Source: an uncultured bacterium
GTDB taxonomy: Bacteria; Cyanobacteriota; Vampirovibrionia; Gastranaerophilales; Gastranaerophilaceae
Direction of reading: 5' to 3'
Length of the DNA stretch: 64,000 nt
Assembly: GCA_903868125.1 (NCBI GenBank)
Contig: CAIPUE010000023.1
Coordinates: 19,977 to 83,976, forward strand
Part shown: in pieces, positions 1 to 64,000 of the stretch
Layout of the letters: each line of letters starts with the position of its first letter
How positions within the stretch are numbered: the first letter of the stretch is position 1
Position numbers and translations under genes: made by a program
Notes under the pieces: model-generated
What the model saw: only the letters and a program-made list of their open reading frames with translations
What the model was told of the DNA's origin: nothing
Database searches by the model: none

Positions 1-303
1 AGTCTGAAAAATTTAACATTATATCTTGAAACTAAGCTTGGAACTTTTAGATATTCTAGACCAAGCGATGGAAGATCAGGAAAACTTGGTGAAAAAATAG
101 CTTCTGTTTCAATCAAGCATCCGCCCATAAGTTTTGAAATTCAAGTTTCAGACGGAAAAGTTCTGAAGATAGACAAATCTTTCTTTGTAAGTAAAAAAAG
201 AGCCTTAAAAAAATTGGATAAACTTTTGAATTATTTAATAAAACATGTTGACAAGCCTAAGAAAGTTAAACAAATCAAAGCGGATTTGAGTGAAAGTTGG
301 TAA
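1..303 (+). CDS. hypothetical protein, C-terminal fragment (5' end outside window); tandem paralog of 337..816
   Basis: Frame 1 is open from the window edge to TAA at 301-303. The last ~60 aa align with the 337..816 product (K[HY]PP, G[KR].[LT]K[IV], F[VM]S[KR].R.L.[KR]..K.L.Y, [KN]P.KV[KQ]). Confidence 0.5.
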   Translation, partial: SLKNLTLYLETKLGTFRYSRPSDGRSGKLGEKIASVSIKHPPISFEIQVSDGKVLKIDKSFFVSKKRALKKLDKLLNYLIKHVDKPKKVKQIKADLSESW

Positions 304-336
304 AAATCCACAGTTAACGAACACAAGGAGGAATTA

Positions 337-816
337 ATGATAACAGCAATTAATAATTACAGTAGCGTGAATTTTCAAGGTAGACAAGATTATCCGAGAA
401 AATATTTGTCTGAGCCTGCAAAGCAGGTAATGGACATCTTATTAGAAAGAATGGCTCCTGAAGTAACAGTTTCGCCTAATGGTTTGACGTTTTCAGGTAA
501 ATTTTTAACAATGCTTAAGGGGAAATTTGGACAAAAGTTTGAACAACCGCTAAGTGGTTCAAGGGGCGGAACCATTTCGGGGAAATATCCTCCTTTTCAA
601 GTAGAGGTTGATAAAACAGGCAGAATAACAAAGGTAGGGGGACCTTCTTTGTTTGGTTTTAAATTTATGAGTCGAGAACGGATTTTACAAAGAGCAGAAA
701 AAGTTTTAGGATATTTTAGCTCTAATTTTGATAATCCTACAAAAGTTCAAAAAAATAAATTTTACTTGCAAGGATTTACTAAAAAAGGTTGGGAAATTGT
801 CTCTCGTTCCAATTAA
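337..816 (+). CDS. hypothetical protein (small-protein family shared with 1..303 and possibly 13390..13812)
   Basis: 159-aa ORF with ATG preceded by AAGGAGG (325-331). Paralogous to the upstream fragment. I recognise no domain. Confidence 0.6.
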   Translation: MITAINNYSSVNFQGRQDYPRKYLSEPAKQVMDILLERMAPEVTVSPNGLTFSGKFLTMLKGKFGQKFEQPLSGSRGGTISGKYPPFQVEVDKTGRITKVGGPSLFGFKFMSRERILQRAEKVLGYFSSNFDNPTKVQKNKFYLQGFTKKGWEIVSRSN

Positions 817-817
817 T

Positions 818-1069
818 TTATTCTTCTTCTCTTGAAATCAAATCTTCATCTTTCATCGCGAGTTCAAGTAGGGCGTAGGTCATATATGCCCCAAGCGCAA
901 CAGCTTTCGGGTCTAAGTCTGTATTGTTTGCAGCCTCAATAATCGCCGTGTTAATTTCGGGGTTTTCTTCTTTGATATAATGTATCATCTTTTTGCGCCA
1001 TGCGTGAACATCTTGAAAAATTTCTGCAAACGCCAAAGACGAATGTTCTTCTGTAATTATTGGTAACAC
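818..1069 (-). CDS. hypothetical small acidic protein
   Basis: 83-aa ORF. GTG start is preceded by GGAGG (reverse complement of 1074-1078). No recognisable domain. Confidence 0.45.
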   Translation of the reverse strand: MLPIITEEHSSLAFAEIFQDVHAWRKKMIHYIKEENPEINTAIIEAANNTDLDPKAVALGAYMTYALLELAMKDEDLISREEE

Positions 1070-1111
1070 GTTGCCTCCGTTGGGTTGTTTTTGGTTGAAC
1101 AGTTGAAACGA

Positions 1112-1142
1112 AGTAAATGGTAAACAGTAAACGGTAAACGGT
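1112..1142 (+). repeat. heptanucleotide tandem array (AGTAAAT GGTAAAC AGTAAAC GGTAAAC)
   Basis: Read directly from the sequence. Part of composite repeat A (about 1085-1262), between divergent genes. Confidence 0.9.
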
Positions 1143-1176
1143 TTTGTAATTCTTGTTTACTTTTTACTTTTCGGGC

Positions 1177-1224
1177 TTATTGTCGGTGCAGTTAAATCCG
1201 CACCCTACCGTTCACCGTTTACCC
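1177..1224 (-). repeat. GTAG-headed hairpin (REP-like) followed by an inverted heptamer array
   Basis: The reverse complement reads GGTAAACGGTGAACGG-TAGGGTGCGGATTTAACTGCACCGACAATAA. It has the same flanks as the hairpins at 8939-8971 and 19279-19311. Confidence 0.8.
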
Positions 1225-1343
1225 CAAAATCCATACCTCCATACCTCTTGTTTACTCTTTACTCGCTCGTATATCATCTTGTATATTCAAGATTATATAT
1301 CACACCAATGAATTGAGCCAATTTGTTAAGTTTTTTGAAGTTT

Positions 1344-1435
1344 GAGGCTGTGGAAAAATTGGAAATTTTTCTTACGCCTCCTCAGTCCAGTAAAAGCCAA
1401 CCCGCCATGTTACCAAGGCCGTGCTTGGCTTTTAC
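1344..1435 (+). repeat. tandem-hairpin element, copy 1
   Basis: GAGGC..GGAAAAATTGGAAATTTTTCT..GCCTC, followed by an 11-bp perfect stem GTAAAGCCAA-type (GTAAAAGCCAA/TTGGCTTTTAC, 1390-1400/1425-1435). The head is homologous to 7009-7054. Confidence 0.75.
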
Positions 1436-1445
1436 CTCCTTCGCC

Positions 1446-1558
1446 GAGGACACGGAAAATTCTCTCACTCACTTTGTTCCGCCGACAGGCTCACAAGGCT
1501 CGTACCTTGCCTGTTCGCTTTGTCAAAATTGTATATTTTGGAATTATTCCGTGTCCTC
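1446..1558 (+). repeat. 113-bp interspersed repeat, copy A (perfect 12-bp terminal inverted repeat)
   Basis: GAGGACACGGAA (1446-1457) / TTCCGTGTCCTC (1547-1558). The interior is about 90% identical to 22449-22548, and the first 45 nt from ATTCTCTCACTC are identical. Confidence 0.9.
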
Positions 1559-1595
1559 GTTAAACGAATCTTTACATTTGGACTTTTTTAAAAAA

Positions 1596-1958
1596 ATGGT
1601 GTTAAATATTACTATGACTGATGAAATTAATAAAAAAGTTATAAGTATTTTTTCTAAGCATAAAAACTCCCAGCCTATGGAAAACGAAGACAGAGTAAAA
1701 TTCTTTGCGGGGTTTAATTATGTTAAAATTAATAAGGACAATAATGGTAAAAAATTTAACATAGAGCAATTGGAAAAATACGCACAAGGGTGTCATTATA
1801 TTGTCAGAGTTATGAGAAACATCAATAATGAAATTATTTTATACAACTACGATGTGCCCAATAATCAGTTATTTAGGTTCATTAAGGCGTTTGAAAACAA
1901 TACACTAAATGGCGTAATTATTGAGATAGATAAATACTTTCCCGAAGATTTGGCCTAA
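1596..1958 (+). CDS. hypothetical protein
   Basis: The track ORF 1323..1958 is trimmed to the in-frame ATG at 1596, because 1344-1558 is occupied by repeat elements that also occur in non-coding DNA elsewhere. Confidence 0.5.
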   Translation: MVLNITMTDEINKKVISIFSKHKNSQPMENEDRVKFFAGFNYVKINKDNNGKKFNIEQLEKYAQGCHYIVRVMRNINNEIILYNYDVPNNQLFRFIKAFENNTLNGVIIEIDKYFPEDLA

Positions 1959-1971
1959 AATTAATATAAAT

Positions 1972-4900
1972 ATGAAAAATTTTTTTGAAGAATATCACGA
2001 ACTTTTATACAACTGCAATAAACCTTATCAATATGTTGGCGGTGAGTTTTTGTCACGCAATAAAAAATTTGAAGCCGCAAAAGTTACCTTTGCATTCGCT
2101 TTTCCCGACAAGTACGAAATTGGGATAAGTAATCTTGGGCAAAGGGTTCTATATGGAATTGTTAACGATCATCCGGATTTTATGGCGGACAGAATTTATG
2201 CTCCAGAGGCGGATTTTAAAAAGAATTTAATAGAAACAGGAAAAGAGTTTTACTCGCTTGAAAGCAAAACTCCGTTGAAAAACTTTGACTTAATAGGGTT
2301 TTCGCTTCAATATGAAATGTCTTATCCGACTGTACTTGCGATGATGGAGATGGCAAAATTTCCTCATAAATCGAGCGAACGAGGTGAAAACGACCCGATA
2401 ATTCTTGCGGGAGGACCTTGTGTTTATAACCCTTTACCACTTGCAGATTTTATTGATGCTTTTTTAATCGGCGATGGTGAGGAGGTTGTTTTAGAGGTTT
2501 GCGAAGCGATAAAATTTGCCAAGGATAAGGGGCTTTCACGTGAAGAAAAAATCCGAAAAATATCGCAAATAGAGGGCGTTTTCGTACCCGCAATTTCAAC
2601 AAACAAAGTTAAAAAACGACTTGTGCAAATCGGGTACGAAAACGCCCTCAAAGCTTATCCAATACCTTTTTGCTCCTCTGTGCATGACAGGGCGATTGTG
2701 GAAATTCGACGCGGTTGTGGAAGAATGTGCAGGTTTTGTCAGCCGGGGCACGTGAATTTGCCGGTGAGAGAAAGAAGCGCAGAAGATATAATAAAAATTG
2801 CAAAAGAATTAGTCAAAAACACAGGATATGACGAATATTCATTGCTTTCTTTGTCGTCAAACGAATATTCAAATATTAAAGAAGTGATTAAAGAACTTGC
2901 CATTGATTTTGACGATAAAAGAGTTTCCGTTTCACTTCCGAGCCAAAGAATTGACGGTTTTAACCTTGAGCTGGCTAATTTGGTTCAAAGTGTTCGAAAA
3001 TCCACCATGACACTTGCTCCTGAGGCAGGAAGTCAAAGGCTTAGAGATGTTATTAGAAAAAATATAACGGAATCACAGATTTTAGATGCCGTTTTAACAT
3101 TATACGAAAACGGCTGGTCGAAGATTAAATTTTATTTTATCATCGGGCTTCCGACAGAAACGCTCGCCGATGTTGATGAGATGGTCAATTTACTTGAAGA
3201 AATCAAGTATCGGACAAAAACTCTCAAACGCGAAAAAGGGTTAAAACACGGGTTGGATTTGACATGTACACTTTCGATTTTTGTGCCGAAGCCGTTTACG
3301 CCTTTTCAATGGTTTGGGCAGTCGGATTTAAGTGAAGTGACGGAAAGAATTCATTATTTAAAAGATAAGACGAAGCATATAAAAGGGCTTAAAATAAATT
3401 ACCATGAGCAATCAGTATCACAACTCGAGGCGGTTTTGACCCGTGGGGGCACTGAACTTTGTAATTATATCGAAAAACTTTGGCAAAAGGGATGTTATTT
3501 GGATGCTTGGGGGGAACATTTTGACAGGCATGTTTGGCGAGAAACTGCCGAGGAATTGGGAATTTCACTGAAGGACTTGGCGGAAAAAGAGTATTCAACG
3601 GAAGAAAATTTGCCATGGGATTTTATTGATATCGGGGTTGAGAAAGATTGGCTGATTTCTGAATATAAAAGCGCACTTGGAAATATAACAAAACCGTCCT
3701 GCGAAACAGGGTGCGTACAATGCGGCGTTTGCTCGAATTTTAATACGCACAAGGTCTTGGATAAGCCGTATTTGAATAAAAAGGAAAAAGAGAAAAGGGA
3801 AACTGAGGTAGAAAGCCGTTTACCGTTTACCGTTAACCGTTTACCCAACAAATATCGTATTAAATTAACAAAAACAGGCATTCTGCGTTATTTTTCTCAT
3901 CTTGATTGGCAAAATACTTTTCATAAAGCAATAGCTAGAAGCGGTCTGAACGTTGTGTTTTCGCAAGGATTTAATCCCTCGATGAAGGTATCTTTGGGCG
4001 TTGCTCTTCCGCTTTTTGTCGAGAGCGAATGTGAGCTTGTGGATATAGAAATTTATAACGAGCCGATAATCTCCTTGACGGGGAAAGAGCTAGGAGAGTT
4101 CGAAAACGAAGCGGATTTGCGAAAAGCCGCGATTGCCTATTACAAAAAAAATATTCAGGGGATAACAGTTGAACATCCTGTTTTAGGTGGAATTCAGTTT
4201 ACAGGTAGCGGGCTTGCTAAAACTAAAGATGCCAGTGCGGATATTTGTAAATTGCAAATAATATCAAAATTGCTTGAATTGGTTCAAACTGGACTATACG
4301 AAGGTTCATTACCACCGTACAAATCAAATAGTAAATTTAAAAAATATCATTATTTAACAAATAAAATTTTTATTGGTGGGGAAATATTTAAACATAGAAT
4401 AACGATAGGCGAAGATACAAATGGGAATAAATATTACAATATAAATGACATAAAATATAGCCCATCGACATTGACCGGCGTACAACCACCGGGTACCGAT
4501 GAGCTAAAAAAAGGTTCAGAAACTTTTACCAGGTTACAAAACTTGGATGCTAATGAACCTAATAATATTATACAACATTCGAACCCTAATTTCAACCCCT
4601 CCGACGAAAGCGAAATAACCTCGCTCCAACTAAAGTTGGAAAAAATTCTTCCTGAGGGTTGCGAAATAATAAGTATTGTAAAACTCGATAAATCTGCCAA
4701 AGCTATTGATAATACAGTGCAATGGGCTGAATACCAAATTAAGCTTTTTGATGAGACTATTCAAAATTTTGAAAGTTTGCGCTATAATATGGAAAGAGTT
4801 TTGTCTTCTGAAGAAATTTTACTGACGAAGAAAAACAAAAAAGGATTTTTAAAAAGCATAAACATAAAACCCGCCATCAAATCATATAGATTTGGAGGTA

Positions 4901-5058
4901 AAAGTGAGGGAAATTGTTTATTCATAATTTTAAAAACAGGTCAGGGTGGTGACATCCCTGCACTGAGAGCCGATGATTTAATGAAAATCGTCTCGCCTGA
5001 TATTTTATTTGATATTAAACGAATGAAGTTTTTTGATGAAAATATCAATGAAATATGA
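1972..5058 (+). CDS. B12-binding-domain radical SAM protein (TIGR03960-like) fused to a DUF2344/TIGR03936-like radical-SAM-linked domain
   Basis: 1028 aa. Cys triad CGRMCRFC (C-x3-C-x2-C, aa 249-256). The C-terminal KYRIKLTKTGILRYFSHLDW..SQGFNP matches DUF2344. The gene lies directly upstream of RNase E/G, the usual neighbourhood for this family. Confidence 0.85.
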   Translation: MKNFFEEYHELLYNCNKPYQYVGGEFLSRNKKFEAAKVTFAFAFPDKYEIGISNLGQRVLYGIVNDHPDFMADRIYAPEADFKKNLIETGKEFYSLESKTPLKNFDLIGFSLQYEMSYPTVLAMMEMAKFPHKSSERGENDPIILAGGPCVYNPLPLADFIDAFLIGDGEEVVLEVCEAIKFAKDKGLSREEKIRKISQIEGVFVPAISTNKVKKRLVQIGYENALKAYPIPFCSSVHDRAIVEIRRGCGRMCRFCQPGHVNLPVRERSAEDIIKIAKELVKNTGYDEYSLLSLSSNEYSNIKEVIKELAIDFDDKRVSVSLPSQRIDGFNLELANLVQSVRKSTMTLAPEAGSQRLRDVIRKNITESQILDAVLTLYENGWSKIKFYFIIGLPTETLADVDEMVNLLEEIKYRTKTLKREKGLKHGLDLTCTLSIFVPKPFTPFQWFGQSDLSEVTERIHYLKDKTKHIKGLKINYHEQSVSQLEAVLTRGGTELCNYIEKLWQKGCYLDAWGEHFDRHVWRETAEELGISLKDLAEKEYSTEENLPWDFIDIGVEKDWLISEYKSALGNITKPSCETGCVQCGVCSNFNTHKVLDKPYLNKKEKEKRETEVESRLPFTVNRLPNKYRIKLTKTGILRYFSHLDWQNTFHKAIARSGLNVVFSQGFNPSMKVSLGVALPLFVESECELVDIEIYNEPIISLTGKELGEFENEADLRKAAIAYYKKNIQGITVEHPVLGGIQFTGSGLAKTKDASADICKLQIISKLLELVQTGLYEGSLPPYKSNSKFKKYHYLTNKIFIGGEIFKHRITIGEDTNGNKYYNINDIKYSPSTLTGVQPPGTDELKKGSETFTRLQNLDANEPNNIIQHSNPNFNPSDESEITSLQLKLEKILPEGCEIISIVKLDKSAKAIDNTVQWAEYQIKLFDETIQNFESLRYNMERVLSSEEILLTKKNKKGFLKSINIKPAIKSYRFGGKSEGNCLFIILKTGQGGDIPALRADDLMKIVSPDILFDIKRMKFFDENINEI
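3816..3846 (-). repeat. inverted heptamer array inside a CDS (translated as RLPFTVNRLP)
   Basis: CCGTTTACCGTTTACCGTTAACCGTTTACCC within 1972..5058. Confidence 0.9.
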
Positions 5059-5167
5059 TTTTAAAAAGAGTTTGAAGACATTTGCAAGTTAAAATACTTG
5101 CGAGAAAGCGCGAGCGTACAGAGGCTAAGAGCCGTTTAATGCAAGCGAGAAAGAAAAAAGGATTTTT

Positions 5168-7000
5168 ATGGAAAAAACAGGAAAAAAGATTATTATCGCA
5201 GAACGCGATAATATTGCTGCGATTATGGAAGGAAAAAAAGTCTCGGAATTTTTTGTTCACAGAGGTGACATTTTATTGGGCGATATTTATTTAGCGAAAG
5301 TCGAAAATATTCTACCAAGTATCGAAGCGGCATTTGTTGACGTTGGGGTCGATAAAATGGGGTTTTTACACGCACAAGATGTTGTCGGAAAAGGTGCGCT
5401 TAAAGATAAGCTTTCACCAAAACAAAAATTAGTGGTTCAGGTTGTGAAAGAACCGACAGGACACAAAGGGCCGAGAGTTACAACAGAAATAAGTCTGCCG
5501 GGAAGATTTTTGGTACTTATCCCGAACGAAACGGGGATTAACGTAAGCAGAAAAATAGATAGCGTTAAGGAAAAAGCCCGTTTAAAATCAATTGTAAACT
5601 TGCTAAAACCTGTAGGCGTAGGGGTTATTGTAAGAACCGAAGCTGCAGGTCAATCAGAGGCGGATATTCAGGAAGATTTGGAAGTATTGTTGGAAAAATG
5701 GAATAATATTGTAACTTCTGCTGATAGTTTAACCGCTCCGGCTTTGATTTCCAGAGATCAGGATCTTTTATACAGGGTCTTGAGAGAAGCTTGTACCGAC
5801 GATATTTCAGAAATTGTTGTCGACACCGTTTTCGCTATGAACAGAGTCCAACAGTTGCTTCAAAACTGGCATATGAGCCGAAATATTGAGGTTTCTTTGT
5901 ATAAGGGTACAGAACCGCTTTTGATTGCAACAGATGTTTATAAAGAAATTAAAACAGCACTTCAAACAAAGGTTAATTTACCTTCAGGCGGTTATTTGTA
6001 CATTCAAACAACCGAAGCCCTCAGCGTAATTGACGTGAACAGCGGTAAATTTACAAGCTCCGCAACTCAGGATGAAACTATTTTAAGAACGAATAAAGAA
6101 GCTATACACGAAATAGCAAGACAGTTACGTCTAAGAAATATTGGCGGGATGATTATCGTCGATTTTATTGATATGACTTCGCGCGTTGATAAATTAACAA
6201 TTTTGGAAGAATTTGAACTTGCGCTTGAACCTGATAAATCAAAACCTCAAATCGGGCAACTTTCTGATTTGGGACTTGTAGAGCTTACAAGGCACAGACA
6301 GGGGCAAAGTTTGTCTGAACTTTTTACAAAAAAATGTCCTCATTGTCAAGGAAACGGCTATGTGATGGAAGATTTTAAATTTGCTTCACCTACCGCAGAA
6401 GGCGAATATCGAGCAAAGGCAGCTAAATTAAAGCTTCCGGTGAGTAATTTCAAGAAAAACACTCCGATTAATAATTTCAAAAAAGAATTTAACACTCAAC
6501 AAAATGAAGCGCAGGGCGAAACTGAAACCGAAATTGTTGGTGAAAATAGTCTGCAATTACAGGAGAATAGAAACCGTAACAATAACAACAGACGAAATAA
6601 ATTCAATCGGAACAAAAACAGAGACAGATTCCCGATAGAAAATCAGGAACAAATAGGGGTTCAACCTGCCGGAGAAAGACCTGTTTTTGAGGGTAGACCA
6701 CAAGCCGTACTTCAACCTTTGGAAGAAAGACCTGTTTTTGAAAGTAGACCACAAGCCGTGGCTCAACCTGTTGAAGTAAAGCCAGCAGTTGAGATAAAGC
6801 CTCAATTTGAACAAAAACCGTTAATTCAATCGCCTCCGATAACGGAAATTAAAACGTCTGAATCAACGCAAATTGTCCAAGAAAATACGACTGAAGAAAA
6901 ACCTAAAAAAGCTATCAGAAGACCAAACAGAAATACTTCAAAGAGAGTTAAAGCAACGAATACTGAGGTGAAGAATGAAGAAGCACCCGACGCTTTATAA
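5168..7000 (+). CDS. rne: ribonuclease E/G family endoribonuclease
   Basis: 610 aa. S1 domain (GDIYLAKVENILPSIEAAFVDVG), catalytic core, Zn-link CPHCQGNGYV. Low-complexity N/R/P/Q-rich C-terminal tail. Confidence 0.9.
   Translation: MEKTGKKIIIAERDNIAAIMEGKKVSEFFVHRGDILLGDIYLAKVENILPSIEAAFVDVGVDKMGFLHAQDVVGKGALKDKLSPKQKLVVQVVKEPTGHKGPRVTTEISLPGRFLVLIPNETGINVSRKIDSVKEKARLKSIVNLLKPVGVGVIVRTEAAGQSEADIQEDLEVLLEKWNNIVTSADSLTAPALISRDQDLLYRVLREACTDDISEIVVDTVFAMNRVQQLLQNWHMSRNIEVSLYKGTEPLLIATDVYKEIKTALQTKVNLPSGGYLYIQTTEALSVIDVNSGKFTSSATQDETILRTNKEAIHEIARQLRLRNIGGMIIVDFIDMTSRVDKLTILEEFELALEPDKSKPQIGQLSDLGLVELTRHRQGQSLSELFTKKCPHCQGNGYVMEDFKFASPTAEGEYRAKAAKLKLPVSNFKKNTPINNFKKEFNTQQNEAQGETETEIVGENSLQLQENRNRNNNNRRNKFNRNKNRDRFPIENQEQIGVQPAGERPVFEGRPQAVLQPLEERPVFESRPQAVAQPVEVKPAVEIKPQFEQKPLIQSPPITEIKTSESTQIVQENTTEEKPKKAIRRPNRNTSKRVKATNTEVKNEEAPDAL
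6674..6775 (+). repeat. 51-bp x2 in-frame tandem repeat in the RNase E/G tail
   Basis: ERPVFEGRPQAVLQPLE / ERPVFESRPQAVAQPVE. The units start at 6674 and 6725. Confidence 0.9.
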
Positions 7001-7008
7001 TTTAATAG

Positions 7009-7102
7009 AGCTTGCGGAAAAATTAGGAATTTTTCTCGCAAGCTCCCTTGTCCGGCTCGCACCCGTACCACCGGCTATCCCGCAGCTGGTACGGGTGCGA
7101 GC
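7009..7102 (+). repeat. tandem-hairpin element, copy 2 (GC-rich 16-bp perfect stem)
   Basis: AGCTTGCGGAAAAATTAGGAATTTTTCTCGCAAGCT, then GCTCGCACCCGTACCA (7055-7070) / TGGTACGGGTGCGAGC (7087-7102). It begins 9 nt after the rne stop. Confidence 0.85.
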
Positions 7103-7118
7103 ACTTCCAAGGTCGGAC

Positions 7119-7463
7119 TTGAAAAATCTCAAAAAACTGTCATTTTTTGGATTTTTCCGCGTCCTCATATTTATTTTGGCAATATTTTTAGCCCTTGTTT
7201 TTACAGGGGTTGAATGTTATGCCGCAGGAGCCGTAGCGAAATCTTTACAAGCAGAAGCTACGCATGGTATTTTTAAGTTTTTTATGGCAATGTTGGGAGT
7301 TTTAATATCATCTTTGGCAATTTTTGCAGGGTTAAAATTTTATAAAAAATTTATGTTGAAAAATAATTCAAAATTTGATAATATTGATTACGACAAAACT
7401 CTTGATAGTCCGCGAGATTTTAAAGAGGTTATTAATTTATTTTTGGATAAAACGGAGAAATAA
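7119..7463 (+). CDS. small membrane protein (two predicted TM helices), hypothetical
   Basis: The track ORF 6975..7463 is trimmed to the in-frame TTG at 7119, because 7009-7102 is a GC-rich tandem-hairpin repeat. The remaining part has two hydrophobic helices. The start is uncertain. Confidence 0.35.
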   Translation: MKNLKKLSFFGFFRVLIFILAIFLALVFTGVECYAAGAVAKSLQAEATHGIFKFFMAMLGVLISSLAIFAGLKFYKKFMLKNNSKFDNIDYDKTLDSPRDFKEVINLFLDKTEK

Positions 7464-7484
7464 TTTTTTTACGAAAGGGTTTTT

Positions 7485-8888
7485 ATGAAAATTGCGCTGA
7501 TTCCGATAGATAATCGACCCGTTTGTTACAATTTGGCGCAAGAAATAGCAAATATAGACAATGGTTTGGAACTTTTTTTACCTGACAGAAAACTTTTAGG
7601 CTCACTTCGTTCAATTGCGGATATTGAGGGGATTTTGAATTGGCTTACAAATCTTGAAAATGTAGATGCAATCATTGTTTCACTTGATACCATTGCTTAT
7701 GGGGGTTTAATCTCATCAAGAAGAAGCAAAGACAATCTTAACGAAATTAAAATCAGAGTAGAAAAATTTAAGGATAAATTCAAAGGGAAAGTTTATGCTT
7801 TTTCAAGTATAATGCGGATTTCTAATAACAACATCAATGAAGAGGAAAAAAAATATTGGGACAATTTCGGTACAAAAATATTTGAATATTCTTATAATTT
7901 TCACAAAGAAGGCATTGATAAAAGTGATATTCCTGATAAAATTTTAACCGATTATCTTGCTACAAGACAAAGAAATTTTCAAACAAACAAAATGTATCTC
8001 GGCTGGCTTGAGGAAGGAATATTTGATACGCTTGTATTTTCAAAAGATGATTGTGCGGAATTTGGGCTTAATGTCTTGGAATCTGAAATTTTAGACAGAA
8101 TAATTAAAGAAAAAAATCTCCCTGCATTTGTAAAAACCGGTGCGGACGAAATTCCTTTGACGCTTATGGCACGCGCAATTACTGATTGGAAGTGTAAAGG
8201 TTGTGAGGCGCCAAAAATTTCTGCGAAATTTTTGGCGCCTCAACATAAAGATTTAATTTCTCATTACGAAGATATTTCTATCGAAAAAAGTGTTCAGGCA
8301 CAAATTGAACTTGCAGGTTGGAAGTTGGCAAACGAGCAAGAGTCAGATATAGTCTTAGTTGTGAACAACTTTGAACAAAATCAGGGCGAAATTGTTATGA
8401 ATATTAAAACAAAGCCTTTCAGTGAAAAGTTTGAATTCCCCCAAAAGCCTTTTATGATAGCGGATGTAAGATTTGCAAACGGGTCTGATAACAAATTTGT
8501 TGCTAAAATATTAAAAAAACAGATAGATTTTGAAAATTTTTACGGGTACAGCGCTTGGAATACAAGTGCAAACAGCTTAGGTAGTTTAATTTGTGCCGGT
8601 ATTGTGAGGTTTTTGGCTCAAGATTTTAACGAAGAAGCGTTTAAAAAACTCCAGATGGTAAGATTTTTGGATGATTGGACTTATCAGGCGAATGTTAGGC
8701 AGGGGCTAAGGGGTAAACGGGAAACGGTAAACGGTAAACGGAATGAGCCAAGACCTGATGTCAGGAAGTTAAAAAAGCTTATGCTTCCTTATGAAAAAAA
8801 GTTGCAAAAGATTTTTGGGATAAAACCTGAAATAAAATATCAATTCCCATGGAAACGATTTTTTGAAGTGGAAATCGGGGTTAAGTGA
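7485..8888 (+). CDS. DUF4127 family protein
   Basis: 467 aa. The N-terminus MKIALIPIDNRPVCYN...DAIIVSLDTIAYGGLISSR matches the DUF4127 pattern (IPLDERPCN ... D.L.YGGL..SR). Confidence 0.7.
   Translation: MKIALIPIDNRPVCYNLAQEIANIDNGLELFLPDRKLLGSLRSIADIEGILNWLTNLENVDAIIVSLDTIAYGGLISSRRSKDNLNEIKIRVEKFKDKFKGKVYAFSSIMRISNNNINEEEKKYWDNFGTKIFEYSYNFHKEGIDKSDIPDKILTDYLATRQRNFQTNKMYLGWLEEGIFDTLVFSKDDCAEFGLNVLESEILDRIIKEKNLPAFVKTGADEIPLTLMARAITDWKCKGCEAPKISAKFLAPQHKDLISHYEDISIEKSVQAQIELAGWKLANEQESDIVLVVNNFEQNQGEIVMNIKTKPFSEKFEFPQKPFMIADVRFANGSDNKFVAKILKKQIDFENFYGYSAWNTSANSLGSLICAGIVRFLAQDFNEEAFKKLQMVRFLDDWTYQANVRQGLRGKRETVNGKRNEPRPDVRKLKKLMLPYEKKLQKIFGIKPEIKYQFPWKRFFEVEIGVK
8711..8741 (+). repeat. heptamer array inside a CDS (translated as GKRETVNGKRN)
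   Basis: GGGTAAACGGGAAACGGTAAACGGTAAACGG within 7485..8888. Confidence 0.9.
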
Positions 8889-8890
8889 GT

Positions 8891-9048
8891 GGACGGGTGA
8901 ACGGTAAACAGTGAACGGTAAACGGCGAGGTCGTTAAAGTAGGGTGGGTTCCCTAACCCACCGACAATAAACGCAGAGGAAGCAAAAAGCAAAAAGTAAG
9001 CAAGAACCGCAAAGCTGTTAAACTCTTCGACTATTCAACTGTTCGACT
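8891..9048 (+). repeat. composite intergenic repeat B (heptamers, GTAG hairpin, AAGTAAGCAAGAAC box, octamer array)
   Basis: Heptamers 8891-8925. GTAGGGTGGGTTCCCTAACCCACCGACAATAAA at 8939-8971. Box at 8994-9007. CTCTTCGA CTATTCAA CTGTTCGA at 9023-9048. Confidence 0.9.
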
Positions 9049-9061
9049 AAAAAGGCAGACA

Positions 9062-9616
9062 ATGAGCAATATAGACATACTAATACTGGCAATAGCACTT
9101 TCGATTGACGCATGCGTTGTGTCATTTTCTAACGGGTTGGTTTTTGCGCAAAATAAGCGTATTAATTCTCTTATGCTTGCTTCTTCTGTTGGTTTTTTTC
9201 AATTTTTAATGCCTGTTATCGGCTTTTTTTTGGCACAAAGTGTTAACAAATACGTTGAACCTTATGACCATTGGATTGTGTTTGGAATTTTTGTTTTGTT
9301 GGGAGCAAAGTTTATCAAGGATTCTTTCAAAACGGAAAAAGAGGAAAAACTCAATTGCTATCTTTGTTTCAGCTATATAATGCTTGTATCTGTTGCAACA
9401 AGTATTGACGCATTAGGGGCAGGGGTTTCGATTGCGTTTACGGGAACGAAAATTTTATTTCCGGCACTCGTAATCGGGGTGGTTACCTTTTTTAATTCAC
9501 TTTTGGGATTTTGGGGCGGACATTTATTCAAAAAATTCCCGACGAGGAATTTAGAAATCTCGGGTGGACTAATTTTAATCGGACTTGCGTTTAAGATTTT
9601 GTTTGAGAGTTTTTAA
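9062..9616 (+). CDS. mntP: manganese efflux pump MntP (two DUF204 repeats)
   Basis: 184 aa, about 6 TM helices. The repeated motifs LAIALSIDACVVSF and VATSIDALGAGVSIAF are typical of MntP. Confidence 0.8.
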   Translation: MSNIDILILAIALSIDACVVSFSNGLVFAQNKRINSLMLASSVGFFQFLMPVIGFFLAQSVNKYVEPYDHWIVFGIFVLLGAKFIKDSFKTEKEEKLNCYLCFSYIMLVSVATSIDALGAGVSIAFTGTKILFPALVIGVVTFFNSLLGFWGGHLFKKFPTRNLEISGGLILIGLAFKILFESF

Positions 9617-9649
9617 TATCGATTTTTGGGGTGAGAAGAGCAAGTTTAG

Positions 9650-10171
9650 TTAATTCTTAAGCACGCCCCAAGCTCTAATCCTGCCACGTTCGTATTTGAC
9701 CAAATAATATTCACCCTCAACATCATATTCAAGTGTTGCATTCGTGTAAATTTCAGGTTCCTCAGCCATTTTCCCCTCTCTTATAAGCTTTTTGTTCTGC
9801 TTTTCTTTTTTTGTCTGCTCTTTTTGAGATTTTCTTAAAGATTTTTTGTCCATTGGCTGAGTCGCTTGCATTTGATTTTTATCCTCTTCAAGTTTAAATA
9901 CGGGAAATGTCGCAATAATTTTTTGACTTTGGGTTAAAATCAAAATTTGTCTGTCTTCGGACAAAAGAAGTTCATAATACCCCGGCATGATTGCGTTTCC
10001 ATCCAAATCATAAATAGGATTTATAATCATTAAATTAGGCTGGTCAGATGATTTGGGGCCATATTTTGAAAATGATTTATAGCTATCGTTAATCCCCGCA
10101 GGATAAATATAAGGTCCTCTTGCGGGCAGAAGTTCTTCTATGGTCTTAACTTGTGCGATTTCAATTCCCAT
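9650..10171 (-). CDS. hypothetical protein
   Basis: 173-aa ORF with ATG start, downstream of rnpA on the same strand. K/E-rich central segment. No recognisable domain. Confidence 0.5.
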   Translation of the reverse strand: MGIEIAQVKTIEELLPARGPYIYPAGINDSYKSFSKYGPKSSDQPNLMIINPIYDLDGNAIMPGYYELLLSEDRQILILTQSQKIIATFPVFKLEEDKNQMQATQPMDKKSLRKSQKEQTKKEKQNKKLIREGKMAEEPEIYTNATLEYDVEGEYYLVKYERGRIRAWGVLKN

Positions 10172-10181
10172 TTCGGCTAGT

Positions 10182-10541
10182 TTATCCTCTTATATTAGTC
10201 AATAAGTTATAAATTATTTCTTTCATTTTTGAAAAATCATGTTCTAATGCACGTTCAAATCCCACAAAAATAAAGGAAAGATATTGTTGTGATTTAGGGA
10301 TTTTTTCTTCTTTTAATAATAATCTATAACTTTCTCTCATCAGGCGTTTTAGGCGATTTCTTTTAACCGCGCGTTTGTGAGTTTTTTTACTTACAACAAA
10401 TCCGGCTTTGGTTGTGAATGAGGAATCGGTTTTCTTCTTGCCGACCCATAAAACCACCCCCGCAATACAGTAAGAGTGTTTTATTCTGTATGTAGCATTA
10501 AATGCCGATTTCTTTTGTAATCTGAATTGTTTTTTAAGCAT
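10182..10541 (-). CDS. rnpA: ribonuclease P protein component
   Basis: MLKKQFRLQKKSAFNATYR... followed by a basic KRAVKRNRLKRLMRE motif. It lies downstream of rpmH. The track ORF is trimmed to the ATG at 10541. Confidence 0.85.
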   Translation of the reverse strand: MLKKQFRLQKKSAFNATYRIKHSYCIAGVVLWVGKKKTDSSFTTKAGFVVSKKTHKRAVKRNRLKRLMRESYRLLLKEEKIPKSQQYLSFIFVGFERALEHDFSKMKEIIYNLLTNIRG

Positions 10542-10619
10542 ATTCAAATATTCGCATAAAAAATGCGCCATGTCCAACGGATTCGGCGCATTTTTAAATA
10601 CTGAAACTTTATTATGGAA

Positions 10620-10772
10620 TTAAGCTCTTTTGCTTCCTGACACAGCAAGTTTATGGCGACCTCTTGCTCTGCGTCTGTTTAAAACAGCTTGTCCACCGGG
10701 GGTTGACATTCTCGCTCTAAACCCGCTTACTCTTTGTCTTTTTATTTTTGTTCCTTCTAGTGTGCGTCTCAT
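10620..10772 (-). CDS. rpmH: 50S ribosomal protein L34
   Basis: [47 protein letters not shown] at 10772 with AAGGAGAA upstream. The rest of track ORF 10620..11054 is not coding. Confidence 0.9.
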
Positions 10773-10806
10773 TTCAAAATTCTCCTTTTTGTTATATAGT
10801 ATATTG

Positions 10807-10835
10807 ATAATATTACAGAAATACTTAATAGTCAA
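10807..10835 (-). promoter_or_regulatory. candidate sigma-70 promoter of rpmH-rnpA
   Basis: On the minus strand: TTGACT (10835-10830), 17-nt spacer, TATTAT (10812-10807), about 35 nt upstream of the rpmH ATG. Confidence 0.4.
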
Positions 10836-10863
10836 TGGCAAATAGGAAAGAAGGTTAATTAAT

Positions 10864-11688
10864 ATGAACGAAACAGAAATAAAATCAGGCTTCAAATTAG
10901 GATTTATTGGGTGCGGTAAAATGGCAAGCGCAATAATCAAAGGTGTTTTGGATTCAAAATTTTTAAAGCATGATGATATTTCAGCATCAGAAATTAATAA
11001 TGAACTTGCGGCTTGGAAAAAAATGGAGTTGAATATTGAAGTTTTTACGGACAATAATATTATCGCTAAAAATTCTAATATAATTTTTCTTGCAACAAAG
11101 CCTCATTTTATAAAAGATGTTTTAAAAGAAATCAAAGGAGAATTAACAAAAAATAAATTAATTGTTTCAATTGCTGCTGGAGTGAGCACAAAAACTATTG
11201 AAGATGCTATCGGTAAGGATATTGCGGTGATTCGGGTAATGCCAAACGCTCCGGCTATGATAATGGAGGGTATGAGCGGTATTGTTAAAGGTAAATTTGC
11301 ATCAGACGCCAACGTGGAATTTGTTCAAGAACTTTTGTCCAAAATAGGAAAATGTATTGTGCTGGAGGAAGATAAAATTGACGTATTAACGGCGATTTCA
11401 GGTTCAGGTCCTGCGTTTTTTTATCAGATAATCAATGAAATGGCACTTGCAGGAGAAAAATTGGGACTGGATTATGAAAAATCAATTATTTTGGCAGCTC
11501 AAACAGCAATAGGTTCAGCAAAATTAATGCTTCAAAGTGACCTTTCGCCTGAAGAATTAGTCAAAAGTGTCGCAACAAAGGGCGGGTGTACTGAAGTCGG
11601 AATTGATTTTATGAATAATCAAAATACTGAAAAATTATTTTTTGAGCTGATTAAACATACCGCCGAAAAGGCAAAAGCTTTGGGATAA
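10864..11688 (+). CDS. proC: pyrroline-5-carboxylate reductase
   Basis: 274 aa. Rossmann motif [12 protein letters not shown], and a C-terminal dimerisation region with the [17 protein letters not shown] motif. Confidence 0.9.
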
Positions 11689-11714
11689 CTTTTAAACTTT
11701 TTGACTTCTTAACC

Positions 11715-11750
11715 AAAAAGGCTTTGATTTTTAAATCAAAGCCTTTTTTA
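11715..11750. terminator. bidirectional intrinsic terminator between proC and 11772..12851
   Basis: AAAGGCTTTGATTT / AAATCAAAGCCTTT hairpin, with a T-run 3' of the stem on the + strand and an A-run 5' of it (a T-run on the - strand). Confidence 0.7.
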
Positions 11751-11771
11751 TATTAATGAAAGGAATTTTAT

Positions 11772-12851
11772 TTATGCTTTCTTCTGTGTTTCCGCAGTTT
11801 TTTCAGCATCTGTCGCTACAGGTGCAGGAGGTGCTGTTGTTGCGGGTGTCGGAGCAGGGATGTCAGCAACCTGTGCTAACTTTTCCAATGCCTTTGTCGC
11901 CGCTTGCTGAACATTTGCATCCTGATCTTTCTTAGCAACCGTAAACAAAGTTGTTAAGTCTTGTTTGTATTCAGGACGTTGAATATAGCTCAAGGCATCA
12001 ATCCCCGAAGCTCTTACCATTGGGTTCGGATTTGTTTTAACCTGTTCCACAATGCCAGCGGCACCCGGAAGTTCAGTTAAAGGAACAACTGTATTGTTTA
12101 TTTTTTCTATCTCTGAGCCGTACAATTTTTGTAAAATCGCCACGGTGTAAATTGAGTATTGTTTGTTTCTTTCAGCTTGTTCCATTGGAGTGATTTTATT
12201 TGCTTCCGCTGTTTCGGCTTCGGTCACTGTTTTACCACCCATAATTTTTTCTCTGATTTGAAGTTGTTGAGGAGTAGGACCTTCTAATTTTGTTGTATCT
12301 TTACTCATTATTCCCAACAATGTGTCAATGATTTTTACATCCAACAATTCAGTGGCTTTGTCAGGTGAATTTTGCGACATATCAGCGATTGATTCCATTG
12401 CTTTAGCCTGTACTTCATAATCAGGACTTGTTAACTTTGTTATAAATTCATTTAAATCAATTTTAGGAGTTACAACTTCCGGTGCTTTAACTTCCACTTG
12501 TTGCGCAGGAGCAGGTGCTACAGGTGCCGGCGCTGCAACAGGGACAACCGCCGCTTGATTAATACTCGGTTGAATTATTACCGGTGGTGGAACTGGCGGT
12601 ACTTCTTGTACTGCAGGAGGTGAACTTACCTGCTGAGGCTCTTGTTGTGGTTTATAAATTGATTGTTGAGGCATTTCGTAAACCTGAGCTTGAGGATAAG
12701 CATAAATCGGTGCAGTTACTGGTGCCGAAGCAGGAGCTTGTGAACCTGGAGTATTGACTTGAGGGTTGTGAATATCAATTTTTACAGCATTATAATTCGG
12801 TTGTGGAGCTGTTTGACATTGTGTGGCTTGTGTTAGTGGGACTTGCATCAT
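11772..12851 (-). CDS. P/Q/A-rich protein with C-terminal HEAT-like repeats, hypothetical
   Basis: Low-complexity Pro/Gln/Ala N-terminal half. The C-terminal half has HEAT/PBS-lyase-like helical repeats (..ASGIDALSYI..DANVQQAATKALEKL). The start is set to ATG 12851 rather than the upstream TTG. Confidence 0.5.
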   Translation of the reverse strand: MMQVPLTQATQCQTAPQPNYNAVKIDIHNPQVNTPGSQAPASAPVTAPIYAYPQAQVYEMPQQSIYKPQQEPQQVSSPPAVQEVPPVPPPVIIQPSINQAAVVPVAAPAPVAPAPAQQVEVKAPEVVTPKIDLNEFITKLTSPDYEVQAKAMESIADMSQNSPDKATELLDVKIIDTLLGIMSKDTTKLEGPTPQQLQIREKIMGGKTVTEAETAEANKITPMEQAERNKQYSIYTVAILQKLYGSEIEKINNTVVPLTELPGAAGIVEQVKTNPNPMVRASGIDALSYIQRPEYKQDLTTLFTVAKKDQDANVQQAATKALEKLAQVADIPAPTPATTAPPAPVATDAEKTAETQKKA

Positions 12852-13224
12852 TTTTTTTCCTTTCAAAAAATAACTCTATTATTTACATTCTACTATTTAA
12901 ATAACCGTGAAGAATATAAGTTGCTAGTTTAAACTTTTTTTTTAATAATTTGTAACATTTCATTTTGGGAAATGCCTTGGATGGCTATAGGTTGGGGGTT
13001 TTCATTCAATTAAATATTTTGATTTTAAATAATGTTTGTTATAGAAAAATAAATTAATTTATGTAAATATACAAAAATTATATGTTATGTGTATATTGAA
13101 TTGGGGTATATGTTTAATATAACCAATCTCTTTTTCTTTATTTTCTCCTCCACTCCTTTATCCAATCTAAAGTTTTTAGCCGTTCATACGGCTATTTTTA
13201 TGCGTAGAAATCTCGCATAAATAG

Positions 13225-13327
13225 AGCCCACTGCACAAGTATAGAAAATTTGTTTTGACTGCTTTCTCCGAAATCTTTGATTTCGAGAGAAATGTCCCTA
13301 TGCGGGTTCTTAATTGTGCAGTGGGCT
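13225..13327. mobile_element. MITE-like element, copy 1 (14-bp perfect TIR, 7-bp flanking direct repeat)
   Basis: AGCCCACTGCACAA (13225-13238) / TTGTGCAGTGGGCT (13314-13327). TAAATAG is present on both flanks (13218-13224, 13328-13334). Internal hairpin CTCCGAAATC/GATTTCGAGAG. Confidence 0.8.
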
Positions 13328-13389
13328 TAAATAGTTAAAAAGCTTTTTTACTTTGTGACATTCATATATTGTTCAAAGCAGGTAATTTA

Positions 13390-13812
13390 TCAAATACCAA
13401 TGGCGTTATCGGATGCTTCTTGCAGACGTTTAATTAAATCCTGTTGAAAGTTGTTTTGCTGTAATGTTTTAATAATATCATTCGAAGTGCCTTGAGCAAT
13501 GGTAAATTCACCTTTAATGTTGGGTTTTGAATATTTCATTACTAAAATAATTTTTTCTAAGCGGGTTTTTCTTGAAATGAAACTAAACTCGTCAAAAACT
13601 ATGCTACCTTCTGGATTAGAAAAAGCCTGTTCAAAGGCGAATTTACTATTTTTCAAGGCGTTAGATACTTCTGATATTGCTTTATCCAGAGGCATTACCT
13701 TAGTAAATTCATCTAATCTGTGGCTTTTAAAAGCAGGATTAGCATGTGCATTATTTGTTTGCCTAAGCTTATAAGAATTGCCATGTTCGTAAGGGGTAAT
13801 TTTTATAATCAT
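13390..13812 (-). CDS. hypothetical small protein; candidate partner (antitoxin/immunity) of the upstream RSH-like gene
   Basis: 140 aa. ATG at 13812 lies 8 nt after GGAGG (13821-13825). It is 68 nt downstream of 13896..15503 on the same strand. The FISRKTRLEKIILVMKY segment resembles FMSRERILQRAEKVLGY in the 337..816 product. Confidence 0.55.
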   Translation of the reverse strand: MIIKITPYEHGNSYKLRQTNNAHANPAFKSHRLDEFTKVMPLDKAISEVSNALKNSKFAFEQAFSNPEGSIVFDEFSFISRKTRLEKIILVMKYSKPNIKGEFTIAQGTSNDIIKTLQQNNFQQDLIKRLQEASDNAIGI

Positions 13813-13895
13813 TTTTAGAACCTCCAAGCTTTGTAATTATAATAACAAAAACAAAATAATAAAAAAGTTGCTAGTGAGCTTAATAAAGCTTAATG

Positions 13896-15503
13896 TTAAT
13901 TGGATAAATTTTCAACCCCTGTAGCAAAAGCTACTTGTGATTTCAAATTGAAAGGAAGTTTAATAGAACCCGGAGCTAAGCTTTTAGCTTGTTTATATGC
14001 AACTTCCAAATTTTCTACACTCAAAATAGGATTTGTTCCGTCTGGCAGAGTTGGTTTTGTAGCTGATTTACCAAATTCTTTCGCTTGTGCGTAAACGAAT
14101 CTGTTATATATGTATTTTTCGTATTCTATAAATTGTTCTTCGTCCAATTTCTTGATAGCTTTTTGAATTCTAGCCAAAATAATACCTATCTGATTATTCC
14201 CCTTTGCAATATCTTTTCCCTCTCTTAAATCGTAAGGAATGTGTTCAATCTTTGCAAGATCATGAACATGTTCTCCTCTGATTTGAAGTTCAATTATGGC
14301 ACCGTTTTTAGACCTAATATTCATTTGAGTAGCGGTATAGCCCGAATGCTTTTCGGTAAACACACATTCCATAGTACCTGAAATATCCTGTATCTTTCTA
14401 ACTTGTGCTTCTGAGAAATAAAACTCGGTACTTCCTCCAAAATTACTGTTTGCCCCTCTGTAATTTTTAACTTTAAGTATTTCAATATCACCTTTTTTGA
14501 TTGCATTCACTAATGAGGTAACAATTTTGTTAATGCTCCTAGGGCTTACATCATTAAGGGTTAATCTTGCGCCATATAAATCTTGAACTTTATCTTTTAC
14601 TAAATCTTTATTTCTTGTAATTTCTTTTTTTTCAGCCAATAATTTTGATATTTTTATTTGTTTTATTTCATCTGAAAAATCGGCACAATTTTTAACTTTT
14701 TTAATCTTATGGTTGAGGTCTATAGTTCTTTCTTTAACCAATTTTTCGTATATAGAAAGTTCACATTTTGAACGACCCTTTAAAGAAGTTCTAAATTCTT
14801 CTGGCAGGGCTTCTTTGACTGCGTTAAAAGATTCTTCAAAATGCTCCTGTCCTTCTTTAAACAATTCATTGCTAAATTTTCTTAAGCTTCTTGGTTGAGT
14901 TACAAATTTCAATGCGTTATTTAAATTTGCTCTATAGTAGCCGGATTTAAAAACATCAAAGCTTTCTGTCGCAAGACTTTTTGAAGAATTAAAACATTTT
15001 TGTGTCGCAGTTAAAAAATTGAGTCCGTCTGTTTTGATATTAGCTTGTTTTAGAGAGCTTTTTGCTCCCATCATTGATAAGCCGATAGTGGAGGTTGCTC
15101 CGCCAATATCATAAAATGCTTTTTCAACATCATCATTGTTTTTAGCTTTTATTATTTTATAAACTCCATTACCTGCTTGAATTGCGCCCATACCGATGCC
15201 TGCTGCCACCAATATAGGTGCCGCGGCACCTCCGGTTGCCGCAAGCAATATCATGCTTCCTGCAATCATCCCTGCCCCGATGGCAATGTTCTTGGGACTG
15301 GAAAACATGCTTGTAATTGGAGAAATTAAACCTTTTCCAAAATTTTTCATTGCTTCTGATGTGCTGAATTTTCCATCTTTAGATTTATCTAATTTGTCCT
15401 TAGAAAAATTAATATTTGCATTACAAACAGCTACATTTTCAGTTTTTTTATCCTGATATTTTGTATAACCGTTATGTGACAATTTTTCAATATATAAACT
15501 CAA
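13896..15503 (-). CDS. membrane-anchored RelA/SpoT (RSH)-like nucleotidyltransferase domain protein (toxSAS-like candidate)
   Basis: 535 aa. TTG start with a GAGGG SD. Gly/Ala-rich hydrophobic segments at aa ~72-115. The C-terminal half carries RSH synthetase motifs in order: GRSKCELSIYEKLVKE, QDLYGARLTL, KVKNYRG, HSGYTATQMNI, IIELQIRGEHVHDLAKIEHIPYD. Confidence 0.6.
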   Translation of the reverse strand: MSLYIEKLSHNGYTKYQDKKTENVAVCNANINFSKDKLDKSKDGKFSTSEAMKNFGKGLISPITSMFSSPKNIAIGAGMIAGSMILLAATGGAAAPILVAAGIGMGAIQAGNGVYKIIKAKNNDDVEKAFYDIGGATSTIGLSMMGAKSSLKQANIKTDGLNFLTATQKCFNSSKSLATESFDVFKSGYYRANLNNALKFVTQPRSLRKFSNELFKEGQEHFEESFNAVKEALPEEFRTSLKGRSKCELSIYEKLVKERTIDLNHKIKKVKNCADFSDEIKQIKISKLLAEKKEITRNKDLVKDKVQDLYGARLTLNDVSPRSINKIVTSLVNAIKKGDIEILKVKNYRGANSNFGGSTEFYFSEAQVRKIQDISGTMECVFTEKHSGYTATQMNIRSKNGAIIELQIRGEHVHDLAKIEHIPYDLREGKDIAKGNNQIGIILARIQKAIKKLDEEQFIEYEKYIYNRFVYAQAKEFGKSATKPTLPDGTNPILSVENLEVAYKQAKSLAPGSIKLPFNLKSQVAFATGVENLSN

Positions 15504-15564
15504 AAATGACCCTCGAAATAAAATATCCTTATTAATTTAAAAACATTTTCTTTCGAAAAATTGC

Positions 15565-16026
15565 CTATAAAAGCGCCTTAATAACTATTTTCTTTACATA
15601 ACTCGGAGATTTTGTTGCTATAGACGGTTTATGGGCATCGTTGGGGAATAAAATCAGAAATTCTTTTGCTTTTATTTGTACAAATTCAGGCATGCAATTT
15701 GTATTTGGAGACAGAAAAACAATATCCTTATTTTCATCATAATTTGTACTTTCTGAAAAATTTTCTATCCCCAAAACCCCGATTTGTTCTTCACCTTTCA
15801 CGATATATTGAATATCAATATATTTTTTGTGGGCTTCAAATTGTCCTTCAGCAATTGGTTTTGATAAATAATCTTGAACTATTGCGAAAACTTCATTACC
15901 CGAAATTTTATATTTTCCATTTGCAAGTACAGAAAAATCCGTGTCGGCAAGATATTCTAACCCGAGTTTTATATGTTCTGATAAATCAGAATAATTCTTT
16001 GCATTTTTAATATTGTCTTTTATCAC
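15565..16026 (-). CDS. YhcH/YjgK/YiaL family (DUF386) protein
   Basis: 153 aa. GKYKISGNEVFAIVQDY...FEAHKKYIDIQYIVKGEEQIG...FLILFPNDAHKP matches the family pattern. Confidence 0.7.
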   Translation of the reverse strand: MIKDNIKNAKNYSDLSEHIKLGLEYLADTDFSVLANGKYKISGNEVFAIVQDYLSKPIAEGQFEAHKKYIDIQYIVKGEEQIGVLGIENFSESTNYDENKDIVFLSPNTNCMPEFVQIKAKEFLILFPNDAHKPSIATKSPSYVKKIVIKALL

Positions 16027-16048
16027 GGGTTTATTTTATCATAAAGTC

Positions 16049-16315
16049 ATGGAAAAAAAATACTATATTTATGTAATTTTAACAGCAGACAAAACTTTTT
16101 ACTGTGGGTACACCGATGATGTTGAAAAACGCTTTGAGGTTCACAAGTCAGGGAAAGGTGCAAAATATACCCGTTCGCATAAGCCTTTAAAAATAGTTTA
16201 TACGGCATGCTTTGATACAAAATCGGAAGCGATGAAAGAAGAATGTCGCATAAAAAGTTTAAGTAGAATTGATAAAATGGAGTTTATAAAGAAATTTGGA
16301 AATTATCAGGAATAA
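16049..16315 (+). CDS. GIY-YIG nuclease superfamily protein (UPF0213/YhbQ-like)
   Basis: YYIYVILTADKTFYCGYTDDVEKRFEVHKSGKGAKYTR is a GIY-YIG signature. The track ORF is trimmed to ATG 16049. Confidence 0.75.
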   Translation: MEKKYYIYVILTADKTFYCGYTDDVEKRFEVHKSGKGAKYTRSHKPLKIVYTACFDTKSEAMKEECRIKSLSRIDKMEFIKKFGNYQE

Positions 16316-16430
16316 AAAATCTTGATTTTTTCAAAAAACTTAACATAATTTTTTCAAAATACTTGTAAATATCTTTTCTTTGAGATATGTTGTAAATAGC
16401 GCTAGTAATTTAAGATAAGGAAATAAAAAA

Positions 16431-16622
16431 ATGTCCAGAGAATGTGAAATATGCGGCAAAACGCCCTTGAAAGCAGCGAAATTAACTTTTTCGCACAAGC
16501 AGAACGTACACCGTCAAGCACCTAACTTGCAGTCAGTTAAAGCTAACTTAAACGGTACAGTTAAAAGAATTAAAGTTTGTACTTCTTGCATTAAAGCCGG
16601 AAAAGTTCAAAAAGCGGTTTAA
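16431..16622 (+). CDS. rpmB: 50S ribosomal protein L28
   Basis: 63 aa. MSRECEICGKTPLKAAKLTFSHKQNVHRQAPNLQ is typical of L28. A hairpin terminator follows. Confidence 0.9.
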   Translation: MSRECEICGKTPLKAAKLTFSHKQNVHRQAPNLQSVKANLNGTVKRIKVCTSCIKAGKVQKAV

Positions 16623-16641
16623 TTTAATTAATTAATTTTAA

Positions 16642-16674
16642 GGCCGGACAGAAAATTTTGTCCGGTCTTTTATA
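16642..16674 (+). terminator. intrinsic terminator after rpmB
   Basis: CCGGACA (16644-16650) / TGTCCGG (16659-16665), followed by TCTTTTAT. Confidence 0.65.
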
Positions 16675-16751
16675 ATTTTACTTAATATTTAGTAAAATTA
16701 TTCTAATGTTTGTAATATAATTTAAACAATAATTATGTAGGAGGATAAAAT

Positions 16752-17645
16752 ATGCCGAAACGTTATGATGCAGGTGAAGTAATAACTGCAATGGTTACAC
16801 CTTTTAACAAAAATAAGGAAATTGATTACGATAAAGTCGAAGAATTGGCAAAATATCTTGTTGCAAATGGCTCCGATGCAATTTTGGTTGCAGGAACAAC
16901 AGGCGAAAGCCCGACTTTAACTCATGAAGAAGAACTTGAGTTGCTTTCAACCGTAAAAAGAGCTGTCGCAAATAAAGCAAAAATTGTTATGGGAACAGGT
17001 TCAAATTCAACCGAAACAGCTCTCAAAATGACGAAATTAGCTCAAAAAGAGGGTGCAGACGCAATTCTTTCGGTCGTTCCTTATTACAATAAGCCATCGC
17101 AAGCGGGTATGTTTGCTCACTTTTCAGCAGTGGCTGAAAGTACTACTTTACCGATAATCTTATATAACATTCCATCAAGAACAGGGGTTAACATGGCGGT
17201 TGAAACAATTGCAAAACTTGCAAATAAATATTCGAATATTGTTGCATTGAAGCAAAGTTTTGGGGATATGGATTTTATTTCGGAGTTGAAACTTGCTTGT
17301 CCTGAAGATTTTATGATTTATTCAGGCGATGACAGTCTAACATTGCCGATGATGGCGTTGGGGGCAGATGGCATAATTTCGGTTGCTTCGCATATTGTGG
17401 GTAATGAGATTAAGTCTATGATACACAATTTTAAGTCAGGACAGTTGCATGCCGCAAAAAATATGCACTTAAAGCTTTACCCGATTTTCAAAAAAATATT
17501 TATGGCTCCAAATCCTGTTCCTGTAAAATCCGCACTCGCAAAACAAGGGATAATAAATGATTACGTAAGACTTCCACTTGTTCAGCTTAATGAAGAAGAA
17601 AGAGCAGAATTATATAGTGTTTTGGATTCTTTCAACAAGGATTAG
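16752..17645 (+). CDS. dapA: 4-hydroxy-tetrahydrodipicolinate synthase
   Basis: 297 aa. TAMVTPF, GTTGESPTL, YYNKPSQ and ILYNIPSRTG motifs. Confidence 0.9.
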   Translation: MPKRYDAGEVITAMVTPFNKNKEIDYDKVEELAKYLVANGSDAILVAGTTGESPTLTHEEELELLSTVKRAVANKAKIVMGTGSNSTETALKMTKLAQKEGADAILSVVPYYNKPSQAGMFAHFSAVAESTTLPIILYNIPSRTGVNMAVETIAKLANKYSNIVALKQSFGDMDFISELKLACPEDFMIYSGDDSLTLPMMALGADGIISVASHIVGNEIKSMIHNFKSGQLHAAKNMHLKLYPIFKKIFMAPNPVPVKSALAKQGIINDYVRLPLVQLNEEERAELYSVLDSFNKD

Positions 17646-17701
17646 CCTAAGTGGGTTATTTGTTTTAGCAAGTTTTTGGTAAAATGAGATTGGGTAAAAA
17701 A

Positions 17702-17802
17702 GGTAAAGGGTGAACGGTGAACGGTGAACGGTAAACAGTAAACGGTGAACGGCGGCAACAAGCAAGATGTGTAAAACTGTTCAACTGTTCGACTATTCAA
17801 CC
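17702..17802 (+). repeat. composite intergenic repeat C (7 heptamers plus an octamer array)
   Basis: GGTAAAG GGTGAAC GGTGAAC GGTGAAC GGTAAAC AGTAAAC GGTGAAC at 17702-17752. CTGTTCAA CTGTTCGA CTATTCAA at 17777-17802. Confidence 0.9.
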
Positions 17803-17912
17803 AATAGCGAGTGCATAAAGGCTAGTAAGCCAGCATTTCGAAAAAATAAAGTAGTAGTTCTAAAAAGCAAGTAAAGGCGCCAACAATAAAAGTGGGTGTT
17901 ATGGTGTAAAAG

Positions 17913-19220
17913 ATGAAGAATAAGAAGGCAATGTTTTGGGCGATTGTGTTGATAGTGGTGGTTTGTGCCGGCATTATTGTTGTTAAGCCTACAAAGTTAG
18001 GATTGGATTTAGTAGGAGGTTCAAGGCTTGTGCTTGAGGCTCAAACTACTGATACGGTTGCAAAAATTACTCCTGAAATGATGGATAGTTTAAGATTTGC
18101 GATTGAAAACCGTGTAAACAAATTGGGCGTTGCAGAAACTGTTGTTCAGCAGACCGGCGATAAAAGGCTTTTGGTGGAAATCCCGAATGTTTCTGACTTA
18201 TCTAAGGCAAAAGAATTTTTGGGTGAGACTGCGGCATTGGAGTTCAAAAAAGAAGGAACGCCGATTAATGGTCAACCTGTGTGGCTAAGTACGGGATTAA
18301 GCGGAAAAGATTTGAGCAAGGCACTTTTAAACACATCTCAAAATGGTCAGTGGGTGGTTGATTTACAATTTAATGATAAGGGAACAAGAAAATTTGCAGA
18401 TTTGACACAAAAACTTGTAGGCAAACCGATGGCTATATTTTTTAACGGAGAAATGCAGTCTGCACCAGTGATAAGAGAAGCAATTATCGGCGGAAACGCT
18501 CAAATTTCGGGTGGCGACAATGGGTTTCAATACGAAGAAGCTAAAAAAATGGTTGATTTATTAAATGCCGGAGCTTTACCTGTTCCAGCTAAAATTATTG
18601 AAGAAAACACTGTTGGTCCGACTTTGGGGGCTGATAGTATTGCAAAATCTAAAACGGCTGGAATTATCGGGCTTGGGATTGTTATGTTATTTATGATTGC
18701 GTTCTACAAATTACCCGGACTGATTGCGGATATAGCGTTGATTTGTTACAGCATAATTTTGTTTGCGTTATTTAAAACAATTCCTGTCACGCTTACTCTT
18801 GCAGGTATTGCCGGATTTATTCTAAGTATAGGGATGGCGGTTGACGCGAATATATTAATTTTTGAAAGAACAAAAGAAGAATTGAAAGCCGGTAGGACAT
18901 TGTTTACTGCAATAAATGCGGGGTTTGACAGAGCGTTTACAAGTATTTTTGATTCAAACATGTCAACAATTATTACCTGCATAATTCTTTATATGCTTGG
19001 AACTAGTGTTGTAAAAGGGTTTGCACTTACTTTGGCTTTAGGGGTCATTGTTTCAATGTTTAGTGCGATTACAATTACAAAAAACATTATGCACCTTGCA
19101 TTCGGAACAGGTGAGCTTAAATATCCTCAATTATTTGGATTAAAAAAGGAAGAAATCGGAAAAGCATTTGAGGTAAAAGAAACAAAACGTGAAAAAGCAA
19201 AATTCGGAGTATTAGATTAG
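17913..19220 (+). CDS. secD: protein translocase subunit SecD
   Basis: 435 aa. LGLDLVGGSRLVLEA, periplasmic domain, C-terminal 6-TM bundle (GIAGFILSIGMAVDANILIFER). Confidence 0.9.
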   Translation: MKNKKAMFWAIVLIVVVCAGIIVVKPTKLGLDLVGGSRLVLEAQTTDTVAKITPEMMDSLRFAIENRVNKLGVAETVVQQTGDKRLLVEIPNVSDLSKAKEFLGETAALEFKKEGTPINGQPVWLSTGLSGKDLSKALLNTSQNGQWVVDLQFNDKGTRKFADLTQKLVGKPMAIFFNGEMQSAPVIREAIIGGNAQISGGDNGFQYEEAKKMVDLLNAGALPVPAKIIEENTVGPTLGADSIAKSKTAGIIGLGIVMLFMIAFYKLPGLIADIALICYSIILFALFKTIPVTLTLAGIAGFILSIGMAVDANILIFERTKEELKAGRTLFTAINAGFDRAFTSIFDSNMSTIITCIILYMLGTSVVKGFALTLALGVIVSMFSAITITKNIMHLAFGTGELKYPQLFGLKKEEIGKAFEVKETKREKAKFGVLD

Positions 19221-19311
19221 GTAAACGGTAAACGGTAAACGGTAAACGGTGAACGGCAAGAAGTTCCAAGGCATTCAAGTAGGTCGGGCTTTCCAGCCCG
19301 ACGACATAAAA
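19220..19311 (+). repeat. composite intergenic repeat D in the secD-secF spacer (5 heptamers plus a GTAG hairpin)
   Basis: (GGTAAAC)x4 GGTGAAC starts at the last base of the secD stop codon. GTAGGTCGGGCTTTCCAGCCCGACGACATAAAA at 19279-19311. Confidence 0.9.
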
Positions 19312-19352
19312 ACAATAAGCACTTTCAATTATTCGGCTAAAAAGGAGATAAA

Positions 19353-20330
19353 ATGGCAAGTACAGAAACAATCGGTAAAAAACCTTTAATAGATATAGTA
19401 AAATACAGATTTTGGTGGTTCGCATTGTCGACCGTTCTTATTATTCCGGGGATTGTGGCGATGATTTATTCAAGCGTGATTTATCCAAACCATGCGCCGT
19501 TAAAAGTCGGTATTGATTATACAGGCGGAACAATTTTGCAATATTCCGTCAACCAACCGGTCAGTGGCAATGAGATAACACAGACAAGGGAGGCTCTCGA
19601 GGCGAAAGGGATTGAAAACCCGTTTTTACAGATAATTAATGTTAATCCTGAGAGCGCGAAAAATAATAAAATAAAATCAATTATCTCTGTAAGAACAAAA
19701 TTTATCGGAGAACAGGATACTCAAGCACTTAATAATGTTTCGAGTGTAATAAACGCCGAATATCCTAATTCGCAACTTATTCAAGTAAGTTCAATAGGTC
19801 CAACCTTGGGCGCAGAACTTTTCAAAAACGCTCTATTTGCACTTGCTTTGGCATCTTTGGGAATAGTTATTTATTTGACAATAAGATTTCAACTGGATTT
19901 TGCGATTGCGGCAATTTTGGCATTATTTCATGACGCGTTGTTTGTTGTGGGGTGTTTTTCAATTTTCGGGCTTTTATTCAATGTCCAGATTGATGGGCTT
20001 TTTATAACAGCAATCCTTACTGTTATAGGGTTTTCTGTACATGATACAATCGTTGTTTTTGATAGAATCAGAGAGAATTTAAGATACTATTCAAAGAAAA
20101 TGTCGTTCGGTGAAATCGTAAACGTCAGCATAAACCAGACTTTTGTAAGAAGTATTAATACTTCTATGACTACTTTGATAACCTTAACTGCTCTGTACTT
20201 TTTTGGCGGGGTAACAACCAGAGATTTTGTTTTGGCAATGATTTTGGGTATCGCAATTGGAACATATTCAAGTATTTTCTTTGCGAGTATGGCGATAGAT
20301 GTTTGGCGTGAATACAAAGCAAAAAAGTGA
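19353..20330 (+). CDS. secF: protein translocase subunit SecF
   Basis: 325 aa. GIDYTGGT motif and 6-TM domain (HDALFVVG...GFSVHDTIVVFDRIRE). Confidence 0.9.
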   Translation: MASTETIGKKPLIDIVKYRFWWFALSTVLIIPGIVAMIYSSVIYPNHAPLKVGIDYTGGTILQYSVNQPVSGNEITQTREALEAKGIENPFLQIINVNPESAKNNKIKSIISVRTKFIGEQDTQALNNVSSVINAEYPNSQLIQVSSIGPTLGAELFKNALFALALASLGIVIYLTIRFQLDFAIAAILALFHDALFVVGCFSIFGLLFNVQIDGLFITAILTVIGFSVHDTIVVFDRIRENLRYYSKKMSFGEIVNVSINQTFVRSINTSMTTLITLTALYFFGGVTTRDFVLAMILGIAIGTYSSIFFASMAIDVWREYKAKK

Positions 20331-20382
20331 AAGGTTTAAAGGTTGAGATGGTTGAAAAGCCGAAAAGTCGAATAGTTTTGCA

Positions 20383-20419
20383 GTTCTTGCTTTACTTCTC
20401 ACTTTTCACCTCTCACCTC
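20383..20419 (-). repeat. composite repeat E (inverted AAGTAAAGCAAGAAC box plus GGTGAGA-type heptamers)
   Basis: The reverse complement reads GAGGTGAGAGGTGAAAAGTGAGAAGTAAAGCAAGAAC. It lies between secF and the MFS gene. Confidence 0.85.
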
Positions 20420-20426
20420 AATAATT

Positions 20427-21770
20427 ATGGAATTAGAAAAAAAAGAATCTATATTTGAAAAAGCCCGAGGTTATTCGGCACTGTTTGCGAACCGTGATTT
20501 TTGCATGTTGTGGTTGGCGCAGATTTTTTCGCAATTTGCGGACAGAATAATTTTTGTTGTGTTTGTAACCATAATCGCAATCAATTTTGACCCGAGCGGA
20601 AAATCAACGAGTTTGCAAAGTTGGCTTTATATCGCATTTACAATCCCTGCAATACTTCTTACGGCGATTGCAGGGGTATTTATTGATATTTGGAATAAAA
20701 AAATAGTCATGATAATTACAAATATTCTTCGAGGCTCCATTATTCTGCTTTTGCCGTTTTTTGACAAAACGCTTATGTCCCTTTATGTTTTAGCTTTTGC
20801 GCTTTCAGCCGTAACCCAGTTTTTTGTGCCTGCGGAGGCTTCAATTATCCCTTCGGTGGCTAATAAATACCAATTAATGACCGCAAATTCGCTTTTTGCA
20901 ACGACGATGATGGGGTCGCTGATTTTTGGGTTTGCTCTTGGGGATCCTATGATAAACATTTTCGGGATTGATTATGTCCATTTAGGAATCGGGCTTTTCT
21001 TTTTCCTTTCGGCTTTTTGCCTGATTTTTGTAAGATATAAACCTGTGGCAAAAATTACGGGAGCTAAAACGAACTTTTGGGCGGATATGAAAGAGGGCTT
21101 AGTTTATATAAAAGGTGCGCCGATAGTGCGTTCTGCTATGTTAAAACTGGCGGCATTGTTTTCTATAATTGTTATGTTGTCAATCATGTCAATCGGGTTA
21201 AGCCAAAAATATCTTTATCCTAATAATCCAGCGATGGGTGCACAAAAGTTTGCTTATATCGTAGTTTTTTGTGGAATAGGCATGGTCTTTGGAGCTTTTT
21301 TGGTCGGTCAGCGCTTTAGAAAGGTTGAAAAACATCTTTTGGTTTATATAGGAATTTTTACTTGTGGGTTATCGTTGTTAATGTTTTCACTATTGCCTCT
21401 AATCCCTCAATTAAGTGTTTTTCACTTTAAAACAAGGTCTGTATTGATTTTTTACTTGGAGCAGTTTGATTTGACTTATCCGATGTTGTACAGCTATGTT
21501 ACGGCTGTTCTAATAGGTATTTCTACAGCATTTGTCGCAATTCCTACCCAAACAATTTTGCATACCGAGATTGACCCGCAGGTTAGGGGAAAAGTGTTCG
21601 GGATTTTGTTTACGCTTTTGAGCACGGCATCGGCATTTCCTGTTTTGGTTGCGGCTTGGGGTGCTGAAATGGTCGGCGTTGCCAAGATGATTTTCCTAAT
21701 CGCTTTTCCTGTCTTGATTTTTGGGGTTTATAAGCTGATTACCTATCGCAGACGGTTTTTGATAAGTTGA
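20427..21770 (+). CDS. MFS transporter
   Basis: 447 aa, about 12 TM helices. The N-terminal NRDFCMLWLAQIFSQFADRI is typical of the MFS_3/EntS-like group. Confidence 0.75.
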   Translation: MELEKKESIFEKARGYSALFANRDFCMLWLAQIFSQFADRIIFVVFVTIIAINFDPSGKSTSLQSWLYIAFTIPAILLTAIAGVFIDIWNKKIVMIITNILRGSIILLLPFFDKTLMSLYVLAFALSAVTQFFVPAEASIIPSVANKYQLMTANSLFATTMMGSLIFGFALGDPMINIFGIDYVHLGIGLFFFLSAFCLIFVRYKPVAKITGAKTNFWADMKEGLVYIKGAPIVRSAMLKLAALFSIIVMLSIMSIGLSQKYLYPNNPAMGAQKFAYIVVFCGIGMVFGAFLVGQRFRKVEKHLLVYIGIFTCGLSLLMFSLLPLIPQLSVFHFKTRSVLIFYLEQFDLTYPMLYSYVTAVLIGISTAFVAIPTQTILHTEIDPQVRGKVFGILFTLLSTASAFPVLVAAWGAEMVGVAKMIFLIAFPVLIFGVYKLITYRRRFLIS

Positions 21771-21850
21771 GACCACTGCACAATTAAGAACCCGCATAGG
21801 GACATTTCTCTCGAAATCAAAGATTTCGGAGAAAGCAGTCAAAACAAATT
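21771..21850. mobile_element. MITE-like element, copy 2 (inverted relative to copy 1; far end degenerate)
   Basis: GACCACTGCACAATTAAGAACCCGCATAGGGACATTTCTCTCGAAATCAAAGATTTCGGAGAAAGCAGTCAAAACAAATT is the reverse complement of 13248-13325. It starts 1 nt after the MFS stop codon. Confidence 0.85.
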
Positions 21851-21863
21851 AATTTTATCTGCC

Positions 21864-22340
21864 TTACCAACTTGTGCCCACTCCAACGGCCATCGGTTCT
21901 GGATTAATTTTTTTTGCCGGCTTAAAATTTTTAAAGAGCTCTTGCAAATATTGTGAAGGTTTTGCCCTAGTACTTGGAGAAATAGAGATTTTTGCTTTTT
22001 TCATTATATTAGGATTTGTTAATTGCTCCAAAAATGTATCAATTATTAATGGTAAACATCCATATCGTCCATTTGTTGCTCCCAATATAACGCACGCACC
22101 TGTTTTATTTTGAAAAAAAATATCGCAATGTCCTCCTTCACTCTTAGAGCTAGAGCATATTTCAACAAGGCTGTAAGTCCCAGGCTTCCCTTTTTTGAAG
22201 GTGGTTGAAAAAACACCATCAGGTAAAGGCAACCTAAAAGATACATAACGAGCCTTTTTGGCTTCCTCCGAAAGATTTGTAAAAATAGTTGTCATTACGT
22301 TTGATATTTTGGGATATGGATTAATCCTTTGTGCGTACAT
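21864..22340 (-). CDS. hypothetical protein
   Basis: 158-aa ORF with no recognised domain. The last codons abut or overlap the degenerate end of MITE copy 2. Confidence 0.45.
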   Translation of the reverse strand: MYAQRINPYPKISNVMTTIFTNLSEEAKKARYVSFRLPLPDGVFSTTFKKGKPGTYSLVEICSSSKSEGGHCDIFFQNKTGACVILGATNGRYGCLPLIIDTFLEQLTNPNIMKKAKISISPSTRAKPSQYLQELFKNFKPAKKINPEPMAVGVGTSW

Positions 22341-22436
22341 CTGCCCTCCTGCCTTTTTATTTTTTTGGTTTATTATGATTTATTTTTTCATGACTTTCAA
22401 GTATTTTTGTTATAATTGTAGTATTTCTTAATATAA

Positions 22437-22548
22437 GAGGCTTATAAGATTCTCTCACTCACTTTGTTCCGCCGACAGGCTCACAAGGCTCGTGCTTTGA
22501 CTGTTCGCTTTATCAAAATTGTATATTTTTGAATTATTCAGCGTCCTC
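22437..22548 (+). repeat. 113-bp interspersed repeat, copy B
   Basis: See 1446..1558. The left TIR is degenerate. It lies 125 nt upstream of the 22673 start. Confidence 0.9.
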
Positions 22549-22672
22549 TAATTAAAAATTATCCTCTCCTCTATTTGTAGTATTTCTTAACAATTTGGAA
22601 TATTTTTGGGCGTTGTGTAATCTTATATAATGTAAGCAATTTTGGACAGGATAGCGAGAGGAAAAATTAAGA

Positions 22673-25363
22673 ATGAAGCTTTTTGAGAAGAAGAATGTTA
22701 TTAGGATAGATGCAGATGATTTAAGAGATGCCAAACTGTCATCGATGGGTTTTATTGATGATAATACCCAAAAACGTGTGTTTATTGATATTCTTGGTGC
22801 AAGATTAGCCATGAAGATGCTTTTTGAAAAGAAAATTCAAGCAAGTAATCTATACAGTCTTTACACAATTCATAATGTTATTGAAGAACTTGATATAGCC
22901 GATATTTATTTTCAGGGAATAAAAATGGATGTTCGTTTGGTTTTTAACAGCGAAGAAATATTTATCCCGAAATCTCACTTTGAATACGGCTTATTACCTG
23001 ATTTGTACCTCGTTTTAGAGCTAAAAGAAGATTTATCTTCAGCAGATTTTATAGGATTTTTTGAACCTAAAATATTGAATCAACAAAATGCTAATAAAGA
23101 TTTTTACTTCCATGAGGCTGATAGATTAAATGACCCTAGTAATCTTAAGACCTTTTTAGAAGATTTTATAGTCGAAAACAATTTTGATATACCTGAAGAT
23201 AATATTGAAAATACAAAAGAATTATTTTTGTCATTGGTTGATAAAGAAATTTCTAAAAATGATAAACACTTTTTGTTTGAACAATTGGCAAAAAGTTCTT
23301 CGCTAAGAGAACAGGTCGTGGAATTCGAAAATTTTGAACTTATTTCAAGAGAAGCTGCGAAAAATGAAGACATGTTTAAAGATGGGGTTTTAGATATTGT
23401 CGGAGCTCAAAAAATATTTGATGAGATTGTGGATGATGAAGAATTTGGCCTGTTTGCTGCCGAGCTTGATAATGAATCTTTTGACACAGACAAAACAAGT
23501 CAATTAGCAGCAGAGATTGCTATTGGAGGTGCTATCGCGGGTGGCGTTGTTAATTTAGCTGCCGCAGGATTGGAATTAGAAGCTGCACTTGCCCAAAATA
23601 GCGTGGATAATTTGGCTGCCGGCATTGAATTGGGAGCTGAAATTGTTAAGGAAGGAACTGAATTTGTTTCCGAAACCGTAAATTTGGGAAGCGAAATTTT
23701 TGAACCGGAAGCGGAAAATATTCAATCTGAAATTGAGGATATGGCGTTATTGGAATATAGCTTATTTGGAGATATTGAGACACAAACTGAAGGATTTGAG
23801 GAATTACCTGAATTCGAACTCTTAGAGGATTCGTTGGAGACTTTTAATGATAATTTGCAGACAGAAGAACAATATTTTGATACGACAGAAAATGAAGAAC
23901 AAGAATCAAGTCAAAGCGAAGAAGTTTTGGAAGTAAATGATGTTGATTTAAACATGTTGGATGGAACGGATGAAAATTTTCAAAATGAGGCTATAGATGA
24001 CGTAGATTCTTTCGATTCGTCTTTATTTCAAAATGAAGAAATTGAACAAGAAGAAATTCCGCAGGAGTTTAAGGACTTGGGTGAGTTGGAAGAAACCCAA
24101 CAATTTAAAGCCGAAGAAGTTTTGGAATTAAATGCTTTTGATTTAAACATGTTAGATGGAATGGATGAGAATTTTCAAAGTGAGGCTATAGATGACGTAG
24201 ATTCTTTCGATTCGTCTTTATTTCAAAATGAAGAAATTGAGCAAGAATTTAAGGAGTTGGATGAATCGGAAGAAAACAAACAACTCGAATCCGATGGCGA
24301 AACAAATGTTTTACAAAGATTGAGGCAGTTAGAACAAGAAGAACAAGAAGAAATATTAGATGAAGATGAAGATGAAGTTCAAGAAAAGCCTGACGAATTT
24401 CTCTTTCAGGTTGACGAATTTTTAAAAGATGTAGAATTTTCTGATGAACAGAAAGAATTTTTAGAGGATAGCTTGTTTGATACTATTGATGAAACCGAAA
24501 CAATAAATCCATCACAACTTCCTGAAATAAATTATGTCGAGCATGAAGCATTTGATGATTTTGAGCAGGATATTAAATCTTCCGGAGATGATAAAGATCT
24601 GCTAAAGGTTTTGTTTGAAAAAGAAATGAACAAAAATGTTGAAATGTCGGCATTAGAGAATGAAGTAAATGAAACAAAGTATTTTGGAACTCCAATCTAT
24701 AAAAACAAAAAAATGATTATAGCGGCTTCTGTTGCCAGTGTTGTTCTTGCATCTTTGGTAATCGGCACAGGTGTTTTCCATAATAAAAATAATGAAACGA
24801 AATTTGCCAATAACGCCACTACTGCCCCAATATCAGCAGAAGGACAAGCTTTAAGCGGATTACAGCAAGAAAATGCCGCGAATTCGGGTTTAGGTCAACA
24901 AATGCCTGAACAAGCGACAGATTCAACCTTGCAACAACCAATTCAGGGTGAATATCAACAAGCTGATGCAAGCCGAGATATGGGCAAAGCGGTTTCTGAC
25001 GCATTTTTATCTGAACCGGTAAATGCAAGTATTTCAAAAGTAGCTTGGGAAGTCCCTGAAGATATTGCTTATAATGATACTTTTAGAAAATATTTGCAGA
25101 TAGCCGGCAAAAATTTGAAATTAAATCTTCAAAATGATTTGTTGCTTGCGACAGAGATGGCTTATTCTAACAAGGTTATAGTCGATTTAGTAATAAAAAA
25201 TGACGGTTCTTTGCAATCCGAAGAAATTGCAGCTTCGAGTGGTTCAAAGCAAATTGATAAGATAGTGTTACAAAGTGTTAAAGAAACTTTAAAATACTTA
25301 AAAATGCCTTCCAGTGAGCTTAGTGGCGGTTCTGCAACTGCTACCCTTATCATTAACTTTTAA
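22673..25363 (+). CDS. DUF1822-like N-terminal domain / long acidic repeat region / single TM / TonB_C-like C-terminal domain protein (anti-sigma-like architecture)
   Basis: 896 aa. The N-terminal ~160 aa fit the DUF1822 pattern (RVFIDILGARLAMKML; IADIYFQG.KMDVRLV...IFIPKSHFEYGLLPDLYLVLELKEDLSSADFIGFF). D/E-rich middle region with a 65-aa duplication. TM helix MIIAASVASVVLASLVIGTGVF. The C-terminal VIVDLVIKNDGSLQSEEIAASSGSKQIDKIVLQSVKETLKYLKMP resembles TonB_C. Confidence 0.5.
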   Translation: MKLFEKKNVIRIDADDLRDAKLSSMGFIDDNTQKRVFIDILGARLAMKMLFEKKIQASNLYSLYTIHNVIEELDIADIYFQGIKMDVRLVFNSEEIFIPKSHFEYGLLPDLYLVLELKEDLSSADFIGFFEPKILNQQNANKDFYFHEADRLNDPSNLKTFLEDFIVENNFDIPEDNIENTKELFLSLVDKEISKNDKHFLFEQLAKSSSLREQVVEFENFELISREAAKNEDMFKDGVLDIVGAQKIFDEIVDDEEFGLFAAELDNESFDTDKTSQLAAEIAIGGAIAGGVVNLAAAGLELEAALAQNSVDNLAAGIELGAEIVKEGTEFVSETVNLGSEIFEPEAENIQSEIEDMALLEYSLFGDIETQTEGFEELPEFELLEDSLETFNDNLQTEEQYFDTTENEEQESSQSEEVLEVNDVDLNMLDGTDENFQNEAIDDVDSFDSSLFQNEEIEQEEIPQEFKDLGELEETQQFKAEEVLELNAFDLNMLDGMDENFQSEAIDDVDSFDSSLFQNEEIEQEFKELDESEENKQLESDGETNVLQRLRQLEQEEQEEILDEDEDEVQEKPDEFLFQVDEFLKDVEFSDEQKEFLEDSLFDTIDETETINPSQLPEINYVEHEAFDDFEQDIKSSGDDKDLLKVLFEKEMNKNVEMSALENEVNETKYFGTPIYKNKKMIIAASVASVVLASLVIGTGVFHNKNNETKFANNATTAPISAEGQALSGLQQENAANSGLGQQMPEQATDSTLQQPIQGEYQQADASRDMGKAVSDAFLSEPVNASISKVAWEVPEDIAYNDTFRKYLQIAGKNLKLNLQNDLLLATEMAYSNKVIVDLVIKNDGSLQSEEIAASSGSKQIDKIVLQSVKETLKYLKMPSSELSGGSATATLIINF
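23918..24248 (+). repeat. 195-bp (65-aa) in-frame duplication in the acidic region of 22673..25363
   Basis: EEVLE[VL]N..DLNMLDG.DENFQ.EAIDDVDSFDSSLFQNEEIEQE occurs twice. The copies start at 23918 and 24113. Confidence 0.9.
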
Positions 25364-25414
25364 ATATGCTATACTTAAAAGTAAGATAGTTTTATCATTG
25401 AGAAAGTTAAGGAA

Positions 25415-25990
25415 GTGGAATTAGAGCAAGAAAAAATTGATTTAATAAAAAAAATAATTCTTTCAGACAAAAAATATCCGGATAATGAAGATTTGTTTGA
25501 AGATTTTTTTAATGAAACTTACAAGCGGTCTTTTCTTATAATAAATACCGTTAAGAATGAAGTTTCTTTACAAACTTATCTTAAAAAGATAGCGACTACG
25601 TCGATTATTAACGTACTAAAAGACACAGGTAGAGTTAGAAGAACCAGAGAAGGTTTTATAGCAACCGAAGAAAAATTTATTGAAGAGGCGGCACTTCTAC
25701 CAAATACCAAATATTCCAATGTACACATAAATTACGACTTAGTTGACTTGAGCGATGGACCGGAAGAAGTTGTAATCAAAAAAGAAACTCTGCAGACTTT
25801 AATTGATGCAGTGGCTATTGCCCATACAAATAATCCTGCCAAACAATATATGCAGTTATATCAGCTCCGTTATGTTAAAGGGTTGAAGCAAAAACAAATT
25901 GCGCAAGAACTTAATTTGTCTCAATCGGAAGTTTCTAAGCGTTTATTAGAATTGGTAGAAGAAGTTAAAAAAGCATTTAATAAAATTTAA
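25415..25990 (+). CDS. divergent sigma-70 family (ECF-like) RNA polymerase sigma factor
   Basis: 191 aa, GTG start. Region-2-like LFEDFFNETYKRSF...LQTYLKKIATTSIINVLKD. Region-4 HTH LRYVKGLKQKQIAQELNLSQSEVSKRLLELVEEV. Confidence 0.5.
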   Translation: MELEQEKIDLIKKIILSDKKYPDNEDLFEDFFNETYKRSFLIINTVKNEVSLQTYLKKIATTSIINVLKDTGRVRRTREGFIATEEKFIEEAALLPNTKYSNVHINYDLVDLSDGPEEVVIKKETLQTLIDAVAIAHTNNPAKQYMQLYQLRYVKGLKQKQIAQELNLSQSEVSKRLLELVEEVKKAFNKI

Positions 25991-26012
25991 CTTTGAGTTG
26001 TGGGTAAAAGTT

Positions 26013-29000
26013 ATGATATGTCCCAAATGTAAAAAACAAATATCTGAAAAAACATTAAAGTGTAACCATTGTGGCGCTAAAATCGCTATTTTTTGCAAAA
26101 ATTGCCGTACTTATAATTCAATTTATAACTTGAATTGCACACATTGTGAAACCCCCCTTTTGAAAATTTGTCCGTCATGCAAAAGTGTAAATTTCCCAAA
26201 TGCTAAAATTTGCAGAAAATGCGGGCATGGATTTGATGGTGCAGGCAAGAAGGAAGATGAAATAGAAAAACGTGAACAGGAGTTAGAAGATTGTTCACCC
26301 GTTTATTCCTGCGCACATTCGCCTGAAATACCTTCCTCTATTCAAGCCAATGAGCCAAAAATTCAATCCACCAACTCTTCAACCATTAATTACGACACGG
26401 AGTTACATTCTCAACAAAAAGCAAAAGAACTCCTTCTTGAAGGACTTTTATCAATTGACAAAAAAATAATATCTTTGAGCGGACAAAAAGGGGTTGGAAA
26501 ATCAATTGTTTTAAAATCTGCAATCCATGAACTTAAAGAATACGGAATAACTTGGCTTTTGGGAGAATGTTCCGCCACAACTCAACTCAGTCCCTGCGGG
26601 CTTATTCAAGACATTTTGCTCATGTTTTTCAATATCTCAAATTTTTGTTCGGATGGACCTCAGCTTAAAAAAGAATCCCAAAAATTTTTTCAAACAGAAT
26701 TTCCAACTTTGACCAATGAAGAAATTTTTAGTCTTTTAAATCTTTTATATCCGACAAATACTGATTATTTTGAAAATATTCTTAAAAATAAAGAAAAAAC
26801 TTTTACGTTTTTAAAAAAAGTTTTTAAAACTATTATTGAAAGAAATAAAACAGTATTGGTTATAGAAAATTTTGAGTTGATTGACGGGTTTTCCTACGAG
26901 TTTTTACATAATTTATTAAATGTTGAATTTACCACAAAGTCCTTGAAGTTTTTATTGACTTACGATGAAATAAGACCGGCTAGAGGATATTTGTATAATG
27001 AAAAATTCAACAATCCATCTTATCTTGATATTTCACTAAACACTTTTGATAAGAACCAGATGAATTCATTTATAGACCAATATTTTTGTCAAGATAAATG
27101 TCCTCAACCCATAAAAGACAAACTATTTAGTGCCTCCGAGGGAAATCCCGCGATTTTGGAACAATTGGTGAGCTTATTAATGGATTTTAAAACCAGAAAT
27201 AACTCGTTTGAAATAAATGTGCCATTAACATTTGAAGATACTATTAAAATGCGTTTAGATTTTCTAAAAGAAAATCCTACAGCATACAAAATCCTATCGG
27301 CAGCATGTGTTCAAGGAATAAAATTTTCCCCCGCCATTATAAATCAAATTTTTAAACTTGAAGAAATTGAATTTCAAGGGATATTAAATCTTTTGCAAGA
27401 ATTAAATTTTATTATACAAGTCAATGAATACTCTTATTCTTTTAAAAACTCTACGCTTTGGTCAGAGATTTTTAAGGTTATAAAGAAAGATGAAAATTTT
27501 GCTTTTTTCAATAATAATTTATTTTCGGTTTATTCCGGCTATACCCTTTCATCAAATTCAATAATGGCAGTGATTGCCCAAAATCTTGGACAAGATTTGA
27601 CTGCCCTGAACTTTTGGACAGAGAATACTAAATTAGCCTCCTATATAGGGGATACAAACCTTTACGCAATAGCTCAAAAACAATGCTTAATTCTTATCGA
27701 AAATTTGGAAAATTCTGAGAATTCTCTTATAAAAAATAATATTTATGAAAGATTAGGTAAATTACTTTCAAAATCGAACCCTAAAGAGGCTATAGAGTAT
27801 TTACCCAATGCTATTTTAAATGCAAAAAATCTTCAAAATACTATAAAAGAAATTGAACTTACCGGATATTTAGCCAATTGTTGCATAAATTTGGGTAACT
27901 ATTACGGAACAATCGAATGTATAAATTCTGCGATAGCAAAACTTGATAATAGTTTTGAGCTTGAAGTGGCGATGTTAAAATCAAGAAAGACGGATGCACT
28001 TTTAAATATAGGAAATAGCGGTGAGATAATTAATCTTATAGATAATGAAATCCTGCCTGTTTTCGATAAATATCTCAATGCAAAACCACATAAAAATATA
28101 TCTATAAAATCTCTTTATATAGCGTGGTTGGATACTTATTTGGCACTTGCAAATGCTTTGATTTTCCAAGGCAATAGTCGTTCTTTTGAAGTTTTATCAA
28201 CATTATTTGAACTTTTACAAAAAAATAATTTTAATAATAAATTATTTATTTGTAAAGTCAAACTTGCCCTTGCTTTTGCAAACACAATAAAGGGTGATAT
28301 TGAGGCTTCTGAGGAAATATTAAGCGAAATTATCAAGGTTTATAAAACAGATATTATGGATAATGAAGCAATTTCTCGTTGGAACTTGATAAATATATTA
28401 AATAATTTTATACACAAAAAATACAGTGGAATTAAGGAAGAATTATTTCAGGTTGTGACTTTTGCAAATAATATTAATGACAATTTTACCAAAAATATTT
28501 TAAAAACATTGCTTGGAAAATTATTTAAAGATGAGGAAAATGCAAAGCATGCACTTGAAATTTATGAAGAGCAAATAACTTATTTTTCAAAAGAAAAAAA
28601 TGCTATTGGAGCTCTTGTAACATGGTATTTAATCGCCGAAGCAAATCTGATAACAGAAGGGCCCGAAAAGTGTCTTGAAGTAGCACAAAAGGCGTTAAAT
28701 GTGGCTCAAAGCACTAAAATAAACAATTATTATCTTATCATTTTGTATAATAAGGTAATTGCTGAAGCGTACATGACTCAGGCAGAATATGAATTAGCTA
28801 AGGTTCATCTTGAAAAAGCCATTTTAATCGCAAGAAAATTTGAGTTGTCCAATCTTTTGGCAGATCTTTACCTGTTATATGGGAAATATCTTCAAGATAT
28901 TGCACTTGTAAAGACAGATGTACAGTTTGATTGTGTTTCAGCGGCATCGAAAATGTATAAAAAGGCAACATTAATATCTAAAGAGATAAAAAATAACTAT

Positions 29001-29081
29001 TTGTTGGCAAAAATTGAAAAATCAAAAAATATTCTAAATTCATTTTGCCAACTTAACGGCATAACGCTAAAAGAAGAATAA
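26013..29081 (+). CDS. triple zinc-ribbon / STAND-type P-loop ATPase (AAA_16-like) / TPR-repeat protein
   Basis: Three CxxC..CxxC ribbons (CPKCKK..CNHCG; CKNCRT..CTHCE; CPSCKS..CRKCG). Walker A GQKGVGKS and Walker B VLVIENFELID. The ~550-aa C-terminal region is helical and TPR-like. The start is set to ATG 26013. Confidence 0.65.
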   Translation: MICPKCKKQISEKTLKCNHCGAKIAIFCKNCRTYNSIYNLNCTHCETPLLKICPSCKSVNFPNAKICRKCGHGFDGAGKKEDEIEKREQELEDCSPVYSCAHSPEIPSSIQANEPKIQSTNSSTINYDTELHSQQKAKELLLEGLLSIDKKIISLSGQKGVGKSIVLKSAIHELKEYGITWLLGECSATTQLSPCGLIQDILLMFFNISNFCSDGPQLKKESQKFFQTEFPTLTNEEIFSLLNLLYPTNTDYFENILKNKEKTFTFLKKVFKTIIERNKTVLVIENFELIDGFSYEFLHNLLNVEFTTKSLKFLLTYDEIRPARGYLYNEKFNNPSYLDISLNTFDKNQMNSFIDQYFCQDKCPQPIKDKLFSASEGNPAILEQLVSLLMDFKTRNNSFEINVPLTFEDTIKMRLDFLKENPTAYKILSAACVQGIKFSPAIINQIFKLEEIEFQGILNLLQELNFIIQVNEYSYSFKNSTLWSEIFKVIKKDENFAFFNNNLFSVYSGYTLSSNSIMAVIAQNLGQDLTALNFWTENTKLASYIGDTNLYAIAQKQCLILIENLENSENSLIKNNIYERLGKLLSKSNPKEAIEYLPNAILNAKNLQNTIKEIELTGYLANCCINLGNYYGTIECINSAIAKLDNSFELEVAMLKSRKTDALLNIGNSGEIINLIDNEILPVFDKYLNAKPHKNISIKSLYIAWLDTYLALANALIFQGNSRSFEVLSTLFELLQKNNFNNKLFICKVKLALAFANTIKGDIEASEEILSEIIKVYKTDIMDNEAISRWNLINILNNFIHKKYSGIKEELFQVVTFANNINDNFTKNILKTLLGKLFKDEENAKHALEIYEEQITYFSKEKNAIGALVTWYLIAEANLITEGPEKCLEVAQKALNVAQSTKINNYYLIILYNKVIAEAYMTQAEYELAKVHLEKAILIARKFELSNLLADLYLLYGKYLQDIALVKTDVQFDCVSAASKMYKKATLISKEIKNNYLLAKIEKSKNILNSFCQLNGITLKEE

Positions 29082-29228
29082 AAAATAAAATTGAACAATT
29101 AGTTAAACTGCTTTTTTACTGTTTGTCTGCTTGCATTAGTCTCAAATTGCGTAAGTAGTTTTGCGGACTGTTATTTTTTTAAAAGTACTCCATAATAAAA
29201 AAGTGAATAAAAAGGGAGGAAATTATAA

Positions 29229-29591
29229 ATGCCATTTACTATCAATGAAGAATCTTTGTTAATAAAGGGAAGAAAAGGTGATACTGCGTCTTTTACCTTT
29301 AATTTCAATCAAGATATTTCAGCATATACGATTAATTTTTATGTGAAAAAGAATATTAATGCAACAGAAACGGTTATTGAAAAAACATATCCAAATCCTA
29401 CAAGTAACGCCATTACAGTTCATTTAACAACAGAAGATACGGAAAAATTAACCGCACAAGCAAATTCTTATTCAACATATTATTGGGGGTTAAAGATAAA
29501 TAACGGTAACGAATTTGCACAAACGATTATCCCCGTAGAATTTAAAACTCCGCCTATGATGTATATTTATCCTGAAATAGGAGGAATTTAA
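29229..29591 (+). CDS. phage-like hypothetical protein (Ig-like/BppU-N-like, low confidence)
   Basis: 120 aa. Strong GGGAGGA SD. Tightly coupled (1-nt gap) to the tail-fibre-like ORF that follows. Confidence 0.4.
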   Translation: MPFTINEESLLIKGRKGDTASFTFNFNQDISAYTINFYVKKNINATETVIEKTYPNPTSNAITVHLTTEDTEKLTAQANSYSTYYWGLKINNGNEFAQTIIPVEFKTPPMMYIYPEIGGI

Positions 29592-29592
29592 T

Positions 29593-30309
29593 ATGACAGA
29601 AGAAAGTATCGTAACCGTAACGAACAATCCAAATCCGACAATCGAGCTTGAAATAATTTCTTACACAAATGATGTTAATGTAGGTTTTTCGGAATCAATT
29701 GAATCTGCGTTTGCGGTTCACAATACCGATGCAGAGGCTCATTATAATATTTTAACCGAGATGAAAAATGGACTGGAAGCGGACATTAGTTTAAAAGCTG
29801 ATGCTACAGCAATTCCTACAAAAACATCCCAGCTTTTAAATGACAGTAATTTTGCCATCACTTCGCAAATCCCTACTATTCCGACAGCATTGAGCTCTTT
29901 TACCAATGATACAAATTATGTAAATTCAACCCAAATGTCCAGTTCATTGAGTACAAGGGCTGATACAGATTTAAGTAATATAAACAAATCAAATGCACTG
30001 CTTAATCTTGGATTTCAAAGATACGATAGTGGCTGGTTTGCAGTATCTGCAAATACTACATACACAAAAACCCATGGGCTTGGTACTTCTAATATAAAAT
30101 ATATTGTATTAATAGCAGATAATTCAAGCGGAACAAATCAAAGGCCGGCAGTTTATTTCTTTGTCATTGGAGTAGGTGGGTATGCCTGGGCACCATTCGG
30201 ATTAAACTCAACCACTATAAGCTTGCATACATATAGCACCGTTGGACTTAGTATTCTGGGTACCGATGTAACATCGGGATATTATAGAATTTTAGCGGAG
30301 GTAGTATAA
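29593..30309 (+). CDS. phage tail fibre-like protein
   Basis: 238 aa. VHNTDAEAHYNIL, plus the repeated TSQLLNDSNF / LSSFTNDTNY motifs (the SQL.ND.gY repeat typical of phage tail fibres). Beta-rich C-terminal domain. Confidence 0.55.
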   Translation: MTEESIVTVTNNPNPTIELEIISYTNDVNVGFSESIESAFAVHNTDAEAHYNILTEMKNGLEADISLKADATAIPTKTSQLLNDSNFAITSQIPTIPTALSSFTNDTNYVNSTQMSSSLSTRADTDLSNINKSNALLNLGFQRYDSGWFAVSANTTYTKTHGLGTSNIKYIVLIADNSSGTNQRPAVYFFVIGVGGYAWAPFGLNSTTISLHTYSTVGLSILGTDVTSGYYRILAEVV

Positions 30310-30650
30310 TGAAACGATATTTTAATTTAATTGACACTACAGATAACAACTATTGTGATGTAATAGATTCATCTTATATGATAGAAATTCCGGATGACGG
30401 AAAACCTTATGGGCTTATTAATAGCGAATTAATGGATATTTCAGAAACGGATGAATACAAATTAAAAATTAAAACATTGGAAAATAATATAAAGAAAGCA
30501 AGTTTACAGGCTCAAATTACTGAACTGGATTTAAAAAGCATAAGAGCGCTCAGGGAAGGTGGATTTAAAGATGAAACGACCGGACAAACTTGGGTTGACT
30601 TTTATACGAATCAAATTCAGGCACTAAGAAATGAAATAGCTACCTTATAA
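30309..30650 (+). CDS. phage-like hypothetical protein (possible tail-fibre assembly/XkdW-like)
   Basis: 113 aa. The start overlaps the stop of the tail-fibre-like gene (TAATG). Coiled-coil segment. Confidence 0.35.
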   Translation: MKRYFNLIDTTDNNYCDVIDSSYMIEIPDDGKPYGLINSELMDISETDEYKLKIKTLENNIKKASLQAQITELDLKSIRALREGGFKDETTGQTWVDFYTNQIQALRNEIATL

Positions 30651-30745
30651 TATGAATGGGTATTATAAGGATAAAACGGTTTTAATGAACTTTTCCTTTG
30701 TTTCCCTACGCAACCATATAACCTAAAGTATGCTAAAATATCATT

Positions 30746-31354
30746 ATGAGTAATTTGAGCAATGATGTTGAAAACTTAAAGACTAAGTATAGAGAAATTT
30801 TTTCTCGGACGATTGAAGAGTTTAACCAGCGGGTTGAAAAAATAAAACCGCAGGAATTTTTAAAATTTTTAAACGAAGATATTTTGAAAGAAATTTATGA
30901 ACAGAAGTTGAAAATTTTAGAAAGTAGAAAAAAAATTTCTTGCACAGGCTGTGCTGCTTGTTGTAAATTGGCTTGCAGTGAGTTTTCTTATGATGAATTG
31001 AAACAAAAAGCGCAGAACGGTGATAATTTTGCAACACAATTTATAAGTGTTTTCGTCCCGTATGATACCGAAGTCGAGGCTGAAAAAATTTATCCTGAGT
31101 ATTTTGAATTATTAAAAAACAAAGCGGAAGACGAAAAAGTTTATTTTTATCACTGTCCGAAAGTTACAGAAGATAATCGTTGCCCCGATTATGAAAATCG
31201 TCCTCAGATATGTCGGGATTTTCCTGATAATCCTATCGGGTTTTTGCCAAAAACCTGCGGGTATACAAAATGGAAAGAAGAAGTGGAAGAACAGTCTCTA
31301 AAGCTTCATTCTTTGCTGGAAATAATAGAGTTTTATAAAAGCAAAATATCTTAG
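30746..31354 (+). CDS. YkgJ family cysteine-cluster (putative Zn/Fe-chelating, UPF0153) protein
   Basis: 202 aa. CTGCAACCKLAC (CxxCxxCC) plus the distal CPDYENRPQICRDFP motif. Confidence 0.65.
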   Translation: MSNLSNDVENLKTKYREIFSRTIEEFNQRVEKIKPQEFLKFLNEDILKEIYEQKLKILESRKKISCTGCAACCKLACSEFSYDELKQKAQNGDNFATQFISVFVPYDTEVEAEKIYPEYFELLKNKAEDEKVYFYHCPKVTEDNRCPDYENRPQICRDFPDNPIGFLPKTCGYTKWKEEVEEQSLKLHSLLEIIEFYKSKIS

Positions 31355-31402
31355 CGGGACTTTTTTTATTAGATTTATAATTTTTTAAAATCACATTATT
31401 AA

Positions 31403-31451
31403 GACCACTGCACAAGTATATTTTTGTAAAAAATGGACTTGTGCATTAGTC
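31403..31451. mobile_element. miniature/degenerate copy of the CCACTGCACAA element
   Basis: GACCACTGCACAAGTATA ... ACTTGTGCATTAGTC. This is the TIR pair with only ~20 nt between the arms. Confidence 0.55.
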
Positions 31452-31526
31452 TCTTATTTGTGGTACTATTTAGTTTAAAAGTGGAAACGAGGAACGAAAA
31501 AGTAAGATAATTTTTAGGAGTGCAAA

Positions 31527-32519
31527 ATGTTAAATGATAAAACGATTTTAATAACAGGTGGTACCGGCTCTTTCGGAAAAATGTTTACCAAAACTATATT
31601 AAAAAATCATCCTGAAATTAAAAAGATAATTATTTATTCAAGAGACGAATATAAACAGTTTGTAATGCAGAATATGCCTGAATTTAAACCTCATTATGAT
31701 AAAATGAGATATTTTATTGGAGATGTTCGAGACAAGGAGAGATTATATAGAGCGTTAGAGGGTGTTGATTATGTAATCCATGCGGCTGCACTTAAACAAG
31801 TTCCTGCTTGTGAATATAACCCTTTTGAAGCTGTAAAAACAAATATTATGGGCGCTCAAAATGTTATTGACGCTTGCTTGGATAAGGGCGTAAAAAGAGT
31901 TGTGGCTCTGTCAACCGATAAAGCCTGTGCTCCGATAAATCTTTACGGTGCGACAAAATTATGCTCGGATAAATTATTTATAGCCGGAAACGCTTATGCA
32001 GGATTTAAAGACACAAAATTTGCAGTAGTAAGATATGGAAACGTTGCCGGTTCAAGAGGTTCTGTAATCCCGTTTTTTCAAAAATTAATCAACGAGGGTG
32101 CAAAAGAGCTTCCTATAACCGATATGAATATGACAAGATTTTGGCTAAAGCTTGAAAGTGCCGTTCAAATGGTACTTGACGCCTTAGAAAATATGAATGG
32201 CGGAGAATTGTACGTCAAGAAAATTCCGTCCATGCTTATGCCTGATTTAGCAAAAGCTATGGCACCCGACTTAAAAATTAAAGAAGTGGGAATTCGTCCC
32301 GGCGAAAAAATTCACGAACAAATGATTACAAGAGAAGATGCAAGAAATACTCTCGAATTTGATGATTATTACATTATTTTACCTGATATTGATTTAGAAA
32401 ATATTACGCACAAGTATTCTCAAGGAAAACCTGTTGCCCCTGATTTTGAATATCACAGTGGAAACAACGATAGATGGCTTTCTGTTGAAGATATGAAAAA
32501 ATTAATAAGCGAGATTTAA
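31527..32519 (+). CDS. pseB: UDP-N-acetylglucosamine 4,6-dehydratase (inverting)
   Basis: 330 aa. ILITGGTGSFG, YSRDEYKQ, and Y..xK in GATKLCSDKLF. It is the first gene of the Pse operon. Confidence 0.85.
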   Translation: MLNDKTILITGGTGSFGKMFTKTILKNHPEIKKIIIYSRDEYKQFVMQNMPEFKPHYDKMRYFIGDVRDKERLYRALEGVDYVIHAAALKQVPACEYNPFEAVKTNIMGAQNVIDACLDKGVKRVVALSTDKACAPINLYGATKLCSDKLFIAGNAYAGFKDTKFAVVRYGNVAGSRGSVIPFFQKLINEGAKELPITDMNMTRFWLKLESAVQMVLDALENMNGGELYVKKIPSMLMPDLAKAMAPDLKIKEVGIRPGEKIHEQMITREDARNTLEFDDYYIILPDIDLENITHKYSQGKPVAPDFEYHSGNNDRWLSVEDMKKLISEI

Positions 32520-32522
32520 AAT

Positions 32523-33623
32523 ATGAAAAAATATACTTACGGTAAACAATCACTTAGTTTTAGTGATTTTTATAATGTCTTATCTACATTAAAATCACCT
32601 TTTTTAACCTGTGGACCAAAAGTAAAAGAATTTGAACAGGCGATTTGCGATTATACAGGAGCAAAGTATTGCGTTAGTGTTTCAAGCGCTACGGCGGGAC
32701 TTCATTTGGCAATGCTTGCAATAGGTATTGCAAAAGGGGATGAAGTTATAACATCGCCAAACACTTTTTTAGCGAGTTCTAATTGTGTGTTGTATGCGGG
32801 TGGAACAGTTAAATTTGCTGATATCGAACTTGAGACGGCAAATATTAATCCGGCAGAAATTGAAAAACAAATTACGGACAAAACAAAGGCGATTATACCT
32901 GTTCATTTTGCTGGGCAAAGTTGTGATATGGAAAAAATTCACGAAATTGCTACGAAAAATAATCTTTTCATTGTTGAAGATGCTGCTCATGCAATTGGTT
33001 CTGACTACAAAGATACTAAAGTCGGTTGTTGTAAGTATTCTGATATGACTATTTTTTCTTTTCATCCCGTAAAAACTATCACCACAGGCGAGGGTGGTGC
33101 AATAACCACTAATAACAAAGAACTGTACGAAAAATTATTGGCACTTCGTTCTCACGGGATGCATAAAGACGCTAAAATGGCGACAACATGGGAATATGAA
33201 ATGCGCGAATTGGGATTTAATTACAGATTGACAGATATCCAAGCGGCTTTGGGTATTTCACAATTAAAAAAGCTTGATAAATTCAAAAAACGCCGCAGGG
33301 AAATTGTTGAATATTACAATAAGCATTTGGGTTTGCCAAATTTAATCGAAAAGGATTTTTCTAATGCCTGTTTTCACTTATATCCTGTAATGGTTAGAAA
33401 CAGAGAAGAATTTTACCACAAAGCAAAAACGGTTGGTTTAAATTTGCAGGTGCATTATATTCCTGTTCATACTCAACCTTATTATAAAAATTTGGGATTT
33501 AATGAGGGCGACTATCCGAGTGCTGAAATTTATTATAAAAAATGTATTTCACTTCCGCTTTATCCGACTTTAAGTGATAGAGATTTGAAAGAAATTGTTA
33601 AAAGAATAAAGGATATTTTATGA
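32523..33623 (+). CDS. pseC: UDP-4-amino-4,6-dideoxy-N-acetyl-beta-L-altrosamine transaminase (DegT/DnrJ/EryC1 family)
   Basis: 366 aa. YGKQSL..., PLP-Lys region FSFHPVKTITTGEGG. It lies adjacent to pseB. Confidence 0.8.
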   Translation: MKKYTYGKQSLSFSDFYNVLSTLKSPFLTCGPKVKEFEQAICDYTGAKYCVSVSSATAGLHLAMLAIGIAKGDEVITSPNTFLASSNCVLYAGGTVKFADIELETANINPAEIEKQITDKTKAIIPVHFAGQSCDMEKIHEIATKNNLFIVEDAAHAIGSDYKDTKVGCCKYSDMTIFSFHPVKTITTGEGGAITTNNKELYEKLLALRSHGMHKDAKMATTWEYEMRELGFNYRLTDIQAALGISQLKKLDKFKKRRREIVEYYNKHLGLPNLIEKDFSNACFHLYPVMVRNREEFYHKAKTVGLNLQVHYIPVHTQPYYKNLGFNEGDYPSAEIYYKKCISLPLYPTLSDRDLKEIVKRIKDIL

Positions 33624-34375
33624 ATTTAGGCTTAAAGCTTTGGAGTAATAATACTGACGCTTACCTTGAAGAAGCCAAAAGGCTTTATAAGCAGGAGTGG
33701 TTTGATTATATAGAGCTTTATGTGGTCCCTGACACTCTTGAAACAATCGATAAATGGAAAAAACTAAATATTCCGTTCACTCTTCATGCTCCACATTTTG
33801 TTCACGAAGTTAATCTTGCCGATGTTACAAAAGAAGAATATAATATCAAAATTTTCAAACAGGTTAAGGAATTTTTTGATGAATTAAACGCCGGCTACGT
33901 GGTTGTGCATTCGGGCATAGAAGGCGATATTGATGAAACAATAAGGCAACTGGATATTATTCAACCCCCAAAAATGCTGATAGAAAATAAACCGTTTGTT
34001 GCGCCTTTGCGCGACAACAGAATTTGTCGCGGGGCGATGATTGAAGAAATTTCTAAAATTGTTGAAAAAATCGGATGCGGATTTTGTTTGGACGTAGGAC
34101 ACGCTATTTGTACAGCGAATACCTTAAAAATTGAACCTTACGACTTTATCAGGCAATTCAATGAACTGAATCCTATTTGTTATCATATGAGTGACAATTT
34201 TATCGACAGCGAACTTGATAAACATTTACATTTCGGGGCTGGAAATTATGATTTAAAGAGAATATTTGATATAATTGATACAGAAAAAAATATTGCGATT
34301 GAAACAAATAAGGGCAGCAAAGAAAATTTGAACGATTTTATTGAGGATGTAAAATTTCTTAAAAATGTGATATAA
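33620..34375 (+). CDS. xylose isomerase-like TIM-barrel (sugar phosphate isomerase/epimerase family) protein
   Basis: 251 aa. The pattern FTLHAP...VVVHSG...IENKP...CLDVGHA is typical of AP-endonuclease-2/xylose-isomerase-like barrels. Confidence 0.5.
   Translation: MNLGLKLWSNNTDAYLEEAKRLYKQEWFDYIELYVVPDTLETIDKWKKLNIPFTLHAPHFVHEVNLADVTKEEYNIKIFKQVKEFFDELNAGYVVVHSGIEGDIDETIRQLDIIQPPKMLIENKPFVAPLRDNRICRGAMIEEISKIVEKIGCGFCLDVGHAICTANTLKIEPYDFIRQFNELNPICYHMSDNFIDSELDKHLHFGAGNYDLKRIFDIIDTEKNIAIETNKGSKENLNDFIEDVKFLKNVI
34334..34355 (+). repeat. left copy of the 22-bp exact direct repeat flanking the MNT-HEPN cassette
   Basis: GATTTTATTGAGGATGTAAAAT, identical to 35089-35110. Confidence 0.95.
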
Positions 34376-34399
34376 TTACCTGAAAAGGAAAGACTTTAT

Positions 34400-34702
34400 A
34401 TGAAAAATGCCAAATTAATTGCAAAAAAATTAAGAGCTAAATTAAGAGAATATAATGATTTTGTAGGACTTTATTTGTATGGTTCTCAAATCACTCAAGA
34501 AGCTCGCGCTGACAGCGATATAGATATTGTTGCTATTTTTGAAAATGTAAAGGATGATTATGATGATATTATTCTAAAAGCTTGGGATATAGAAATAAAA
34601 AACAATGTTATAATAGATTTCCATCCATTTTCACTAAAACAATTAGACTTGGATCCATTTTATTTTAATGAAGTAAAAAAAGGTATATATTATGCAAGAT
34701 GA
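34400..34702 (+). CDS. nucleotidyltransferase-domain protein (MNT-type antitoxin candidate)
   Basis: 100 aa. GLYLYGSQITQEARADSDIDIV matches the minimal NTase motif G-S-x(n)-D-x-D. It overlaps the next ORF by 11 nt. Confidence 0.75.
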   Translation: MKNAKLIAKKLRAKLREYNDFVGLYLYGSQITQEARADSDIDIVAIFENVKDDYDDIILKAWDIEIKNNVIIDFHPFSLKQLDLDPFYFNEVKKGIYYAR

Positions 34703-35087
34703 AAATAAAATTTTGCTCGGGAATTGGCTTAACAAAAGTGATACGGCATTAGATGATACTAAAAAGAATATTGAAATAAATTCGCTAGAAACAGCTCAAA
34801 ACAGACTTTATTATGCAATTTTCTATGCGGTTAGTGCGTTAGCTAAATCAGAGGGTTTTATCACGGCTAAACACGGGCAACTTTTAGGGTGGTTTAATCA
34901 GAATTATGTAAATACAAATAAAATTGATAAAAATATAGCTAAAATTTACAGGCTTTCATTCGAAAATAGACAAAAATCGGATTATACTTTTTTTTATATT
35001 CCTAAAAAAGAAAAGTTGGAACAAGATGTATTAGAGGCAAGTATTTTTATAGCCGAAATTAAAAAAATATTAACAGAAAAATCTTGA
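34692..35087 (+). CDS. HEPN domain protein (toxin candidate of the MNT-HEPN pair)
   Basis: 131 aa, helical. NRLYYAIFYAVSALA ... ENRQKSDY is a PF05168-type R..x.DY motif. I see no canonical R-x4-6-H. Confidence 0.7.
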   Translation: MQDENKILLGNWLNKSDTALDDTKKNIEINSLETAQNRLYYAIFYAVSALAKSEGFITAKHGQLLGWFNQNYVNTNKIDKNIAKIYRLSFENRQKSDYTFFYIPKKEKLEQDVLEASIFIAEIKKILTEKS

Positions 35088-35088
35088 T

Positions 35089-35110
35089 GATTTTATTGAG
35101 GATGTAAAAT
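35089..35110 (+). repeat. right copy of the 22-bp exact direct repeat flanking the MNT-HEPN cassette
   Basis: GATTTTATTGAGGATGTAAAAT. It overlaps the pseH-like ATG (35109). Confidence 0.95.
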
Positions 35111-35561
35111 GGCTGAAGAATTTAAGATAGAGCTTGCTAAAATTGAGGATATGAAAAATGTTTTTGATTTATCTAATGACGAATTGGTAAGGCAAAATTC
35201 ATTTAATCAGGAAAAAATAAACTGGGACAATCATCAAGCTTGGTTTCAGAATAAAATTAATGATGAAAATTGCATTTTTTATAGTGTAAAAAGTTTTGAA
35301 AATGATTTTGTAGGATATGTTAGACTTGATAATGAAAATGATGAATGGATTTTAACGATTCATTTAAACCAAAATTATAGAGGAAAAGGGTTAGGAGCCA
35401 AAATATTGAATAAGGTTATTGAAATTAATAAAACTAAAAAAATAATTGCATTTGTAAAAGAAAAAAATCTGTCTTCTTATCATAGTTTTATTAAAGTCGG
35501 ATTTAAATTGAGAAAATTAATTAATAAAAACTCTGAAAAAACATACGAATTGGAGAATTAA
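35109..35561 (+). CDS. pseH: GNAT N-acetyltransferase, PseH-like
   Basis: 150 aa. WDNHQAWF, and GNAT motif A QNYRGKGLGAKIL. Located within the Pse operon. Confidence 0.6.
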   Translation: MAEEFKIELAKIEDMKNVFDLSNDELVRQNSFNQEKINWDNHQAWFQNKINDENCIFYSVKSFENDFVGYVRLDNENDEWILTIHLNQNYRGKGLGAKILNKVIEINKTKKIIAFVKEKNLSSYHSFIKVGFKLRKLINKNSEKTYELEN

Positions 35562-36229
35562 TGAATATAATTGCTATAAGTAACGACATGTATAATAATT
35601 CCGATTTATTTAGGATAGCTAACGTGACTTTTATTAAAGATAAAAGGGATTTAACTTATGAAAATTTAAAACAAATTAATCCCCAATATATATTTTTCCC
35701 TCACTGGTCTTATATTATTCCTAAAGAAATTTATGAAAATTTTGAATGTATAATCTTTCATATGACAGATTTACCTTTTGGCAGAGGCGGAAGCCCCTTG
35801 CAAAATTTAATTGAACGGGGGATATATCAAACAAAAATTTCTGCAATCAGGTGTGTTAAAGAACTTGATGCAGGGGATGTGTATTTTAAAAAAGATTTTT
35901 CTATAAAAACAGGTTCTGCCCATGAAATTTACAAAGATGGCGCGAAAATTATCTCAGAAATGATTGATGAGATAATTAAAACAAATCCCATTCCCCAAAA
36001 ACAAGAAGGTGAAATCGTTGAATTCAAAAGAAGAACCCCCGAAATGAGTAATATTCAGAACCTAAAAGATATAAACAAAATTTACGATTACATAAGAATG
36101 CTTGATGCACCTAATTATCCAAAGGCGTTTTTGGAATATGAAAAAGTTAAATACGAATTTTTTGATGCTAAAATTGAAGACGGAAAATTATTTGCAAAAG
36201 CGGAAATAAAGGTGAAAGATGAACAATAA
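35561..36229 (+). CDS. formyltransferase family protein (Fmt N-terminal-domain-like)
   Basis: 222 aa. IIFHMTDLPFGRGGSPLQNLIERG resembles the H-x-S-L-L-P-x-x-R-G formyltransferase motif. Confidence 0.55.
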   Translation: MNIIAISNDMYNNSDLFRIANVTFIKDKRDLTYENLKQINPQYIFFPHWSYIIPKEIYENFECIIFHMTDLPFGRGGSPLQNLIERGIYQTKISAIRCVKELDAGDVYFKKDFSIKTGSAHEIYKDGAKIISEMIDEIIKTNPIPQKQEGEIVEFKRRTPEMSNIQNLKDINKIYDYIRMLDAPNYPKAFLEYEKVKYEFFDAKIEDGKLFAKAEIKVKDEQ

Positions 36230-36899
36230 AAAGATTTTAATAGTAGCGGCTCATCCTGACGATGAGGTTTTAGGATGTTTTGCAACGGTCGCAAAATTTA
36301 TTAAGCAAGGTTATGACGCCTATACTTTAATTCTAAGCGGAGGCAAAACCTCTCGCGGAAAGGTCGATGAAAACGAACTTCATCTGCTTCAAGAAGAGAT
36401 GAAAAGCGCGAACGATTTTATTGGAATCAAAAAAGTTTTTATTGCGAATTTTCCTGATAACGCTTTTGATAGTGTATCTTTACTTGAGATAGTTAAAGAA
36501 ATTGAAAAAGTCAAAAATGAAATCAAGCCGGAAATCATATTTACTCATCACTTTGGGGATATGAACATTGACCATCAAATAACACATCAGGCAGTTTTAA
36601 CCGCGACCAGACCCATGAATGATGAATGTGTAAAAACGATTTATTCAATGGAAGTGCCATCTTCTACGGAATGGAACTCTTTTTCAGCTCAAACGGCGTT
36701 TATTCCAAACGTGTTTTTTGAAGTCGAAGATACAATTGATTTAAAGATTGAAGCAATGGCAAAATATAAATCTGAATTACGAGAATATCCGCATCCTCGT
36801 TCTTTGCAACATCTCAAAGAACTTGCAAAGGCAAACGGCACAAAAGTCGGACTCAATTACAGTGAAAATTTTATGCTGATAAGGAATGTAAATGTCTAA
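36219..36899 (+). CDS. PIG-L/LmbE family deacetylase
   Basis: 226 aa. ILIVAAHPDDEVLGC and HHFGDMNIDH motifs. Confidence 0.75.
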   Translation: MNNKKILIVAAHPDDEVLGCFATVAKFIKQGYDAYTLILSGGKTSRGKVDENELHLLQEEMKSANDFIGIKKVFIANFPDNAFDSVSLLEIVKEIEKVKNEIKPEIIFTHHFGDMNIDHQITHQAVLTATRPMNDECVKTIYSMEVPSSTEWNSFSAQTAFIPNVFFEVEDTIDLKIEAMAKYKSELREYPHPRSLQHLKELAKANGTKVGLNYSENFMLIRNVNV

Positions 36900-37920
36900 A
36901 TTTTTTCAAAAACCATTTATAATTGCCGAGATGTCGGGAAATCACAACCAATCGCTTGAAAGAGCTCTGACAATAGTTGAGGCAGCGGCGAGTTGCGGTG
37001 TGGACGCACTCAAAATTCAAACTTATACGCCTGATACTATGACAATTGATTGCAACAGTTCTGATTTTGTAATCCAAGATGAAAATTCTCTTTGGGATGG
37101 CGAGAAACTTTATGATTTGTACAAAAAGGCGGCAACGCCTTATGAGTGGCATAAATCGATTTTTGATAAATGCAAAGAGCTTGGAATTATTGGGTTTTCA
37201 ACTCCTTTTGATTTATCGAGTGTAGATTTTTTGGAAAGCTTAGATTGTCCGATTTATAAAATTGCAAGCTTTGAAAACGGCGATATTCCTTTGTTAAAAA
37301 GAATTGCTCAAACTCAAAAACCGGTGATAATGTCTTTGGGGATGATAGGACTTGAAGAAACAAAAGAAGCTATTGATACGCTAATGAATAACGGTTGCGA
37401 GGATTTGACTCTTTTGAAATGTACCTCAAGCTATCCTGCGAGCGTCGAAAATTCGAATTTATTAACCATTCCTGATTTACAAAAACATTTTCCAAACTGC
37501 AAAATCGGGCTTTCCGATCATACTCTTGGAATTGGGACTGCTATTGCCGGTGTTTCATTAGGTGCTTGTGTCATTGAAAAACACTTCACTTTGTCTCGAG
37601 CCGATGGTGGTGTTGACAGTGCGTTTTCAATGGAGCCTCAGGAGATGAAACAGTTGGTTGAAGAGTGCCATAACGCATATAAAGCTTTAGGCAAAGTGAA
37701 TTATGAACTGAGTGAGAGCGAAAAAAATTCGCTGAAATTCAGACGCTCTTTGTATGTCGTAAAAGATATTAAAAAAGGTGAAAAATTCACTTCTGAGAAT
37801 ATCCGCTCTATTCGCCCCGGATACGGACTTCATCCAAGATATTTCGAGGAAATTTTGGGAAAAGCGGCGAAAAAAGATTTGTGTTTTGGAGCTCCGCTCA
37901 AAATGGGGGATTTTGAATGA
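36892..37920 (+). CDS. pseI: pseudaminic acid synthase (NeuB family)
   Basis: 342 aa. FIIAEMSGNHNQSLERA, with a C-terminal SAF domain (RRSLYVVKDIKKGEKFT..NIRSIRPG). Confidence 0.85.
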   Translation: MSKFFQKPFIIAEMSGNHNQSLERALTIVEAAASCGVDALKIQTYTPDTMTIDCNSSDFVIQDENSLWDGEKLYDLYKKAATPYEWHKSIFDKCKELGIIGFSTPFDLSSVDFLESLDCPIYKIASFENGDIPLLKRIAQTQKPVIMSLGMIGLEETKEAIDTLMNNGCEDLTLLKCTSSYPASVENSNLLTIPDLQKHFPNCKIGLSDHTLGIGTAIAGVSLGACVIEKHFTLSRADGGVDSAFSMEPQEMKQLVEECHNAYKALGKVNYELSESEKNSLKFRRSLYVVKDIKKGEKFTSENIRSIRPGYGLHPRYFEEILGKAAKKDLCFGAPLKMGDFE

Positions 37921-38609
37921 AAAATATCGCAATAATTCCAGCCAGAGGCGGAAGTAAAAGAATCCCGAGAAAAAATATTAAAGATTTTTTTGGTAAACCC
38001 ATAATCGCTTATTCTATCGAAGCTGCCATTAAAAGTGGAGTATTTGATGAAATTATGGTTTCAACGGATGATGTTGAAATTGCCGAAATTGCAAAAAAAT
38101 ATGGTGCAAAAGTTCCTTTTTTCAGAAGTCTTGAACTGTCTAATGATATGGCAATGACTGCACCTGTTTTAATTAATGCTTTAGAAGAATACAAAAAAAT
38201 AGGTCAAGAGTTTGATTATGGTTGCTGCATATATCCTTGCGCCCCTTTTATTGATTCCAATAAGCTTAAAAGCGGGCTTGAAACAATGCTTAATAAAAAA
38301 GCAACCTCGGCAATACCTGTGGTAAAATATTCTTATCCTATTCAAAGGGCTTTGACAATCAAGGATGGAACTCTTTCAATGATTTTGCCTGAGAATATGA
38401 ATGTCCGTTCGCAAGATTTGGAACCAACCTATCATGATGTCGGGCAATATTACTGGTTTGAGATTGAAAGTTTTATAAAAAATCCTGTTTTATTCTCAAA
38501 AAATACTGTCGCAATAATTACTCCTGAAAGTGAAGTTCAAGATATTGATACGGAAGATGATTGGGAAATAGCAGAGATGAAGTATAAAATATTAAATAGG
38601 TTGATATAA
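37917..38609 (+). CDS. pseF: pseudaminic acid cytidylyltransferase
   Basis: 230 aa. IAIIPARGGSKRIPRKNIKDF..GKPIIAYSI is a CMP-sugar synthetase signature. Confidence 0.8.
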   Translation: MKNIAIIPARGGSKRIPRKNIKDFFGKPIIAYSIEAAIKSGVFDEIMVSTDDVEIAEIAKKYGAKVPFFRSLELSNDMAMTAPVLINALEEYKKIGQEFDYGCCIYPCAPFIDSNKLKSGLETMLNKKATSAIPVVKYSYPIQRALTIKDGTLSMILPENMNVRSQDLEPTYHDVGQYYWFEIESFIKNPVLFSKNTVAIITPESEVQDIDTEDDWEIAEMKYKILNRLI

Positions 38610-38637
38610 TACAAATAAATTTAAGAGGGCTTTTAAG

Positions 38638-39249
38638 ATGATATTTAAAACAGAACAAGAAAAGTTTTGGGCAACTACATTCGGTGATGAATATATAAAC
38701 AGAAACGATGATTTACAAATTATCGCAGGAAATATTAATTTATTTTCAAAAATACTTGCCAGAACAACAGGGGTTAAATCGGTAATTGAATTTGGCTCAA
38801 ATATCGGAAACAATCTCAAAGCTATAAAGGCTTTAGTCCCTGATAGTAAGCTTTCTGCTATCGAAATAAACCAAAAAGCAGTCGAAGTTTTAAAAGAACA
38901 AGATGTTAAAATATACGCACAATCAATTTTGGATTTTGAACCTGATTCTAAATGGGATTTAGCTTTCATTAAGGGGGTTTTGATTCATATTAACCCTGAT
39001 GAATTACAAAATGTTTATGAAAAATTATATAATAGTTCTAAAAAATATATTTTGGTTGCCGAATATTATAATCCTTCACCTGTTACAATCCCATACAGAG
39101 GACATTCTGACCGATTATTCAAAAGGGATTTCGCTGGAGAGATAATGGATAAGTATACTGATTTGAAATTGGTTGACTACGGATTCAGCTACCGCCGTGA
39201 CAATAACTTCCCGCAAGATGACATCACTTGGTTCTTGCTAGAAAAATAA
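38638..39249 (+). CDS. pseudaminic acid biosynthesis-associated methylase (TIGR03587-like)
   Basis: 203 aa. EQEKFWATTFGDEYINRN and the SAM-binding VIEFGSNIGNNL. Confidence 0.7.
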   Translation: MIFKTEQEKFWATTFGDEYINRNDDLQIIAGNINLFSKILARTTGVKSVIEFGSNIGNNLKAIKALVPDSKLSAIEINQKAVEVLKEQDVKIYAQSILDFEPDSKWDLAFIKGVLIHINPDELQNVYEKLYNSSKKYILVAEYYNPSPVTIPYRGHSDRLFKRDFAGEIMDKYTDLKLVDYGFSYRRDNNFPQDDITWFLLEK

Positions 39250-39264
39250 TATTGGAGAGATAGA

Positions 39265-40449
39265 ATGAAATATTGTAAAAGATGTGTAATGCCTGATACT
39301 AAACCTGACTTATATCTTGATAATGAGGGTGTTTGTAACGCTTGCAGAAGCTATGAAAAAAGAGCAGAAGTTGATTGGGAAGCCAGAAGAAAAGAATTAA
39401 ATATTATTCTTGATAAATATCGTTCAAAAGACGGCAGTAATTGGGATTGCATTATCCCTGTCAGCGGGGGCAAAGATAGTACCTACCAAGCTATTAAAAT
39501 GAAGCAATTAGGCATGAATCCTTTGTGCGTAACGTCTACAACTTGCCATTTGAGTGAACTTGGAAGAAGAAATATTGAGAATTTAAAAAGATTAGGATTT
39601 GATTATGTTGAGATGTCGCCTAATCCGCAAATACGAAAAAAACTTAATCGAATTGGATTAACTCAAGTCGGGGATATTTCATGGCCGGAACATGTGGGCA
39701 TTTTTACAATTCCAGTTAAGGCTGCTGTACAATATAACGTCCCTTTACTTATTTGGGGTGAAAATTCGCAAAATGAATTTGGCGGGCCTGCTGCCGCAAC
39801 TGAAAATAACGTTCTTGACAGAAGATGGTTAGAAGAGTTTGGCGGATTATTAGGGCTTAGGGTAACTGACTTAATCGGACTTGAAGGATTAGAAGCAAAG
39901 CATTTAATTCCTTATTCTTATCCAACGGATGAGGATTTGCAAAGAGTTGGGGTTACAGGATTGTTCTTAGGGCATTATATACCATGGGATGGTGTTTCAA
40001 ACGCATTGATTTCACAGGCACATGGGTTTGAATGTTTCCCCCATGCCGTAGAGAGCAATTTTTTAAATTATGAAAATGTAGACAATTATCAAACAGGTAT
40101 ACATGATTATTTCAAATTTTTAAAATTTGGTTTTGGGCGAGGAACGGATTTAGCTTGTCTGCATTTAAGACGAGGCAGACTATCAAGGGCAGATGCTGTA
40201 GATATCGTAAGAAGATGCGACGGAAAATTTCCTTGGGTTTATCTTGGGAAACCTATTGAGGAAATTTTAGCACATATCGATATGACCCTTGATGAATTTA
40301 TCAAAATATGTGACCAGTTTACAAATAAAAAAATATTTAAAACTGATGCAAGGGGTAATCTTATAAAAGACAAAGACGGAAATTTGATTAAACTTCAATA
40401 TCCTGAAATAGCTGAAAGTGACCAAGTATTAGTGAAAGGTGCTTATTAA
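39265..40449 (+). CDS. N-acetyl sugar amidotransferase (PP-loop; WbuX/PseA-like)
   Basis: 394 aa. N-terminal CKRCVMP..CNAC zinc ribbon and PP-loop IPVSGGKDS. Confidence 0.8.
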   Translation: MKYCKRCVMPDTKPDLYLDNEGVCNACRSYEKRAEVDWEARRKELNIILDKYRSKDGSNWDCIIPVSGGKDSTYQAIKMKQLGMNPLCVTSTTCHLSELGRRNIENLKRLGFDYVEMSPNPQIRKKLNRIGLTQVGDISWPEHVGIFTIPVKAAVQYNVPLLIWGENSQNEFGGPAAATENNVLDRRWLEEFGGLLGLRVTDLIGLEGLEAKHLIPYSYPTDEDLQRVGVTGLFLGHYIPWDGVSNALISQAHGFECFPHAVESNFLNYENVDNYQTGIHDYFKFLKFGFGRGTDLACLHLRRGRLSRADAVDIVRRCDGKFPWVYLGKPIEEILAHIDMTLDEFIKICDQFTNKKIFKTDARGNLIKDKDGNLIKLQYPEIAESDQVLVKGAY

Positions 40450-40454
40450 AGCGT

Positions 40455-41066
40455 ATGTCTATAGTTATAATTGATTATGGAATGAGCAACTTGGGTTCAA
40501 TACGGCGGGCGATGGAAGAATGTGGCGCGGATGTTTTGGTATCAAACAATCCGGAAGACTTGAAAATATCTGATAAAATTATTTTGCCGGGCGTTGGTGC
40601 TTTTGGCGATGGAATGAAAAATCTTAATAATCAAGGTTGGACAAAAATAATAAGAGAAGAAGTTTTAGAAAATAAAATTCCGATTCTCGGAATTTGTCTT
40701 GGGATGCAATTGCTTGCTACAAAAGGTCATGAGGGCGGTGAATTTGACGGATTAAATCTTATTGAGGGTGAAGTTGTTAAATTTACTTCTTTAGATGATG
40801 AAAGAATCCCGCATGTCGGGTGGAATGAAATTGTAAAAACTAAAGAAAGTCCTATTTTTGAAGGGATAGAAGACGGTTCGGATTTTTATTTTGTGCACAG
40901 TTATCATTTCAAAGCCAAAAACAAAGAAGATGTAATTGCGACAACTTCTTATTGCGGTGAATTTGCTTCTGCAATAAACAAAAACAATATTTTTGGCACA
41001 CAATTTCATCCCGAAAAAAGCATACCTGTCGGATTTCAGGTTTTGAAAAACTTTATAAATTTATGA
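40455..41066 (+). CDS. HisH-like glutamine amidotransferase (WbuY-like)
   Basis: 203 aa. LPGVGAFG, GICLGMQLL (catalytic Cys), FHPEKS. Confidence 0.8.
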   Translation: MSIVIIDYGMSNLGSIRRAMEECGADVLVSNNPEDLKISDKIILPGVGAFGDGMKNLNNQGWTKIIREEVLENKIPILGICLGMQLLATKGHEGGEFDGLNLIEGEVVKFTSLDDERIPHVGWNEIVKTKESPIFEGIEDGSDFYFVHSYHFKAKNKEDVIATTSYCGEFASAINKNNIFGTQFHPEKSIPVGFQVLKNFINL

Positions 41067-41076
41067 GGAATACAAA

Positions 41077-41835
41077 TTGTTAAAAACTCGGATAATACCT
41101 ACATTATTATGGAAAAATATCGGGCTGGTTAAAGGAATAGGTTTTGATAGCTGGAGAATAGTCGGCACGGTTTTACCAGCCATTAAGGTATATAATACAA
41201 GGCAGGTGGATGAGCTTATAATTGTTGATATTTTGGCTACAAGGGAAAATTCAGAACTTGATTTGCGAGCATTAGAAGATTTTTCTGCTGAATGTTTTGT
41301 GCCTTTGACAGTTGGGGGCGGAATAAAGAATATTGATGATGTTAGAAAAATCCTCTGTGCAGGAGCTGACAAGGTATGCATAAACAGTGCTTTGTTTGAA
41401 ACACCTGAATTGGTTAGTGAAATAGCTAAAAAATTTGGGACTCAATGTGTAGTAGGCAGTATTGACGCAAAAAAAGTTAACGGGAAATATGAATGTTTTA
41501 GCCATAGCGGTACAAAATCGACAGGAAAAGAAGTTGTTGAGTGGGCGAAATATTTAGAAAGCTTAGGGGCGGGGGAAATTTTAATTACATCCATTGAAAA
41601 AGACGGAACAATGGAAGGTTATGATTTGGAATTAATCAAAAAAGTTACTGAGGCCGTTAAGATCCCAGTGATAGCATCGGGCGGTGCGGGTAATTACGAA
41701 GATATGTATAACGCATTAGATAAAGCTAAAGCGTCTGCCGTGGCAGCAGCCAGTATATTCCACTTCACGCAACAAACGCCATTGGAAGCCAAAAGATATC
41801 TTTCATCAAAAGGGATTGCCGTACGTAAAGGATAA
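41077..41835 (+). CDS. HisF-like cyclase subunit (WbuZ-like)
   Basis: 252 aa. TTG start 6 nt after GAGGA. RIIPTLL, VGGGIKN, GADKVCINSA, ASGGAGN. Confidence 0.8.
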   Translation: MLKTRIIPTLLWKNIGLVKGIGFDSWRIVGTVLPAIKVYNTRQVDELIIVDILATRENSELDLRALEDFSAECFVPLTVGGGIKNIDDVRKILCAGADKVCINSALFETPELVSEIAKKFGTQCVVGSIDAKKVNGKYECFSHSGTKSTGKEVVEWAKYLESLGAGEILITSIEKDGTMEGYDLELIKKVTEAVKIPVIASGGAGNYEDMYNALDKAKASAVAAASIFHFTQQTPLEAKRYLSSKGIAVRKG

Positions 41836-41916
41836 AATATATAATTTGACTATAAATACAATTTTGGTTACTATTTATATAAGTTGAGTTTAAAAGATTA
41901 GAGAAAAGAGGGTTTT

Positions 41917-42978
41917 GTGAAAAATAAAACAGAAGTTAATAAATGTACTTATGAACTTGATACAGAAGATAGAATTTTAGAATATGATGCAAAAAGAGCG
42001 TTTGGCTGGGAAAAAGAATATAAAATTTATCGTGATGCTTGGCACAATAACCCAAAAAATCTTGATGCAGGCATGTATCCGCTAAATGTAGATTTAGAAA
42101 TGACTGCTATATGTAATTTGAAATGTCCTATGTGCTTTTTGCAATCTCCAAATATGGAAGAAATTAAGGGCGAAAGATTAATTAATCCGGATTTATTTAA
42201 AAAAATTGTTGATGAAATGGCAGAAGCGAATATTCCTGCACTAAGGCTTAACTTCAGGGGCGAACCTACATTACATCCTAATTTTATAGAGCTTATTAAA
42301 TATGCGAAAGAAAAAGGAATCAAAGAAATTTGCATGAATACAAATGGAAGCAAATTAAATCCTGAATTTTTTGAACAGATGGCTCCTTATCTTGACTGGA
42401 TAGTCGTTTCAATTGATGGACTTGACGAAACGTACGAAAAAATCAGAAAACCCATAAAATTCAATTCTTTGTTAGAAAATCTATCCAAAACTATTGAGAT
42501 TAAGAAAAAATTAAACTTAAAACGTCCGGTTATAAAAGCTCAAACAATTTGGACGGCAATAGAGCATGACCCCGAGGCATATTATAATAGATTGGCTCCG
42601 CATGTTGATTTAGTTGGCTATAGCCCCACTTATAATTATGATGAAGCTTATGGAACTTATGACTCTTCTTTGTATGAAAATAAAGAAGAATTCGCATGCC
42701 CGACATTATATCAAAGACTTTTAATCTTATCTAACGGGAAATCTGTATTATGCTGTACAGATTCAAATTCTAAATGTATAGTCGGAGACGCAAATACCCA
42801 AACAATAAAAGAAATATGGAATGGTAAAGTCCTTTCCAATATAAGAAAGTTGCACGAGAATGGTAATTATGACCAAGTCGCTCTTTGTAAAACTTGTTGT
42901 AATTCCAGAAAAATGGAAGACTTAAAGACAATCTCCATAAATAATAGAAATGTAACAATTAAAAATTATAAAGAATAA
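41917..42978 (+). CDS. radical SAM/SPASM domain protein
   Basis: 353 aa, GTG start. CNLKCPMC (C-x3-C-x2-C). Cys-rich C-terminal region (CPTLYQ..LCCTDSNSKC..CKTCC). Confidence 0.75.
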   Translation: MKNKTEVNKCTYELDTEDRILEYDAKRAFGWEKEYKIYRDAWHNNPKNLDAGMYPLNVDLEMTAICNLKCPMCFLQSPNMEEIKGERLINPDLFKKIVDEMAEANIPALRLNFRGEPTLHPNFIELIKYAKEKGIKEICMNTNGSKLNPEFFEQMAPYLDWIVVSIDGLDETYEKIRKPIKFNSLLENLSKTIEIKKKLNLKRPVIKAQTIWTAIEHDPEAYYNRLAPHVDLVGYSPTYNYDEAYGTYDSSLYENKEEFACPTLYQRLLILSNGKSVLCCTDSNSKCIVGDANTQTIKEIWNGKVLSNIRKLHENGNYDQVALCKTCCNSRKMEDLKTISINNRNVTIKNYKE

Positions 42979-43006
42979 TCCGCAATGCCAGACTGCAGAT
43001 TATTCT
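42972..43006. terminator. hairpin between convergent genes (candidate bidirectional terminator)
   Basis: AGAATAATCCGCA ... TGCAGATTATTCT, a ~13-bp stem with one mismatch. It overlaps the TAA of 41917..42978. Confidence 0.5.
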
Positions 43007-43014
43007 AATTTATT

Positions 43015-44835
43015 TTAGTAATTATATATAAAGCGGGGTTTTGTATTACCGTATTCATTACGAATATCCTTAACGTAAAGCGAATATTTGTCTCCCGTTT
43101 CAATTAATTCGAGTCTCTTTTCGATTTCTTTAAGATACAATTTGTCGTCTCTGAAGTTTTTATTTTTGACAATAACAAACGTCGGTCCGCCTTTATATTC
43201 TAGAAGTCTATCAAGTTCCTTAAAGTCAGGATTTGTTACAAAATTCACTTTATCTTGATATTCAATCATCACACTGGGTTTGACCGCAAAATCAAAAGGA
43301 ATCAATTGAGAGCTATTATTTGGTCTTATGCTTATCAATGAATATTTTACGAGTTCATTCTCTCCTGTAGCATATACGAAATTAAAAATTTGAGATACTG
43401 ACAACGACACAATAAAAATCATCGTGAGAATATAGGCTGAGAAGATTGACAATGCTCTTTTAGTGTTTAACCTTAAAACCATCAATATAGATAATAAATA
43501 AAGTGTTACGATTGTTATTTGTTTAAAAGGGTCCATTGCATATTGCAAATCAGAAGGTAAAAAATAATAAGCGATAGATGCTCCCATTGCTGCTAAAATA
43601 AAAATAGTCGCAAATGTTTGAGTTGCAATTGAAATAGCATTTTTGTGTTCGTTTTTTTCATCGCTAATCCACCAATAATAACCTGTTAGCAGGGCTGCGG
43701 CAGGGAACAGAGGTAGAATATAAGTCGGCAATTTTGTGCTGGAAGTACTAAACACCAAGAATATTACCAAAAAGTATATTGAAGTAAATAAAATTAATTT
43801 TTGTTCATTTGTCGTAACCTCAAGTAACGCCAATGTTTTTTCTTTTATTTTGCCTTCAGTGGTTTTAAATTTTTCTGCCAATTTTTTACATCCATCGATT
43901 AAAAATGCTATAAATGAAAACGTCCAAGGCAAAAATCCAAGTAAAAATACAGGGACAAAATACAGAAATGGTCTTTCTCTTCCGAGGCTTTCAGAACCCA
44001 TCAAGCGACCAAAATGGTGAAGTAAAAAATATTCTTTAATGAATTGGTATCCATATTCTTTATACATTGCCAAATGCCAAGGCATTGCGATTAATAAAAA
44101 TATAATAATACCGGGCAAAATATTTACCGGTTTAAAAATATCTTTTACCGTTTTCGTAATGAGATTATAGATAAAAATAATTGTAATAGGTATTGCCAGC
44201 GCCAGAATACCTTTTGCCAAAAACCCTAAGCCGACAAACGTATAAAAAAGCCACCAGTATATTTTTTTATTTTTGTCTTCACAGAAATGGGTCAAGAAAG
44301 CTAAATAAATTGCACTTGTCATAAAAACGGTTAAAACCATATCAATTATCGCCACATGTGACAAGAGTAGGAAAAATACGCTAGACAGTAGTATTAGTGC
44401 GCTAATTATACCAAACTTTCTTGATATAATTCTTTTACCGATATAATAAGTAAAAAATACGATGAACGCTGAAAGTAATGCGATTGGTAATCTTACCGCC
44501 AATGTGCTAAATTCTCCGAAGATTTTTATAGACAAACCCACAATCCAAAAATACAAAGGAGGTTTTTCCAGAAAAGGCACCGCATTAAGCTTTAAGGAAT
44601 TCCAATCAAGTGAATGGATTAAATCCCTCGCCATAACTGCGTATCTCGTTTCATCAACATCCATTAGAGGATAGAAATTCAACCCAACGAAAAGAAAAAT
44701 GACGCAAGCGACTGCTAAAAGAGATAAACAGAATATTTCAGGATGGGCGTTAATCATTTTTAAACCTTTGTCTTTAAGCGACGCAGCAAAACCATCTTCT
44801 ATATTTGTAGAAAATTTTTGTAAAATCTTTTTCAT
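43015..44835 (-). CDS. ArnT/PMT-like (GT39/GT83) membrane glycosyltransferase
   Basis: About 606 aa and multi-TM. The first loop MDVDETRYAVMARDL matches the D-E-x-R-Y glycosyltransferase-C motif. ATG at 44835 lies 5 nt after GGAG. Confidence 0.7.
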   Translation of the reverse strand: MKKILQKFSTNIEDGFAASLKDKGLKMINAHPEIFCLSLLAVACVIFLFVGLNFYPLMDVDETRYAVMARDLIHSLDWNSLKLNAVPFLEKPPLYFWIVGLSIKIFGEFSTLAVRLPIALLSAFIVFFTYYIGKRIISRKFGIISALILLSSVFFLLLSHVAIIDMVLTVFMTSAIYLAFLTHFCEDKNKKIYWWLFYTFVGLGFLAKGILALAIPITIIFIYNLITKTVKDIFKPVNILPGIIIFLLIAMPWHLAMYKEYGYQFIKEYFLLHHFGRLMGSESLGRERPFLYFVPVFLLGFLPWTFSFIAFLIDGCKKLAEKFKTTEGKIKEKTLALLEVTTNEQKLILFTSIYFLVIFLVFSTSSTKLPTYILPLFPAAALLTGYYWWISDEKNEHKNAISIATQTFATIFILAAMGASIAYYFLPSDLQYAMDPFKQITIVTLYLLSILMVLRLNTKRALSIFSAYILTMIFIVSLSVSQIFNFVYATGENELVKYSLISIRPNNSSQLIPFDFAVKPSVMIEYQDKVNFVTNPDFKELDRLLEYKGGPTFVIVKNKNFRDDKLYLKEIEKRLELIETGDKYSLYVKDIRNEYGNTKPRFIYNY

Positions 44836-44924
44836 AAATACTCCTTTTAAGCTCACTATTTTTTTTTCTATGTTACCATTTAATTAGGTATAGCTTATCA
44901 CATTAAGGATGTTTTTGCAAGATT

Positions 44925-45758
44925 ATGAAGTTTTTATTTAAATTAAATTTTACGATGATAGCGTTTATTTTTATGCTTATGCAGTGTGTTTATGCAACAG
45001 AAGTAAAATTCGTTCAAATTACGGACTCACATTTTTCGGCTGTCGGCAAGGATTATTCTCAAAGAGAGGTGGCAAAATCTGAGGGGGTGCTGGAAAAAAC
45101 AATCAAGGATATAAATTCCGTTTCAGGAGTTGATTTTGTGGTTTTTACCGGTGATAATGTCGACACTGCAAATGTATCTGATTTGAAAACATTTTTAACG
45201 ATTGCAAACCAACTTTCAGTTCCATATTATGTTGTAATCGGAAATCACGAGGTTTTTAAATCTCAAAATTTAGATAAAAAAGAATATATGAAAACAGTTC
45301 GCAAATATTCAAAAAATTGTAGACCTCGAAGTGCAAACTATGTTTTTAAAGAAAAAGGGTTAACGTTTATAGTTGTTGACGGTGCAAAAGAAATTATCCC
45401 CGGACCTGCCGGATATTATAAAAAAGATTCTTTAACTTGGTTTGATAAAAAATTAACAAAATATCAGGACGAAAAAGTCGTTGTCTTTCAGCATTTTCCG
45501 ATAGTCGCACCTTATTATAATCGTACTCATACAACTTATAATGTCAAAGATTATGAGACAGTATTGAAAAAGCATACGAATGTTATCGCGATTTTTTCGG
45601 GGCACTACCATGCTAACGGAGAAACAAATAAAGACGGAATTTATCATGTGAGTACCCCCGCATTAATTGAACAACCTCACAATTATAAAATAGTTGAAAT
45701 TTCTATAAAAAATAAAAAAGACTATCAAATTTATACTCAACTAAGGCATGCTGAATGA
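44925..45758 (+). CDS. secreted metallophosphoesterase (calcineurin-like)
   Basis: 277 aa with a signal peptide. Motifs ITDSHF, TGDNVD, GNHE, and HF..GHYH. Confidence 0.75.
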   Translation: MKFLFKLNFTMIAFIFMLMQCVYATEVKFVQITDSHFSAVGKDYSQREVAKSEGVLEKTIKDINSVSGVDFVVFTGDNVDTANVSDLKTFLTIANQLSVPYYVVIGNHEVFKSQNLDKKEYMKTVRKYSKNCRPRSANYVFKEKGLTFIVVDGAKEIIPGPAGYYKKDSLTWFDKKLTKYQDEKVVVFQHFPIVAPYYNRTHTTYNVKDYETVLKKHTNVIAIFSGHYHANGETNKDGIYHVSTPALIEQPHNYKIVEISIKNKKDYQIYTQLRHAE

Positions 45759-45799
45759 ATGTCGCAAAAAGCCTCTTTTCTATGGCTGAGCAGTTATTC

Positions 45800-46672
45800 T
45801 TAAATTTGGTACTTATTTTTCTCAAAAAACATTATGTTTATTAACGAAAATATCATGACAATTATTAACAGCACAACCGCCATTGCCGATGCGTAGCCTA
45901 AATCCAAGTTCTCAAACGCGCGTTCATAAATATAATAAACAATCGTTTTACTTGAACTCAATGGTCCTCCCTTTGTCATAACATAAATTTCTGCAAAAAC
46001 TTTCATCTCAGAAATTGCGCTGATTGTCGAAACAAGTGCAATGGTGGGCATTATGTGAGGGATTGTTACCGTCAAGTGTTTTTTTAATGGTGTTGCGCCG
46101 TCAATATCGCACGCTTCATAAAGCTCTTTAGGCACACTCATCAACGCCGCAAGATAAATCATCATATAATAGCCGATTCCTTTCCAAATCGTTACCACTA
46201 TTACGGAAATCAATGCAAATCTTGTATCGGTGAGCCATCCTATGGGTGCAAAACCTAAACTGCCTATTACATAATTTAAAATCCCCTGCTCCGCGTACAA
46301 CCATTTGAAAGCAATTGCAGCGACGACAATTGACACAATTACGGGGAGATAAATCAAAATTTTGTATAAAGTCATTCCTCTCATTTTTTGGTTAATCAAA
46401 ATCGCCAAAAATAAAGGAATAATTGCCAAAATCGGCACTGCGATAAATAAATACACAAAAGTATTGAATAAAACCTTATAAAAAATCGGAGCCTGCATCA
46501 ATTTTATGTAATTTTGAAGCCCTACATAAGTCGGATGATAAATGCTCGTCGAATAGTCTTGAAAGCTTAATATAATTGTTTGAAAAAACGGGATGAAAAA
46601 AAACACCAATAAAATCAATCCCGCCGGAATTAAAAATAAATATGGAACATAACTTTTGTAATATTTGAACAT
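45800..46672 (-). CDS. carbohydrate ABC transporter permease (MalF/UgpA-like), orphan
   Basis: 290 aa, 6 TM helices. EAA-loop region ELYEACDIDGATPLKKHLTVTIP. Confidence 0.75.
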   Translation of the reverse strand: MFKYYKSYVPYLFLIPAGLILLVFFFIPFFQTIILSFQDYSTSIYHPTYVGLQNYIKLMQAPIFYKVLFNTFVYLFIAVPILAIIPLFLAILINQKMRGMTLYKILIYLPVIVSIVVAAIAFKWLYAEQGILNYVIGSLGFAPIGWLTDTRFALISVIVVTIWKGIGYYMMIYLAALMSVPKELYEACDIDGATPLKKHLTVTIPHIMPTIALVSTISAISEMKVFAEIYVMTKGGPLSSSKTIVYYIYERAFENLDLGYASAMAVVLLIIVMIFSLINIMFFEKNKYQI

Positions 46673-46727
46673 TGTTGAGGTCTCTTATTTTGTGCTCGTT
46701 TTCCTTTATTATCGCACTTTTTATCCT

Positions 46728-48452
46728 CTATTTTGTCATCTGTTTATTGGAGATTTCTTTTGAGCGTAATTTTCTGTGATAAGTTATTGCAAATCTGTGT
46801 GCTTCATCTCTTATCCGTTGGAATAAAAATAAGGCAGAAGAATTTTTAGGCAACATTACCGGTTCAGATTTTCGTGGTAAGAAAATTTCTTCCTCTCGCT
46901 TCGCTAAGCTGACAAAATCAATCCCTAAGTCAGGGTTTGGGATTGCCGCGTCGTTCGCTTCGCTCACTCCTCGCAATGACGTATCAGAAAGCTCTTTGAC
47001 AATCTGCATAACGCTCGACAACTGTCCCTTGCCTCCGTCGATTATTATTAAATCCGGTTTTTCCCAATTCGCTTCGCCTAATCGTTTTAACCTGCGGGTC
47101 AAAACCTCTTTCATTGAAAGAAAGTCATCAGGCTTGCCTTCGGCAAGCCGAATTCTAAACTTTTTGTAGGCAGATTTTTTACTCAAACCGTTAACAAAGG
47201 TCACCATTGAAGCAACCGTATTTGTTCCTTGAATATGAGAAATATCGTAACATTCTATTCGGTGTGGAAAATTATTCAGTTTTAATTTTTCTGCCAAAAA
47301 CGCCCCGATTTCGTTAAAATCATCGCGGATTTTGGACATTTTCTCCAGTTTTGCGTTATTTAAAACAACGGTTGCATTTTTATCCGCCAATGCCTGCAAC
47401 TCCTCGCCCTGTTTACCTTTTGCGTAATTAATCCTGATTTTTTTCTTGGATAAAATCTCCAACCACTCCTGATAAACTTCTTTGTCTCCCAACGCTTCCA
47501 GCTCGCGAGAAACAATTTTGTCGGGGAATTCGAGCGAAAGATTGCTGTAATATTCTTTAAAAAATGTTTCGAAAAACTCTACCCTATCAGCATCTTCGAC
47601 AAAATAGGTAAAATCTTTTTTGTCAATCAATCTTCCTTCTCGAATCATCAAGATTACAATCGCAAAAACTCCTTCATCTGCTCTCAAGGAGATTACATCC
47701 TCGTTCAACTTGGTATTTTCATACACAACCTTCTGCCGCTCAAGGGTTTTCTTCAAATCGACATAACTGTCTCTAAGTCTTGCCGCTTTTTCATATTGTT
47801 GAGATTTGGAATATTCTTGAATTTGGGTTAGCAAATATTTCAAAAGCTCGCTTTGTTTTCCCTGTAAAAAAAGCTCGACTTTTTCGATAAGTTTTTTATA
47901 TTCTTCGGATGAAACAAGCCCCTGACAAGGTGCAAGGCAGCGACCTATCTGATAATAAAGACAAGGTCTTGTTTTGAATTTCGGGGTTTTACATTGCTTT
48001 AGCGGGAAAATCTTCTTTAAAAAATCCAATGTCGAATACATCGCTCTGACATCCGTGTAAGGTCCGTAATATCGACCTTTTTCGAGATTTTTGTTCTTTT
48101 TTCTTGTTACCACAATCCTCGGAAAATCTTCGTTGGTCACCAAAAAATAAGGGTATTTTTTATCGTCTTTCAGCAAAATATTGTATTTTGGCTGGTGTTT
48201 TTTTATTAAGTGAGATTCAAGAATTAACGCTTCAACCTCGGAATTTGTAATAATATATTCTAAATTTTCAATCTGTGGTACAAGCACATTTAATTTTGCA
48301 CTGCCATGGTTTTTATTGAAATAACTTTTTACCCTATTTTTTAGGTTTTTAGCCTTACCGACATAAATTATTTCGCCGTTTATATCGTGGTACAAATAGC
48401 ACCCCGATAAGCTCGGAAGAAGTTTTAGTTTTTCGCTTAAATTCTTATTCAT
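46728..48452 (-). CDS. uvrC: excinuclease ABC subunit C (lacking the C-terminal HhH2 domain)
   Basis: 574 aa. GIY-YIG (GCYLYHD..GEIIYVGKAKNLKNRVKSY), UVR domain (QQYEKAARLRD), RNase-H-like endonuclease domain (IIIDGGKGQ...EAHRFAITYHRKLR). Confidence 0.85.
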   Translation of the reverse strand: MNKNLSEKLKLLPSLSGCYLYHDINGEIIYVGKAKNLKNRVKSYFNKNHGSAKLNVLVPQIENLEYIITNSEVEALILESHLIKKHQPKYNILLKDDKKYPYFLVTNEDFPRIVVTRKKNKNLEKGRYYGPYTDVRAMYSTLDFLKKIFPLKQCKTPKFKTRPCLYYQIGRCLAPCQGLVSSEEYKKLIEKVELFLQGKQSELLKYLLTQIQEYSKSQQYEKAARLRDSYVDLKKTLERQKVVYENTKLNEDVISLRADEGVFAIVILMIREGRLIDKKDFTYFVEDADRVEFFETFFKEYYSNLSLEFPDKIVSRELEALGDKEVYQEWLEILSKKKIRINYAKGKQGEELQALADKNATVVLNNAKLEKMSKIRDDFNEIGAFLAEKLKLNNFPHRIECYDISHIQGTNTVASMVTFVNGLSKKSAYKKFRIRLAEGKPDDFLSMKEVLTRRLKRLGEANWEKPDLIIIDGGKGQLSSVMQIVKELSDTSLRGVSEANDAAIPNPDLGIDFVSLAKREEEIFLPRKSEPVMLPKNSSALFLFQRIRDEAHRFAITYHRKLRSKEISNKQMTK

Positions 48453-48789
48453 TAATTTGAATTATATCATGTTTTGCAATATTTTTAGCAGAAATTTGAC
48501 CACATTTAAGTTCTATAACATACGAAGAATTGAAATGAATCGGCAAAATTCGCCAAGGTTTTACATTTTCATACAAAGCGATAATTTCATCATTTGTTCC
48601 CACAAATAAAACGTCAATTGAAAACTGCATAAAAAACGTATGAATAGAATTACAAGGCTTAATCATTAATCCCTCAGATTTCGAAATCATCTTTTGGGGT
48701 ATAAGCCCCAATGTCCTAGTAATAAAGGATTTTGCGAGTTTTACGTCATCCGCTATTAAATTATTTTGTGTAGAATTGTAAATTTTCAT
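48445..48789 (-). CDS. DUF192 domain protein
   Basis: LAKSFITRTLGL..GLMIKPCNSIHTFFMQFSIDVLFV..VKPWRI fits DUF192/COG1430. The track ORF is trimmed to ATG 48789. Confidence 0.65.
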   Translation of the reverse strand: MKIYNSTQNNLIADDVKLAKSFITRTLGLIPQKMISKSEGLMIKPCNSIHTFFMQFSIDVLFVGTNDEIIALYENVKPWRILPIHFNSSYVIELKCGQISAKNIAKHDIIQINE

Positions 48790-48874
48790 GTGCTTACTCA
48801 CTTTAAATTTGCTAAAACATTTGCTATAATATAAAACGTATATCATAAGTATATTATCATAAAAGGAAGGCATC

Positions 48875-49153
48875 ATGATTCTTGAGTATAAAGTAAACGA
48901 AATGCATGTTCAAGCCGCTTGGCTGAAAACTCTTTATGATTTAATAGACGAATTAAATTGCAAGTGCAAAACTTATATTGAAGAATCTTACAATCAAACT
49001 TATAAACATTTTTCTCGTATGCGGATAATAGAAGTATACGGCTCTGATACAATGTTAGGTTGGCTAAAATTACGTATGGAACGATATTTGTATTTTATTT
49101 CAACACACGAATCTAAAAATATTTATTCAGAAATGCACGAGGCTGCCGAGTAG
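48875..49153 (+). CDS. hypothetical protein
   Basis: 92-aa ORF with no recognised domain. Confidence 0.35.
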   Translation: MILEYKVNEMHVQAAWLKTLYDLIDELNCKCKTYIEESYNQTYKHFSRMRIIEVYGSDTMLGWLKLRMERYLYFISTHESKNIYSEMHEAAE

Positions 49154-49186
49154 GGCTATAAGGGGAATGTTTTGAGCTTTGCACAG

Positions 49187-49220
49187 TCTCTTTACTCTTC
49201 ACCGTTTACCGTTTACCCGT
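49187..49220 (-). repeat. inverted heptamer array between convergent genes
   Basis: TCTCTTTACTCTTCACCGTTTACCGTTTACCCGTT, ending 1 nt before the speH stop codon. Confidence 0.85.
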
Positions 49221-49221
49221 T

Positions 49222-49644
49222 CTAAAACTGCGTACTCAATTCAAAAGGTGTTTGTGCAACTGTCAAAGTTTCTTCGTCAATAATTCCACGCTTTAATTCT
49301 GTGAAAGAAGCGTTTTTTGAGTTGAACATTTTTTTCAAATATGCGTAAGAAATTTTGGGATCGCACTTGTCTCCGCAGGTAAATAAATCTACAGCAGCAT
49401 AACCTAATTCGGGCCATGTATGTATTGCAAGATGACTTTCAGCTATAATAACAACTCCGCTCACTCCGTAAGGGTTAAACATATGAAAACATTTCTGAAC
49501 AATAGTTGCACCACATTCCAGCGCGGCTTCTATCATCAATTTTTCAACTAGTGAAACGTTGTTTAAGATATTTGGGTCGCATTCAAAAAATTCAGCTAAA
49601 ACGTGTTGACCCAAATGTACTTGTTGTTTTCCGTTTTTGCTCAT
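49222..49644 (-). CDS. speH: S-adenosylmethionine decarboxylase proenzyme (class 1, SpeH/SpeD type)
   Basis: LGQHVLAEFFEC, self-cleavage site VVIIAESHLAIHTWPE, DLFTCG. The start is ambiguous: ATG 49644 or TTG 49671. Confidence 0.85.
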   Translation of the reverse strand: MSKNGKQQVHLGQHVLAEFFECDPNILNNVSLVEKLMIEAALECGATIVQKCFHMFNPYGVSGVVIIAESHLAIHTWPELGYAAVDLFTCGDKCDPKISYAYLKKMFNSKNASFTELKRGIIDEETLTVAQTPFELSTQF

Positions 49645-49908
49645 ACTGGTAAAAGGTGAAGTTATTTCCAATTCATGTGCCTCCTTATGGTGTGTGCGTA
49701 CAAACCTAATTTTTAGTGACAATTTAAATATTACAATAAAAAACAAAAAAAAAGTAATTATTGCTCTATTTTTAAAAAAATCTTTATAATTTTTAACAAG
49801 AATATACCCCAAAACGAGCTATATTAGCTCGTTTAAATAATGTATTTTGTTAACTTTTATTAATCTTTATTAATTTACAATTTTATCATTTTATTATAAA
49901 ATCGGGTT

Positions 49909-50604
49909 ATGAATAAAATTTTGGTTATAGATGATGAACAAGCCATAAACGAATTGATTAAAATAAACCTTGAGCTGGTCGGCTACAGGGTAATTCAGGC
50001 ATTAGACGGCATAAAAGGCTTTGCTCTGGCGAAGCAGGAGCTGCCTAACGCAATTATTTTGGATGTTATGATGCCCGAGGTTGACGGTTATACGGTTGCA
50101 CAAAGAATCAGGCAAAACCCTTTGACAAAAAATATTCCTATCCTGATGTTGACCGCACTTTCTCAACTCAAGGACAAGGTTAGAGGTTTCGATATAGGTA
50201 TAGATGATTATCTGGTCAAACCGTTTGAGATGGAGGAATTAAAGGTTCGGATAAGGGCTATTTTGAAACGTTCAAATCAAATCCCCGAATCTGTTGCGAT
50301 TAAAGAACTTCTTAGCGTAAAAGAGATTACGCTTTTGCCTGAAACTTATTCGGTAAAAATCAACGAAAGTATGGCAAAATTAACTCCGATTGAGTTTGAG
50401 ATTTTTAACTTGCTGTTCCAAAATCACGGTAATATGGTTTCATCCGCAAAATTATTAAACGATATTTGGGGATATTCACCTGACGATGAAATCGAAACAA
50501 TTCGGGTTCATATCAGACATTTAAGAACAAAAATCGAAAAAATCTCTAACGGCAAAAAATATATCCAAACGATTTATGGCGGGGGATATAAACTTGAACT
50601 TTAA
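49909..50604 (+). CDS. OmpR-family response regulator (receiver + winged helix)
   Basis: 231 aa. ILVIDDE, ILDVMMPEVDG, DDYLVKPF. The C-terminal IRVHIRHLRTKIE..YIQTIYGGGYKL is a winged-helix signature. Confidence 0.85.
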   Translation: MNKILVIDDEQAINELIKINLELVGYRVIQALDGIKGFALAKQELPNAIILDVMMPEVDGYTVAQRIRQNPLTKNIPILMLTALSQLKDKVRGFDIGIDDYLVKPFEMEELKVRIRAILKRSNQIPESVAIKELLSVKEITLLPETYSVKINESMAKLTPIEFEIFNLLFQNHGNMVSSAKLLNDIWGYSPDDEIETIRVHIRHLRTKIEKISNGKKYIQTIYGGGYKLEL

Positions 50605-50810
50605 AATGTGGATAGCGAATATAATACGGGGAAGTTCAAAACTCTCAAATATTGGTTTGCTAACCCAACGGCAATAAATCAATTATGCTTTTATCGCAAC
50701 TCGGTATTAGTGTTTAACCATGGTTCTTGCGAAAAGTCCATGAAATTTTGATATAGCTGGATAGAATACATCACAAAAGGCTAGAAGTCAGTAAAATAGA
50801 TGCCCTAGTC

Positions 50811-50947
50811 CTCCTCGCCCCTTGAGGGAAATTCTTGGGGAGGGGTGAAACACGCATGCTTCCACGCGAAACCCCTCACCCGACTTTCTAACACTCGCGG
50901 GCTTCCGCTCGTGCGGAAAGTCGCCCTCTCCCTCAAGGGGAGAGGGG
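50811..50947 (+). other. GC-rich nested-palindrome element upstream of kup (candidate structured RNA or REP/MITE core)
   Basis: Three nested stems: CCCCTTGAGGGA (50818-50829) / TCCCTCAAGGGG (50929-50940); GAGGGGT (50840-50846) / ACCCCTC (50871-50877); CGACTTTC (50881-50888) / GAAAGTCG (50916-50923). Confidence 0.7.
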
Positions 50948-51085
50948 TAGAACGCTTGTTGTGTCTGGCTTTTAGCTTTGTATATAGGCTGACATTTAAT
51001 CATATTAGTATTTCACGCATTTTTCGGAAGAACCGTTAACCATTTAATGCTTGATTTTTAGTATTTATATTATACAGTTGTAATC

Positions 51086-52897
51086 ATGCACGAACAAAAA
51101 ACATCAATAAAAAATATAATACAGGCAATGGGATTGGTATTTGGAGATATCGGAACAAGCCCGATTTATACCTTTACCGTAATATTTTTGACTACAAAAG
51201 TAACGGCAACAAACGTTGTCGGAGTTTTGTCTTTAATCATCTGGACACTTTTGTTGATTGTAACCGCACAGTACACTTGGCTTGCAATGAGTTTAAGCAA
51301 AAGAGGCGAAGGTGGAACAATCGTACTCAATGAGATTTTAAGAAAACTTTTAAAAAATTCTCGTCCGATAGTTTTTTTCTCGTTTCTTACATATTTGGGG
51401 ATTTCACTTTTAATCGGCGATAGCGTTATAACCCCTTCGATAAGTATCTTGTCCGCGGTTGAAGGGTTGAGATTAATTCATCCTTTACATAATATTCCAC
51501 AAGCTTTGATTTTGGTGATTACGTTAGTAATTGCCATTTCTCTTTTTGCAATCCAAAAGAAAGGGATAGAAAAAATAACTAAGGTTTTTGGTGTAATTAT
51601 GCTTATATGGTTTTTGGCGTTAGGAACTTCGGGGCTTGCTTCAATTTGGCACCACCCGTTAGTTTTGGGAGCATTTAACCCTCTAAACGGTATCAAATTC
51701 GTTGTACACAACGGTTTGGGCGGGTTTTTTGTGTTATCTGAGGTGTTCCTATGTGCAACAGGTGCCGAAGCCCTTTATGCTGATATGGGGCATCTGGGCA
51801 GAAAGCCTATTACCGGTGCTTGGGGGTTTGTACTTTGCGTATTAATACTTAATTATTTAGGACAGGGTTCATTTTTAATCAGACATCCGGAAGAAACTAA
51901 TATTCTTTTTTCAATGGTTTTGTCTCAGGCTAAGATTTTATATATTCCGTTTTTATTGGTAAGTATTCTGGCAACAATTATAGCTTCTCAGGCGATGATT
52001 AGCGGGCTTTTTGCAGTTATTTATCAGGGGATAAACACAAGAATTTTACCTTTGTTTAAGGTATCCTACACTTCCGAAAAAATTAATTCTCAGATTTATA
52101 TTGCAACAGCAAATTGGTTTTTGTTGTTTTTCGTAGTTTTAGTTATCTTAATATTTAAAGAATCTTCTAAACTTGCGTCTGCCTACGGGTTGGCGGTTAG
52201 CGGGACTTTTACGATTACAGCGGTTATGATGGGAACGATTTTCTTTTTAAGAAAAAGATACTTTCATCTGTTGATAACAATCGGGTTATTTTTCGTAGAC
52301 TTTTCTTACCTAATGGCTACCTGCACAAAAATCCCGACGGGTGCTTACTGGTCGATTATAATTGCATCAATACCTCTTTCGTTGATAATCTTGTACCTCA
52401 AAGGGCAGGAAGCTATGTATAAATCGATTGTATTGATGGATAAGGATACATTTTTAGAGCAGTATAAAAAAACTTATTCAAGTGTTAATAAAATCGAAGG
52501 TAAAGCGTTGTTTTTTGCGAGAGGGATTGAAAAAGTTCCGCCTTATATTGTTCAAACTCTTTTTACTAATAATATTATTTATACAGAAAATATTTTTATA
52601 CAAATAAATAAAGCGAGTGAGGCGTTTGGCTTGCACTATGATTTGACTCAGGTGGCAGAAGGTTTGAACATACTGAAAATTGATGTGGGTTATATGGAAG
52701 TTTTTAGGCTGGAAAAAGTATTGAAAGCTTTGGATATAGAAGAAAAGGCTATCTTTTACGGGGTAGAAGATATTGAAACGAATAATTTCTTCTGGCATAT
52801 TTTCTCTATAATCAAAAAAGTTACCCCAACGTTTGTAAGTTTTTACAAGTTGCCGGTTCACAAAATCCATGGTGTAATTACGCAGATAACTTTATAA
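51086..52897 (+). CDS. kup: KUP/HAK/KT potassium uptake protein
   Basis: 603 aa. LVFGDIGTSPIY signature, about 12 TM helices plus a cytoplasmic C-terminal domain. Confidence 0.9.
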   Translation: MHEQKTSIKNIIQAMGLVFGDIGTSPIYTFTVIFLTTKVTATNVVGVLSLIIWTLLLIVTAQYTWLAMSLSKRGEGGTIVLNEILRKLLKNSRPIVFFSFLTYLGISLLIGDSVITPSISILSAVEGLRLIHPLHNIPQALILVITLVIAISLFAIQKKGIEKITKVFGVIMLIWFLALGTSGLASIWHHPLVLGAFNPLNGIKFVVHNGLGGFFVLSEVFLCATGAEALYADMGHLGRKPITGAWGFVLCVLILNYLGQGSFLIRHPEETNILFSMVLSQAKILYIPFLLVSILATIIASQAMISGLFAVIYQGINTRILPLFKVSYTSEKINSQIYIATANWFLLFFVVLVILIFKESSKLASAYGLAVSGTFTITAVMMGTIFFLRKRYFHLLITIGLFFVDFSYLMATCTKIPTGAYWSIIIASIPLSLIILYLKGQEAMYKSIVLMDKDTFLEQYKKTYSSVNKIEGKALFFARGIEKVPPYIVQTLFTNNIIYTENIFIQINKASEAFGLHYDLTQVAEGLNILKIDVGYMEVFRLEKVLKALDIEEKAIFYGVEDIETNNFFWHIFSIIKKVTPTFVSFYKLPVHKIHGVITQITL

Positions 52898-52900
52898 GAT

Positions 52901-53260
52901 TTATTTAGGTTTATAAACTCCGACAAATTGAATCTTATACCAAGGAATATCTATATTACCGTTTTCATTGCGAATTATAACGCCCCACATATCCTTTATT
53001 ATTATTTTGCCTGAGTATCTCGCAGTCGGTTCTTTTTTAAGCAGTTTCAATCTAATGTCAACATAATCGTTAAAAACAGGAGAGGCTTCTTCGCGAGTAA
53101 AAGTATATAAATTGCCATCTTTTTTGTATTCAACAAACCCGTCACACACTGTTTCAATTCTGCAAGGAATTATTGTTCCTTTTGCGTCTATTATTTCATC
53201 CGCAAAAACGAGAGATTGCAGCATAAATAAACAACAAACCGCTAAAATTATCTTTTTCAT
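52901..53260 (-). CDS. secreted hypothetical protein
   Basis: 119 aa with an N-terminal signal peptide (MKKIILAVCCLFMLQSLVFA). No recognised domain. Confidence 0.5.
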   Translation of the reverse strand: MKKIILAVCCLFMLQSLVFADEIIDAKGTIIPCRIETVCDGFVEYKKDGNLYTFTREEASPVFNDYVDIRLKLLKKEPTARYSGKIIIKDMWGVIIRNENGNIDIPWYKIQFVGVYKPK

Positions 53261-53303
53261 AAAGTATCCTTAATTAATTAACAGTGATATTGTACCTTAA
53301 ATT

Positions 53304-55604
53304 TTACAAAATATCTATAGGGTCAACATCAATCGTAAGCTTAATATCTTTTGGCATGGTAATTTGGTTTATAAATTTTGAGATGAACGCATGTCCTTTT
53401 TCTTCCAGCTTATTTTTAATAATAATTTGAAAACGATGCATGCCCTTAATTTTTTCAATGACGCAAGTCGATGGACCAAGCACGATTAGTCGTTCTGAAA
53501 TTCCCTGTTTATCTATAATTGTGTTCAGTCTCATTGTTATTTCCTGCGCGGATTTTTCTGCTCTAAAATTATTTTCTGAGCTTAAAATTATCCTAACAAC
53601 CTGACTGAAAGGCGGATAATCAAATTCTTCTCTCGATTGGATTTCTGTTTGATAAAAATCGCCGTAATTTTGTTGTTTCGCGCTTTCAAGCGCATAAAAA
53701 TCGGGGTTGTAAGTCTGAAAAATAACGCTGCCAGAAAATTCTCCTCTGCCCGAGCGTCCCGCAACTTGGGTTAAAAGTTGAAACCCTCTTTCTGACGCTC
53801 TAAAATCAGGCAAATTAAAACTGGCGTCCGCCGCAATTACCCCGACAAGTGTAACATTAGGGTTATCAAGCCCTTTTGCAATCATCTGGGTTCCAATTAG
53901 AATATCAATTTCACCCTGCTGAAATTTGTCTAAAAGGTCAATGTGAGCATTCTTTTTGGTCAAAATATCGCTGTCAATTCTTTCAATCTTTACATCTTTG
54001 AACAATTCTTTTATCAAAATTTCGATTTTTTGTGTACCTGCACCCGAATTTCTTAACGCATCACTTCCGCATTTTAAACAAGTTTCGGGAAACGATTTTG
54101 TTCTGTTGCAATAGTGGCATTTCAAAGTTGCACTTTCACTGTGCCAAATCATAGGGATAGAGCAGTCTTCACATTCGATTACATCGCCACATGCCTGACA
54201 TTGAGTGTATGTCGAAAATCCCCTGCGATTTATCAGCAAAATCACCTGCTGACCTTTTTCCAATGTTTCTTCAATAGCTTTTTGCAGTTGAACAGAAATT
54301 ATCCCGCGATAAGCCTGTTTTGAGTTATTTTGCATATTTATTACTGAAGTTTTTGCCACAGGAACATTATTAAATCTGTTTGGAAGTTCAAACAAATTTT
54401 TTGAATTAACAGCTCGGTAATAAGTTGCGACATCAGGAGTTGCACTTCCTAAAAGAAGCGGACAATTGTGGAATTGAGCCAATTTTTGCGCAACGGTTCT
54501 TGCATCGTATCTTGGGTTCGGATTGGTCTGCTTGTAGGCGTTTTCGTGTTCTTCATCAATGATTATAAGTCCGATATTTTTTAACGGTGCAAACACTGCA
54601 GAGCGGGCTCCTGCAAGAATTTTTATCTCATCTTTGTATAATTTTTGCCAAACATCATATCTTTCGCCCTCTGAAATACTGCTGTGCCAAATTGCAACGT
54701 CTTTTGTGCCGAATTTCTTTGCCAAACGTTTTGTAAGCTGGGATGCCAAAGCGATTTCAGGTGCCAAAAATAAAATATTTTTACCCGACTTAATTGTGTC
54801 ATCAATCAGCTTAAAATAGACTTCGGTCTTACCCGACGCGGTTACACCGTGTAAGAGTGAGGGGTGAGAGGTGAGAGGTGAGGAGTTTTGCGGGTCTTGT
54901 TCATCTTTTTCCTTTTTCCTTTTTACTTTTTCCCTTATTTCCAAATAAATTTTTTCTTGATCGCCGGAAAGCTCGTACAAATCTTCCTTTTCAATTATAT
55001 GTAAGTTTTCAAGCGGGTTTCTGTAAATTTCTTCGTCTAAAACCCTTACACAACCTAACGCTTCAAGCTTATTAATCGTCGCTCGCGTTGTCTTTGCCTG
55101 TTTCTCAAACTCGATTAGGGGCATCTTACCCTGTTTTTGGAGAATTTCGAGGATTTCAAGCTGACGTTTCTTTGCGCCCTCAAAAGACAAAAATTCCACC
55201 GATTTTTCGGTTTTTGCGTTTTTATCAATTAATTTTAAAGGAATTGCCATGTTTAAAACTGTCACAAAATCTGAACAATAGTAATTCGCCACCCATTCGA
55301 GCAATTTCAAATATTCAAGTGTAAAAAGCGGAGTTTCGTCTAAGATTTTATTTATTTTTTTCGCTTTGATTTCAGCCGCCAAATAATTAGAAAACCCTAC
55401 CACAAAAGCATTAATCAGCCCTTGTCTTCCGAATGGGACTGAAATTGCCTGACCTATTTGGATTTTCGCTTTCATTTCATCAGGGATTATGTAGCTGAAA
55501 GTTTTTACGCCAAGCCCTTTTATGTTAACAAGAGCAAGGGCGTATTTATTCAACACGCCCGAAGTCTGTTCTATTTGCTGATTTTCGTTAAGCTTCTTGC
55601 TCAT
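53304..55604 (-). CDS. priA: primosomal protein N' (replication restart helicase PriA)
   Basis: Walker A GVTASGKTEVY, DEEH box, Cys-rich insertion (CQACGDVIECEDC..CHYCN..CLKCGS). The start is taken as ATG 55604; the TTG at 55607 is the alternative. Confidence 0.9.
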   Translation of the reverse strand: MSKKLNENQQIEQTSGVLNKYALALVNIKGLGVKTFSYIIPDEMKAKIQIGQAISVPFGRQGLINAFVVGFSNYLAAEIKAKKINKILDETPLFTLEYLKLLEWVANYYCSDFVTVLNMAIPLKLIDKNAKTEKSVEFLSFEGAKKRQLEILEILQKQGKMPLIEFEKQAKTTRATINKLEALGCVRVLDEEIYRNPLENLHIIEKEDLYELSGDQEKIYLEIREKVKRKKEKDEQDPQNSSPLTSHPSLLHGVTASGKTEVYFKLIDDTIKSGKNILFLAPEIALASQLTKRLAKKFGTKDVAIWHSSISEGERYDVWQKLYKDEIKILAGARSAVFAPLKNIGLIIIDEEHENAYKQTNPNPRYDARTVAQKLAQFHNCPLLLGSATPDVATYYRAVNSKNLFELPNRFNNVPVAKTSVINMQNNSKQAYRGIISVQLQKAIEETLEKGQQVILLINRRGFSTYTQCQACGDVIECEDCSIPMIWHSESATLKCHYCNRTKSFPETCLKCGSDALRNSGAGTQKIEILIKELFKDVKIERIDSDILTKKNAHIDLLDKFQQGEIDILIGTQMIAKGLDNPNVTLVGVIAADASFNLPDFRASERGFQLLTQVAGRSGRGEFSGSVIFQTYNPDFYALESAKQQNYGDFYQTEIQSREEFDYPPFSQVVRIILSSENNFRAEKSAQEITMRLNTIIDKQGISERLIVLGPSTCVIEKIKGMHRFQIIIKNKLEEKGHAFISKFINQITMPKDIKLTIDVDPIDIL
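54851..54884 (+). repeat. GGTGAGR heptamer array inside priA (translated on the minus strand as SSPLTSHPSLL)
   Basis: GTAAGAGTGAGGGGTGAGAGGTGAGAGGTGAGGA. Confidence 0.9.
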
Positions 55605-55836
55605 CAACGCTCATAAATTCTTTCATTGCTTCTTCTACCGCATCTTTAAGGATTTCGATATTTTCCGGCGCACAGGTTACTCCTTTTTTCGTCGGAAGCC
55701 ATGTTGCACCGTCATCTGTCGTGTAAAAAATTCTCAAATCGAGGTAACTTTTTCCCTTATATTCGTTAATCGAAATTTGCAATTGTTCAGTCGCACTTCT
55801 TGGGATTGTAGCTATCATTTTTGGTTCTTGTGCCAT
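55588..55836 (-). CDS. PC4/YdbC-family ssDNA-binding-like protein
   Basis: 82 aa. ...EQLQISINEYKGKSYLDLRIFYTTDDG.WLPTKKGVT fits the bacterial PC4 (p15)-like fold family. It overlaps priA by 17 nt. Confidence 0.6.
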   Translation of the reverse strand: MAQEPKMIATIPRSATEQLQISINEYKGKSYLDLRIFYTTDDGATWLPTKKGVTCAPENIEILKDAVEEAMKEFMSVDEQEA

Positions 55837-55906
55837 TGTTTTCTCTCCTGTTTATTTTAAATACAAAAAAATTATAGCACAAAAAGAAGACCACTTCGAG
55901 CTCTGT

Positions 55907-58417
55907 TTAATTTCCTACCAGCATTTTATCTAACATTGCTCTGTAAAACTCTGTGTTAATGTTTAGTTTTTGTCCTATATCCAAGAGAATTAATACAAAT
56001 TTTTTGTCCGAAGAATTATTCGCTTCAGATTGTTTAGATTGTTTCATATTTTCAATAATATCTCCAAGTTCATGGAATATTTTTGTAAAATAAATATTTT
56101 GTGCCTCGGCAATGTCAATATGTAACTCCAATTTTTCGATGTTATCAAAAAGTTCTAATGTTGCCTCCGCTTGTTGAATTTCCAAACTCTGCGCAAGTCG
56201 TAAAATGTTTTGAGAAATTTTTTGGCTAAATGTTTTATTAGTCGGTGTTTTATCAATTTCTATCCCAATTTTTTTGGTCTCAAAATTTATATCCATAGCC
56301 TGTTGAAGAATATTACTATCCAAAAACCCTTTTGAATTAATGATTAAATCATTAAACTGTTTGCTCAAAGTATATCCCGCCGAGATTTTAAATTCGTCAG
56401 GGATGCTAAGCCCCAAGCTTTGCATATGATAAATTGAACTTTTGCCCTCAGTGTACATTTCCTGATACATTTGAGCAAATTTATTCATTTTTCCTTGAAG
56501 CATAACTTGAAGAATTTTTCTTCTTTCTTCGATAAAAATATCTTTAAGCGTAAAATACTCACGCCCGAAATATTCGTCCAACGCCCTGATAATCTCTGTT
56601 AAAGGATTCAGCATAAAGACTCTGAACAGTTCTTTTTGAATGTTTACATATTCGCCGTCATCACTGAATTCTTTTATTGCACAGTGGAAATCTCCGCCAG
56701 AATATTGAACCAGAGCAAACATAACATTGGATTTTTGTAACGTAATTTGAGATTGGATTTCTATGTGTCCCACAACAAATTTTGCCGTTCCTTTTTGAAC
56801 TTTTTTATAAGAATGTTTTTTAATTTTGTAACAGTAAACATCCTCTTCATCTTCAAGATCTTTATAAAGTGACGATATTGCCCATAAACTCGCCATCTGT
56901 TTGATGGTAACAATTGAGGGCTTGACGAATTTTACAAAAATATCTTTTCCTGTCCCAAATTCAGGGAAATTACTTTTTGCTTCAGATAAAAGTTCCAAAA
57001 AATGTTTTTCCAAATCTTTTTTGCTGAAAATTTGCGCTAACTGCATTGCACGTGCTGCGTATTTTAAAATTTGAGTGGTTTCAATTCCAGAAATTTCGGA
57101 GAAAAACCATCCGCAACTTGTGTACATTAACATCGCCTGACGCTGAATTTCAAGCAGTTCCATTGCTTTAACTTTTTGTTCTTCGGATAAATGAGCGACA
57201 AAATTTTCTTTCTGAAAATTTTTAATCGTCAATTCGTTTCTGTCCAAGATTACGTCAATATAATTATTTCTGGCTTTCCAAGGATTTTTCAAATAAGTTT
57301 TACCTTCTTTTTCAAAGATTATAACCAATTCGTCTCTCAAGTAATCAAGGGCTTCTCTAAGCGGTTTACGCCATTTTTGGTTCCATCCCGGATGCCCGCC
57401 TGTTGAGCACCCGCAGTCTTCTTTCCATCTGCCTACCCCATGGAAACAACTCCAAGAAGATGACTGTTTTATGTCGACTTCCGTCTGACTTGGATGTTTG
57501 TCTAAATATTGAGCATAATTAACGAGTGTAAAGCCTTCTTCTTTTGCACGAACTCTCAGAACGTAAGAAAGAGCCATGTCTCCGAATTTGGTATGATGAC
57601 CGTAGCTTTCGCCGTCTGTTGCAATATTTATAAGTTGTGTATAATTTCTGTTGTCAGAAATCCCTTCTTTTAATCTTCGGATAAATTTGTTTCCGTCTTT
57701 TAAAATTTCGTCAAATGCAACGGATTTTGAAATCGCGCCGTCATAAAAAAATAAATCTATATATTTTTCCGGCGCAGATTTGATATAATACCGATAAGCT
57801 CTTGCAGGGTCGATATTCCCCCAACTCACGTCAGTCCACTCTTTATCGCCGATTTTTCTGAATTTTAAAGCCTGATAAGGCGATAAAATTGTGTATTTAA
57901 TGCCGTTTTCAACCAGAATTTCAAGCGTTTCATCATCCACAGCGGTTTCAGCAAGCCACATCCCCTCGGGTTGTCGTCCAAACCTCGTTTCAAAATCTCT
58001 TATTCCCCATATAACCTGCGTTTGTTTATCTTTTTTGTTAGCCAAAGGCATTATCATGTGGTTATAAACTTGCGCTATCGCGTTTCCATGCCCGTCATGT
58101 TCTTGAACGCTTTCGATATCTGCTTTTATAATCCGCTCATATGCTAAAGGGGCGTATTCTTCCATCCATGAAAGCAAAGTAGGTCCAAAATTAAAACTCA
58201 TAGAAGTATAATTGTTCACCACTTCCAAAATTTTATTTCGGTTGTCAACGATTTTTGAAACAGAATTGGGATTATAACATTCCCCGTTTATTCTTTCATT
58301 CCAATCGTGAAAAGGCGAAGCACTATCTTGTAATTCAATAGATTCAAGCCATGGGTTTTCTCTGGGCGGTTGGTAAAAATGCCCGTGTATTGTTAAAAAA
58401 ACTTCTTTTTGACTCAT
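55907..58417 (-). CDS. glycoside hydrolase family 57 protein with DUF3536-like C-terminal region
   Basis: 836 aa. The N-terminal HGHFYQPPRENPW is a GH57 hallmark. Long helical C-terminal extension. Confidence 0.8.
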   Translation of the reverse strand: MSQKEVFLTIHGHFYQPPRENPWLESIELQDSASPFHDWNERINGECYNPNSVSKIVDNRNKILEVVNNYTSMSFNFGPTLLSWMEEYAPLAYERIIKADIESVQEHDGHGNAIAQVYNHMIMPLANKKDKQTQVIWGIRDFETRFGRQPEGMWLAETAVDDETLEILVENGIKYTILSPYQALKFRKIGDKEWTDVSWGNIDPARAYRYYIKSAPEKYIDLFFYDGAISKSVAFDEILKDGNKFIRRLKEGISDNRNYTQLINIATDGESYGHHTKFGDMALSYVLRVRAKEEGFTLVNYAQYLDKHPSQTEVDIKQSSSWSCFHGVGRWKEDCGCSTGGHPGWNQKWRKPLREALDYLRDELVIIFEKEGKTYLKNPWKARNNYIDVILDRNELTIKNFQKENFVAHLSEEQKVKAMELLEIQRQAMLMYTSCGWFFSEISGIETTQILKYAARAMQLAQIFSKKDLEKHFLELLSEAKSNFPEFGTGKDIFVKFVKPSIVTIKQMASLWAISSLYKDLEDEEDVYCYKIKKHSYKKVQKGTAKFVVGHIEIQSQITLQKSNVMFALVQYSGGDFHCAIKEFSDDGEYVNIQKELFRVFMLNPLTEIIRALDEYFGREYFTLKDIFIEERRKILQVMLQGKMNKFAQMYQEMYTEGKSSIYHMQSLGLSIPDEFKISAGYTLSKQFNDLIINSKGFLDSNILQQAMDINFETKKIGIEIDKTPTNKTFSQKISQNILRLAQSLEIQQAEATLELFDNIEKLELHIDIAEAQNIYFTKIFHELGDIIENMKQSKQSEANNSSDKKFVLILLDIGQKLNINTEFYRAMLDKMLVGN

Positions 58418-58478
58418 TCCTAAACTCCAAAAACTTAGCGCTCATCATTATTTTACACTATAGTTTTAAAAATTACCT

Positions 58479-59003
58479 CTATTTTTTGGGTGAATTTTCT
58501 TCTTTTGGTTGTTGATTTAGTACAGTGAATTTCTCTACACTAATCCAAGCATCGCCAAGCGCATCAGAAAAAACGATCCCGCTGTATTCGATTTCATCAC
58601 CTGTTTTTAAATCAATATATTTTTCGGCTACGTCCCTTTCAAGAAAATTTTTCATTTCGGAGAGAGGAACCGTATGATTTATAACATCGTCTCTTTTAAT
58701 CAAAAAAGTAATATATTTATCGGAACTTCTGTAAGCAGGCTTGTAATCCAATCCTAAGGTAGAAAATTTATCGAATTTTGCTCTGATTGTAACACGTTTA
58801 TTCAAGTATTTTGTCGGATGTAGAACTATATCAAGCGAATTTGCCGGTTGATAAACTTTTTCAGGTGCGCTCACGGCTGTTTTTTGAATAGCAGCAGGTG
58901 TTTTCAGCGGAGTTTTTACCACCGCATTTGTGCTTAATCCAAAACTTACGGAGATTGTGATTAACAGTAACGCTAATTTCATTTTATTCTTAATATTGTT
59001 CAT
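58479..59003 (-). CDS. secreted hypothetical protein
   Basis: 174 aa with a signal peptide (LALLLITISVSFGLSTNA). No recognised domain. Confidence 0.5.
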   Translation of the reverse strand: MNNIKNKMKLALLLITISVSFGLSTNAVVKTPLKTPAAIQKTAVSAPEKVYQPANSLDIVLHPTKYLNKRVTIRAKFDKFSTLGLDYKPAYRSSDKYITFLIKRDDVINHTVPLSEMKNFLERDVAEKYIDLKTGDEIEYSGIVFSDALGDAWISVEKFTVLNQQPKEENSPKK

Positions 59004-59104
59004 ATTTGCCTCTTTTCTTTTTCTTTAGTTTATATTGTAGCACAAGAAAACCAAAAAGTTATTGTCAAGCTTTCTAGTCTTTTGGGCCAAATAAAAAAGC
59101 CACT

Positions 59105-60745
59105 CTAAAATCTTGAATTAAAGAAATTAGTTAAAATAATCGGGATAAATTTCGCTGGAAGCGCGCTAAAATCAAATACGAATTCATTTATTCCGATTTT
59201 TATCAGGTTGTCCACTTCGTCAAATCTCTCGAGGATTTTATCTTCAAACATGTGCATTCTGCAAAACCCGTCGACGGTAAACGGGAAAATTTTCTTTAAC
59301 GAAGGGTCTTTTAGGGCATATTCACCCTTGTGACATGGAGCTTTGCAGGATAATCTTGAGATAATGGCAGAATCGTTGTTTAATGGGCAAAGCCCGAGGC
59401 TTGGCACTCTTACGCTCCCTGCAATTGTATATTTTTTAGTTTCTATAGTATTTTTTATCTTTTTAATCGTTTCTTCCACATTGCGAAATGTCGTAAAATC
59501 AACAGTGTTAATAGGGTGAAGATTATTGAGACAATTAATCGACATACTGTTTAAAAGATTTATCCCTTGACCGAGTTCAATTGGTATTTTACTGAGTTCG
59601 GGGTCATTTATTACCGCCCAAAAATAACCGATATTGTTTATAATCAAAGAATTTGGTACAGGTTCTTCTAAGCAAAGATTTTTTACGTATTCGTAAACCC
59701 TGTCAAAATCCCTTTCAATAAGAATTCTTGGGGTTGAAAGTTGGAGTTTGATGTTTTGGTCGTAACAAAACTTTTTAACATCTTTAATTATTTCATTAAA
59801 ACTGCTTTTTGCTAAATCTACAGTAGAGAGAATTTCCCCGTATTCTATTGAATTTATAGGGTTAAATCCGAGTTTTTGGATAAATTTCTTAATCGGCTTG
59901 AATTGCTCTAGGCTTGAAAGTCTTAGATTTAGTTTAAAATTTTCTTCTTTTTTATAGTCTATATCTTTTTTAAATCGAGTTTTTTTAATCTCCCAATCGA
60001 ATTTTTGAATATTTCTGCTGAATTTAAAATCTTTTCCCTGAGCGCTGAGCATCTCGCCTGAAAAATGGTTTGTTTTGTAAACACTTTTTCTTAGATGCTT
60101 AAATGGAAGTTTTTGATTTTTGAACATTTTAGGTTTTTCGAGGATTTTTTCTACAAGTTGAATTCCTTCCAAAATTTCCTCGGAAGAATTAAATTTACCT
60201 TTGATAACGACACTGTCAATCGCTTTGAGTTTTTTAATCTCCTCCGCACACCAAGGAAGATTGTCGGAATCGATTGCAAGTGGCAGATTTGTGTATTTTT
60301 TGATTTTGGCAATGTTTTTCAGATAAACTTCTTCGGTTATAATTACTTCATCCACCTTGTGAAAAGTGTTTACAAAATCAATCCCCGAAAGGTTATGGAT
60401 GTCAAAATATGAGTCGATTATTATTCGAAAAGGAAGCGAGAAAATTTTTATTGCCTCTAAAATAGCAAAATTATTTATAAAAATACCGTCTATTTTTGTG
60501 GTTTTAAGAAATTTTATCATTTTTTTTATTTCAGTTAAATCCTCTTCTGAAATATCATGTTTAAAGTTTATATAAATCTTAGAATTATTTTGGTGTGCAG
60601 CTTGAATAAAATCATTTATATAGTTGAAATTGTTGTTTAAAAATTTGTTATAATAGACGTAGAAATCCCGACATTTTGTAAATGGGAGAAAGGATTCAAT
60701 ATCCTCAGGTTTTTTTATTGGTGCAACTATTAAAATATCTTTCAT
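59105..60745 (-). CDS. hypothetical protein, possibly a divergent peptidase-U32-family-like TIM barrel
   Basis: 546 aa. The N-terminal pattern (ILIVAPIKKPEDIESF..KIYINF..IDGIFINNFAILE..RIIIDSYF) is reminiscent of the U32 family. C-terminal Cys cluster. No canonical U32 signature seen. Confidence 0.3.
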   Translation of the reverse strand: MKDILIVAPIKKPEDIESFLPFTKCRDFYVYYNKFLNNNFNYINDFIQAAHQNNSKIYINFKHDISEEDLTEIKKMIKFLKTTKIDGIFINNFAILEAIKIFSLPFRIIIDSYFDIHNLSGIDFVNTFHKVDEVIITEEVYLKNIAKIKKYTNLPLAIDSDNLPWCAEEIKKLKAIDSVVIKGKFNSSEEILEGIQLVEKILEKPKMFKNQKLPFKHLRKSVYKTNHFSGEMLSAQGKDFKFSRNIQKFDWEIKKTRFKKDIDYKKEENFKLNLRLSSLEQFKPIKKFIQKLGFNPINSIEYGEILSTVDLAKSSFNEIIKDVKKFCYDQNIKLQLSTPRILIERDFDRVYEYVKNLCLEEPVPNSLIINNIGYFWAVINDPELSKIPIELGQGINLLNSMSINCLNNLHPINTVDFTTFRNVEETIKKIKNTIETKKYTIAGSVRVPSLGLCPLNNDSAIISRLSCKAPCHKGEYALKDPSLKKIFPFTVDGFCRMHMFEDKILERFDEVDNLIKIGINEFVFDFSALPAKFIPIILTNFFNSRF

Positions 60746-61071
60746 GAAGAATATTGTACAATTTTTTCTTAAAAAAAGAAATGTTTTGTTAACAAAAGTA
60801 ATGCCTTTTGCACAAACATATTAAAAATGTTAAAATGCCAATGAGGTTAGGTTCGTTTATTGTTGACTTAAATTTGAATAAAATACATCAAATAAAGGAT
60901 ACTTTATATAAAGGTCAATTATACAATTAAGCAAAAGAGTTTTCTTCTGGGGGGATATGGAGATGGTTGAAAAACCAGAAAACAACGAAGAAAAGCAACC
61001 GGAGGAAAAGAAAAAGCAAAAGTTTATTTTTGCTCAAAATAAGAAAAAAACTTGAAATTAGGATATAAAGA

Positions 61072-61935
61072 ATGGTTAGCGGACAAAAAAAAGATTCAAG
61101 AGTTAAGAAAAAGGGAAAGCTTGGTTTTGCAAAAAATAAAAAACAAGCTGCCTTGGCACTGGCTATTTTGGTACTTTTTTTTGCAAATTCTATTTATATG
61201 GGTGTTAAATATTTGATGGAAAAAAATGCTCAACAAAACTCTACACAGGCGAATAATACAATTGGACAACAGCAGCAAAATCTTGAAAGTTTGACTAATA
61301 TGTCTCAAGGTGGTGCCGTTGAAGATGGTCAAAATCAAAATTTATCACAAGATGCTAATGATATTTATTCTCAAACCTTGAATTCTAAAGCACAGCAGAA
61401 CGGACAGAATTTAACAACGTCTCAAGGAACAGATGAAGATATTGAAATTATTGCTAAAAAATCTGCTTCTCCGAAAAGCGAGAAAATGGTTTTAATCACA
61501 GTGGCAAGTTCAGGCCGCTCAAATCCATTTTTGCCGGCGAATGAAAATCTGCTTCCTGAATCTTTGTCTTATCTGACTACACCTCCTGAAACACTTCCTA
61601 AAGATACAGATACAAGTAAGATTATGACTACAACGATATCAGGTATTTTGTACGATAAATATAGCCCTTCTGCTATAATAAATATAGAGGGAACTGATTA
61701 TTTGGTCAAAGTTGGTGATATTATAAATCATTACCAAGTTTTATCGATAGATAAAATTCAGGTTATTGTCAAATTGGGACAAAATGTCTATAAAGCTGGA
61801 GTTGGCGAGCTTTTATCGCAAACCGGTTTGGAACAAAATAATATTGCAAATTTAGATAAAAATAACGTTGCAAATTTAAACAAAAAATTCGGTGGGAATA
61901 CTATTCCAATAAATGTTAAGAAAAAAGGTTATTAA
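61072..61935 (+). CDS. PilP-like pilus/secretin-associated protein (hypothetical)
   Basis: 287 aa. One TM helix, a Q/N-rich linker, and a C-terminal beta domain (ISGILYDKYSPSAIINIEGTDYLVKVGDIINHYQVLSIDKIQVIV). It lies directly upstream of the secretin gene. Confidence 0.45.
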   Translation: MVSGQKKDSRVKKKGKLGFAKNKKQAALALAILVLFFANSIYMGVKYLMEKNAQQNSTQANNTIGQQQQNLESLTNMSQGGAVEDGQNQNLSQDANDIYSQTLNSKAQQNGQNLTTSQGTDEDIEIIAKKSASPKSEKMVLITVASSGRSNPFLPANENLLPESLSYLTTPPETLPKDTDTSKIMTTTISGILYDKYSPSAIINIEGTDYLVKVGDIINHYQVLSIDKIQVIVKLGQNVYKAGVGELLSQTGLEQNNIANLDKNNVANLNKKFGGNTIPINVKKKGY

Positions 61936-61949
61936 CCGGGAGCAATCAA

Positions 61950-63875
61950 ATGATAATTAAAAGAATGAAAAAAGTTTTATCAAGTATAGTTTTAGCAATA
62001 TGCTTGCTTGTTTATACCGCGCCTATCGGTTTATGCATCTCAGGATTTCCGATTATTGATGCTCGGATAAACAAACCTCTTTTGAGGGATACGGCTAAGA
62101 CTTCGGCACTTAAATTGGAGGGTGATATTTCCATTACAAAGGGAAATCCCAAAATTAATTTGAGCTTAAGGGATTCAGATGTTAAACAAGTTTTGAGAAT
62201 GTTAGCTGATAAAGCGGGCTTAAATATCATTTTTCATGCGTCGGTAGTTGGTGGTACTTCTACTTCTTCATCAAGTGGTATATCAGGAAGCGTTTCCAGT
62301 TCTGGTAGCACAGTAGGAACCATCACCATGGATTTGGTAAATGTACCCTTGAATGATGCATTTAAATTAGTAATGCAGGTAACGGGATTAACTTATTTTA
62401 TGGATAAAAACACTATGATTGTTACTTCTGCAGAGGCAGCAAAAACCCTTAACATGGCAAAACAGGAAATAAGCGTTATACCTGTAAAATATATAAATGC
62501 TTTGCAATTAGCTAATTTTTTAAATAAAAACATTTTTTCTATAAATAAACCGGGGCTTTCCAATGGTAATATAGCAATTGTTAATCCAGGAGAAAATGAA
62601 ATTTTAATCTTCGGTACTGAAAATGATGCTAAAATGGCAAGAAAAATAGTAGCTCAATTTGATGTTAAGCCAAGAGAGGAATCTTTCGTTGTAAACCATA
62701 CAACTCCAGCTGAAATGGCTCAGGCAGTATGTCAAACATTAATAGGAAAAGATTTTGGGAGCCCCGGCTCCAGCAGCTCAGGTGGGTCTTCCACAGGAGG
62801 TGTCACAAGTACTTCTGGGAGTACTTCAGGAAGTGCTTCCGGAAGCGGCTTAACATTAGGAGGACAAACAATTGCATGCACTGTAGAGACAAGCTTGTCC
62901 AGCGACAATCTTGAATCAATGAAAATGAAAAACATGATAATTTCATACTTCCCTCAAAGAGGAATTCTCAATGTTATTGGAGGTTCAATTCAACAATTAG
63001 AAATGATTAGAGATTTTATTGTGAAAAACGATAAAAAACAGCCTCAAGCTTATTTAGAACTTTCTATAATAGAATTAAATGAAACGGGTAGTAGGGAATT
63101 CGATAACACTTGGCAGGTATGGAGTAAATATTTCTCAGGAACTTTTGATGGAGCATCAACAAAAACAAGCCCTCTGTACCCTCAGTTTCTTTCAGAAGGT
63201 CAAGGTTATACTGTTGTAGACTCGGCGGCAAACAAATTCGCTAAATTATATGATGTTGCAACGTTCTCAGGAGTGCCTACTATAACTTATGCGATGAATT
63301 ATATTATTTCAAATAATAAGGGGCGTGTGCTTGCAAATCCGAGAATTATGATTACGAATGGAGAAACTTCTACAATAGATTTATCATCGGATTATGTAAA
63401 ATCAGTAACCTCGCAAGTTCTCGCAACTGGCGGTATGGCAGGGGCGACTCAAAAAACTTATGAAATTGGTAGTGATGAAGGTATAAAGGTATCAATTGTT
63501 CCTTTTATAAGTCCTGATGGTTATGTAACTTTGAATATTAATCCGACCTACTCAACAATAAAGGAAAAAGTTTATGCGCCGAGTACTACGGGTACCGGTA
63601 CGGATTTGGCTGCAACGTTATTGCAAAGAAGAAATTTGGATTTAAAAAATGTTAGGATAAAGGATGGTGAAACTCTTGTAATTGGCGGAATGATGAGGGA
63701 AAATGAAACAAAAACTGTGTCCAAAATTCCTGTTTTAGGAGATCTTCCGGGTGCTGGGGTTTTCTTTAGAAATTCTGTTTCCTCAAAAGAAAAACAAGAA
63801 CTCGTTATAATGATTACTCCTAAAATTATCAAGGATTCAGAAGATTTAGTTAAAAATACGGATGTGACTTTATAG
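61950..63875 (+). CDS. pilQ: type IV pilus / type II secretion secretin (PilQ/GspD family)
   Basis: 641 aa. Signal peptide, N domains, and secretin core (LANPRIMITNGETSTIDL ... IPVLGDLPGAGVFFRN...ELVIMITPKII). Confidence 0.8.
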   Translation: MIIKRMKKVLSSIVLAICLLVYTAPIGLCISGFPIIDARINKPLLRDTAKTSALKLEGDISITKGNPKINLSLRDSDVKQVLRMLADKAGLNIIFHASVVGGTSTSSSSGISGSVSSSGSTVGTITMDLVNVPLNDAFKLVMQVTGLTYFMDKNTMIVTSAEAAKTLNMAKQEISVIPVKYINALQLANFLNKNIFSINKPGLSNGNIAIVNPGENEILIFGTENDAKMARKIVAQFDVKPREESFVVNHTTPAEMAQAVCQTLIGKDFGSPGSSSSGGSSTGGVTSTSGSTSGSASGSGLTLGGQTIACTVETSLSSDNLESMKMKNMIISYFPQRGILNVIGGSIQQLEMIRDFIVKNDKKQPQAYLELSIIELNETGSREFDNTWQVWSKYFSGTFDGASTKTSPLYPQFLSEGQGYTVVDSAANKFAKLYDVATFSGVPTITYAMNYIISNNKGRVLANPRIMITNGETSTIDLSSDYVKSVTSQVLATGGMAGATQKTYEIGSDEGIKVSIVPFISPDGYVTLNINPTYSTIKEKVYAPSTTGTGTDLAATLLQRRNLDLKNVRIKDGETLVIGGMMRENETKTVSKIPVLGDLPGAGVFFRNSVSSKEKQELVIMITPKIIKDSEDLVKNTDVTL

Positions 63876-63877
63876 AA

Positions 63878-64000
63878 ATGAATGATGTTTTAAATAAATT
63901 AAAAAATAGTATTAATAAAGATTTAATTCTTAAATTTGATGAACATTTATTGGAACAAATGAAGTTTGTTCCAATAAATGTTCATCAAAACTTTGCATAT
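63878..64000 (+). CDS. hypothetical protein, N-terminal fragment (possibly a GspE/PilB-type ATPase, judged by position only)
   Basis: ATG lies 3 nt after the pilQ stop. The frame is open to the window end (MNDVLNKLKNSINKDLILKFDEHLLEQMKFVPINV...). Confidence 0.3.
   Translation, partial: MNDVLNKLKNSINKDLILKFDEHLLEQMKFVPINVHQNFAY

Follow-up and report, generated by a model that had tools for sequence, protein, structure and literature searches.

The only DUF2344 gene in the genome of an uncultured bacterium of the Gastranaerophilales is interrupted in frame by a cassette with two parts, i.e. an LPD3 domain encoded on the sense strand and a linker whose opposite strand carries a predicted small-RNA gene with promoter, stem-loop and U-run terminator. 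We regard it as probable (about 0.6) that this cassette is derived from a phage, has spread by recombination, is not spliced out of the host protein and possibly constitutes an effector-regulator pair of LPD3 and the predicted antisense RNA. The features concerned are given below by position, strand and content; the window is the whole stretch of 64,000 nucleotides that was analysed.

1972..5058, plus strand: host gene, coding for a TIGR03960 B12-binding radical-SAM enzyme fused to TIGR03936/DUF2344 and carrying the insert (ORF list, translation, Pfam/NCBIfam)
3850..4059, plus strand: N-terminal half of DUF2344 (profile positions 1-70; aa 627-696)
4066..4599, plus strand: whole inserted cassette, in frame with the host protein (aa 699-876; 534 nt; alignment with insert-less orthologs)
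4066..4455, plus strand: LPD3 domain, aa 699-828 (matched by Pfam over aa 712-822, nt 4105-4437)
4200..4530, no strand: allele-swapped (mosaic) segment, which takes in LPD3 over its C-terminal two thirds, the proximal hairpin and some of the predicted small RNA (drop in DNA identity)
4452..4506, minus strand: small-RNA copy B, a predicted, promoterless second hairpin unit, then AUAUUUUAU (covariance model R1, fold, allele comparison)
4506..4560, minus strand: predicted small-RNA copy A, with its start near 4560, a 48-nt structure and U7 (4506-4512) as intrinsic terminator
4567..4595, minus strand: predicted antisense promoter of the sigma-70 type (-35 TTGAAA, 4595-4590; 17-nt spacer; -10 TATAAT, 4572-4567)
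4600..5055, plus strand: C-terminal half of DUF2344 (aa 877-1028; profile positions 73-172 correspond to nt 4612-4950)
5168..7000, plus strand: RNase E/G family gene directly 3' of the host gene (PF10150, 309 bits)

The open reading frame at 1972..5058 (plus strand) encodes a product of 1028 aa. The TIGR03960 profile matches aa 10-588 with 629.6 bits, TIGR03936 matches in two stretches (142.3 bits, cut-off 71.9), and PF10105 (DUF2344) reaches 131.9 bits against a cut-off of 23.8, its match being split at profile position 70/72. Membership in TIGR03936/DUF2344 is based on both profile cut-offs being passed, on the fusion to TIGR03960 and on the adjacent RNase E/G gene. The linkage to this gene had been pointed out in a preliminary description made from the sequence; the PF10150 gene is indeed the next one downstream and follows the host gene in orthologous contigs as well. 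It is conserved genomic context and lies outside the cassette.

The insert is about 178 aa long and fills the gap between the two pieces of the DUF2344 profile. The preliminary description had proposed that a foreign domain of about 185 aa sits in frame in a DUF2344 loop, which is confirmed by the split profile match and by the alignment with insert-less orthologs. The peptide that it quoted and the flanking motifs IEIYNEP ... LQLKLEKILPEGCEII are present in the translation, and of its bounds (4066-4620) the start is exact while the end lies about 21 nt too far, the real end being 4599. The G+C content of the insert (0.32-0.34) is lower than that of the flanking host gene (0.38-0.41). DUF2344 was found in all 41 of 41 related genomes, with a split match in three (the window's own genome, its congener and one from another genus) and an unsplit match in 38. 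Among the best 120 homologs from a search of 5.8 billion proteins, 18 contain PF18798 and the rest are about 835-870 aa long. The phylogenetic survey that had been recommended thus confines the insert to few lineages, and a native DUF2344 subdomain is rejected because the segment is absent in 38/41 relatives and in about 100 of the best 120 homologs.

An intein or other protein-splicing element is likewise rejected. A Pfam scan at E <= 1 yields no intein or Hint family, and the junctions, which read ...YNEP/IISLTG... and ...NFNP/SDESE... (slash, junction), are unlike those of inteins, with neither Cys/Ser/Thr nucleophiles nor a C-terminal His-Asn; the earlier remark that intein signatures are missing was therefore correct. 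In the flanks of the insert we found no convincing direct or inverted repeats, no target-site duplication, no terminal repeats, no insertion mechanism and no mobility machinery. Transposon-like ends were rejected, as the flanking repeats are not convincing.

The insert is matched by PF18798 (LPD3) at 71.6 bits (cut-off 27; E 7.7e-20), the alignment spanning profile positions 2-114 of 114, and a six-frame search of the genome with this profile recovers the same domain at 72.8 bits. A weak match in C47 that might have been taken for a second LPD3 copy in the genome is RimM and spurious. The N-terminal LTGKELGEF strand belongs to LPD3, and phmmer matches in other proteins start at insert residue 2. 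LPD3 is predicted to fold independently: the AF2 model of the insert has a pLDDT above 90 over residues 1-130, and values of 91-97 are obtained for the domain modelled inside DUF2344, which gives a positive outcome to the AlphaFold check that had been suggested. In BFVD, 13 phage polyvalent/LPD3 models match the LPD3 model at E <= 1e-3, e.g. an LPD3-annotated Siphoviridae protein with an rmsd of 2.3 over 117 columns. An exhaustive phmmer search returned 466 relatives of the insert, rSAM-DUF2344 proteins accounting for one of the top 150; a word search for short stand-alone homologs (102-324 aa) returned none. In phage proteins that range from 300 to 4300 aa, the relatives lie beside ART-PolyVal and DUF2213, and the PHROGs matches to LPD3 fall within giant phage proteins. 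The earlier assignment to the accessory domains of phage and conjugative-element polyvalent proteins is thus upheld by PF18798, by the fold matches in BFVD and by the restriction to few lineages.

LPD3 (large polyvalent protein-associated domain 3) is among the commonest function-unknown domains of phage polyvalent (injected cargo) proteins. The copy analysed here is part of a chromosomal rSAM-DUF2344 gene and not of a phage or polyvalent protein, whereas its relatives do sit in phage proteins; its LPD3 membership stands, since residence in such proteins is context and not a sequence criterion. Polyvalent proteins in the sense of Iyer et al. 2017 are polypeptides of phages or conjugative elements that combine several conflict-related effector domains. 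The host protein itself falls outside this definition, LPD3 being its sole conflict-type domain and the rest a conserved housekeeping enzyme in a conserved chromosomal context. Selection acts unevenly along the insert, with dN/dS values of 0.03-0.09 in the N-terminal part of LPD3, 0.28-0.34 in its core and 0.83 in the tail when treated as protein, which indicates from the alignments that LPD3 is under purifying selection in the host copies.

The preliminary description had further hinted that the insert may be an RNase. We consider it quite unlikely that LPD3 has a Barnase/EndoU/colicin/RelE fold and gives the host protein nuclease or toxin activity. The predicted fold (helices, then a four-stranded antiparallel sheet) would agree with this reading, the pairing with an antisense RNA recalls toxin-antitoxin loci, and the top 25 Foldseek matches in the PDB include YafQ and the CdiA-CT toxin of E. 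coli 3006 (E 0.12-0.18, probability 0.41-0.47), as the viral structure matches include a 'cytotoxic translational repressor' (E 0.16). However, all these matches are insignificant, and NTF2-like designs outscore YafQ and CdiA-CT in the PDB search. Moreover, Iyer et al. 2017 (PMC5512222) assign the predicted BECR RNases to the PBECR domains, place LPD3 among the domains of elusive function and do not list it among the potentially enzymatic LPDs, so that the hint is not supported. No catalytic residue set was found either, only G49, G120 and Y124 being invariant or nearly invariant among 48 LPD3 family members. A sequence search of LPD3 against PDB chains gave no match, and no candidate relative of solved structure was significant by sequence or fold in the PDB searches. 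With PADLOC-DB 2.0, no defence family was found at E <= 0.01 for the insert or the whole protein.

The last 48 residues of the insert, after LPD3, form a disordered linker. The preliminary description had treated the insert as a protein domain, which is correct as far as it goes, but it had missed the predicted promoter and small-RNA gene on the opposite strand. The predicted minus-strand promoter scores 11 of 12 in a promoter scan, and its sense strand encodes the tail motif I-I-x6-F-N-P; to judge from the sequences, this II-x6-FNP peptide motif is the trace that the minus-strand TTGAAA-17 nt-TATAAT leaves in the protein. The pattern GGGTTGAAAT-N16-TATAAT with fixed 17-nt spacing is common to the examined LPD3 units in host and phage genes, weakened forms being found in the TlyA unit (TTTAAA/TATATT) and in the CbiG unit (-10 TATATT). 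The codons ATT-ATA...TTC-AAC are used in 23 of the 24 units found by protein search. In the window, TTC makes up 19% of the Phe codons and AAC 29% of the Asn codons, and the background joint probability of the promoter's synonymous choices is 0.0087 per unit. This count is restricted to units from the protein search; loci L084-L113 were left out because the promoter pattern itself had served to retrieve them, so that counting them would have been circular. In contrast, synonymous sites vary freely in the LTGKELGEF motif, which lies at the opposite cassette end. Across the family the promoter consensus has 113 matches, compared to 4 control matches, and in the window's genome it also precedes an ordinary gene that has a ribosome-binding site. 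Among LPD3 loci outside the family, an antisense promoter together with a terminator is present in only two of eight under strict criteria.

That the edge motif ATTATA-N17-TTTCAACCC is instead a recombination or integration site, and the hairpin a DNA-level structure like integron attC, seems highly improbable to us, even though every cassette has the motif precisely at its right-hand boundary, with the hairpin following at a fixed distance. The motif corresponds to the sigma-70 consensus with 17-nt spacing, is widespread in the family and precedes an ordinary gene as just described; the hairpin starts about 7 nt past the -10 box, with a terminal U-run on the same strand, its G-U pairs favour an RNA from the minus strand, and the left boundary has no matching site, its synonymous sites being free.

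Copy A of the predicted small RNA folds into a 12-bp closing stem and an inner hairpin with a UUUUGU loop and a 5-nt bulge, and copy B shares this architecture. The covariance model R1 scores 66.2 bits for copy A and 66.3 bits for copy B (E 6e-10); in the whole genome it matches only the cassette, and no orphan copies were found elsewhere by this search. When the units are aligned without gaps, with the promoter as anchor, 83% of the cells are paired compared to 30-48% when the partner is slid, and 12 of 19 pairs are changed on both sides. Cells changed on both sides number 41, compared to 14.2 +/- 3.1 in shuffled alignments, and none of 500 shuffles reached 41. There are 34 G-U cells against 12 A-C cells, which favours the minus strand as the transcribed one. 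Nearly all units show a closed stem from +1, followed by a T-run, at z-scores between -2 and -6.4. In the window itself, the predicted small RNA has a moderate fold (-11.8 kcal/mol, z -2.4), and the sense strand folds as well. Rfam release 15 gives nothing at gathering score in the window, and the only match with E <= 1 in 3900-4800, SCARNA7 at 13.9 bits, was rejected as spurious.

The two-part cassette is also found in frame in TsaD, MurD, IleS, RsmA/KsgA, TlyA and CbiG as well as at two further sites of the rSAM-DUF2344 gene itself. Pfam records the corresponding combinations of LPD3 with split or extended TsaD, Mur ligase, tRNA-synt_1, RrnaAD, FtsJ and CbiG. Phage head-associated genes and giant polyvalent genes of Gastranaerophilales contain this cassette too, bounded by the same ends, and IMG/VR contigs bear the same unit of LPD3 and predicted antisense RNA. 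A literature search returned no paper that connects LPD3 with an antisense RNA or with insertion into housekeeping genes, other hits for 'LPD3' referring to LPD38 or LPD39; in the text of PMC5512222 the terms 'antisense', 'small RNA', 'housekeeping' and 'inserted into' are absent.

Compared to the congeneric genome, the host gene shows 93-100% DNA identity and nt 4200-4530 only about 50-60%; at the amino-acid level, the swapped segment is 41% identical and the host parts are 95-98% identical. Compared to the more distant strain P0003, the shared core has a dS of 0.11 against 1.3 in the host parts, which on this sequence evidence indicates that the core has recently moved horizontally between strains. 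Presence and absence of the cassette are polymorphic and patchy on the tree of the host gene. The mosaic pattern shows that strains exchange the cassette core by homologous recombination.

A sequence of events can be proposed for the main reading. The cassette would have entered from phage DNA and would persist solely where it lies in frame and in sense orientation in a permissive loop of an essential gene, a position from which it is hard to delete; spread among related genomes would proceed by ordinary recombination via the flanking host sequence. LPD3 and the antisense RNA would then most likely form a pair, with LPD3 as the effector and the RNA, encoded in cis, as its regulator or antidote. 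Hereby, the RNA might pair with the sense mRNA just past the LPD3 coding part, analogous to type I toxin-antitoxin systems, or LPD3 might bind the RNA in a type III-like manner. A further-reaching proposal, which we put forward tentatively and regard as possible rather than probable, is that LPD3-antisense-RNA cassettes represent an undescribed class of selfish elements, i.e. dual-coding units of about 0.5 kb that originate from phage head and polyvalent genes, invade essential genes in frame and stay unspliced, are kept by an addiction-like interplay of LPD3 and RNA, spread and diversify by recombination and owe their sharply defined ends to an active or templated insertion and not to chance.

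Two other readings have to be weighed against the phage-derived, recombination-spread cassette. The domain might have been domesticated, LPD3 adding a useful function such as RNA or ribosome binding or localisation and the antisense RNA being co-opted to tune the rSAM-DUF2344/RNase E/G operon. The low dN/dS of LPD3 in host copies (0.03-0.34) and the retention of the insert at the DUF2344 loop in several genera would fit, and so would the RNA-acting hosts TsaD, TlyA, RsmA and IleS and the placement of DUF2344 in a pseudouridine-synthase-like group (PMC7955657), with weak fold matches to TruA/PUS3. We nevertheless hold domestication to be unlikely, as the cassette also resides in MurD and CbiG, enzymes unrelated to RNA, and its ends are identical in phage and host genes. 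Moreover, close relatives have no insert or deleted versions of it, and replacement of the core by a 41%-identical version between congeners is typical of conflict genes and not of a fitted subdomain.

Alternatively, the insert could be neutral prophage debris that entered a tolerant loop by illegitimate recombination and is trapped because imprecise deletion kills an important gene, the promoter and hairpin being without a role in the host. The core deletions of the decay variants P0011 and P0012, the TlyA copy with its weakened promoter and terminator, the dN/dS of 0.83 in the tail and the lack of detectable mobility machinery are what such debris might look like. This explanation appears very unlikely, however, given that the synonymous sites of the promoter and the RNA pairing are kept although the host genes have diverged to a dS above 1, that purifying selection acts on the LPD3 of host copies and that the core was recently transferred (dS 0.11). 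In addition, the same defined ends recur in at least eight host genes or sites, which makes random fragments an unlikely source.

Several known systems resemble the cassette in part. It is alike LPD3 of polyvalent proteins (PMC5512222) in full-length profile and fold and differs in sitting in a chromosomal housekeeping enzyme, that study describing neither an antisense RNA nor housekeeping insertion. With the 'captured' polyvalent proteins (context iii in PMC5512222) it shares phage-derived material in a host chromosome outside a prophage, but here a single domain cassette lies in frame in unrelated essential genes instead of forming a stand-alone gene. Like inteins, it is an in-frame, foreign, independently folding insertion into essential genes with patchy occurrence and horizontal spread; unlike them, it has no Hint profile, junction nucleophiles, His-Asn or homing endonuclease, and it appears to remain part of the mature protein. 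The palindromic elements of Rickettsia and comparable small in-frame repeats are similarly non-autonomous, tolerated in surface loops of reading frames and translated as an extra peptide, whereas the present unit of about 530 bp is not palindromic and comprises a conserved, folded domain on which purifying selection acts, together with a predicted small RNA that has its own promoter.

In type I toxin-antitoxin systems such as txpA/RatA and bsrG/SR4 of B. subtilis, convergent antisense RNAs overlap the 3' end of the toxin gene, and ToxIN represents type III. The cassette resembles type I and type III systems in that a protein unit is tightly coupled at its 3' end to a short, structured and strongly promoted RNA, here predicted, of the opposite strand, in its tandem RNA units and in its variants that have lost the protein part and keep the RNA. 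The antisense overlap of type I is present at the level of sequence, with a minus-strand promoter, RNA and terminator predicted just past LPD3. The partner differs, being a soluble-looking domain of 130 aa within larger proteins and not a stand-alone endoRNase or a small membrane peptide like the usual type I toxin, which its RNA represses.

The dedicated, co-inherited small RNA may offer a first concrete handle on the role of LPD3, be it in binding or delivering RNA or in a toxicity that RNA controls. The linker would, if confirmed, be a case of strict dual coding, II-x6-FNP existing only as the reverse complement of a promoter, and disordered linkers of giant phage proteins may conceal genes more generally. 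IleS, MurD, TsaD, KsgA, TlyA and the radical-SAM enzyme would then have been repeatedly invaded by an unspliced, strain-swapped module, a form of genome parasitism or innovation that differs from those of inteins and introns. In the annotation of metagenome-assembled genomes, such inserts may mimic assembly errors or novel enzyme subfamilies.

The RNA part varies in number and integrity among the units. Two copies are present in the window's cassette and three in P0007, and alleles that are 19 aa shorter have no copy B. A clean T-run is missing in the units L048/L049 and in the MurD unit. In the orthologs P0011 and P0012 the LPD3 core is deleted and the promoter and small RNA are intact, and these two decay variants hint weakly that the RNA part can be lost only after the rest.

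The insert interrupts the DUF2344 part of a gene in which a TIGR03960 radical-SAM (rSAM) enzyme is fused to TIGR03936/DUF2344, and it holds a protein domain, LPD3, followed by a tail with a predicted antisense promoter and small RNA.

Features of the host gene and its insert (nucleotide positions in the window; aa, residues of the host protein)
1972-5058, plus strand: rSAM-DUF2344 host gene, ORF of 1028 aa
aa 10-588: TIGR03960 B12-binding radical-SAM enzyme, 629.6 bits (NCBIfam/Pfam)
aa 627-696: TIGR03936/DUF2344, first piece, profile positions 1-70
4066-4599 (aa 699-876): insert in DUF2344, placed by alignment with insert-less orthologs
4595-4590 and 4572-4567, minus strand: predicted antisense sigma-70 promoter, -35 box TTGAAA and -10 box TATAAT, 17-nt spacer, 11/12 match (promoter scan)
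4560-4506, minus strand: predicted small RNA, copy A; the fold starts ~7 nt past the -10 box and runs for 48 nt, then U7
4452-4506, minus strand: predicted small RNA, copy B (covariance model), with no promoter of its own
4612-4950: TIGR03936/DUF2344, second piece, profile positions 73-172
5168-7000: RNase E/G gene, downstream of the host gene

In insert-less orthologs of the same family, a DIELxxx segment is followed after 8 residues by KLEKxLP, and the alignment places ~178 additional residues of the window protein at exactly that spot. Together with the profile match broken in two, this excess bears out the insertion into DUF2344 proposed in the preliminary description, which had set it at 4066-4620; the start is exact, while the end lies ~21 nt too far according to the ortholog alignment. 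The G+C content of the insert (0.32-0.34) is below that of the host-gene flanks (0.38-0.41).

Gastranaerophilales are non-photosynthetic relatives of cyanobacteria that live in guts. We searched 41 genomes of this family or order; all have DUF2344, and its match is continuous in 38 of them, in frames of ~830-890 aa; only the window's own genome, its congener G001 and G024, from another genus, show a split match. Among the best 120 of 1745 homologs from a collection of 5.8 billion proteins, 18 contain PF18798 (LPD3) and the remaining ones are ~835-870 aa long. On a tree built from the host parts only the insert is patchy, since well-supported clades contain both insert-bearing and insert-less proteins, for example P0009 with P0203 (support 100), P0008 with four proteins lacking the insert (96) and P0007/P0166 with P0230 (100). 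A native DUF2344 subdomain is ruled out by the unsplit genomes, the insert-less best homologs and this patchy tree, most orthologs lacking a segment of equal length.

The protein part of the insert matches LPD3 (PF18798) at aa 712-822 with 71.6 bits (cut-off 27), covering positions 2-114 of 114. Searched exhaustively with phmmer, 1.84 billion representatives yielded 466 relatives; the best 150 range from 123 to 4309 aa, and just one of these is an rSAM-DUF2344 protein. The alignments start at insert residue 2, so that the conserved LTGKELGEF strand is part of LPD3. With 48 aligned sequences as input, AlphaFold2 models insert residues 1-130 at pLDDT above 90 and residues 131-185 at about 43-66, with the predicted order strand, helix, two strands, two helices, four strands. 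Modelled within DUF2344 (aa 620-1028), LPD3 scores 91-97, the tail 30-48 and the C-terminal part of DUF2344 75-95, its N-terminal part being lower. LPD3 is thus predicted to fold independently on a disordered tether. Among viral models Foldseek found 13 matches at E <= 1e-3, all of them phage polyvalent or LPD3 proteins, and with the Pfam match these confirm the foreign, phage-type domain of the preliminary description.

In every context, host or phage, LPD3 is followed by the peptide motif I-I-x6-F-N-P, and the putative promoter is the exact reverse complement of the motif codons (ATT ATA ... AAT TTC AAC CC). All units, in host and phage genes, carry GGGTTGA(A/T)AT-N16-TATAAT or TATACT on the minus strand. 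Protein searches yielded 24 units, of which 23 use ATT-ATA ... TTC-AAC. TTC is chosen for only 19% of Phe residues and AAC for 29% of Asn residues in the window's long ORFs; the joint codon expectation for TTC plus AAC is 0.0087 per unit. The six intervening codons are free to vary, and so are, as an internal control, the synonymous sites of the LTGKELGEF peptide at the opposite cassette end.

The predicted RNA has a 12-bp closing stem from +1, a 5-nt bulge and an inner hairpin whose UUUUGU loop is conserved. When 13 units are aligned without gaps, with the promoter and not the structure as anchor, 83% of cells are paired, compared to 30-48% with the partner slid, and 12 of 19 pairs are altered on both sides. 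There are 41 cells with both sides altered, versus 14.2 ± 3.1 in shuffles (0 of 500 reach 41), and G-U cells outnumber A-C cells (34 to 12), which favours the minus strand. The dN/dS of the tail as protein (0.83) fits a constraint at the nucleic-acid level. The fold of the window's own RNA is only moderate (z = -2.4), and promoters or terminators are degraded in a few units. Promoter consensus, synonymous-site fixation, terminator and covariation are four independent grounds in the sequence for predicting an antisense small-RNA gene. Rfam contains no match. The covariance model detects two tandem copies in the source genome, A (4506-4560) and B (4452-4506), and none elsewhere in it; presence or absence of copy B accounts for the 19-aa length difference between alleles. 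At locus L079 (protein P0007, gene positions ~2957-3173) one LPD3 is followed by three tandem antisense promoter-plus-hairpin units with a period of ~108 nt, which suggests that the RNA gene can be amplified independently of the protein domain.

Eight or more host genes or sites carry the same cassette. Within the family, Pfam detects LPD3 in frame in TsaD (two genomes), in MurD, in IleS and at the C-terminus of RsmA/KsgA, as well as at two further sites of the rSAM-DUF2344 gene, the N2/core junction and the rSAM-DUF2344 linker; genome G048 is occupied at both, its DUF2344 loop being intact, and G024 at linker and loop. Metagenome units 47-57% identical to that of the window lie in a TlyA-like methyltransferase (S4-FtsJ; in a chromosomal setting), in CbiG and in a GNAT protein; the window's small-RNA type is shared by the TlyA and CbiG units. 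Phage copies of the unit come after a DUF2213 head-associated domain or are embedded in proteins of 2600-2750 aa, and on IMG/VR viral contigs the unit is again accompanied by the same promoter and a hairpin RNA, here of 49 nt. We examined five additional host insertions; each has the antisense promoter (11/12 match) at the cassette edge, and three (RsmA/KsgA, IleS, TsaD) also have a clear hairpin plus T-run. The ends are constant throughout, the left one at the first LPD3 strand and the right one exactly past the -35 box, and the moving unit thus includes the RNA gene. The insert is an in-frame cassette of two parts that derives from phages, and its LPD3 domain is translated. Outside the family, only 2 of 8 LPD3 loci show a strong antisense promoter plus hairpin under strict criteria. 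These are L073 (Alphaproteobacteria MAG) and L074 (Moraxella sp. MAG), from unrelated phyla, where LPD3 sits in polyvalent-type genes and the promoter, then a closed-stem RNA and T-run, follow ~100-130 nt past it.

The cassette is exchanged between strains by recombination. Compared to congener G001, host-gene DNA is 93-100% identical, whereas nt ~4200-4530 are about 50-60% identical (amino acids, 95-98% and 41%). Compared to P0003, dS is ~1.3 in the host parts and ~0.1 in LPD3 core and tail, indicating recent exchange of the core between lineages. Metagenome assemblies are the origin of most sequences; the recurrence of P0003 in four samples and three sources, and of the window protein on five contigs, argues against chimeras. 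The cassette may have been inserted from phage DNA, the survivors being in-frame sense insertions in permissive loops of essential genes, and may then have spread by homologous recombination through host flanks. We infer that LPD3 and the small RNA form a functional pair, in which the RNA could act as a type I-like antisense regulator of the sense transcript or be bound by the protein in a type III-like manner.

Other readings concern the parts of this cassette as well as the whole. The motif at its edge could be a recombination site rather than a promoter; however, in the source genome an ordinary gene that has a ribosome-binding site shows the same consensus upstream, and 201 family genomes give 113 matches versus 4 control matches, which identifies the consensus as the lineage's strong-promoter form. 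LPD3 could be a BECR-fold RNase, in line with the RNase hint of the preliminary description. This hint is unproven: Foldseek gave no significant PDB match (NTF2-like designs on top, YafQ and CdiA-CT(EC3006) at E 0.12-0.18), no PDB relative was found by sequence, and LPD3 is counted among domains of elusive function, the predicted RNases being PBECR domains (PMC5512222). As to the whole, the insert might be a domesticated subdomain or neutral debris. Both readings have to be set beside the purifying selection on LPD3, whose dN/dS is 0.03-0.09 N-terminally and 0.28-0.34 in the core, and beside two orthologs that lost LPD3, P0011 entirely and P0012 by internal deletion, with promoter and small RNA still intact.

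LPD3 and DUF2344 are catalogued families, and precomputed Pfam strings show PF10105 with PF18798; our literature search found no description of LPD3 insertions in housekeeping genes or of an LPD3-linked antisense RNA.

Further repeats and inserts were observed. P0006, P0007 and P0011 carry GC-rich in-frame inserts at the Radical_SAM_N2/radical-SAM core junction, encoding peptides like APSPLAGEGWGEG, as is typical of small repeat elements that are translated along with a protein; since G048 and G160 have LPD3 cassettes at this same site, the gene seems to possess a second permissive hot spot here. In genome G085 a repeated element with the same promoter form (GGTTGAAATTTTTTGAGACATGGTATATAAT) occurs at 12 sites, many at contig ends; it could represent an insertion sequence or an RNA gene in multiple copies. 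A 7-nt repeat (GGTAAAC / complement CCGTTTA) forms short arrays of 3-4.5 copies, in both orientations, which resemble cyanobacterial short tandem heptamer repeats and lie at 1111-1141, 1206-1229, 3814-3851, 8697-8741 and 8895-8925; one is inside the rSAM-DUF2344 linker, hypervariable across orthologs, where it codes for SRLPFTVNRLP, and two are in the C-terminus of a DUF4127 gene. Always directly upstream of the rSAM-DUF2344 gene is a conserved 114-aa ORF without Pfam match (1614-1958; orthologous loci L076 1143-1487, L077 1115-1459, L081 47-391), preceded in the window by a stretch of raised G+C (0.44) at ~1200-1500. The low-complexity C-terminal tail of RNase E/G contains a 51-nt tandem duplication (6660-6761; repeated peptide ERPVFE(G/S)RPQAV), and a protein adjoining rimM/trmD in the source genome (L002, G000:C47, minus strand 1963-3117) has a long N-terminal array of GGYNQDRGGYNRPPQQ repeats.

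What the first reader, a model, noticed from the sequence alone, without database searches (positions are those of the whole stretch)
13390..15503. Membrane-anchored RelA/SpoT-like (toxSAS-like) enzyme with a small downstream partner gene
The 535-aa product has a short N-terminal region followed by Gly/Ala-rich hydrophobic segments (NIAIGAGMIAGSMILLAATGGAAAPILVAAGIGMGAIQAG), which look like a glycine-zipper with about 2 TM helices. Its C-terminal half carries the RSH synthetase motifs in canonical order, with the acidic residues kept: GRSKCELSIYEKLVKE; QDLYGARLTL (D-x-x-G-x-R); KVKNYRG; HSGYTATQMNI; IIELQIRGEHVHDLAKIEHIPYD (E-x-Q-x-R...H..Y). A 140-aa ORF with a strong GGAGG SD follows 68 nt downstream on the same strand.

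Stand-alone RSH toxins include the toxSAS proteins FaRel, PhRel and CapRel and the T6SS effector Tas1. They make ppApp/ppGpp or pyrophosphorylate tRNA, and they are encoded next to antitoxin or immunity genes. I cannot place a version fused to an N-terminal glycine-zipper membrane anchor in any described family. The pair borders a ~520-bp AT-rich non-coding stretch that contains a MITE, which is typical accessory context.
Basis: partly seen in the sequence, partly recalled or inferred. Interest (0 to 1): 0.75.

Follow-up and report, generated by a model that had tools for sequence, protein, structure and literature searches.

The report
Membrane-tethered alarmone synthetase with small partner
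A gut relative of cyanobacteria (Gastranaerophilales) encodes a divergent but intact RelA/SpoT-type enzyme joined to an undescribed hydrophobic hairpin module and followed by a conserved, fast-evolving 140-aa partner gene; this is a new variant of the stress-alarmone / toxin-antitoxin theme, inherited vertically rather than carried on a mobile island.

Summary
A 535-aa ORF (13896-15503, minus strand) and a 140-aa ORF (13390-13812, minus strand) exist, each with a Shine-Dalgarno site.

The large protein is an RSH synthetase. Pfam PF04607 scores above its cut-off, all catalytic motifs are invariant in 39 homologs, and every top Foldseek hit is an RSH enzyme.

Its N-terminus holds a 45-residue charge-free Gly/Ala helical hairpin with K/R-rich flanks. 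This hairpin belongs to a ~140-aa module that defines a large unnamed family (1,081 clusters). The module is also fused to ADP-ribosyltransferase, PRTase-CE, DnaJ, FHA and GrpE-like tails.

The small ORF is a genuine partner. One fast-evolving family follows the RSH gene in 11 of 15 loci, including homologs with no hairpin module and in unrelated contexts.

The "accessory context" reading is not supported. The gene sits at a fixed locus (GIY-YIG | YhcH > RSH > partner) across Candidatus Gastranaerophilales, shows no compositional anomaly, and has no phage or plasmid relatives.

By sequence the core is nearer Rel/RelP/RelQ than CapRel/Tas1, and two relatives are fused to Ppx/GppA. Three lineages keep an intact enzyme without the partner.

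Best reading: a membrane-tethered alarmone synthetase restrained by a dedicated inhibitor-like partner. This is a new variant of a known kind.

The parts
13896..15503 (-). Gene for the 535-aa RSH-family protein (TTG start at 15503, stop at 13896-13898).
   Evidence: ORF list. Pfam PF04607 scores 30.7 bits against a cut-off of 27. About 75 full-length homologs at 40-97% identity. AF2 model has pLDDT 85.3 and pTM 0.75.
15510..15514 (-). Shine-Dalgarno-like GAGGG, 6 nt upstream of the TTG start.
   Evidence: Read directly from the sequence.
15387..15503 (-). aa 1-39: an N/S/K-rich leader of variable length, predicted disordered.
   Evidence: pLDDT below 50 for aa 1-36. Composition of 219 pre-module regions: N 12%, S 11%, K 8%.
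14958..15386 (-). aa 40-182: the conserved N-terminal module. It comprises the DGKFS..KNFGKGLISPITSMFSSPKN amphipathic helix, the hydrophobic hairpin, a semi-hydrophobic third helix and one more helix.
   Evidence: Shared with non-RSH proteins. Profile A7 finds 1,081 clusters at E <= 1e-3, always near the N-terminus. AF2 gives pLDDT 80.7 and six helices. No Pfam model, and no Foldseek hit below E = 1.
15159..15290 (-). aa 72-115: charge-free Gly/Ala-rich helical hairpin (NIAIGAGMIAGSMILLAAT-GGAAAP-ILVAAGIGMGAIQAGNGVY), the proposed membrane anchor.
   Evidence: KD19 peaks of 1.86 and 2.01. Across 24 family members the arms carry 0.1 and 0.6 K+R, the turn carries none, and the flanks carry 5.2 and 3.0 K+R. 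P96, G102 and G106 are invariant; G76, T90, G91, G92 and A93 are nearly invariant.
14784..14957 (-). aa 183-240: helical linker that leads into the catalytic core.
   Evidence: Helices 190-202 and 205-232 in the model. The family profile aligns this stretch with the helices that precede the SYNTH core in RelA (query 188-266 to RelA 192-271). In P0075 and P0106 a Ppx/GppA domain occupies this position.
14214..14783 (-). aa 241-430: the RSH synthetase (SYNTH) alpha/beta core. It carries R244-x-K246, D308-x-x-G311-x-R313, N347-Y348, G388-Y389, E405-x-Q407-x-R409 and E420-H421-x-x-Y424-D425, plus a variable ~50-aa helical insert (aa ~259-300).
   Evidence: Conservation. PDB profile hits to Rel, RelP, RelQ and RelA. 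Foldseek hits to CapRel, SaEAS, Rel, RelA and Tas1, and to a phage RelA/SpoT at E 4.6e-4. D308 and Y389 correspond to FaRel2 D90 and Y128, both essential for its activity.
13899..14213 (-). aa 431-535: conserved helical C-terminal extension of unknown role. A docking or regulatory surface is possible.
   Evidence: Helices 437-451, 455-476, 496-507 and 520-534, with pLDDT about 95 up to aa 510. K430, Y464 and L494 are invariant; D431, L453, Y461, Y469, E476 and P484 are nearly invariant.
13390..13812 (-). Gene for the 140-aa partner protein (ATG at 13812).
   Evidence: ORF. A homologous ORF of 134-157 aa follows the RSH gene in 11 of 15 distinct loci. Family membership shown by reciprocal HMM detection with no false positives among 1,288 ORF segments, and by hhalign at E 1.3e-4. 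No Pfam, PDB, PADLOC or PHROGs match.
13821..13825 (-). Shine-Dalgarno GGAGG, 8 nt upstream of the partner's ATG.
   Evidence: Read directly from the sequence.
15565..16026 (-). YhcH/YjgK/YiaL (DUF386) gene, 61 nt upstream on the same strand. It is a conserved neighbour of the hairpin-bearing RSH genes and is not part of the core pair.
   Evidence: Pfam E 1.2e-40. Present directly upstream in all eleven loci L001-L011 (nine distinct hairpin-bearing RSH loci). Absent from L022-L027.

Best explanation
The locus is a two-gene module of Candidatus Gastranaerophilales (Melainabacteria).

Gene 1 encodes a catalytically competent but highly divergent RelA/SpoT-homologue pyrophosphokinase. Its N-terminal ~140-aa module contains a charge-free Gly/Ala helical hairpin. 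This hairpin most likely dips into or spans the cytoplasmic membrane with both ends inside, so the enzyme is tethered to the inner face of the membrane. There it most likely transfers pyrophosphate from ATP to a guanine nucleotide, making (p)ppGpp or pGpp.

Gene 2 encodes a 140-aa soluble protein that co-evolves rapidly and travels with the RSH catalytic domain, not with the anchor. It most likely binds the enzyme directly and keeps it inactive until a signal, plausibly at the envelope, releases it. Functionally that makes it an antitoxin- or immunity-like inhibitor.

Unlike classical toxSAS modules, this pair is a vertically inherited chromosomal fixture, not a mobile or defence-island element.

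Shown:
- RSH identity and intact active-site residues.
- The hairpin's composition and charge pattern.
- Conservation of the pair.
- Fixed synteny and lineage.
- The modular use of the N-terminal module.

Inferred:
- Membrane insertion and topology.
- The guanine-nucleotide product.
- Physical binding and inhibition by the partner.
- The existence and nature of a releasing signal.
For: RSH enzyme:
- PF04607 scores above Pfam's gathering score.
- Catalytic motifs are invariant in 39 full-length and 17 very diverse core sequences.
- D308 and Y389 match the residues essential for FaRel2 activity.
- The top Foldseek hits are all RSH enzymes.

Nucleotide, probably guanosine, product:
- The core profile matches a long RSH at 3e-8, RelP at 1.2e-6 and RelQ at 1.5e-4. 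No toxSAS, Tas1 or EAS chain appears at E <= 10.
- Two independent fusions place Ppx/GppA immediately N-terminal to this RSH core: P0075 and P0106, each at E 9e-17.

Anchor with the enzyme in the cytoplasm:
- There is a single 45-residue hydrophobic stretch.
- The arms and turn are charge-free and the flanks are K/R-rich.
- Other cargoes on the same module are cytoplasmic-type domains: DnaJ, GrpE and FHA.

Partner:
- It is present directly downstream in 11 of 15 loci, with gaps from -20 to +101 nt. This includes RSH homologs that lack the module (L025-L027) and that sit in unrelated contexts.
- It evolves about twice as fast as the enzyme: 43/35/29/25/21% identity against 76/65/54/46/49% for the same genomes.
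- The one relative with a signal-peptide-like N-terminus (P0106) has no partner. This parallels exported synthetases, which need no immunity protein (PMC12691689).
- Non-RSH paralogs with the same module have no such partner.

Vertical, non-mobile:
- The order GIY-YIG | YhcH > RSH > partner is kept down to about 40% identity.
- All named source genomes are Gastranaerophilales or Cyanobacteriota MAGs.
- GC is ordinary.
- No phage or plasmid holds a relative.
Against: - L008, L009 and L010 keep intact catalytic motifs but lack the partner within 6 kb. Inhibition therefore cannot be obligatory for viability in every lineage.
- No TM predictor was available. KD values are moderate (arm means 1.67 and 1.35), and AF2 packs the hairpin among other helices. 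A soluble helical bundle, or a conditionally inserting hairpin, is not excluded.
- Foldseek ranks the tRNA pyrophosphokinase CapRel first, although only at E 9e-3. Sequence cannot fix the acceptor substrate, and the papers consulted give no simple determinant.
- The partner is basic in most lineages (pI 9-10), as is the enzyme. That is unusual for a tight electrostatic inhibitor.
- No binding, activity or localisation data exist.
- Whether these genomes also encode a long RSH or any (p)ppGpp hydrolase could not be checked.
Confidence: 0.45

Rival explanations
1. It is a bona fide toxSAS toxin-antitoxin or abortive-infection module. The RSH enzyme is a growth-arresting toxin that either pyrophosphorylates the tRNA CCA end or makes (pp)pApp. 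The 140-aa protein is its type II antitoxin, and a trigger such as phage infection frees the toxin.
For: - A conserved bicistronic SAS plus small-ORF arrangement is the criterion that identified toxSAS modules (PMC7229694). It holds here in 11 of 15 loci, once with a 20-nt overlap.
- The partner evolves fast.
- Foldseek's best PDB hit is CapRel, and the best viral hits are phage RSH proteins.
- One pair (L022) lies beside a Prim-Pol/DUF3987, HTH_17 and serine-recombinase block.
Against: - The locus is fixed, vertically inherited and housekeeping.
- There is no PADLOC or PHROGs hit and no phage or plasmid copy.
- The sequence profile is nearer Rel/RelP/RelQ than any toxSAS.
- Ppx/GppA fusions point to guanosine polyphosphates.
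- The enzyme is intact without the partner in three lineages.
- The partner has no DNA-binding or known antitoxin domain and is basic.
- No described toxSAS carries a membrane anchor.
Confidence: 0.2
2. It is one cargo of a polymorphic effector family. The N-terminal module is a trafficking or membrane-translocation domain that delivers variable enzymatic heads (RSH, ADP-ribosyltransferase, PRTase-CE and others) out of the cell or into a target membrane. The 140-aa protein is the immunity protein that protects the producer and its kin, as with Tas1/Apk1-Tis1.
For: - The same N-terminal module is joined to at least 45 unrelated C-terminal families. The largest cluster (55 members) matches ADP-ribosyltransferase exoenzyme above Pfam's cut-off and shows R-S-E motifs; PRTase-CE also occurs.
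- RSH domains are known cargoes of T6SS, T7SS, T3SS, eCIS and Sec export, with immunity genes downstream when the enzyme passes through the cytoplasm (PMC12691689).
- A hydrophobic hairpin among amphipathic helices is the build of several self-inserting toxin domains (own knowledge, not tested).
- The signal-peptide-like relative lacks the partner.
Against: - No secretion-system genes are consistently linked.
- The charge pattern favours a resident N-in/C-in anchor.
- Other cargoes (DnaJ, GrpE, FHA) are ordinary cytoplasmic modules.
- ART-type and other paralogs have no adjacent immunity-like ORF and sit among rpoB, pheT and similar genes.
- The RSH-partner pair also exists without the module.
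- The module matches no known export domain in Pfam or by Foldseek.
- The RSH member is single-copy and syntenic, unlike fast-turnover toxin cassettes.
Confidence: 0.17
3. It is an ordinary housekeeping small alarmone synthetase. The downstream ORF is merely a syntenic neighbour, or an unrelated accessory protein, with no direct functional link.
For: - Profile similarity to RelP and RelQ.
- Vertical inheritance in a core-gene neighbourhood.
- The partner has been lost in three lineages.
Against: - The pair is retained when everything else around it differs, and when the N-terminal module is absent, across RSH identities down to about 24%. Chance synteny does not explain that.
- In L024 the two genes overlap by 20 nt.
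- The protein is 535 aa with large extra regions, unlike the ~210-250-aa RelP and RelQ.
Confidence: 0.1

Closest known systems
toxSAS toxin-antitoxin modules (FaRel, FaRel2, PhRel, PhRel2, CapRel; Jimmy et al. 2020, PMC7229694)
   Same: - A stand-alone RSH synthetase domain with intact catalytic Asp, Tyr and Glu.
- A conserved two-gene arrangement with a small, rapidly diverging, family-specific partner.
- CapRel is the best Foldseek PDB hit.
   Different: - No sequence-level match to any solved toxSAS and no PADLOC model match.
- It carries an N-terminal hydrophobic hairpin module, a ~50-aa insert and a ~100-aa C-terminal extension.
- The partner is a new family.
- The locus is fixed and vertically inherited, with no phage or plasmid copies.
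- The partner is dispensable in some lineages.
Tas1/Apk1-Tis1 and exported alarmone synthetases (EAS; PMC12691689)
   Same: - An RSH catalytic head is attached to a modular N-terminal domain that sets where the enzyme goes.
- A small protective-type gene lies directly downstream when the enzyme is made in the cytoplasm, and is absent from the signal-peptide-like relative.
- SaEAS (8vx3) and Tas1 (6ox6) are among the Foldseek hits.
   Different: - The N-terminal module is none of the described export domains (Sec signal peptide, LXG/WXG, XopAD, MuF, DUF4157, Rhs/PAAR). No Pfam hit.
- No linked secretion genes.
- Its charge pattern suggests a resident membrane anchor.
- The EAS supplementary files contain no Melainabacteria, Gastranaerophilales or Cyanobacteria strings.
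Housekeeping small alarmone synthetases RelP/RelQ (SasA/SasB) and the SYNTH domain of long RSHs (Rel, RelA)
   Same: These are the closest solved proteins by sequence profile: 9s6k_B at 3e-8, RelP 6fgk at 1.2e-6, RelQ 5dec at 1.6e-4 and RelA at 5e-4. The helices that precede the core also align with RelA.
   Different: - Only about 12-15% identity in structural alignments.
- About twice the size of RelP and RelQ.
- It has a membrane hairpin, an insert and a C-terminal extension.
- It has a dedicated partner gene.
- It has none of the HD hydrolase, TGS or ACT domains of long RSHs.
Polymorphic toxin/effector families with a constant N-terminal domain and variable C-terminal heads
   Same: One conserved N-terminal module is joined to at least 45 unrelated tails, including ADP-ribosyltransferase, PRTase-CE and RSH.
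   Different: - Only the RSH members have an adjacent small partner.
- No secretion-system linkage.
- Several tails are ordinary cytoplasmic modules (DnaJ, GrpE, FHA).
- The genes are scattered among housekeeping genes.

Membership tests
RelA/SpoT homologue (RSH) superfamily, synthetase (SYNTH) domain | A significant match to the RelA_SpoT profile (PF04607). | tested here: met
   30.7 bits against a gathering score of 27, E 4e-7, aa 296-421. Most homologs carry the same precomputed hit. The core profile against PDB RSH chains reaches E 3e-8.
RelA/SpoT homologue (RSH) superfamily, synthetase (SYNTH) domain | Catalytic motifs in order: RxKxxxSxxxK, DxxGxR (the Mg2+-binding Asp), the G-Y acceptor-stacking Tyr, ExQxR, and H..Y. 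| tested here: met
   R244, K246, D308, Y389, E405, Q407, E420 and Y424 are invariant, and G311, R313, R409 and H421 invariant or nearly so, in 39 full-length sequences. The same positions are invariant or nearly invariant in 17 very diverse cores. They correspond to FaRel2 D90 and Y128. The His of the classical GYxSxH motif is Gln here (SGYTATQ).
RelA/SpoT homologue (RSH) superfamily, synthetase (SYNTH) domain | The RSH nucleotidyltransferase-like alpha/beta fold. | tested here: met
   The model has pLDDT 85. The top 11 PDB Foldseek hits are all RSH enzymes, with probability up to 1.0 but E no better than 9e-3. A phage RelA/SpoT in BFVD scores E 4.6e-4.
toxSAS toxin-antitoxin modules | A SAS gene in a conserved two- or three-gene arrangement with a small neighbouring gene. 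| tested here: met
   The partner lies directly downstream in 11 of 15 distinct loci, across unrelated contexts. It is absent from L008, L009, L010 and L023.
toxSAS toxin-antitoxin modules | Membership of a validated toxSAS subfamily (FaRel, FaRel2, PhRel, PhRel2, CapRel), or a partner homologous to a known antitoxin. | tested here: not met
   No toxSAS chain is hit by the core profile at E <= 10. No PADLOC or PHROGs model matches either protein. The partner has no Pfam or PDB relative.
toxSAS toxin-antitoxin modules | Toxicity on expression, dependent on the active site and neutralised by the partner. | not testable with these tools
   This needs expression and rescue assays.
Exported alarmone synthetases / secretion-system RSH effectors (EAS, Tas1/Apk1) | An N-terminal Sec signal peptide or a recognised secretion-associated domain (LXG, PAAR/Rhs, MuF, DUF4157, XopAD). 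| tested here: not met
   Pfam finds none of these in the 535-aa protein or in the module-bearing paralogs. The first 39 aa are hydrophilic. SignalP was not available.
Housekeeping SAS (RelP/RelQ type) | A single-domain protein of about 210-250 aa with no dedicated partner. | tested here: not met
   The protein is 535 aa with four extra regions, and it has a conserved partner gene. Sequence similarity to RelP and RelQ is nonetheless the best among SAS enzymes.
Two-helix (hairpin) membrane anchor with glycine-zipper packing | Two adjacent hydrophobic, charge-free helices of TM length, with small-xxx-small motifs and positively charged flanks. | tested here: met
   - aa 72-90 and 97-115 have family mean KD of 1.67 and 1.35 and carry 0.1 and 0.6 K+R.
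- The GGAAAP turn carries none.
- The flanks carry 5.2 and 3.0 K+R.
- The sequence shows A74xxxG78xxxG82 and G102xxxG106xxxA110, and G102 and G106 are invariant.
Two-helix (hairpin) membrane anchor with glycine-zipper packing | Demonstrated membrane insertion and topology. | not testable with these tools
   No TMHMM or DeepTMHMM here. This needs fractionation and reporter fusions. Foldseek on the module alone gives no significant analog.
Polymorphic toxin-immunity systems | A constant N-terminal region with variable C-terminal toxin domains. | tested here: met
   1,081 clusters carry the module. There are at least 45 tail families, including ADP-ribosyltransferase exoenzyme (27.9 bits against a cut-off of 23.4), PRTase-CE and RSH.
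Polymorphic toxin-immunity systems | A cognate immunity gene immediately downstream of each toxin gene, and linkage to a secretion apparatus. | tested here: not met
   Only the RSH members have a downstream partner. In L012-L021 no conserved co-directional small ORF follows the paralog. Where a sizeable co-directional gene follows, it is rpoB (L014), pheT (L021) or a second N-module paralog (L019). No secretion genes are consistently nearby.

The most novel reading that the evidence does not exclude
The ~140-aa N-terminal hairpin module marks an undescribed delivery or membrane-insertion system of gut Melainabacteria. This system would deploy a large polymorphic arsenal of enzymatic heads: ADP-ribosyltransferases, PRTase-CE, J-domains and this RSH. 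On this reading, the RSH head with its 140-aa partner is a new effector-immunity pair. The partner would represent a new structural class of RSH inhibitor.
Probability: 0.17. Interest if true: 0.85.

Novelty: new variant of a known kind. Interest (0 to 1): 0.6.

Why it matters
- RSH enzymes control growth through (p)ppGpp and related nucleotides. The same fold has repeatedly been turned into toxins. This family adds a third arrangement between "housekeeping SAS" and "mobile toxSAS": a core, vertically inherited synthetase tethered to the membrane by a hairpin and paired with its own fast-evolving small protein. If the partner is an inhibitor, it is a new class of RSH regulator, and it points to a direct link between envelope state and alarmone synthesis.
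- Nothing is published on alarmone metabolism in Melainabacteria. A full-text search for Melainabacteria plus ppGpp found one unrelated paper.
- The Ppx/GppA-RSH fusions form a hydrolase-synthetase architecture that parallels long RSHs but uses a different hydrolase.
- The N-terminal module defines a family of more than 1,000 clusters with no Pfam model. It carries toxin-like ADP-ribosyltransferases in a common but poorly studied group of human and animal gut bacteria.

Tried and rejected
- **Shared N-terminal signal motif.** By eye the RSH proteins and their partners seemed to share one (…x-x-F-G/S/K…). An HMM of partner N-termini scored RSH N-termini barely above shuffled controls (3.5% against 1.2% above 8 bits). 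I rejected it as a composition effect.
- **Genome-collection scans with broad alignments.** A trimmed module alignment (A4) worked.
- **Word-based homolog search for the partner.** It found only the partner itself. Homology had to be shown through positional orthologs and profiles.
- **PADLOC, PHROGs and NCBIfam.** Nothing for either protein.
- **Fold and sequence analogs.** Foldseek on the N-module alone gave no hit below E = 1. The partner profile against the PDB and Pfam gave nothing.
- **Rfam around the locus.** Only a sub-threshold miRNA-family hit, which I treated as chance. Nothing reaches gathering score anywhere in the window.
- **Promoter and terminator scan.** Counts did not exceed shuffles, so no operon boundaries could be drawn.
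- **A long RSH or a second module paralog in the window.** None found.
- **Acceptor-specificity determinants in the literature.** No simple rule could be applied.
- **Supplementary data.** None is held for Jimmy et al. 2020. The EAS paper's files do not mention this lineage.
- **YhcH as part of the system.** Rejected as a core component, because it is absent from the deeper-branching pairs.

Full report
**1. The observation**

ORF listing confirms a 535-aa ORF at 13896-15503 and a small ORF at 13390-13827/13812, both on the minus strand. The large ORF starts at TTG 15503, preceded by GAGGG with a 6-nt spacer. Homologs begin at the equivalent M-S/G-L position. The small ORF is best read as 140 aa from ATG 13812, with GGAGG 8 nt upstream. 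The gap between the two genes is therefore 83 nt. All five quoted RSH motifs and the Gly/Ala hydrophobic stretch are present as written.

**2. Is it an RSH enzyme?**

Yes.
- Pfam RelA_SpoT (PF04607) scores 30.7 bits against a gathering score of 27.
- About 75 full-length homologs (40-97% identity, 500-560 aa) exist in public metagenomes and MAGs. None carries a name.
- Across 39 of them the synthetase motifs are invariant or nearly so: R244-x-K246, D308-x-x-G311-x-R313, N347-Y348, G388-Y389, E405-x-Q407-x-R409 and E420-H421-x-x-Y424-D425. The same positions hold in 17 much more diverse cores.
- D308 and Y389 correspond to the Mg2+-binding Asp and the acceptor-stacking Tyr, both essential for FaRel2 (bioRxiv 10.1101/2021.04.30.441581).
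- An AlphaFold2 model built on the family alignment is confident (pLDDT 85.3, pTM 0.75).
- Its top 11 PDB Foldseek hits are all RSH enzymes: CapRel 7ztb, the exported synthetase SaEAS 8vx3, Rel and RelA. Tas1 6ox6 ranks 19th. Those E-values are weak (9e-3 at best). A phage RelA/SpoT in BFVD reaches 4.6e-4.

The family is very divergent. It has a variable ~50-aa helical insert after the RxK helix, and a conserved ~100-aa helical C-terminal extension.

**3. Which RSH enzymes is it nearest to?**

- A profile of the catalytic core alone hits a long RSH (9s6k_B, 3e-8), RelP (6fgk, 1.2e-6), 2be3, RelQ (5dec, 1.6e-4), RelA and Rel. No toxSAS, Tas1 or exported synthetase appears at E <= 10.
- The full-length profile also aligns the helices ahead of the core with those of RelA.
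- Two relatives carry a Ppx/GppA domain (E 9e-17) immediately N-terminal to this RSH core. One has the hairpin module (P0075). The other has a signal-peptide-like N-terminus (P0106).
- GppA converts pppGpp to ppGpp (established knowledge). I take the fusions as Rosetta-stone evidence that the family acts on guanosine polyphosphates.

None of this proves the acceptor. The papers I read give no residue rule that separates ppGpp, ppApp and tRNA enzymes.

**4. The N-terminus**

- Hydropathy shows one hydrophobic stretch, aa 72-115, with two peaks (KD19 of 1.86 and 2.01). Nothing exceeds 0.84 after aa 160.
- Across 24 diverse family members the two arms and the GGAAAP turn are essentially charge-free (0.1, 0.0 and 0.6 K+R). 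The flanks carry 5.2 and 3.0 K+R. By the positive-inside rule this favours a hairpin with both ends in the cytoplasm.
- A third helix (aa 132-147, KD 0.93) is too polar to count as a TM segment.
- Small-xxx-small motifs are present, and G102 and G106 are invariant.

It could not be confirmed with a dedicated predictor or by experiment.

**5. The hairpin belongs to a large module family**

The lower hits of the first homolog search matched only the first 25-35% of the query and had unrelated C-termini.
- A module-only profile (A7) searched exhaustively against 1.84 billion representatives found 1,081 clusters at E <= 1e-3, of which 189 are at E <= 1e-30. The module is always near the N-terminus, in proteins of 139-971 aa.
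- Of the 225 module proteins in hand, 82 carry the RSH core. The tails of the rest fall into 45 BLAST clusters.
- Pfam on one representative per cluster gives ADP-ribosyltransferase exoenzyme for the largest cluster (55 members; 27.9 bits against 23.4). R-S-E motifs are visible in those sequences. The other hits are PRTase-CE (2), DnaJ (2), FHA, GrpE, YscD-like and CBAH.
- The module has no Pfam model and no significant structural analog.

**6. The partner gene**

- A word-based search found only the partner itself. Positional orthologs downstream of P0002 and P0003 align at 43% and 35% identity.
- I examined 15 distinct RSH loci. A 134-157-aa co-directional ORF follows the RSH gene in 11, with gaps from -20 to +101 nt.
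  - Present: the window, L002, L003, L005, L006, L007, L022, L024, L025, L026 and L027.
  - The last five sit in quite different genomic contexts. L025-L027 have RSH proteins without the hairpin module.
- The small proteins form two BLAST clusters. HMMs from each cluster detect members of the other (E 5e-4; 3e-8, 9e-4, 1e-3), with no false positives among 1,288 background ORF segments. hhalign aligns 82 co-linear columns at E 1.3e-4. It is one family, evolving roughly twice as fast as the enzyme.
- It has no Pfam, PDB, PADLOC or PHROGs relative. It is basic in most lineages.
- The partner goes with the RSH domain, not the anchor. Module paralogs with other tails have no such neighbour, and some are followed by rpoB or pheT.
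- Exceptions:
  - L008, L009 and L010 have intact motifs but no partner within 6 kb.
  - L023 encodes P0106, whose N-terminus looks like a Sec signal peptide by eye. This echoes the finding that exported alarmone synthetases lack immunity genes (PMC12691689).

**7. Context and lineage**

- All eleven loci L001-L011 (nine distinct hairpin-bearing RSH loci) share the order GIY-YIG (opposite strand) | YhcH/DUF386 > RSH. The partner gene follows the RSH gene in six of those nine loci and is missing from L008-L010. The dapA-rpmB-secDF genes lie beyond in the nearer relatives.
- Enzyme, YhcH and partner identities fall together with distance, as expected for vertical descent.
- A genome-collection scan returned 14 loci. 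Their records are Candidatus Gastranaerophilales, Gastranaerophilaceae, Ca. Limenecus, Cyanobacteria bacterium UBA7753, or unclassified MAGs.
- GC content across the pair is ordinary for the window.
- tblastn against 50,697 phage and 72,556 plasmid records finds nothing.
- The AT-rich spacer downstream does contain a repeated inverted-repeat element. The locus is still not an accessory island.
- One divergent pair (L022) lies next to a primase/recombinase block.

**8. Interpretation**

What is settled: this is a new, lineage-restricted RSH subfamily with an intact active site. It has an optional N-terminal hairpin module drawn from a large paralogous family, and a dedicated small partner that travels with the catalytic domain.

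The best-supported mechanism is a cytoplasm-facing enzyme tethered to the membrane. It makes a guanosine alarmone and is held in check by direct binding of the partner. Jimmy et al. note that SASs probably lie on a continuum of toxicity, with an antitoxin needed only above some level. That would accommodate the partner-less lineages.

Two rivals remain live:
- A true toxSAS TA or defence module. The architecture and fold hits favour it. Inheritance pattern, sequence affinities and the GppA fusions count against it.
- A polymorphic effector system, with the module as a delivery domain and the partner as immunity. The ART and PRTase-CE cargoes and the Tas1/EAS precedent favour it. The charge topology, the DnaJ/GrpE/FHA cargoes, the missing immunity genes beside other paralogs, the absence of secretion linkage, and the existence of the pair without the module count against it.

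**9. Novelty and score**

No source names any member. No curated model covers the module or the partner. The two most relevant surveys do not mention this lineage. A full-text search for Melainabacteria plus ppGpp found one unrelated paper.

The kind of system, an RSH enzyme plus a small cognate protein, is known. The membrane hairpin, the partner family, the vertical core-genome status and the Ppx/GppA fusions are new. I rate it a new variant of a known kind, with interest 0.6.

Noticed in passing
window 13225-13327; 21770-21850; 31402-31415: A small repeated element with 17-nt inverted arms (AGCCCACTGCACAAGTA / TAATTGTGCAGTGGGCT, 69 nt apart). A second copy, nearly identical over about 80 nt, lies at 21770 in the opposite orientation. 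A third arm-only match lies at 31402. The arm pattern has 4 matches in the window against 0.21 expected. It looks like a MITE or REP-type repeat.
   Followed up: partly
L014:5455-7809 (P0138); also P0078, P0110, P0114: The commonest partner of the N-terminal hairpin module is not RSH. It is a C-terminal ADP-ribosyltransferase exoenzyme-like domain (PF03496, 27.9 bits against a cut-off of 23.4) with visible R-S-E motifs (VYRGE / FTFSKS / QFE). These genes stand alone between housekeeping genes, with rpoB downstream in L014, and have no immunity-like ORF.
   Followed up: partly
L022:138-2696 (P0075); L023:2376-4265 (P0106): Ppx/GppA phosphatase domains are fused directly N-terminal to this RSH core. 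One fusion sits behind the hairpin module and the other behind a signal-peptide-like N-terminus. This hydrolase-synthetase layout is reminiscent of long RSHs but uses a different hydrolase. I know of no description of it.
   Followed up: partly
L022:3421-8696: The P0075 RSH-partner pair lies next to a Prim-Pol/DUF3987 primase, an HTH_17 protein and a large serine recombinase, which points to a mobile-element border. This is the only hint of mobility seen for the family.
   Followed up: no
L019:1828-2913 and 3178-4281: Two N-module paralogs (361 and 367 aa) sit in tandem in one Gastranaerophilales MAG, which suggests local duplication within the family.
   Followed up: no
window 11772-12866 (-); L002:10499-11569; L005:12899-13975; L007:10652-11701: A Pro/Gln-rich protein with C-terminal HEAT repeats stays syntenic downstream of the RSH pair in several relatives. 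The window protein, L002 and L007 share a strikingly conserved N-terminal motif (…YNAVKIDIHNP.VN.PG…). Function unknown.
   Followed up: no
L006:10286-10465; L008:7357-7611; L009:4086-4274; L010:2631-2819: A conserved 59-84-aa ORF (MF.FN…F..ALKES…NYPGV[DE][FAI]) lies just after the partner gene in L006. In the partner-less loci it lies directly after the RSH gene. It has no annotation.
   Followed up: no
L011 (CAYMMX010000005.1) and L013 (ONYB01000063.1): MAG records labelled Muribaculaceae and Brachyspira carry Gastranaerophilales-type genes. L011 matches L006, and L013 carries P0138 in a form identical to that in the UBA7753 cyanobacterial MAG. Binning or labelling errors are likely.
   Followed up: no
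window 1-64000: The whole 64-kb window has no tRNA or tmRNA gene and no Rfam family at gathering score. The 896-aa ORF at 22673-25363 has no Pfam hit at E <= 1e-5.
   Followed up: partly
window 61950-63875 (+); L003:5640-12350: A secretin gene (Secretin + STN + Secretin_N) lies at the far end of the window. In L003 a Tad/T2SS-like cluster (SAF, secretin, CpaE-like ATPase, T2SSE, two T2SSF genes) begins about 800 nt downstream of the partner gene. It is not consistently linked to the RSH pair.
   Followed up: no

Follow-up and report, generated by a model that had tools for sequence, protein, structure and literature searches.

In the 64,000-nucleotide stretch of bacterial DNA analysed here (the window), tandem heptamer arrays belong to a modular palindromic family in which a forward arm and a reverse arm enclose an optional GTAGG hairpin and a purine-rich array. 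These composites are probably small, non-autonomous simple-sequence elements that bloomed in one lineage and were shaped by slippage, copying and reading-frame selection. The host is a member of Candidatus Gastranaerophilales (Melainabacteria/Vampirovibrionia), a non-photosynthetic sister lineage of the Cyanobacteria; homologues of its DUF4127 protein at 68% identity carry the NCBI names Candidatus Gastranaerophilales or Candidatus Gastranaerophilaceae bacterium, and the related loci derive from human and animal gut metagenomes. A previous sequence-only reading had described the arrays as modular composites resembling the STRR heptamers of cyanobacteria. The period of 7 nt, the over-representation and the fixed module order of that description stood, whereas two points were corrected: the host falls outside the classical cyanobacteria, and some copies lie within genes.

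Array census and modular anatomy

Ten arrays at nine loci are scattered over 1-55 kb of the window, which has a G+C content of about 34%. GGTRAAC-type arrays are absent from its 22-48 kb part; this part includes a low-G+C sugar-biosynthesis cluster. Tandem Repeats Finder (TRF) called eight period-7 arrays of at least 2.8 copies in the 64-kb window, together with purine- or pyrimidine-rich period-7 arrays and one array of period 8, and scored one heptamer array as a 14-nt period (Table 1). The window arrays are long simple-sequence repeats, in that a head-to-tail unit of 5-11 nt continues for longer than composition predicts. With at most one mismatch, the dimer GGTRAACGGTRAAC was matched 24 times in the window, compared with a mean of 0.03 in dinucleotide-preserving shuffles. 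The plus-strand GGTRAAC arrays of the sequence-only reading were recovered within a few bases of the positions it had given (1113-1142, 8889-8927, 17698-17754 and 19220-19257), as were the inverted GGTRAAC arrays (1208-1225 and 49188-49221), the GGTGAGR variant (20392-20419, inverted, and 54853-54886), the CTNTTCRA octamers (9016-9047, 17775-17802 and 1085-1110) and the AAGTAARCAAGAAC box (8994-9007, inverted near 1149-1163 and 20383-20397); the GTAGG-headed hairpins lie at 8939-8966 and 19279-19306, with an inverted one at 1172-1207. Two further arrays that it had not listed lie at 3816-3846 (reverse) and 8711-8741 (forward). A tRNA/tmRNA scan found none in the window, and a search of the whole window against Rfam at the gathering threshold returned zero matches; the modules are explained by no known RNA family.

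Comparison of the copies revealed a shared collinear plan in six of them, including one from a relative: a forward arm is followed by the optional GTAGG hairpin, the purine-rich (B) array, YGCAAAAC and the reverse arm. The forward arm is built of GGT(T)RAAC units, with GGTGAGR heptamers and GGTTGAAC octamers as variants, while the B array terminates in CAAGAAC and is followed by the short YGCAAAAC junction. The CTNTTCRA octamers are the complement of GGTTGAAC-type units. Downstream (3') of the DUF4127 gene, one relative (L207) carries (GTGAAYAG)3 - loop - (CTRTTCAC)n and two others (L205 and L206) carry (GGTAAAC)n - loop - (GTTTACC)n, and these arm pairs identify the octamers as one arm, the reverse one, of a palindrome built from two tandem arrays. 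Heptamer copies span 34-190 nt and are 76-83% identical over 42-59 nt. At position 17698, AAAGGTAAA is a candidate local proto-unit. The window also holds a separate MITE-like repeat, the copies of which are 94% identical and one of which has a clean 12-nt terminal inverted repeat at its ends.

Table 1. Modules of the repeat elements. Positions and strands follow the numbering of the window, and gene boundaries are based on open reading frames (ORFs). TRF calls have period 7 unless another period is given.
Element	Module	Positions	Strand	TRF call	Remarks
R1	Forward arm: 8-mers GGTTGAAC/AGTTGAAA, then 7-mers GGTAAAC	1085-1142	+	1113-1142, 4.3 copies	Pairs with 1208-1225 in the predicted RNA fold
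R1	Purine-rich B array and CAAGAAT box; - strand reads AAAAGTAAAAAGTAAACAAGAATTACAAA	1143-1171	-	1156-1171 (purine- or pyrimidine-rich)	
R1	REP-like hairpin; - strand reads GTAGGGTGCGGATTTAACTGCACCGACAATAA	1172-1207	-		Consensus shared with strict GTAGG matches
R1	Reverse arm CCGTTCACCGTTTACC	1208-1225	-		
Radical-SAM/DUF2344, in gene	Purine-only array (AAAAAGG etc.)	3775-3815	+	3778-3802 (purine- or pyrimidine-rich)	Encodes KKEKEKRETEVES; putative forward arm without its T
Radical-SAM/DUF2344, in gene	Reverse arm (CCGTTTA)x4	3816-3846	-	3816-3845	Encodes RLPFTVNRLP; linker just before DUF2344 domain
DUF4127, in gene	Forward array GGTAAAC GGGAAAC GGTAAAC GGTAAAC	8711-8741	+	8712-8741	Encodes GKRETVNGKR
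R4	Forward arm	8889-8927	+	8897-8923 (14-nt period)	About 0-8 nt past DUF4127 stop codon
R4	REP-like hairpin GTAGGGTGGGTTCCCTAACCCACCGACA	8939-8966	+		9-bp stem, 4-nt loop; identical hairpin in L207
R4	B array AAGCAAA AAGCAAA AAGTAAG CAAGAAC	8977-9008	+	8980-8996 (purine- or pyrimidine-rich)	
R4	Reverse arm, CTNTTCRA octamers	9016-9047	+		
R5	Forward arm, 6-7 units	17698-17754	+	17709-17752	About 52-64 nt past dapA stop
R5	Reverse-arm octamers	17775-17802	+	17775-17801 (period 8)	Pairs with 17711-17736 in the predicted fold (z = -2.6)
R6	Forward arm GGTAAAC x4 + GGTGAAC	19220-19257	+	19220-19256	First G is last base of secD stop TAG
R6	REP-like hairpin GTAGGTCGGGCTTTCCAGCCCGACGACA	19279-19306	+		
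R6	Degenerate reverse-arm octamers	19318-19341	+		Before secF Shine-Dalgarno
R7	Forward-type 8-mers (GGTTGAGA, GGTTGAAA and similar)	20338-20380	+		secF-MFS spacer
R7	Box GTTCTTGCTTTAC and GGTGAGR-variant reverse arm (TCTCACC type)	20383-20419	-	20394-20419	Predicted fold z = -2.6
R8	Forward array	49188-49221	-	49201-49217	3 nt past stop of AdoMet decarboxylase gene (- strand)
priA, in gene	GGTGAGR array, read as stop-free reverse arm	54853-54886	+	54857-54882	Encodes SSPLTSHPS; directly N-terminal to Walker A
priA, in gene	Spacer and (CTTTTTC)n, a purine array in coding sense, KVKRKKEKDEQDPQN	54887-54937	-	54905-54933 (purine- or pyrimidine-rich)	

Folding calculations predicted that most two-armed intergenic copies form long imperfect hairpins between cistrons. 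Relative to shuffled sequence, R5, R7 and the copies of two relatives reached z-scores of -2.6, -2.6, -4.1 (L206) and -2.6 (L207), while R4 (z = -1.6) and R1 (z = -1.9) folded only marginally better than their shuffles. R6 (19220-19341), in which the GTAGG hairpin alone forms in the predicted fold, and the one-armed copy at 49188-49221 folded no better than shuffled sequence, and the in-gene copies were unstructured (radical-SAM, z = -0.3; priA, z = +2.1). Two strict GTAGG-hairpin matches, plus one relaxed match, were identified in the window, where shuffling gave a mean of 0.5; the 21 kb of L207 contain six distinct strict sites (seven matches, two of them overlapping), and further strict hairpins occur in L126, L206 and L173. 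The stems of these hairpins vary among copies yet remain complementary. A reading of the composites as intrinsic terminators was rejected for the window, where no terminator-like site (GC-rich hairpin plus T-run) lies at any composite; none of the 18 terminator-like sites between 800 and 20700 coincides with one.

Reading-frame logic, turnover and wider occurrence

Three consecutive GGTRAAC units place TAA or TGA in all three frames, because 7 and 3 have no common factor. The complement GTTYACC is free of stops in all frames, and purine-only arrays cannot contain stop codons. Forward arrays begin 0-64 nt past the stop codon of a gene that runs in the same direction; copies inside genes have the opposite orientation. 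The sequence-only reading had placed all copies at gene ends or between genes, a generalization contradicted by three copies that lie in frame within genes: ORFs 1972-5058, 7485-8888 and 53304-55607(-) read through their arrays and were assigned by Pfam to a radical-SAM/DUF2344 protein, a full-length DUF4127 protein and PriA, respectively. The in-gene copies sit in interdomain linkers, and the coding strands of the radical-SAM and priA genes carry the reverse arm, preceded by a purine-only array. In the DUF4127 gene, which we compared between the window and three other lineages down to 70% protein identity, the T of array unit 2 is replaced by G or A where TAA would be in frame. This replacement was found in 4/4 lineages, which argues that the insertion is old and has been kept open by selection; the orthologues P0131-P0133, P0152 and P0161 are without the array segment. 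The radical-SAM linker of L207 carries a stop-purged forward arm (GGTAAAC AGAAAAC GGTAAAC AGTGAAA) followed by a reverse arm, which points to an origin of the purine-rich B arrays from forward arms by loss of their T. These comparisons showed that the forward arm persists only in short spacers just after stop codons and that, within genes, only the stop-free orientation or T-less forward arms survive.

Orthologous sites in relatives further revealed that, at fixed permissive positions, arrays are quickly gained, lost and replaced in a lineage-specific manner. For the spacer comparison, 80 loci of SecD relatives were retrieved. The secD-secF spacer measures 3-40 nt in most relatives, and in the window, L126, L138, L153 and L171 it contains a different array each, located directly after the stop and in some cases followed by a GTAG hairpin. 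In the secF-MFS spacer, the window has a minus-strand composite and L126 a plus-strand one; this spacer is 18 nt long in L129 and absent in L138. No target-site duplication was found when filled and empty secD-secF and secF-MFS spacers were compared; the whole spacer differs. Among 120 PriA orthologues (77-100% identity), all length variation falls at one site just before Walker A, which is short in 64/120, the rest carrying at least six repeat classes. The inserted peptides correspond to in-frame TCTCACC, ATGCAAAG, GTTYACC or CCAACCCT arrays, or to two other palindromic repeat families. The PriA insert of 30 residues is a putative surface linker. In a 95%-identical relative, a GTTYACC array is nested beside the TCTCACC array in priA, and the sole indel of at least 12 nt over 8 kb between the window and the 95%-identical relative lies within the priA array. 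The radical-SAM linker displays three arm combinations in three lineages. Period-7 arrays number 8 in the 64 kb of the window and 13 in 474 kb of relatives, the sampled regions being unmatched; this density difference points to a bloom in one lineage, the genome-wide abundance being extrapolated from 64 kb.

Simple-sequence elements can thus become fixed inside essential proteins, as in priA beside Walker A, by way of the reading-frame filter, and in-frame arrays are a source of new linker peptides. Hundreds of close relatives in public gut metagenomes constitute a natural experiment, in which the secD-secF, secF-MFS and DUF4127-mntP spacers and the priA and radical-SAM linkers are found empty, filled or differently filled. 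Since occupancy varies at the same sites, the birth, growth, inversion and decay of arrays can be reconstructed site by site.

A search for three exact GGTRAAC units across 185,579 species-representative genomes identified at least 119 loci. Among the matches listed, these loci are distributed over many phyla with Gemmatimonadales prominent, the taxon list being a biased sample, and the arrays of other phyla often form (GGTGAAC)n - loop - (GTTCACC)n palindromes. Adjacent inverted pairs among the matches listed were arranged forward-then-reverse in 23 cases and reverse-then-forward in 1 (two-sided binomial p ~3e-6), and an ORF of at least 100 codons ended at most 60 nt upstream of 54% of forward arrays, compared with 10% of random positions. 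Heptamer arrays are not specific to cyanobacteria. In a viral collection, GGTRAAC was found at 29 loci, compared with 20, 17 and 12 for three composition-matched control heptamers; the idea that the GGTRAAC unit is special by its cross-phylum occurrence was weakened, as control heptamers were nearly as common.

Origin of the elements and competing explanations

For the non-autonomous simple-sequence elements that we favour, the arms would lengthen, shorten and shift period by slipped-strand mispairing, and whole units or single modules would be copied to new sites by recombination, template switching or an unseen trans enzyme. Selection would then set which copies survive, namely forward arms after stops and, in protein linkers, versions that lack stops. 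In most prokaryotic genomes rich in 5-11-nt repeats, heptamers outnumber every other class of long simple-sequence repeat, and polymerase slippage is a possible origin of this excess, according to Mrazek (2007) as cited in PMC4679880. Slippage alone is insufficient here because of the conserved non-repetitive junctions (CAAGAAC-YGCAAAAC) and the 23:1 arm polarity among the matches listed. Against this reading weigh the unobserved copying step, the lack of a visible target-site duplication, the absence of transposase and RAYT genes from the window, and the divergence of the copies, which show no sign of a recent burst. An effect of the composites on mRNA stability or translational coupling, by analogy with that reported for REP/BIME, is a guess.

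An alternative, which we regard as rather unlikely, is that the composites are selected cis-acting modules of intercistronic 3'-UTRs that serve mRNA stabilization, translational coupling or the binding of an RNA- or DNA-binding protein, and that the all-frame stops and the Shine-Dalgarno-like cores GGTGA/GAGGTGA are part of this function. GAGGTGA is complementary to the 3' end of 16S rRNA, and the downstream Shine-Dalgarno sequence lies directly after the end of the composites. The consistent placement of arrays 0-64 nt past stops in sense orientation, the forward-first polarity of 23:1 among the matches listed and the predicted hairpins of several intergenic copies (z about -2.6 to -4.1) are consistent with such a role, and post-transcriptional roles have been proposed for TAACTGA repeats (PMC4679880). 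However, L129 and L138 are without an element at the same operon junctions and show no visible replacement, and one site carries different unit sequences in different lineages. The same modules also occur inside coding regions, where they are unstructured, no canonical terminator was predicted at any composite, no Rfam family matched, and composition-matched heptamers form arrays almost as often.

It is unlikely, and slightly more so, that the composites are true mobile units of the MITE or REP/BIME type moved in trans, for instance by a RAYT/HUH Y1 enzyme recognising GTAG-type heads, with the tandem arrays serving as terminal inverted repeats or binding sites. The fixed module order with inverted ends, the occupation of the same short spacer in either orientation, and the GTAGG hairpins with REP-like compensatory stem changes would all fit a mobile element, as would the five sites at which an array precedes a hairpin of constant relative orientation. 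A strict polarity of 23:1 among the matches listed is likewise expected of a defined element, and together with the conserved junctions it keeps this explanation alive. These features are set against filled and empty sites that differ by no target-site duplication and against copies that differ greatly in length and sequence; the genuine MITE-like repeat of the window, with its 94% identity and 12-nt terminal inverted repeat, behaves differently. In agreement with the sequence-only reading, which had seen no transposase or RAYT, a Pfam scan covering all 59 ORFs of the window gave no match to a transposase, RAYT, integrase or reverse transcriptase, and the gene lists of L121-L124, L205-L207 and L286 likewise hold no transposase or RAYT. 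Given the REP-like hairpins, a RAYT may possibly be encoded elsewhere in the genome.

Quite improbable, in our estimate, is the bolder proposal that forward-loop-reverse heptamer palindromes constitute a distinct cross-phylum class of self-propagating hairpins, whose arms would be built and spread by a dedicated trans enzyme such as a HUH/RAYT-like nuclease acting at GTAG/GTRA heads beside hairpins. If this were true, the palindromes would insert without a target-site duplication and would regularly give rise to new peptide linkers in essential proteins. Such a class would span the window lineage, Gemmatimonadales and other phyla, in which the polarity was 23:1 among the matches listed.

Contingency loci, at which heptamer slippage would switch neighbouring genes by phase variation, are very improbable. 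Seven-nucleotide units do shift the frame with copy number, and simple-sequence repeats are a classic substrate of phase variation (PMC4679880), but the arrays do not vary between independent samples of one strain, their neighbours and hosts are housekeeping genes (secD/F, dapA, priA) rather than surface genes, and every in-gene copy is degenerate and keeps the frame; other heptamers have likewise been judged not to be phase-variable (PMC4692102). Phase variation was rejected on same-strain contigs that align to the window with 0 gaps across 35 kb. An assembly or chimera artefact, suggested by short-read contigs that often end inside arrays (L120 at window position 19249, L205 within a reverse arm), has next to no probability and was rejected, since three independently assembled contigs from other assemblies (L120, L123 and L124) agree with the window across the arrays at 99.98-100% identity and diverged relatives carry homologous in-frame arrays. 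This identity in independent assemblies indicates that the arrays are neither artefacts nor hypervariable at the strain level. The contig breaks within arrays suggest that many copies exist. In practical terms, arrays break short-read assemblies, and in-frame copies lengthen annotated proteins.

Comparison with known repeat systems

The STRR heptamers of heterocystous cyanobacteria were reportedly described by Mazel and colleagues in 1990, and the question of the origin and role of bacterial tandem heptamers dates from that description. STRR are short tandem 7-nt arrays, dispersed over the genome at about a hundred or more copies and mostly intergenic, without an associated transposase or known function. 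The window resembles them in having tandem heptamers dispersed at many loci, and its host is sister to the Cyanobacteria; however, that host belongs to the Gastranaerophilales and is neither a photosynthetic nor a heterocystous cyanobacterium, and the window arrays are arms of hairpin mosaics that also occur in frame inside genes. The units GGTRAAC/GGTGAGR presumably differ from STRR1-3.

REP/BIME of enterobacteria are interspersed mosaic elements associated with RAYT transposases. The window hairpins share with them a GTAG(G) head on an imperfect palindrome with compensatory stem variation, and their arrangement in fixed-order motif mosaics between co-transcribed genes (A - REP - B - YGCAAAAC - C). 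In contrast to BIMEs, the flanking motifs are tandem 7-/8-mers and the REP module is optional, and a RAYT was not found in the 59 window ORFs or at eight related loci. Rickettsia palindromic elements (RPE) and other in-frame repeats are small palindromic insertions in conserved, even essential, proteins, where they lengthen surface or linker segments. The window copies similarly lie in frame in conserved proteins, are missing from some orthologues and add peptides of this kind, but they belong to an unrelated sequence family and are simple-sequence arrays in which the frame is kept by orientation or T purging. The pneumococcal BOX element has the structure boxA-boxB(n)-boxC, with modules that are unique sequences of 45-60 nt. 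It likewise shows a modular A-B-C build with variable internal tandem units and pairing ends, an intergenic location and non-autonomy, whereas the pairing ends of the window elements are themselves arrays of 7-/8-nt units. The terminal inverted arrays recall MITEs, but they are repetitive and variable in length, unlike typical terminal inverted repeats, and the elements are without target-site duplication, non-uniform in length and not of high mutual identity.

Literature searches on the exact array sequences returned one irrelevant match, apparently a primer, and those combining Melainabacteria with such repeats returned nothing relevant. The same rule of orientation has been described before for other heptamers. 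TAACTGA repeats are common to Beggiatoaceae, Cyanobacteria and Bacteroidetes (MacGregor 2015, PMC4679880); in forward orientation they contain stops in every frame, in reverse they are translatable, and genes tolerate copies at their ends or between the modules of the encoded protein. The window arrays share this patchy cross-phylum distribution, the orientation-dependent translatability and the gene-end and inter-module copies, but most TAACTGA repeats are found a short way 5' of start codons, and they are almost only direct, without predicted structure, whereas the window arrays follow stop codons and are usually paired with an inverted arm. The GGGNATC heptamers of Xanthomonas and Nostoc lie 0-50 bp past stop codons on the coding strand and are mostly transcribed, not phase-variable and without linkage to insertion sequences (Rehm et al. 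2015, PMC4692102, where the STRR of cyanobacteria are also mentioned). Like them, the window arrays lie between co-oriented ORFs, are not phase-variable and show no such linkage; GGGNATC heptamers, however, form G-quadruplexes and favour four units, whereas GGTRAAC is without G-tracts and pairs with its inverted arm in Watson-Crick hairpins. The heptamer-palindrome mosaics of the window are a form of an already known, STRR/BIME-like class of repeats, and not a new kind of system.

A three-hairpin block downstream of RNase E/G

The window carries a block of three consecutive hairpins, which is absent from the orthologous site following RNase E/G in the related locus L207. Two copies of the block are located elsewhere in L207 (360-523 and 15330-15494) and share 94.5% identity with that of the window, while the flanking genes are ~85% identical. 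No Rfam match was obtained for the block of the window, which has the appearance of either a small RNA gene or a mobile structured element distinct from the heptamer mosaics.

Features of the window and of related loci
Feature	Locus	Position	Remarks
Three-hairpin block	Window	7005-7170	165 nt; directly 3' of RNase E/G stop
Individual hairpins of the block	Window	7008-7045; 7055-7102; 7115-7164	
GC-rich nested palindrome	Window	50800-50960	CCCTTGAGGG...CCCTCAAGGGGAGAGGGG
GC-rich nested palindrome	L207	12200-12440; 5560-5625	
Nonulosonic-acid-like sugar cluster	Window	31527-42978	Polysacc_synt_2, DegT, NeuB, CTP_transf_3
Nucleotidyltransferase/HEPN pair	Window	34400-35087	MNT-HEPN toxin-antitoxin type; within sugar cluster
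103-nt direct repeat	Window	1456-1558; 22446-22548	92% identity; both copies upstream of genes
Perfect 25-nt inverted repeat	Window	63935-63989	5-nt loop; directly 3' of secretin gene
95-nt repeat, inverted copies	Window	13247-13341; 21756-21850	94% identity
95-nt repeat, partial copy	Window	31405-31455	
Gemmatimonadales palindromes (examples)	L015; L064; L081	7092-7225; 1458-1573; 3904-3995	

In-frame insertions and an extra cassette in a relative

In the radical-SAM/DUF2344 gene of the window (1972-5058), the DUF2344 domain is split by an LPD3 (large polyvalent protein-associated domain 3) segment, the product of an in-frame insertion of 372 nt (4069-4441; residues 700-823) that is missing from the L207 orthologue (928 aa). 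The L207 gene itself carries an in-frame member of the GC-rich nested palindrome family (peptide APSPLAGEGWGEG), and this family was also found in frame within some PriA orthologues (P0037, P0099 and P0110). An additional two-gene cassette encoding an 84-aa protein and a Gp49/HigB-like protein is present in a 95%-identical relative (L121, 5863-6435) and missing from the matching site of the window (59083-59105).

Heptamer arrays and other dispersed repeats

GGTRAAC-type arrays were not found in the low-G+C sugar-cluster stretch of the window. Contigs of public short-read assemblies begin or end within heptamer arrays: L120, a same-strain contig, ends at window position 19249, the related locus L205 breaks off at its 3' end, and L062, L072, L084 and L118 do so at their 5' ends; the arrays therefore fragment assemblies. 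Among the loci listed from a scan of species-representative genomes for three exact GGTRAAC units (L001-L119), high-G+C Gemmatimonadales MAGs displayed many intergenic (GGTGAAC)n - loop - (GTTCACC)n palindromes, of which we know of no description.

The 103-nt direct repeat could represent a shared leader, a promoter or a small RNA. A 12-nt terminal inverted repeat (CCCACTGCACAA...TTGTGCAGTGGG) delimits the first copy of the 95-nt repeat, which is therefore a conventional MITE-like element, in contrast to the heptamer mosaics with their tandem GGTRAAC/GGTGAGR arms.
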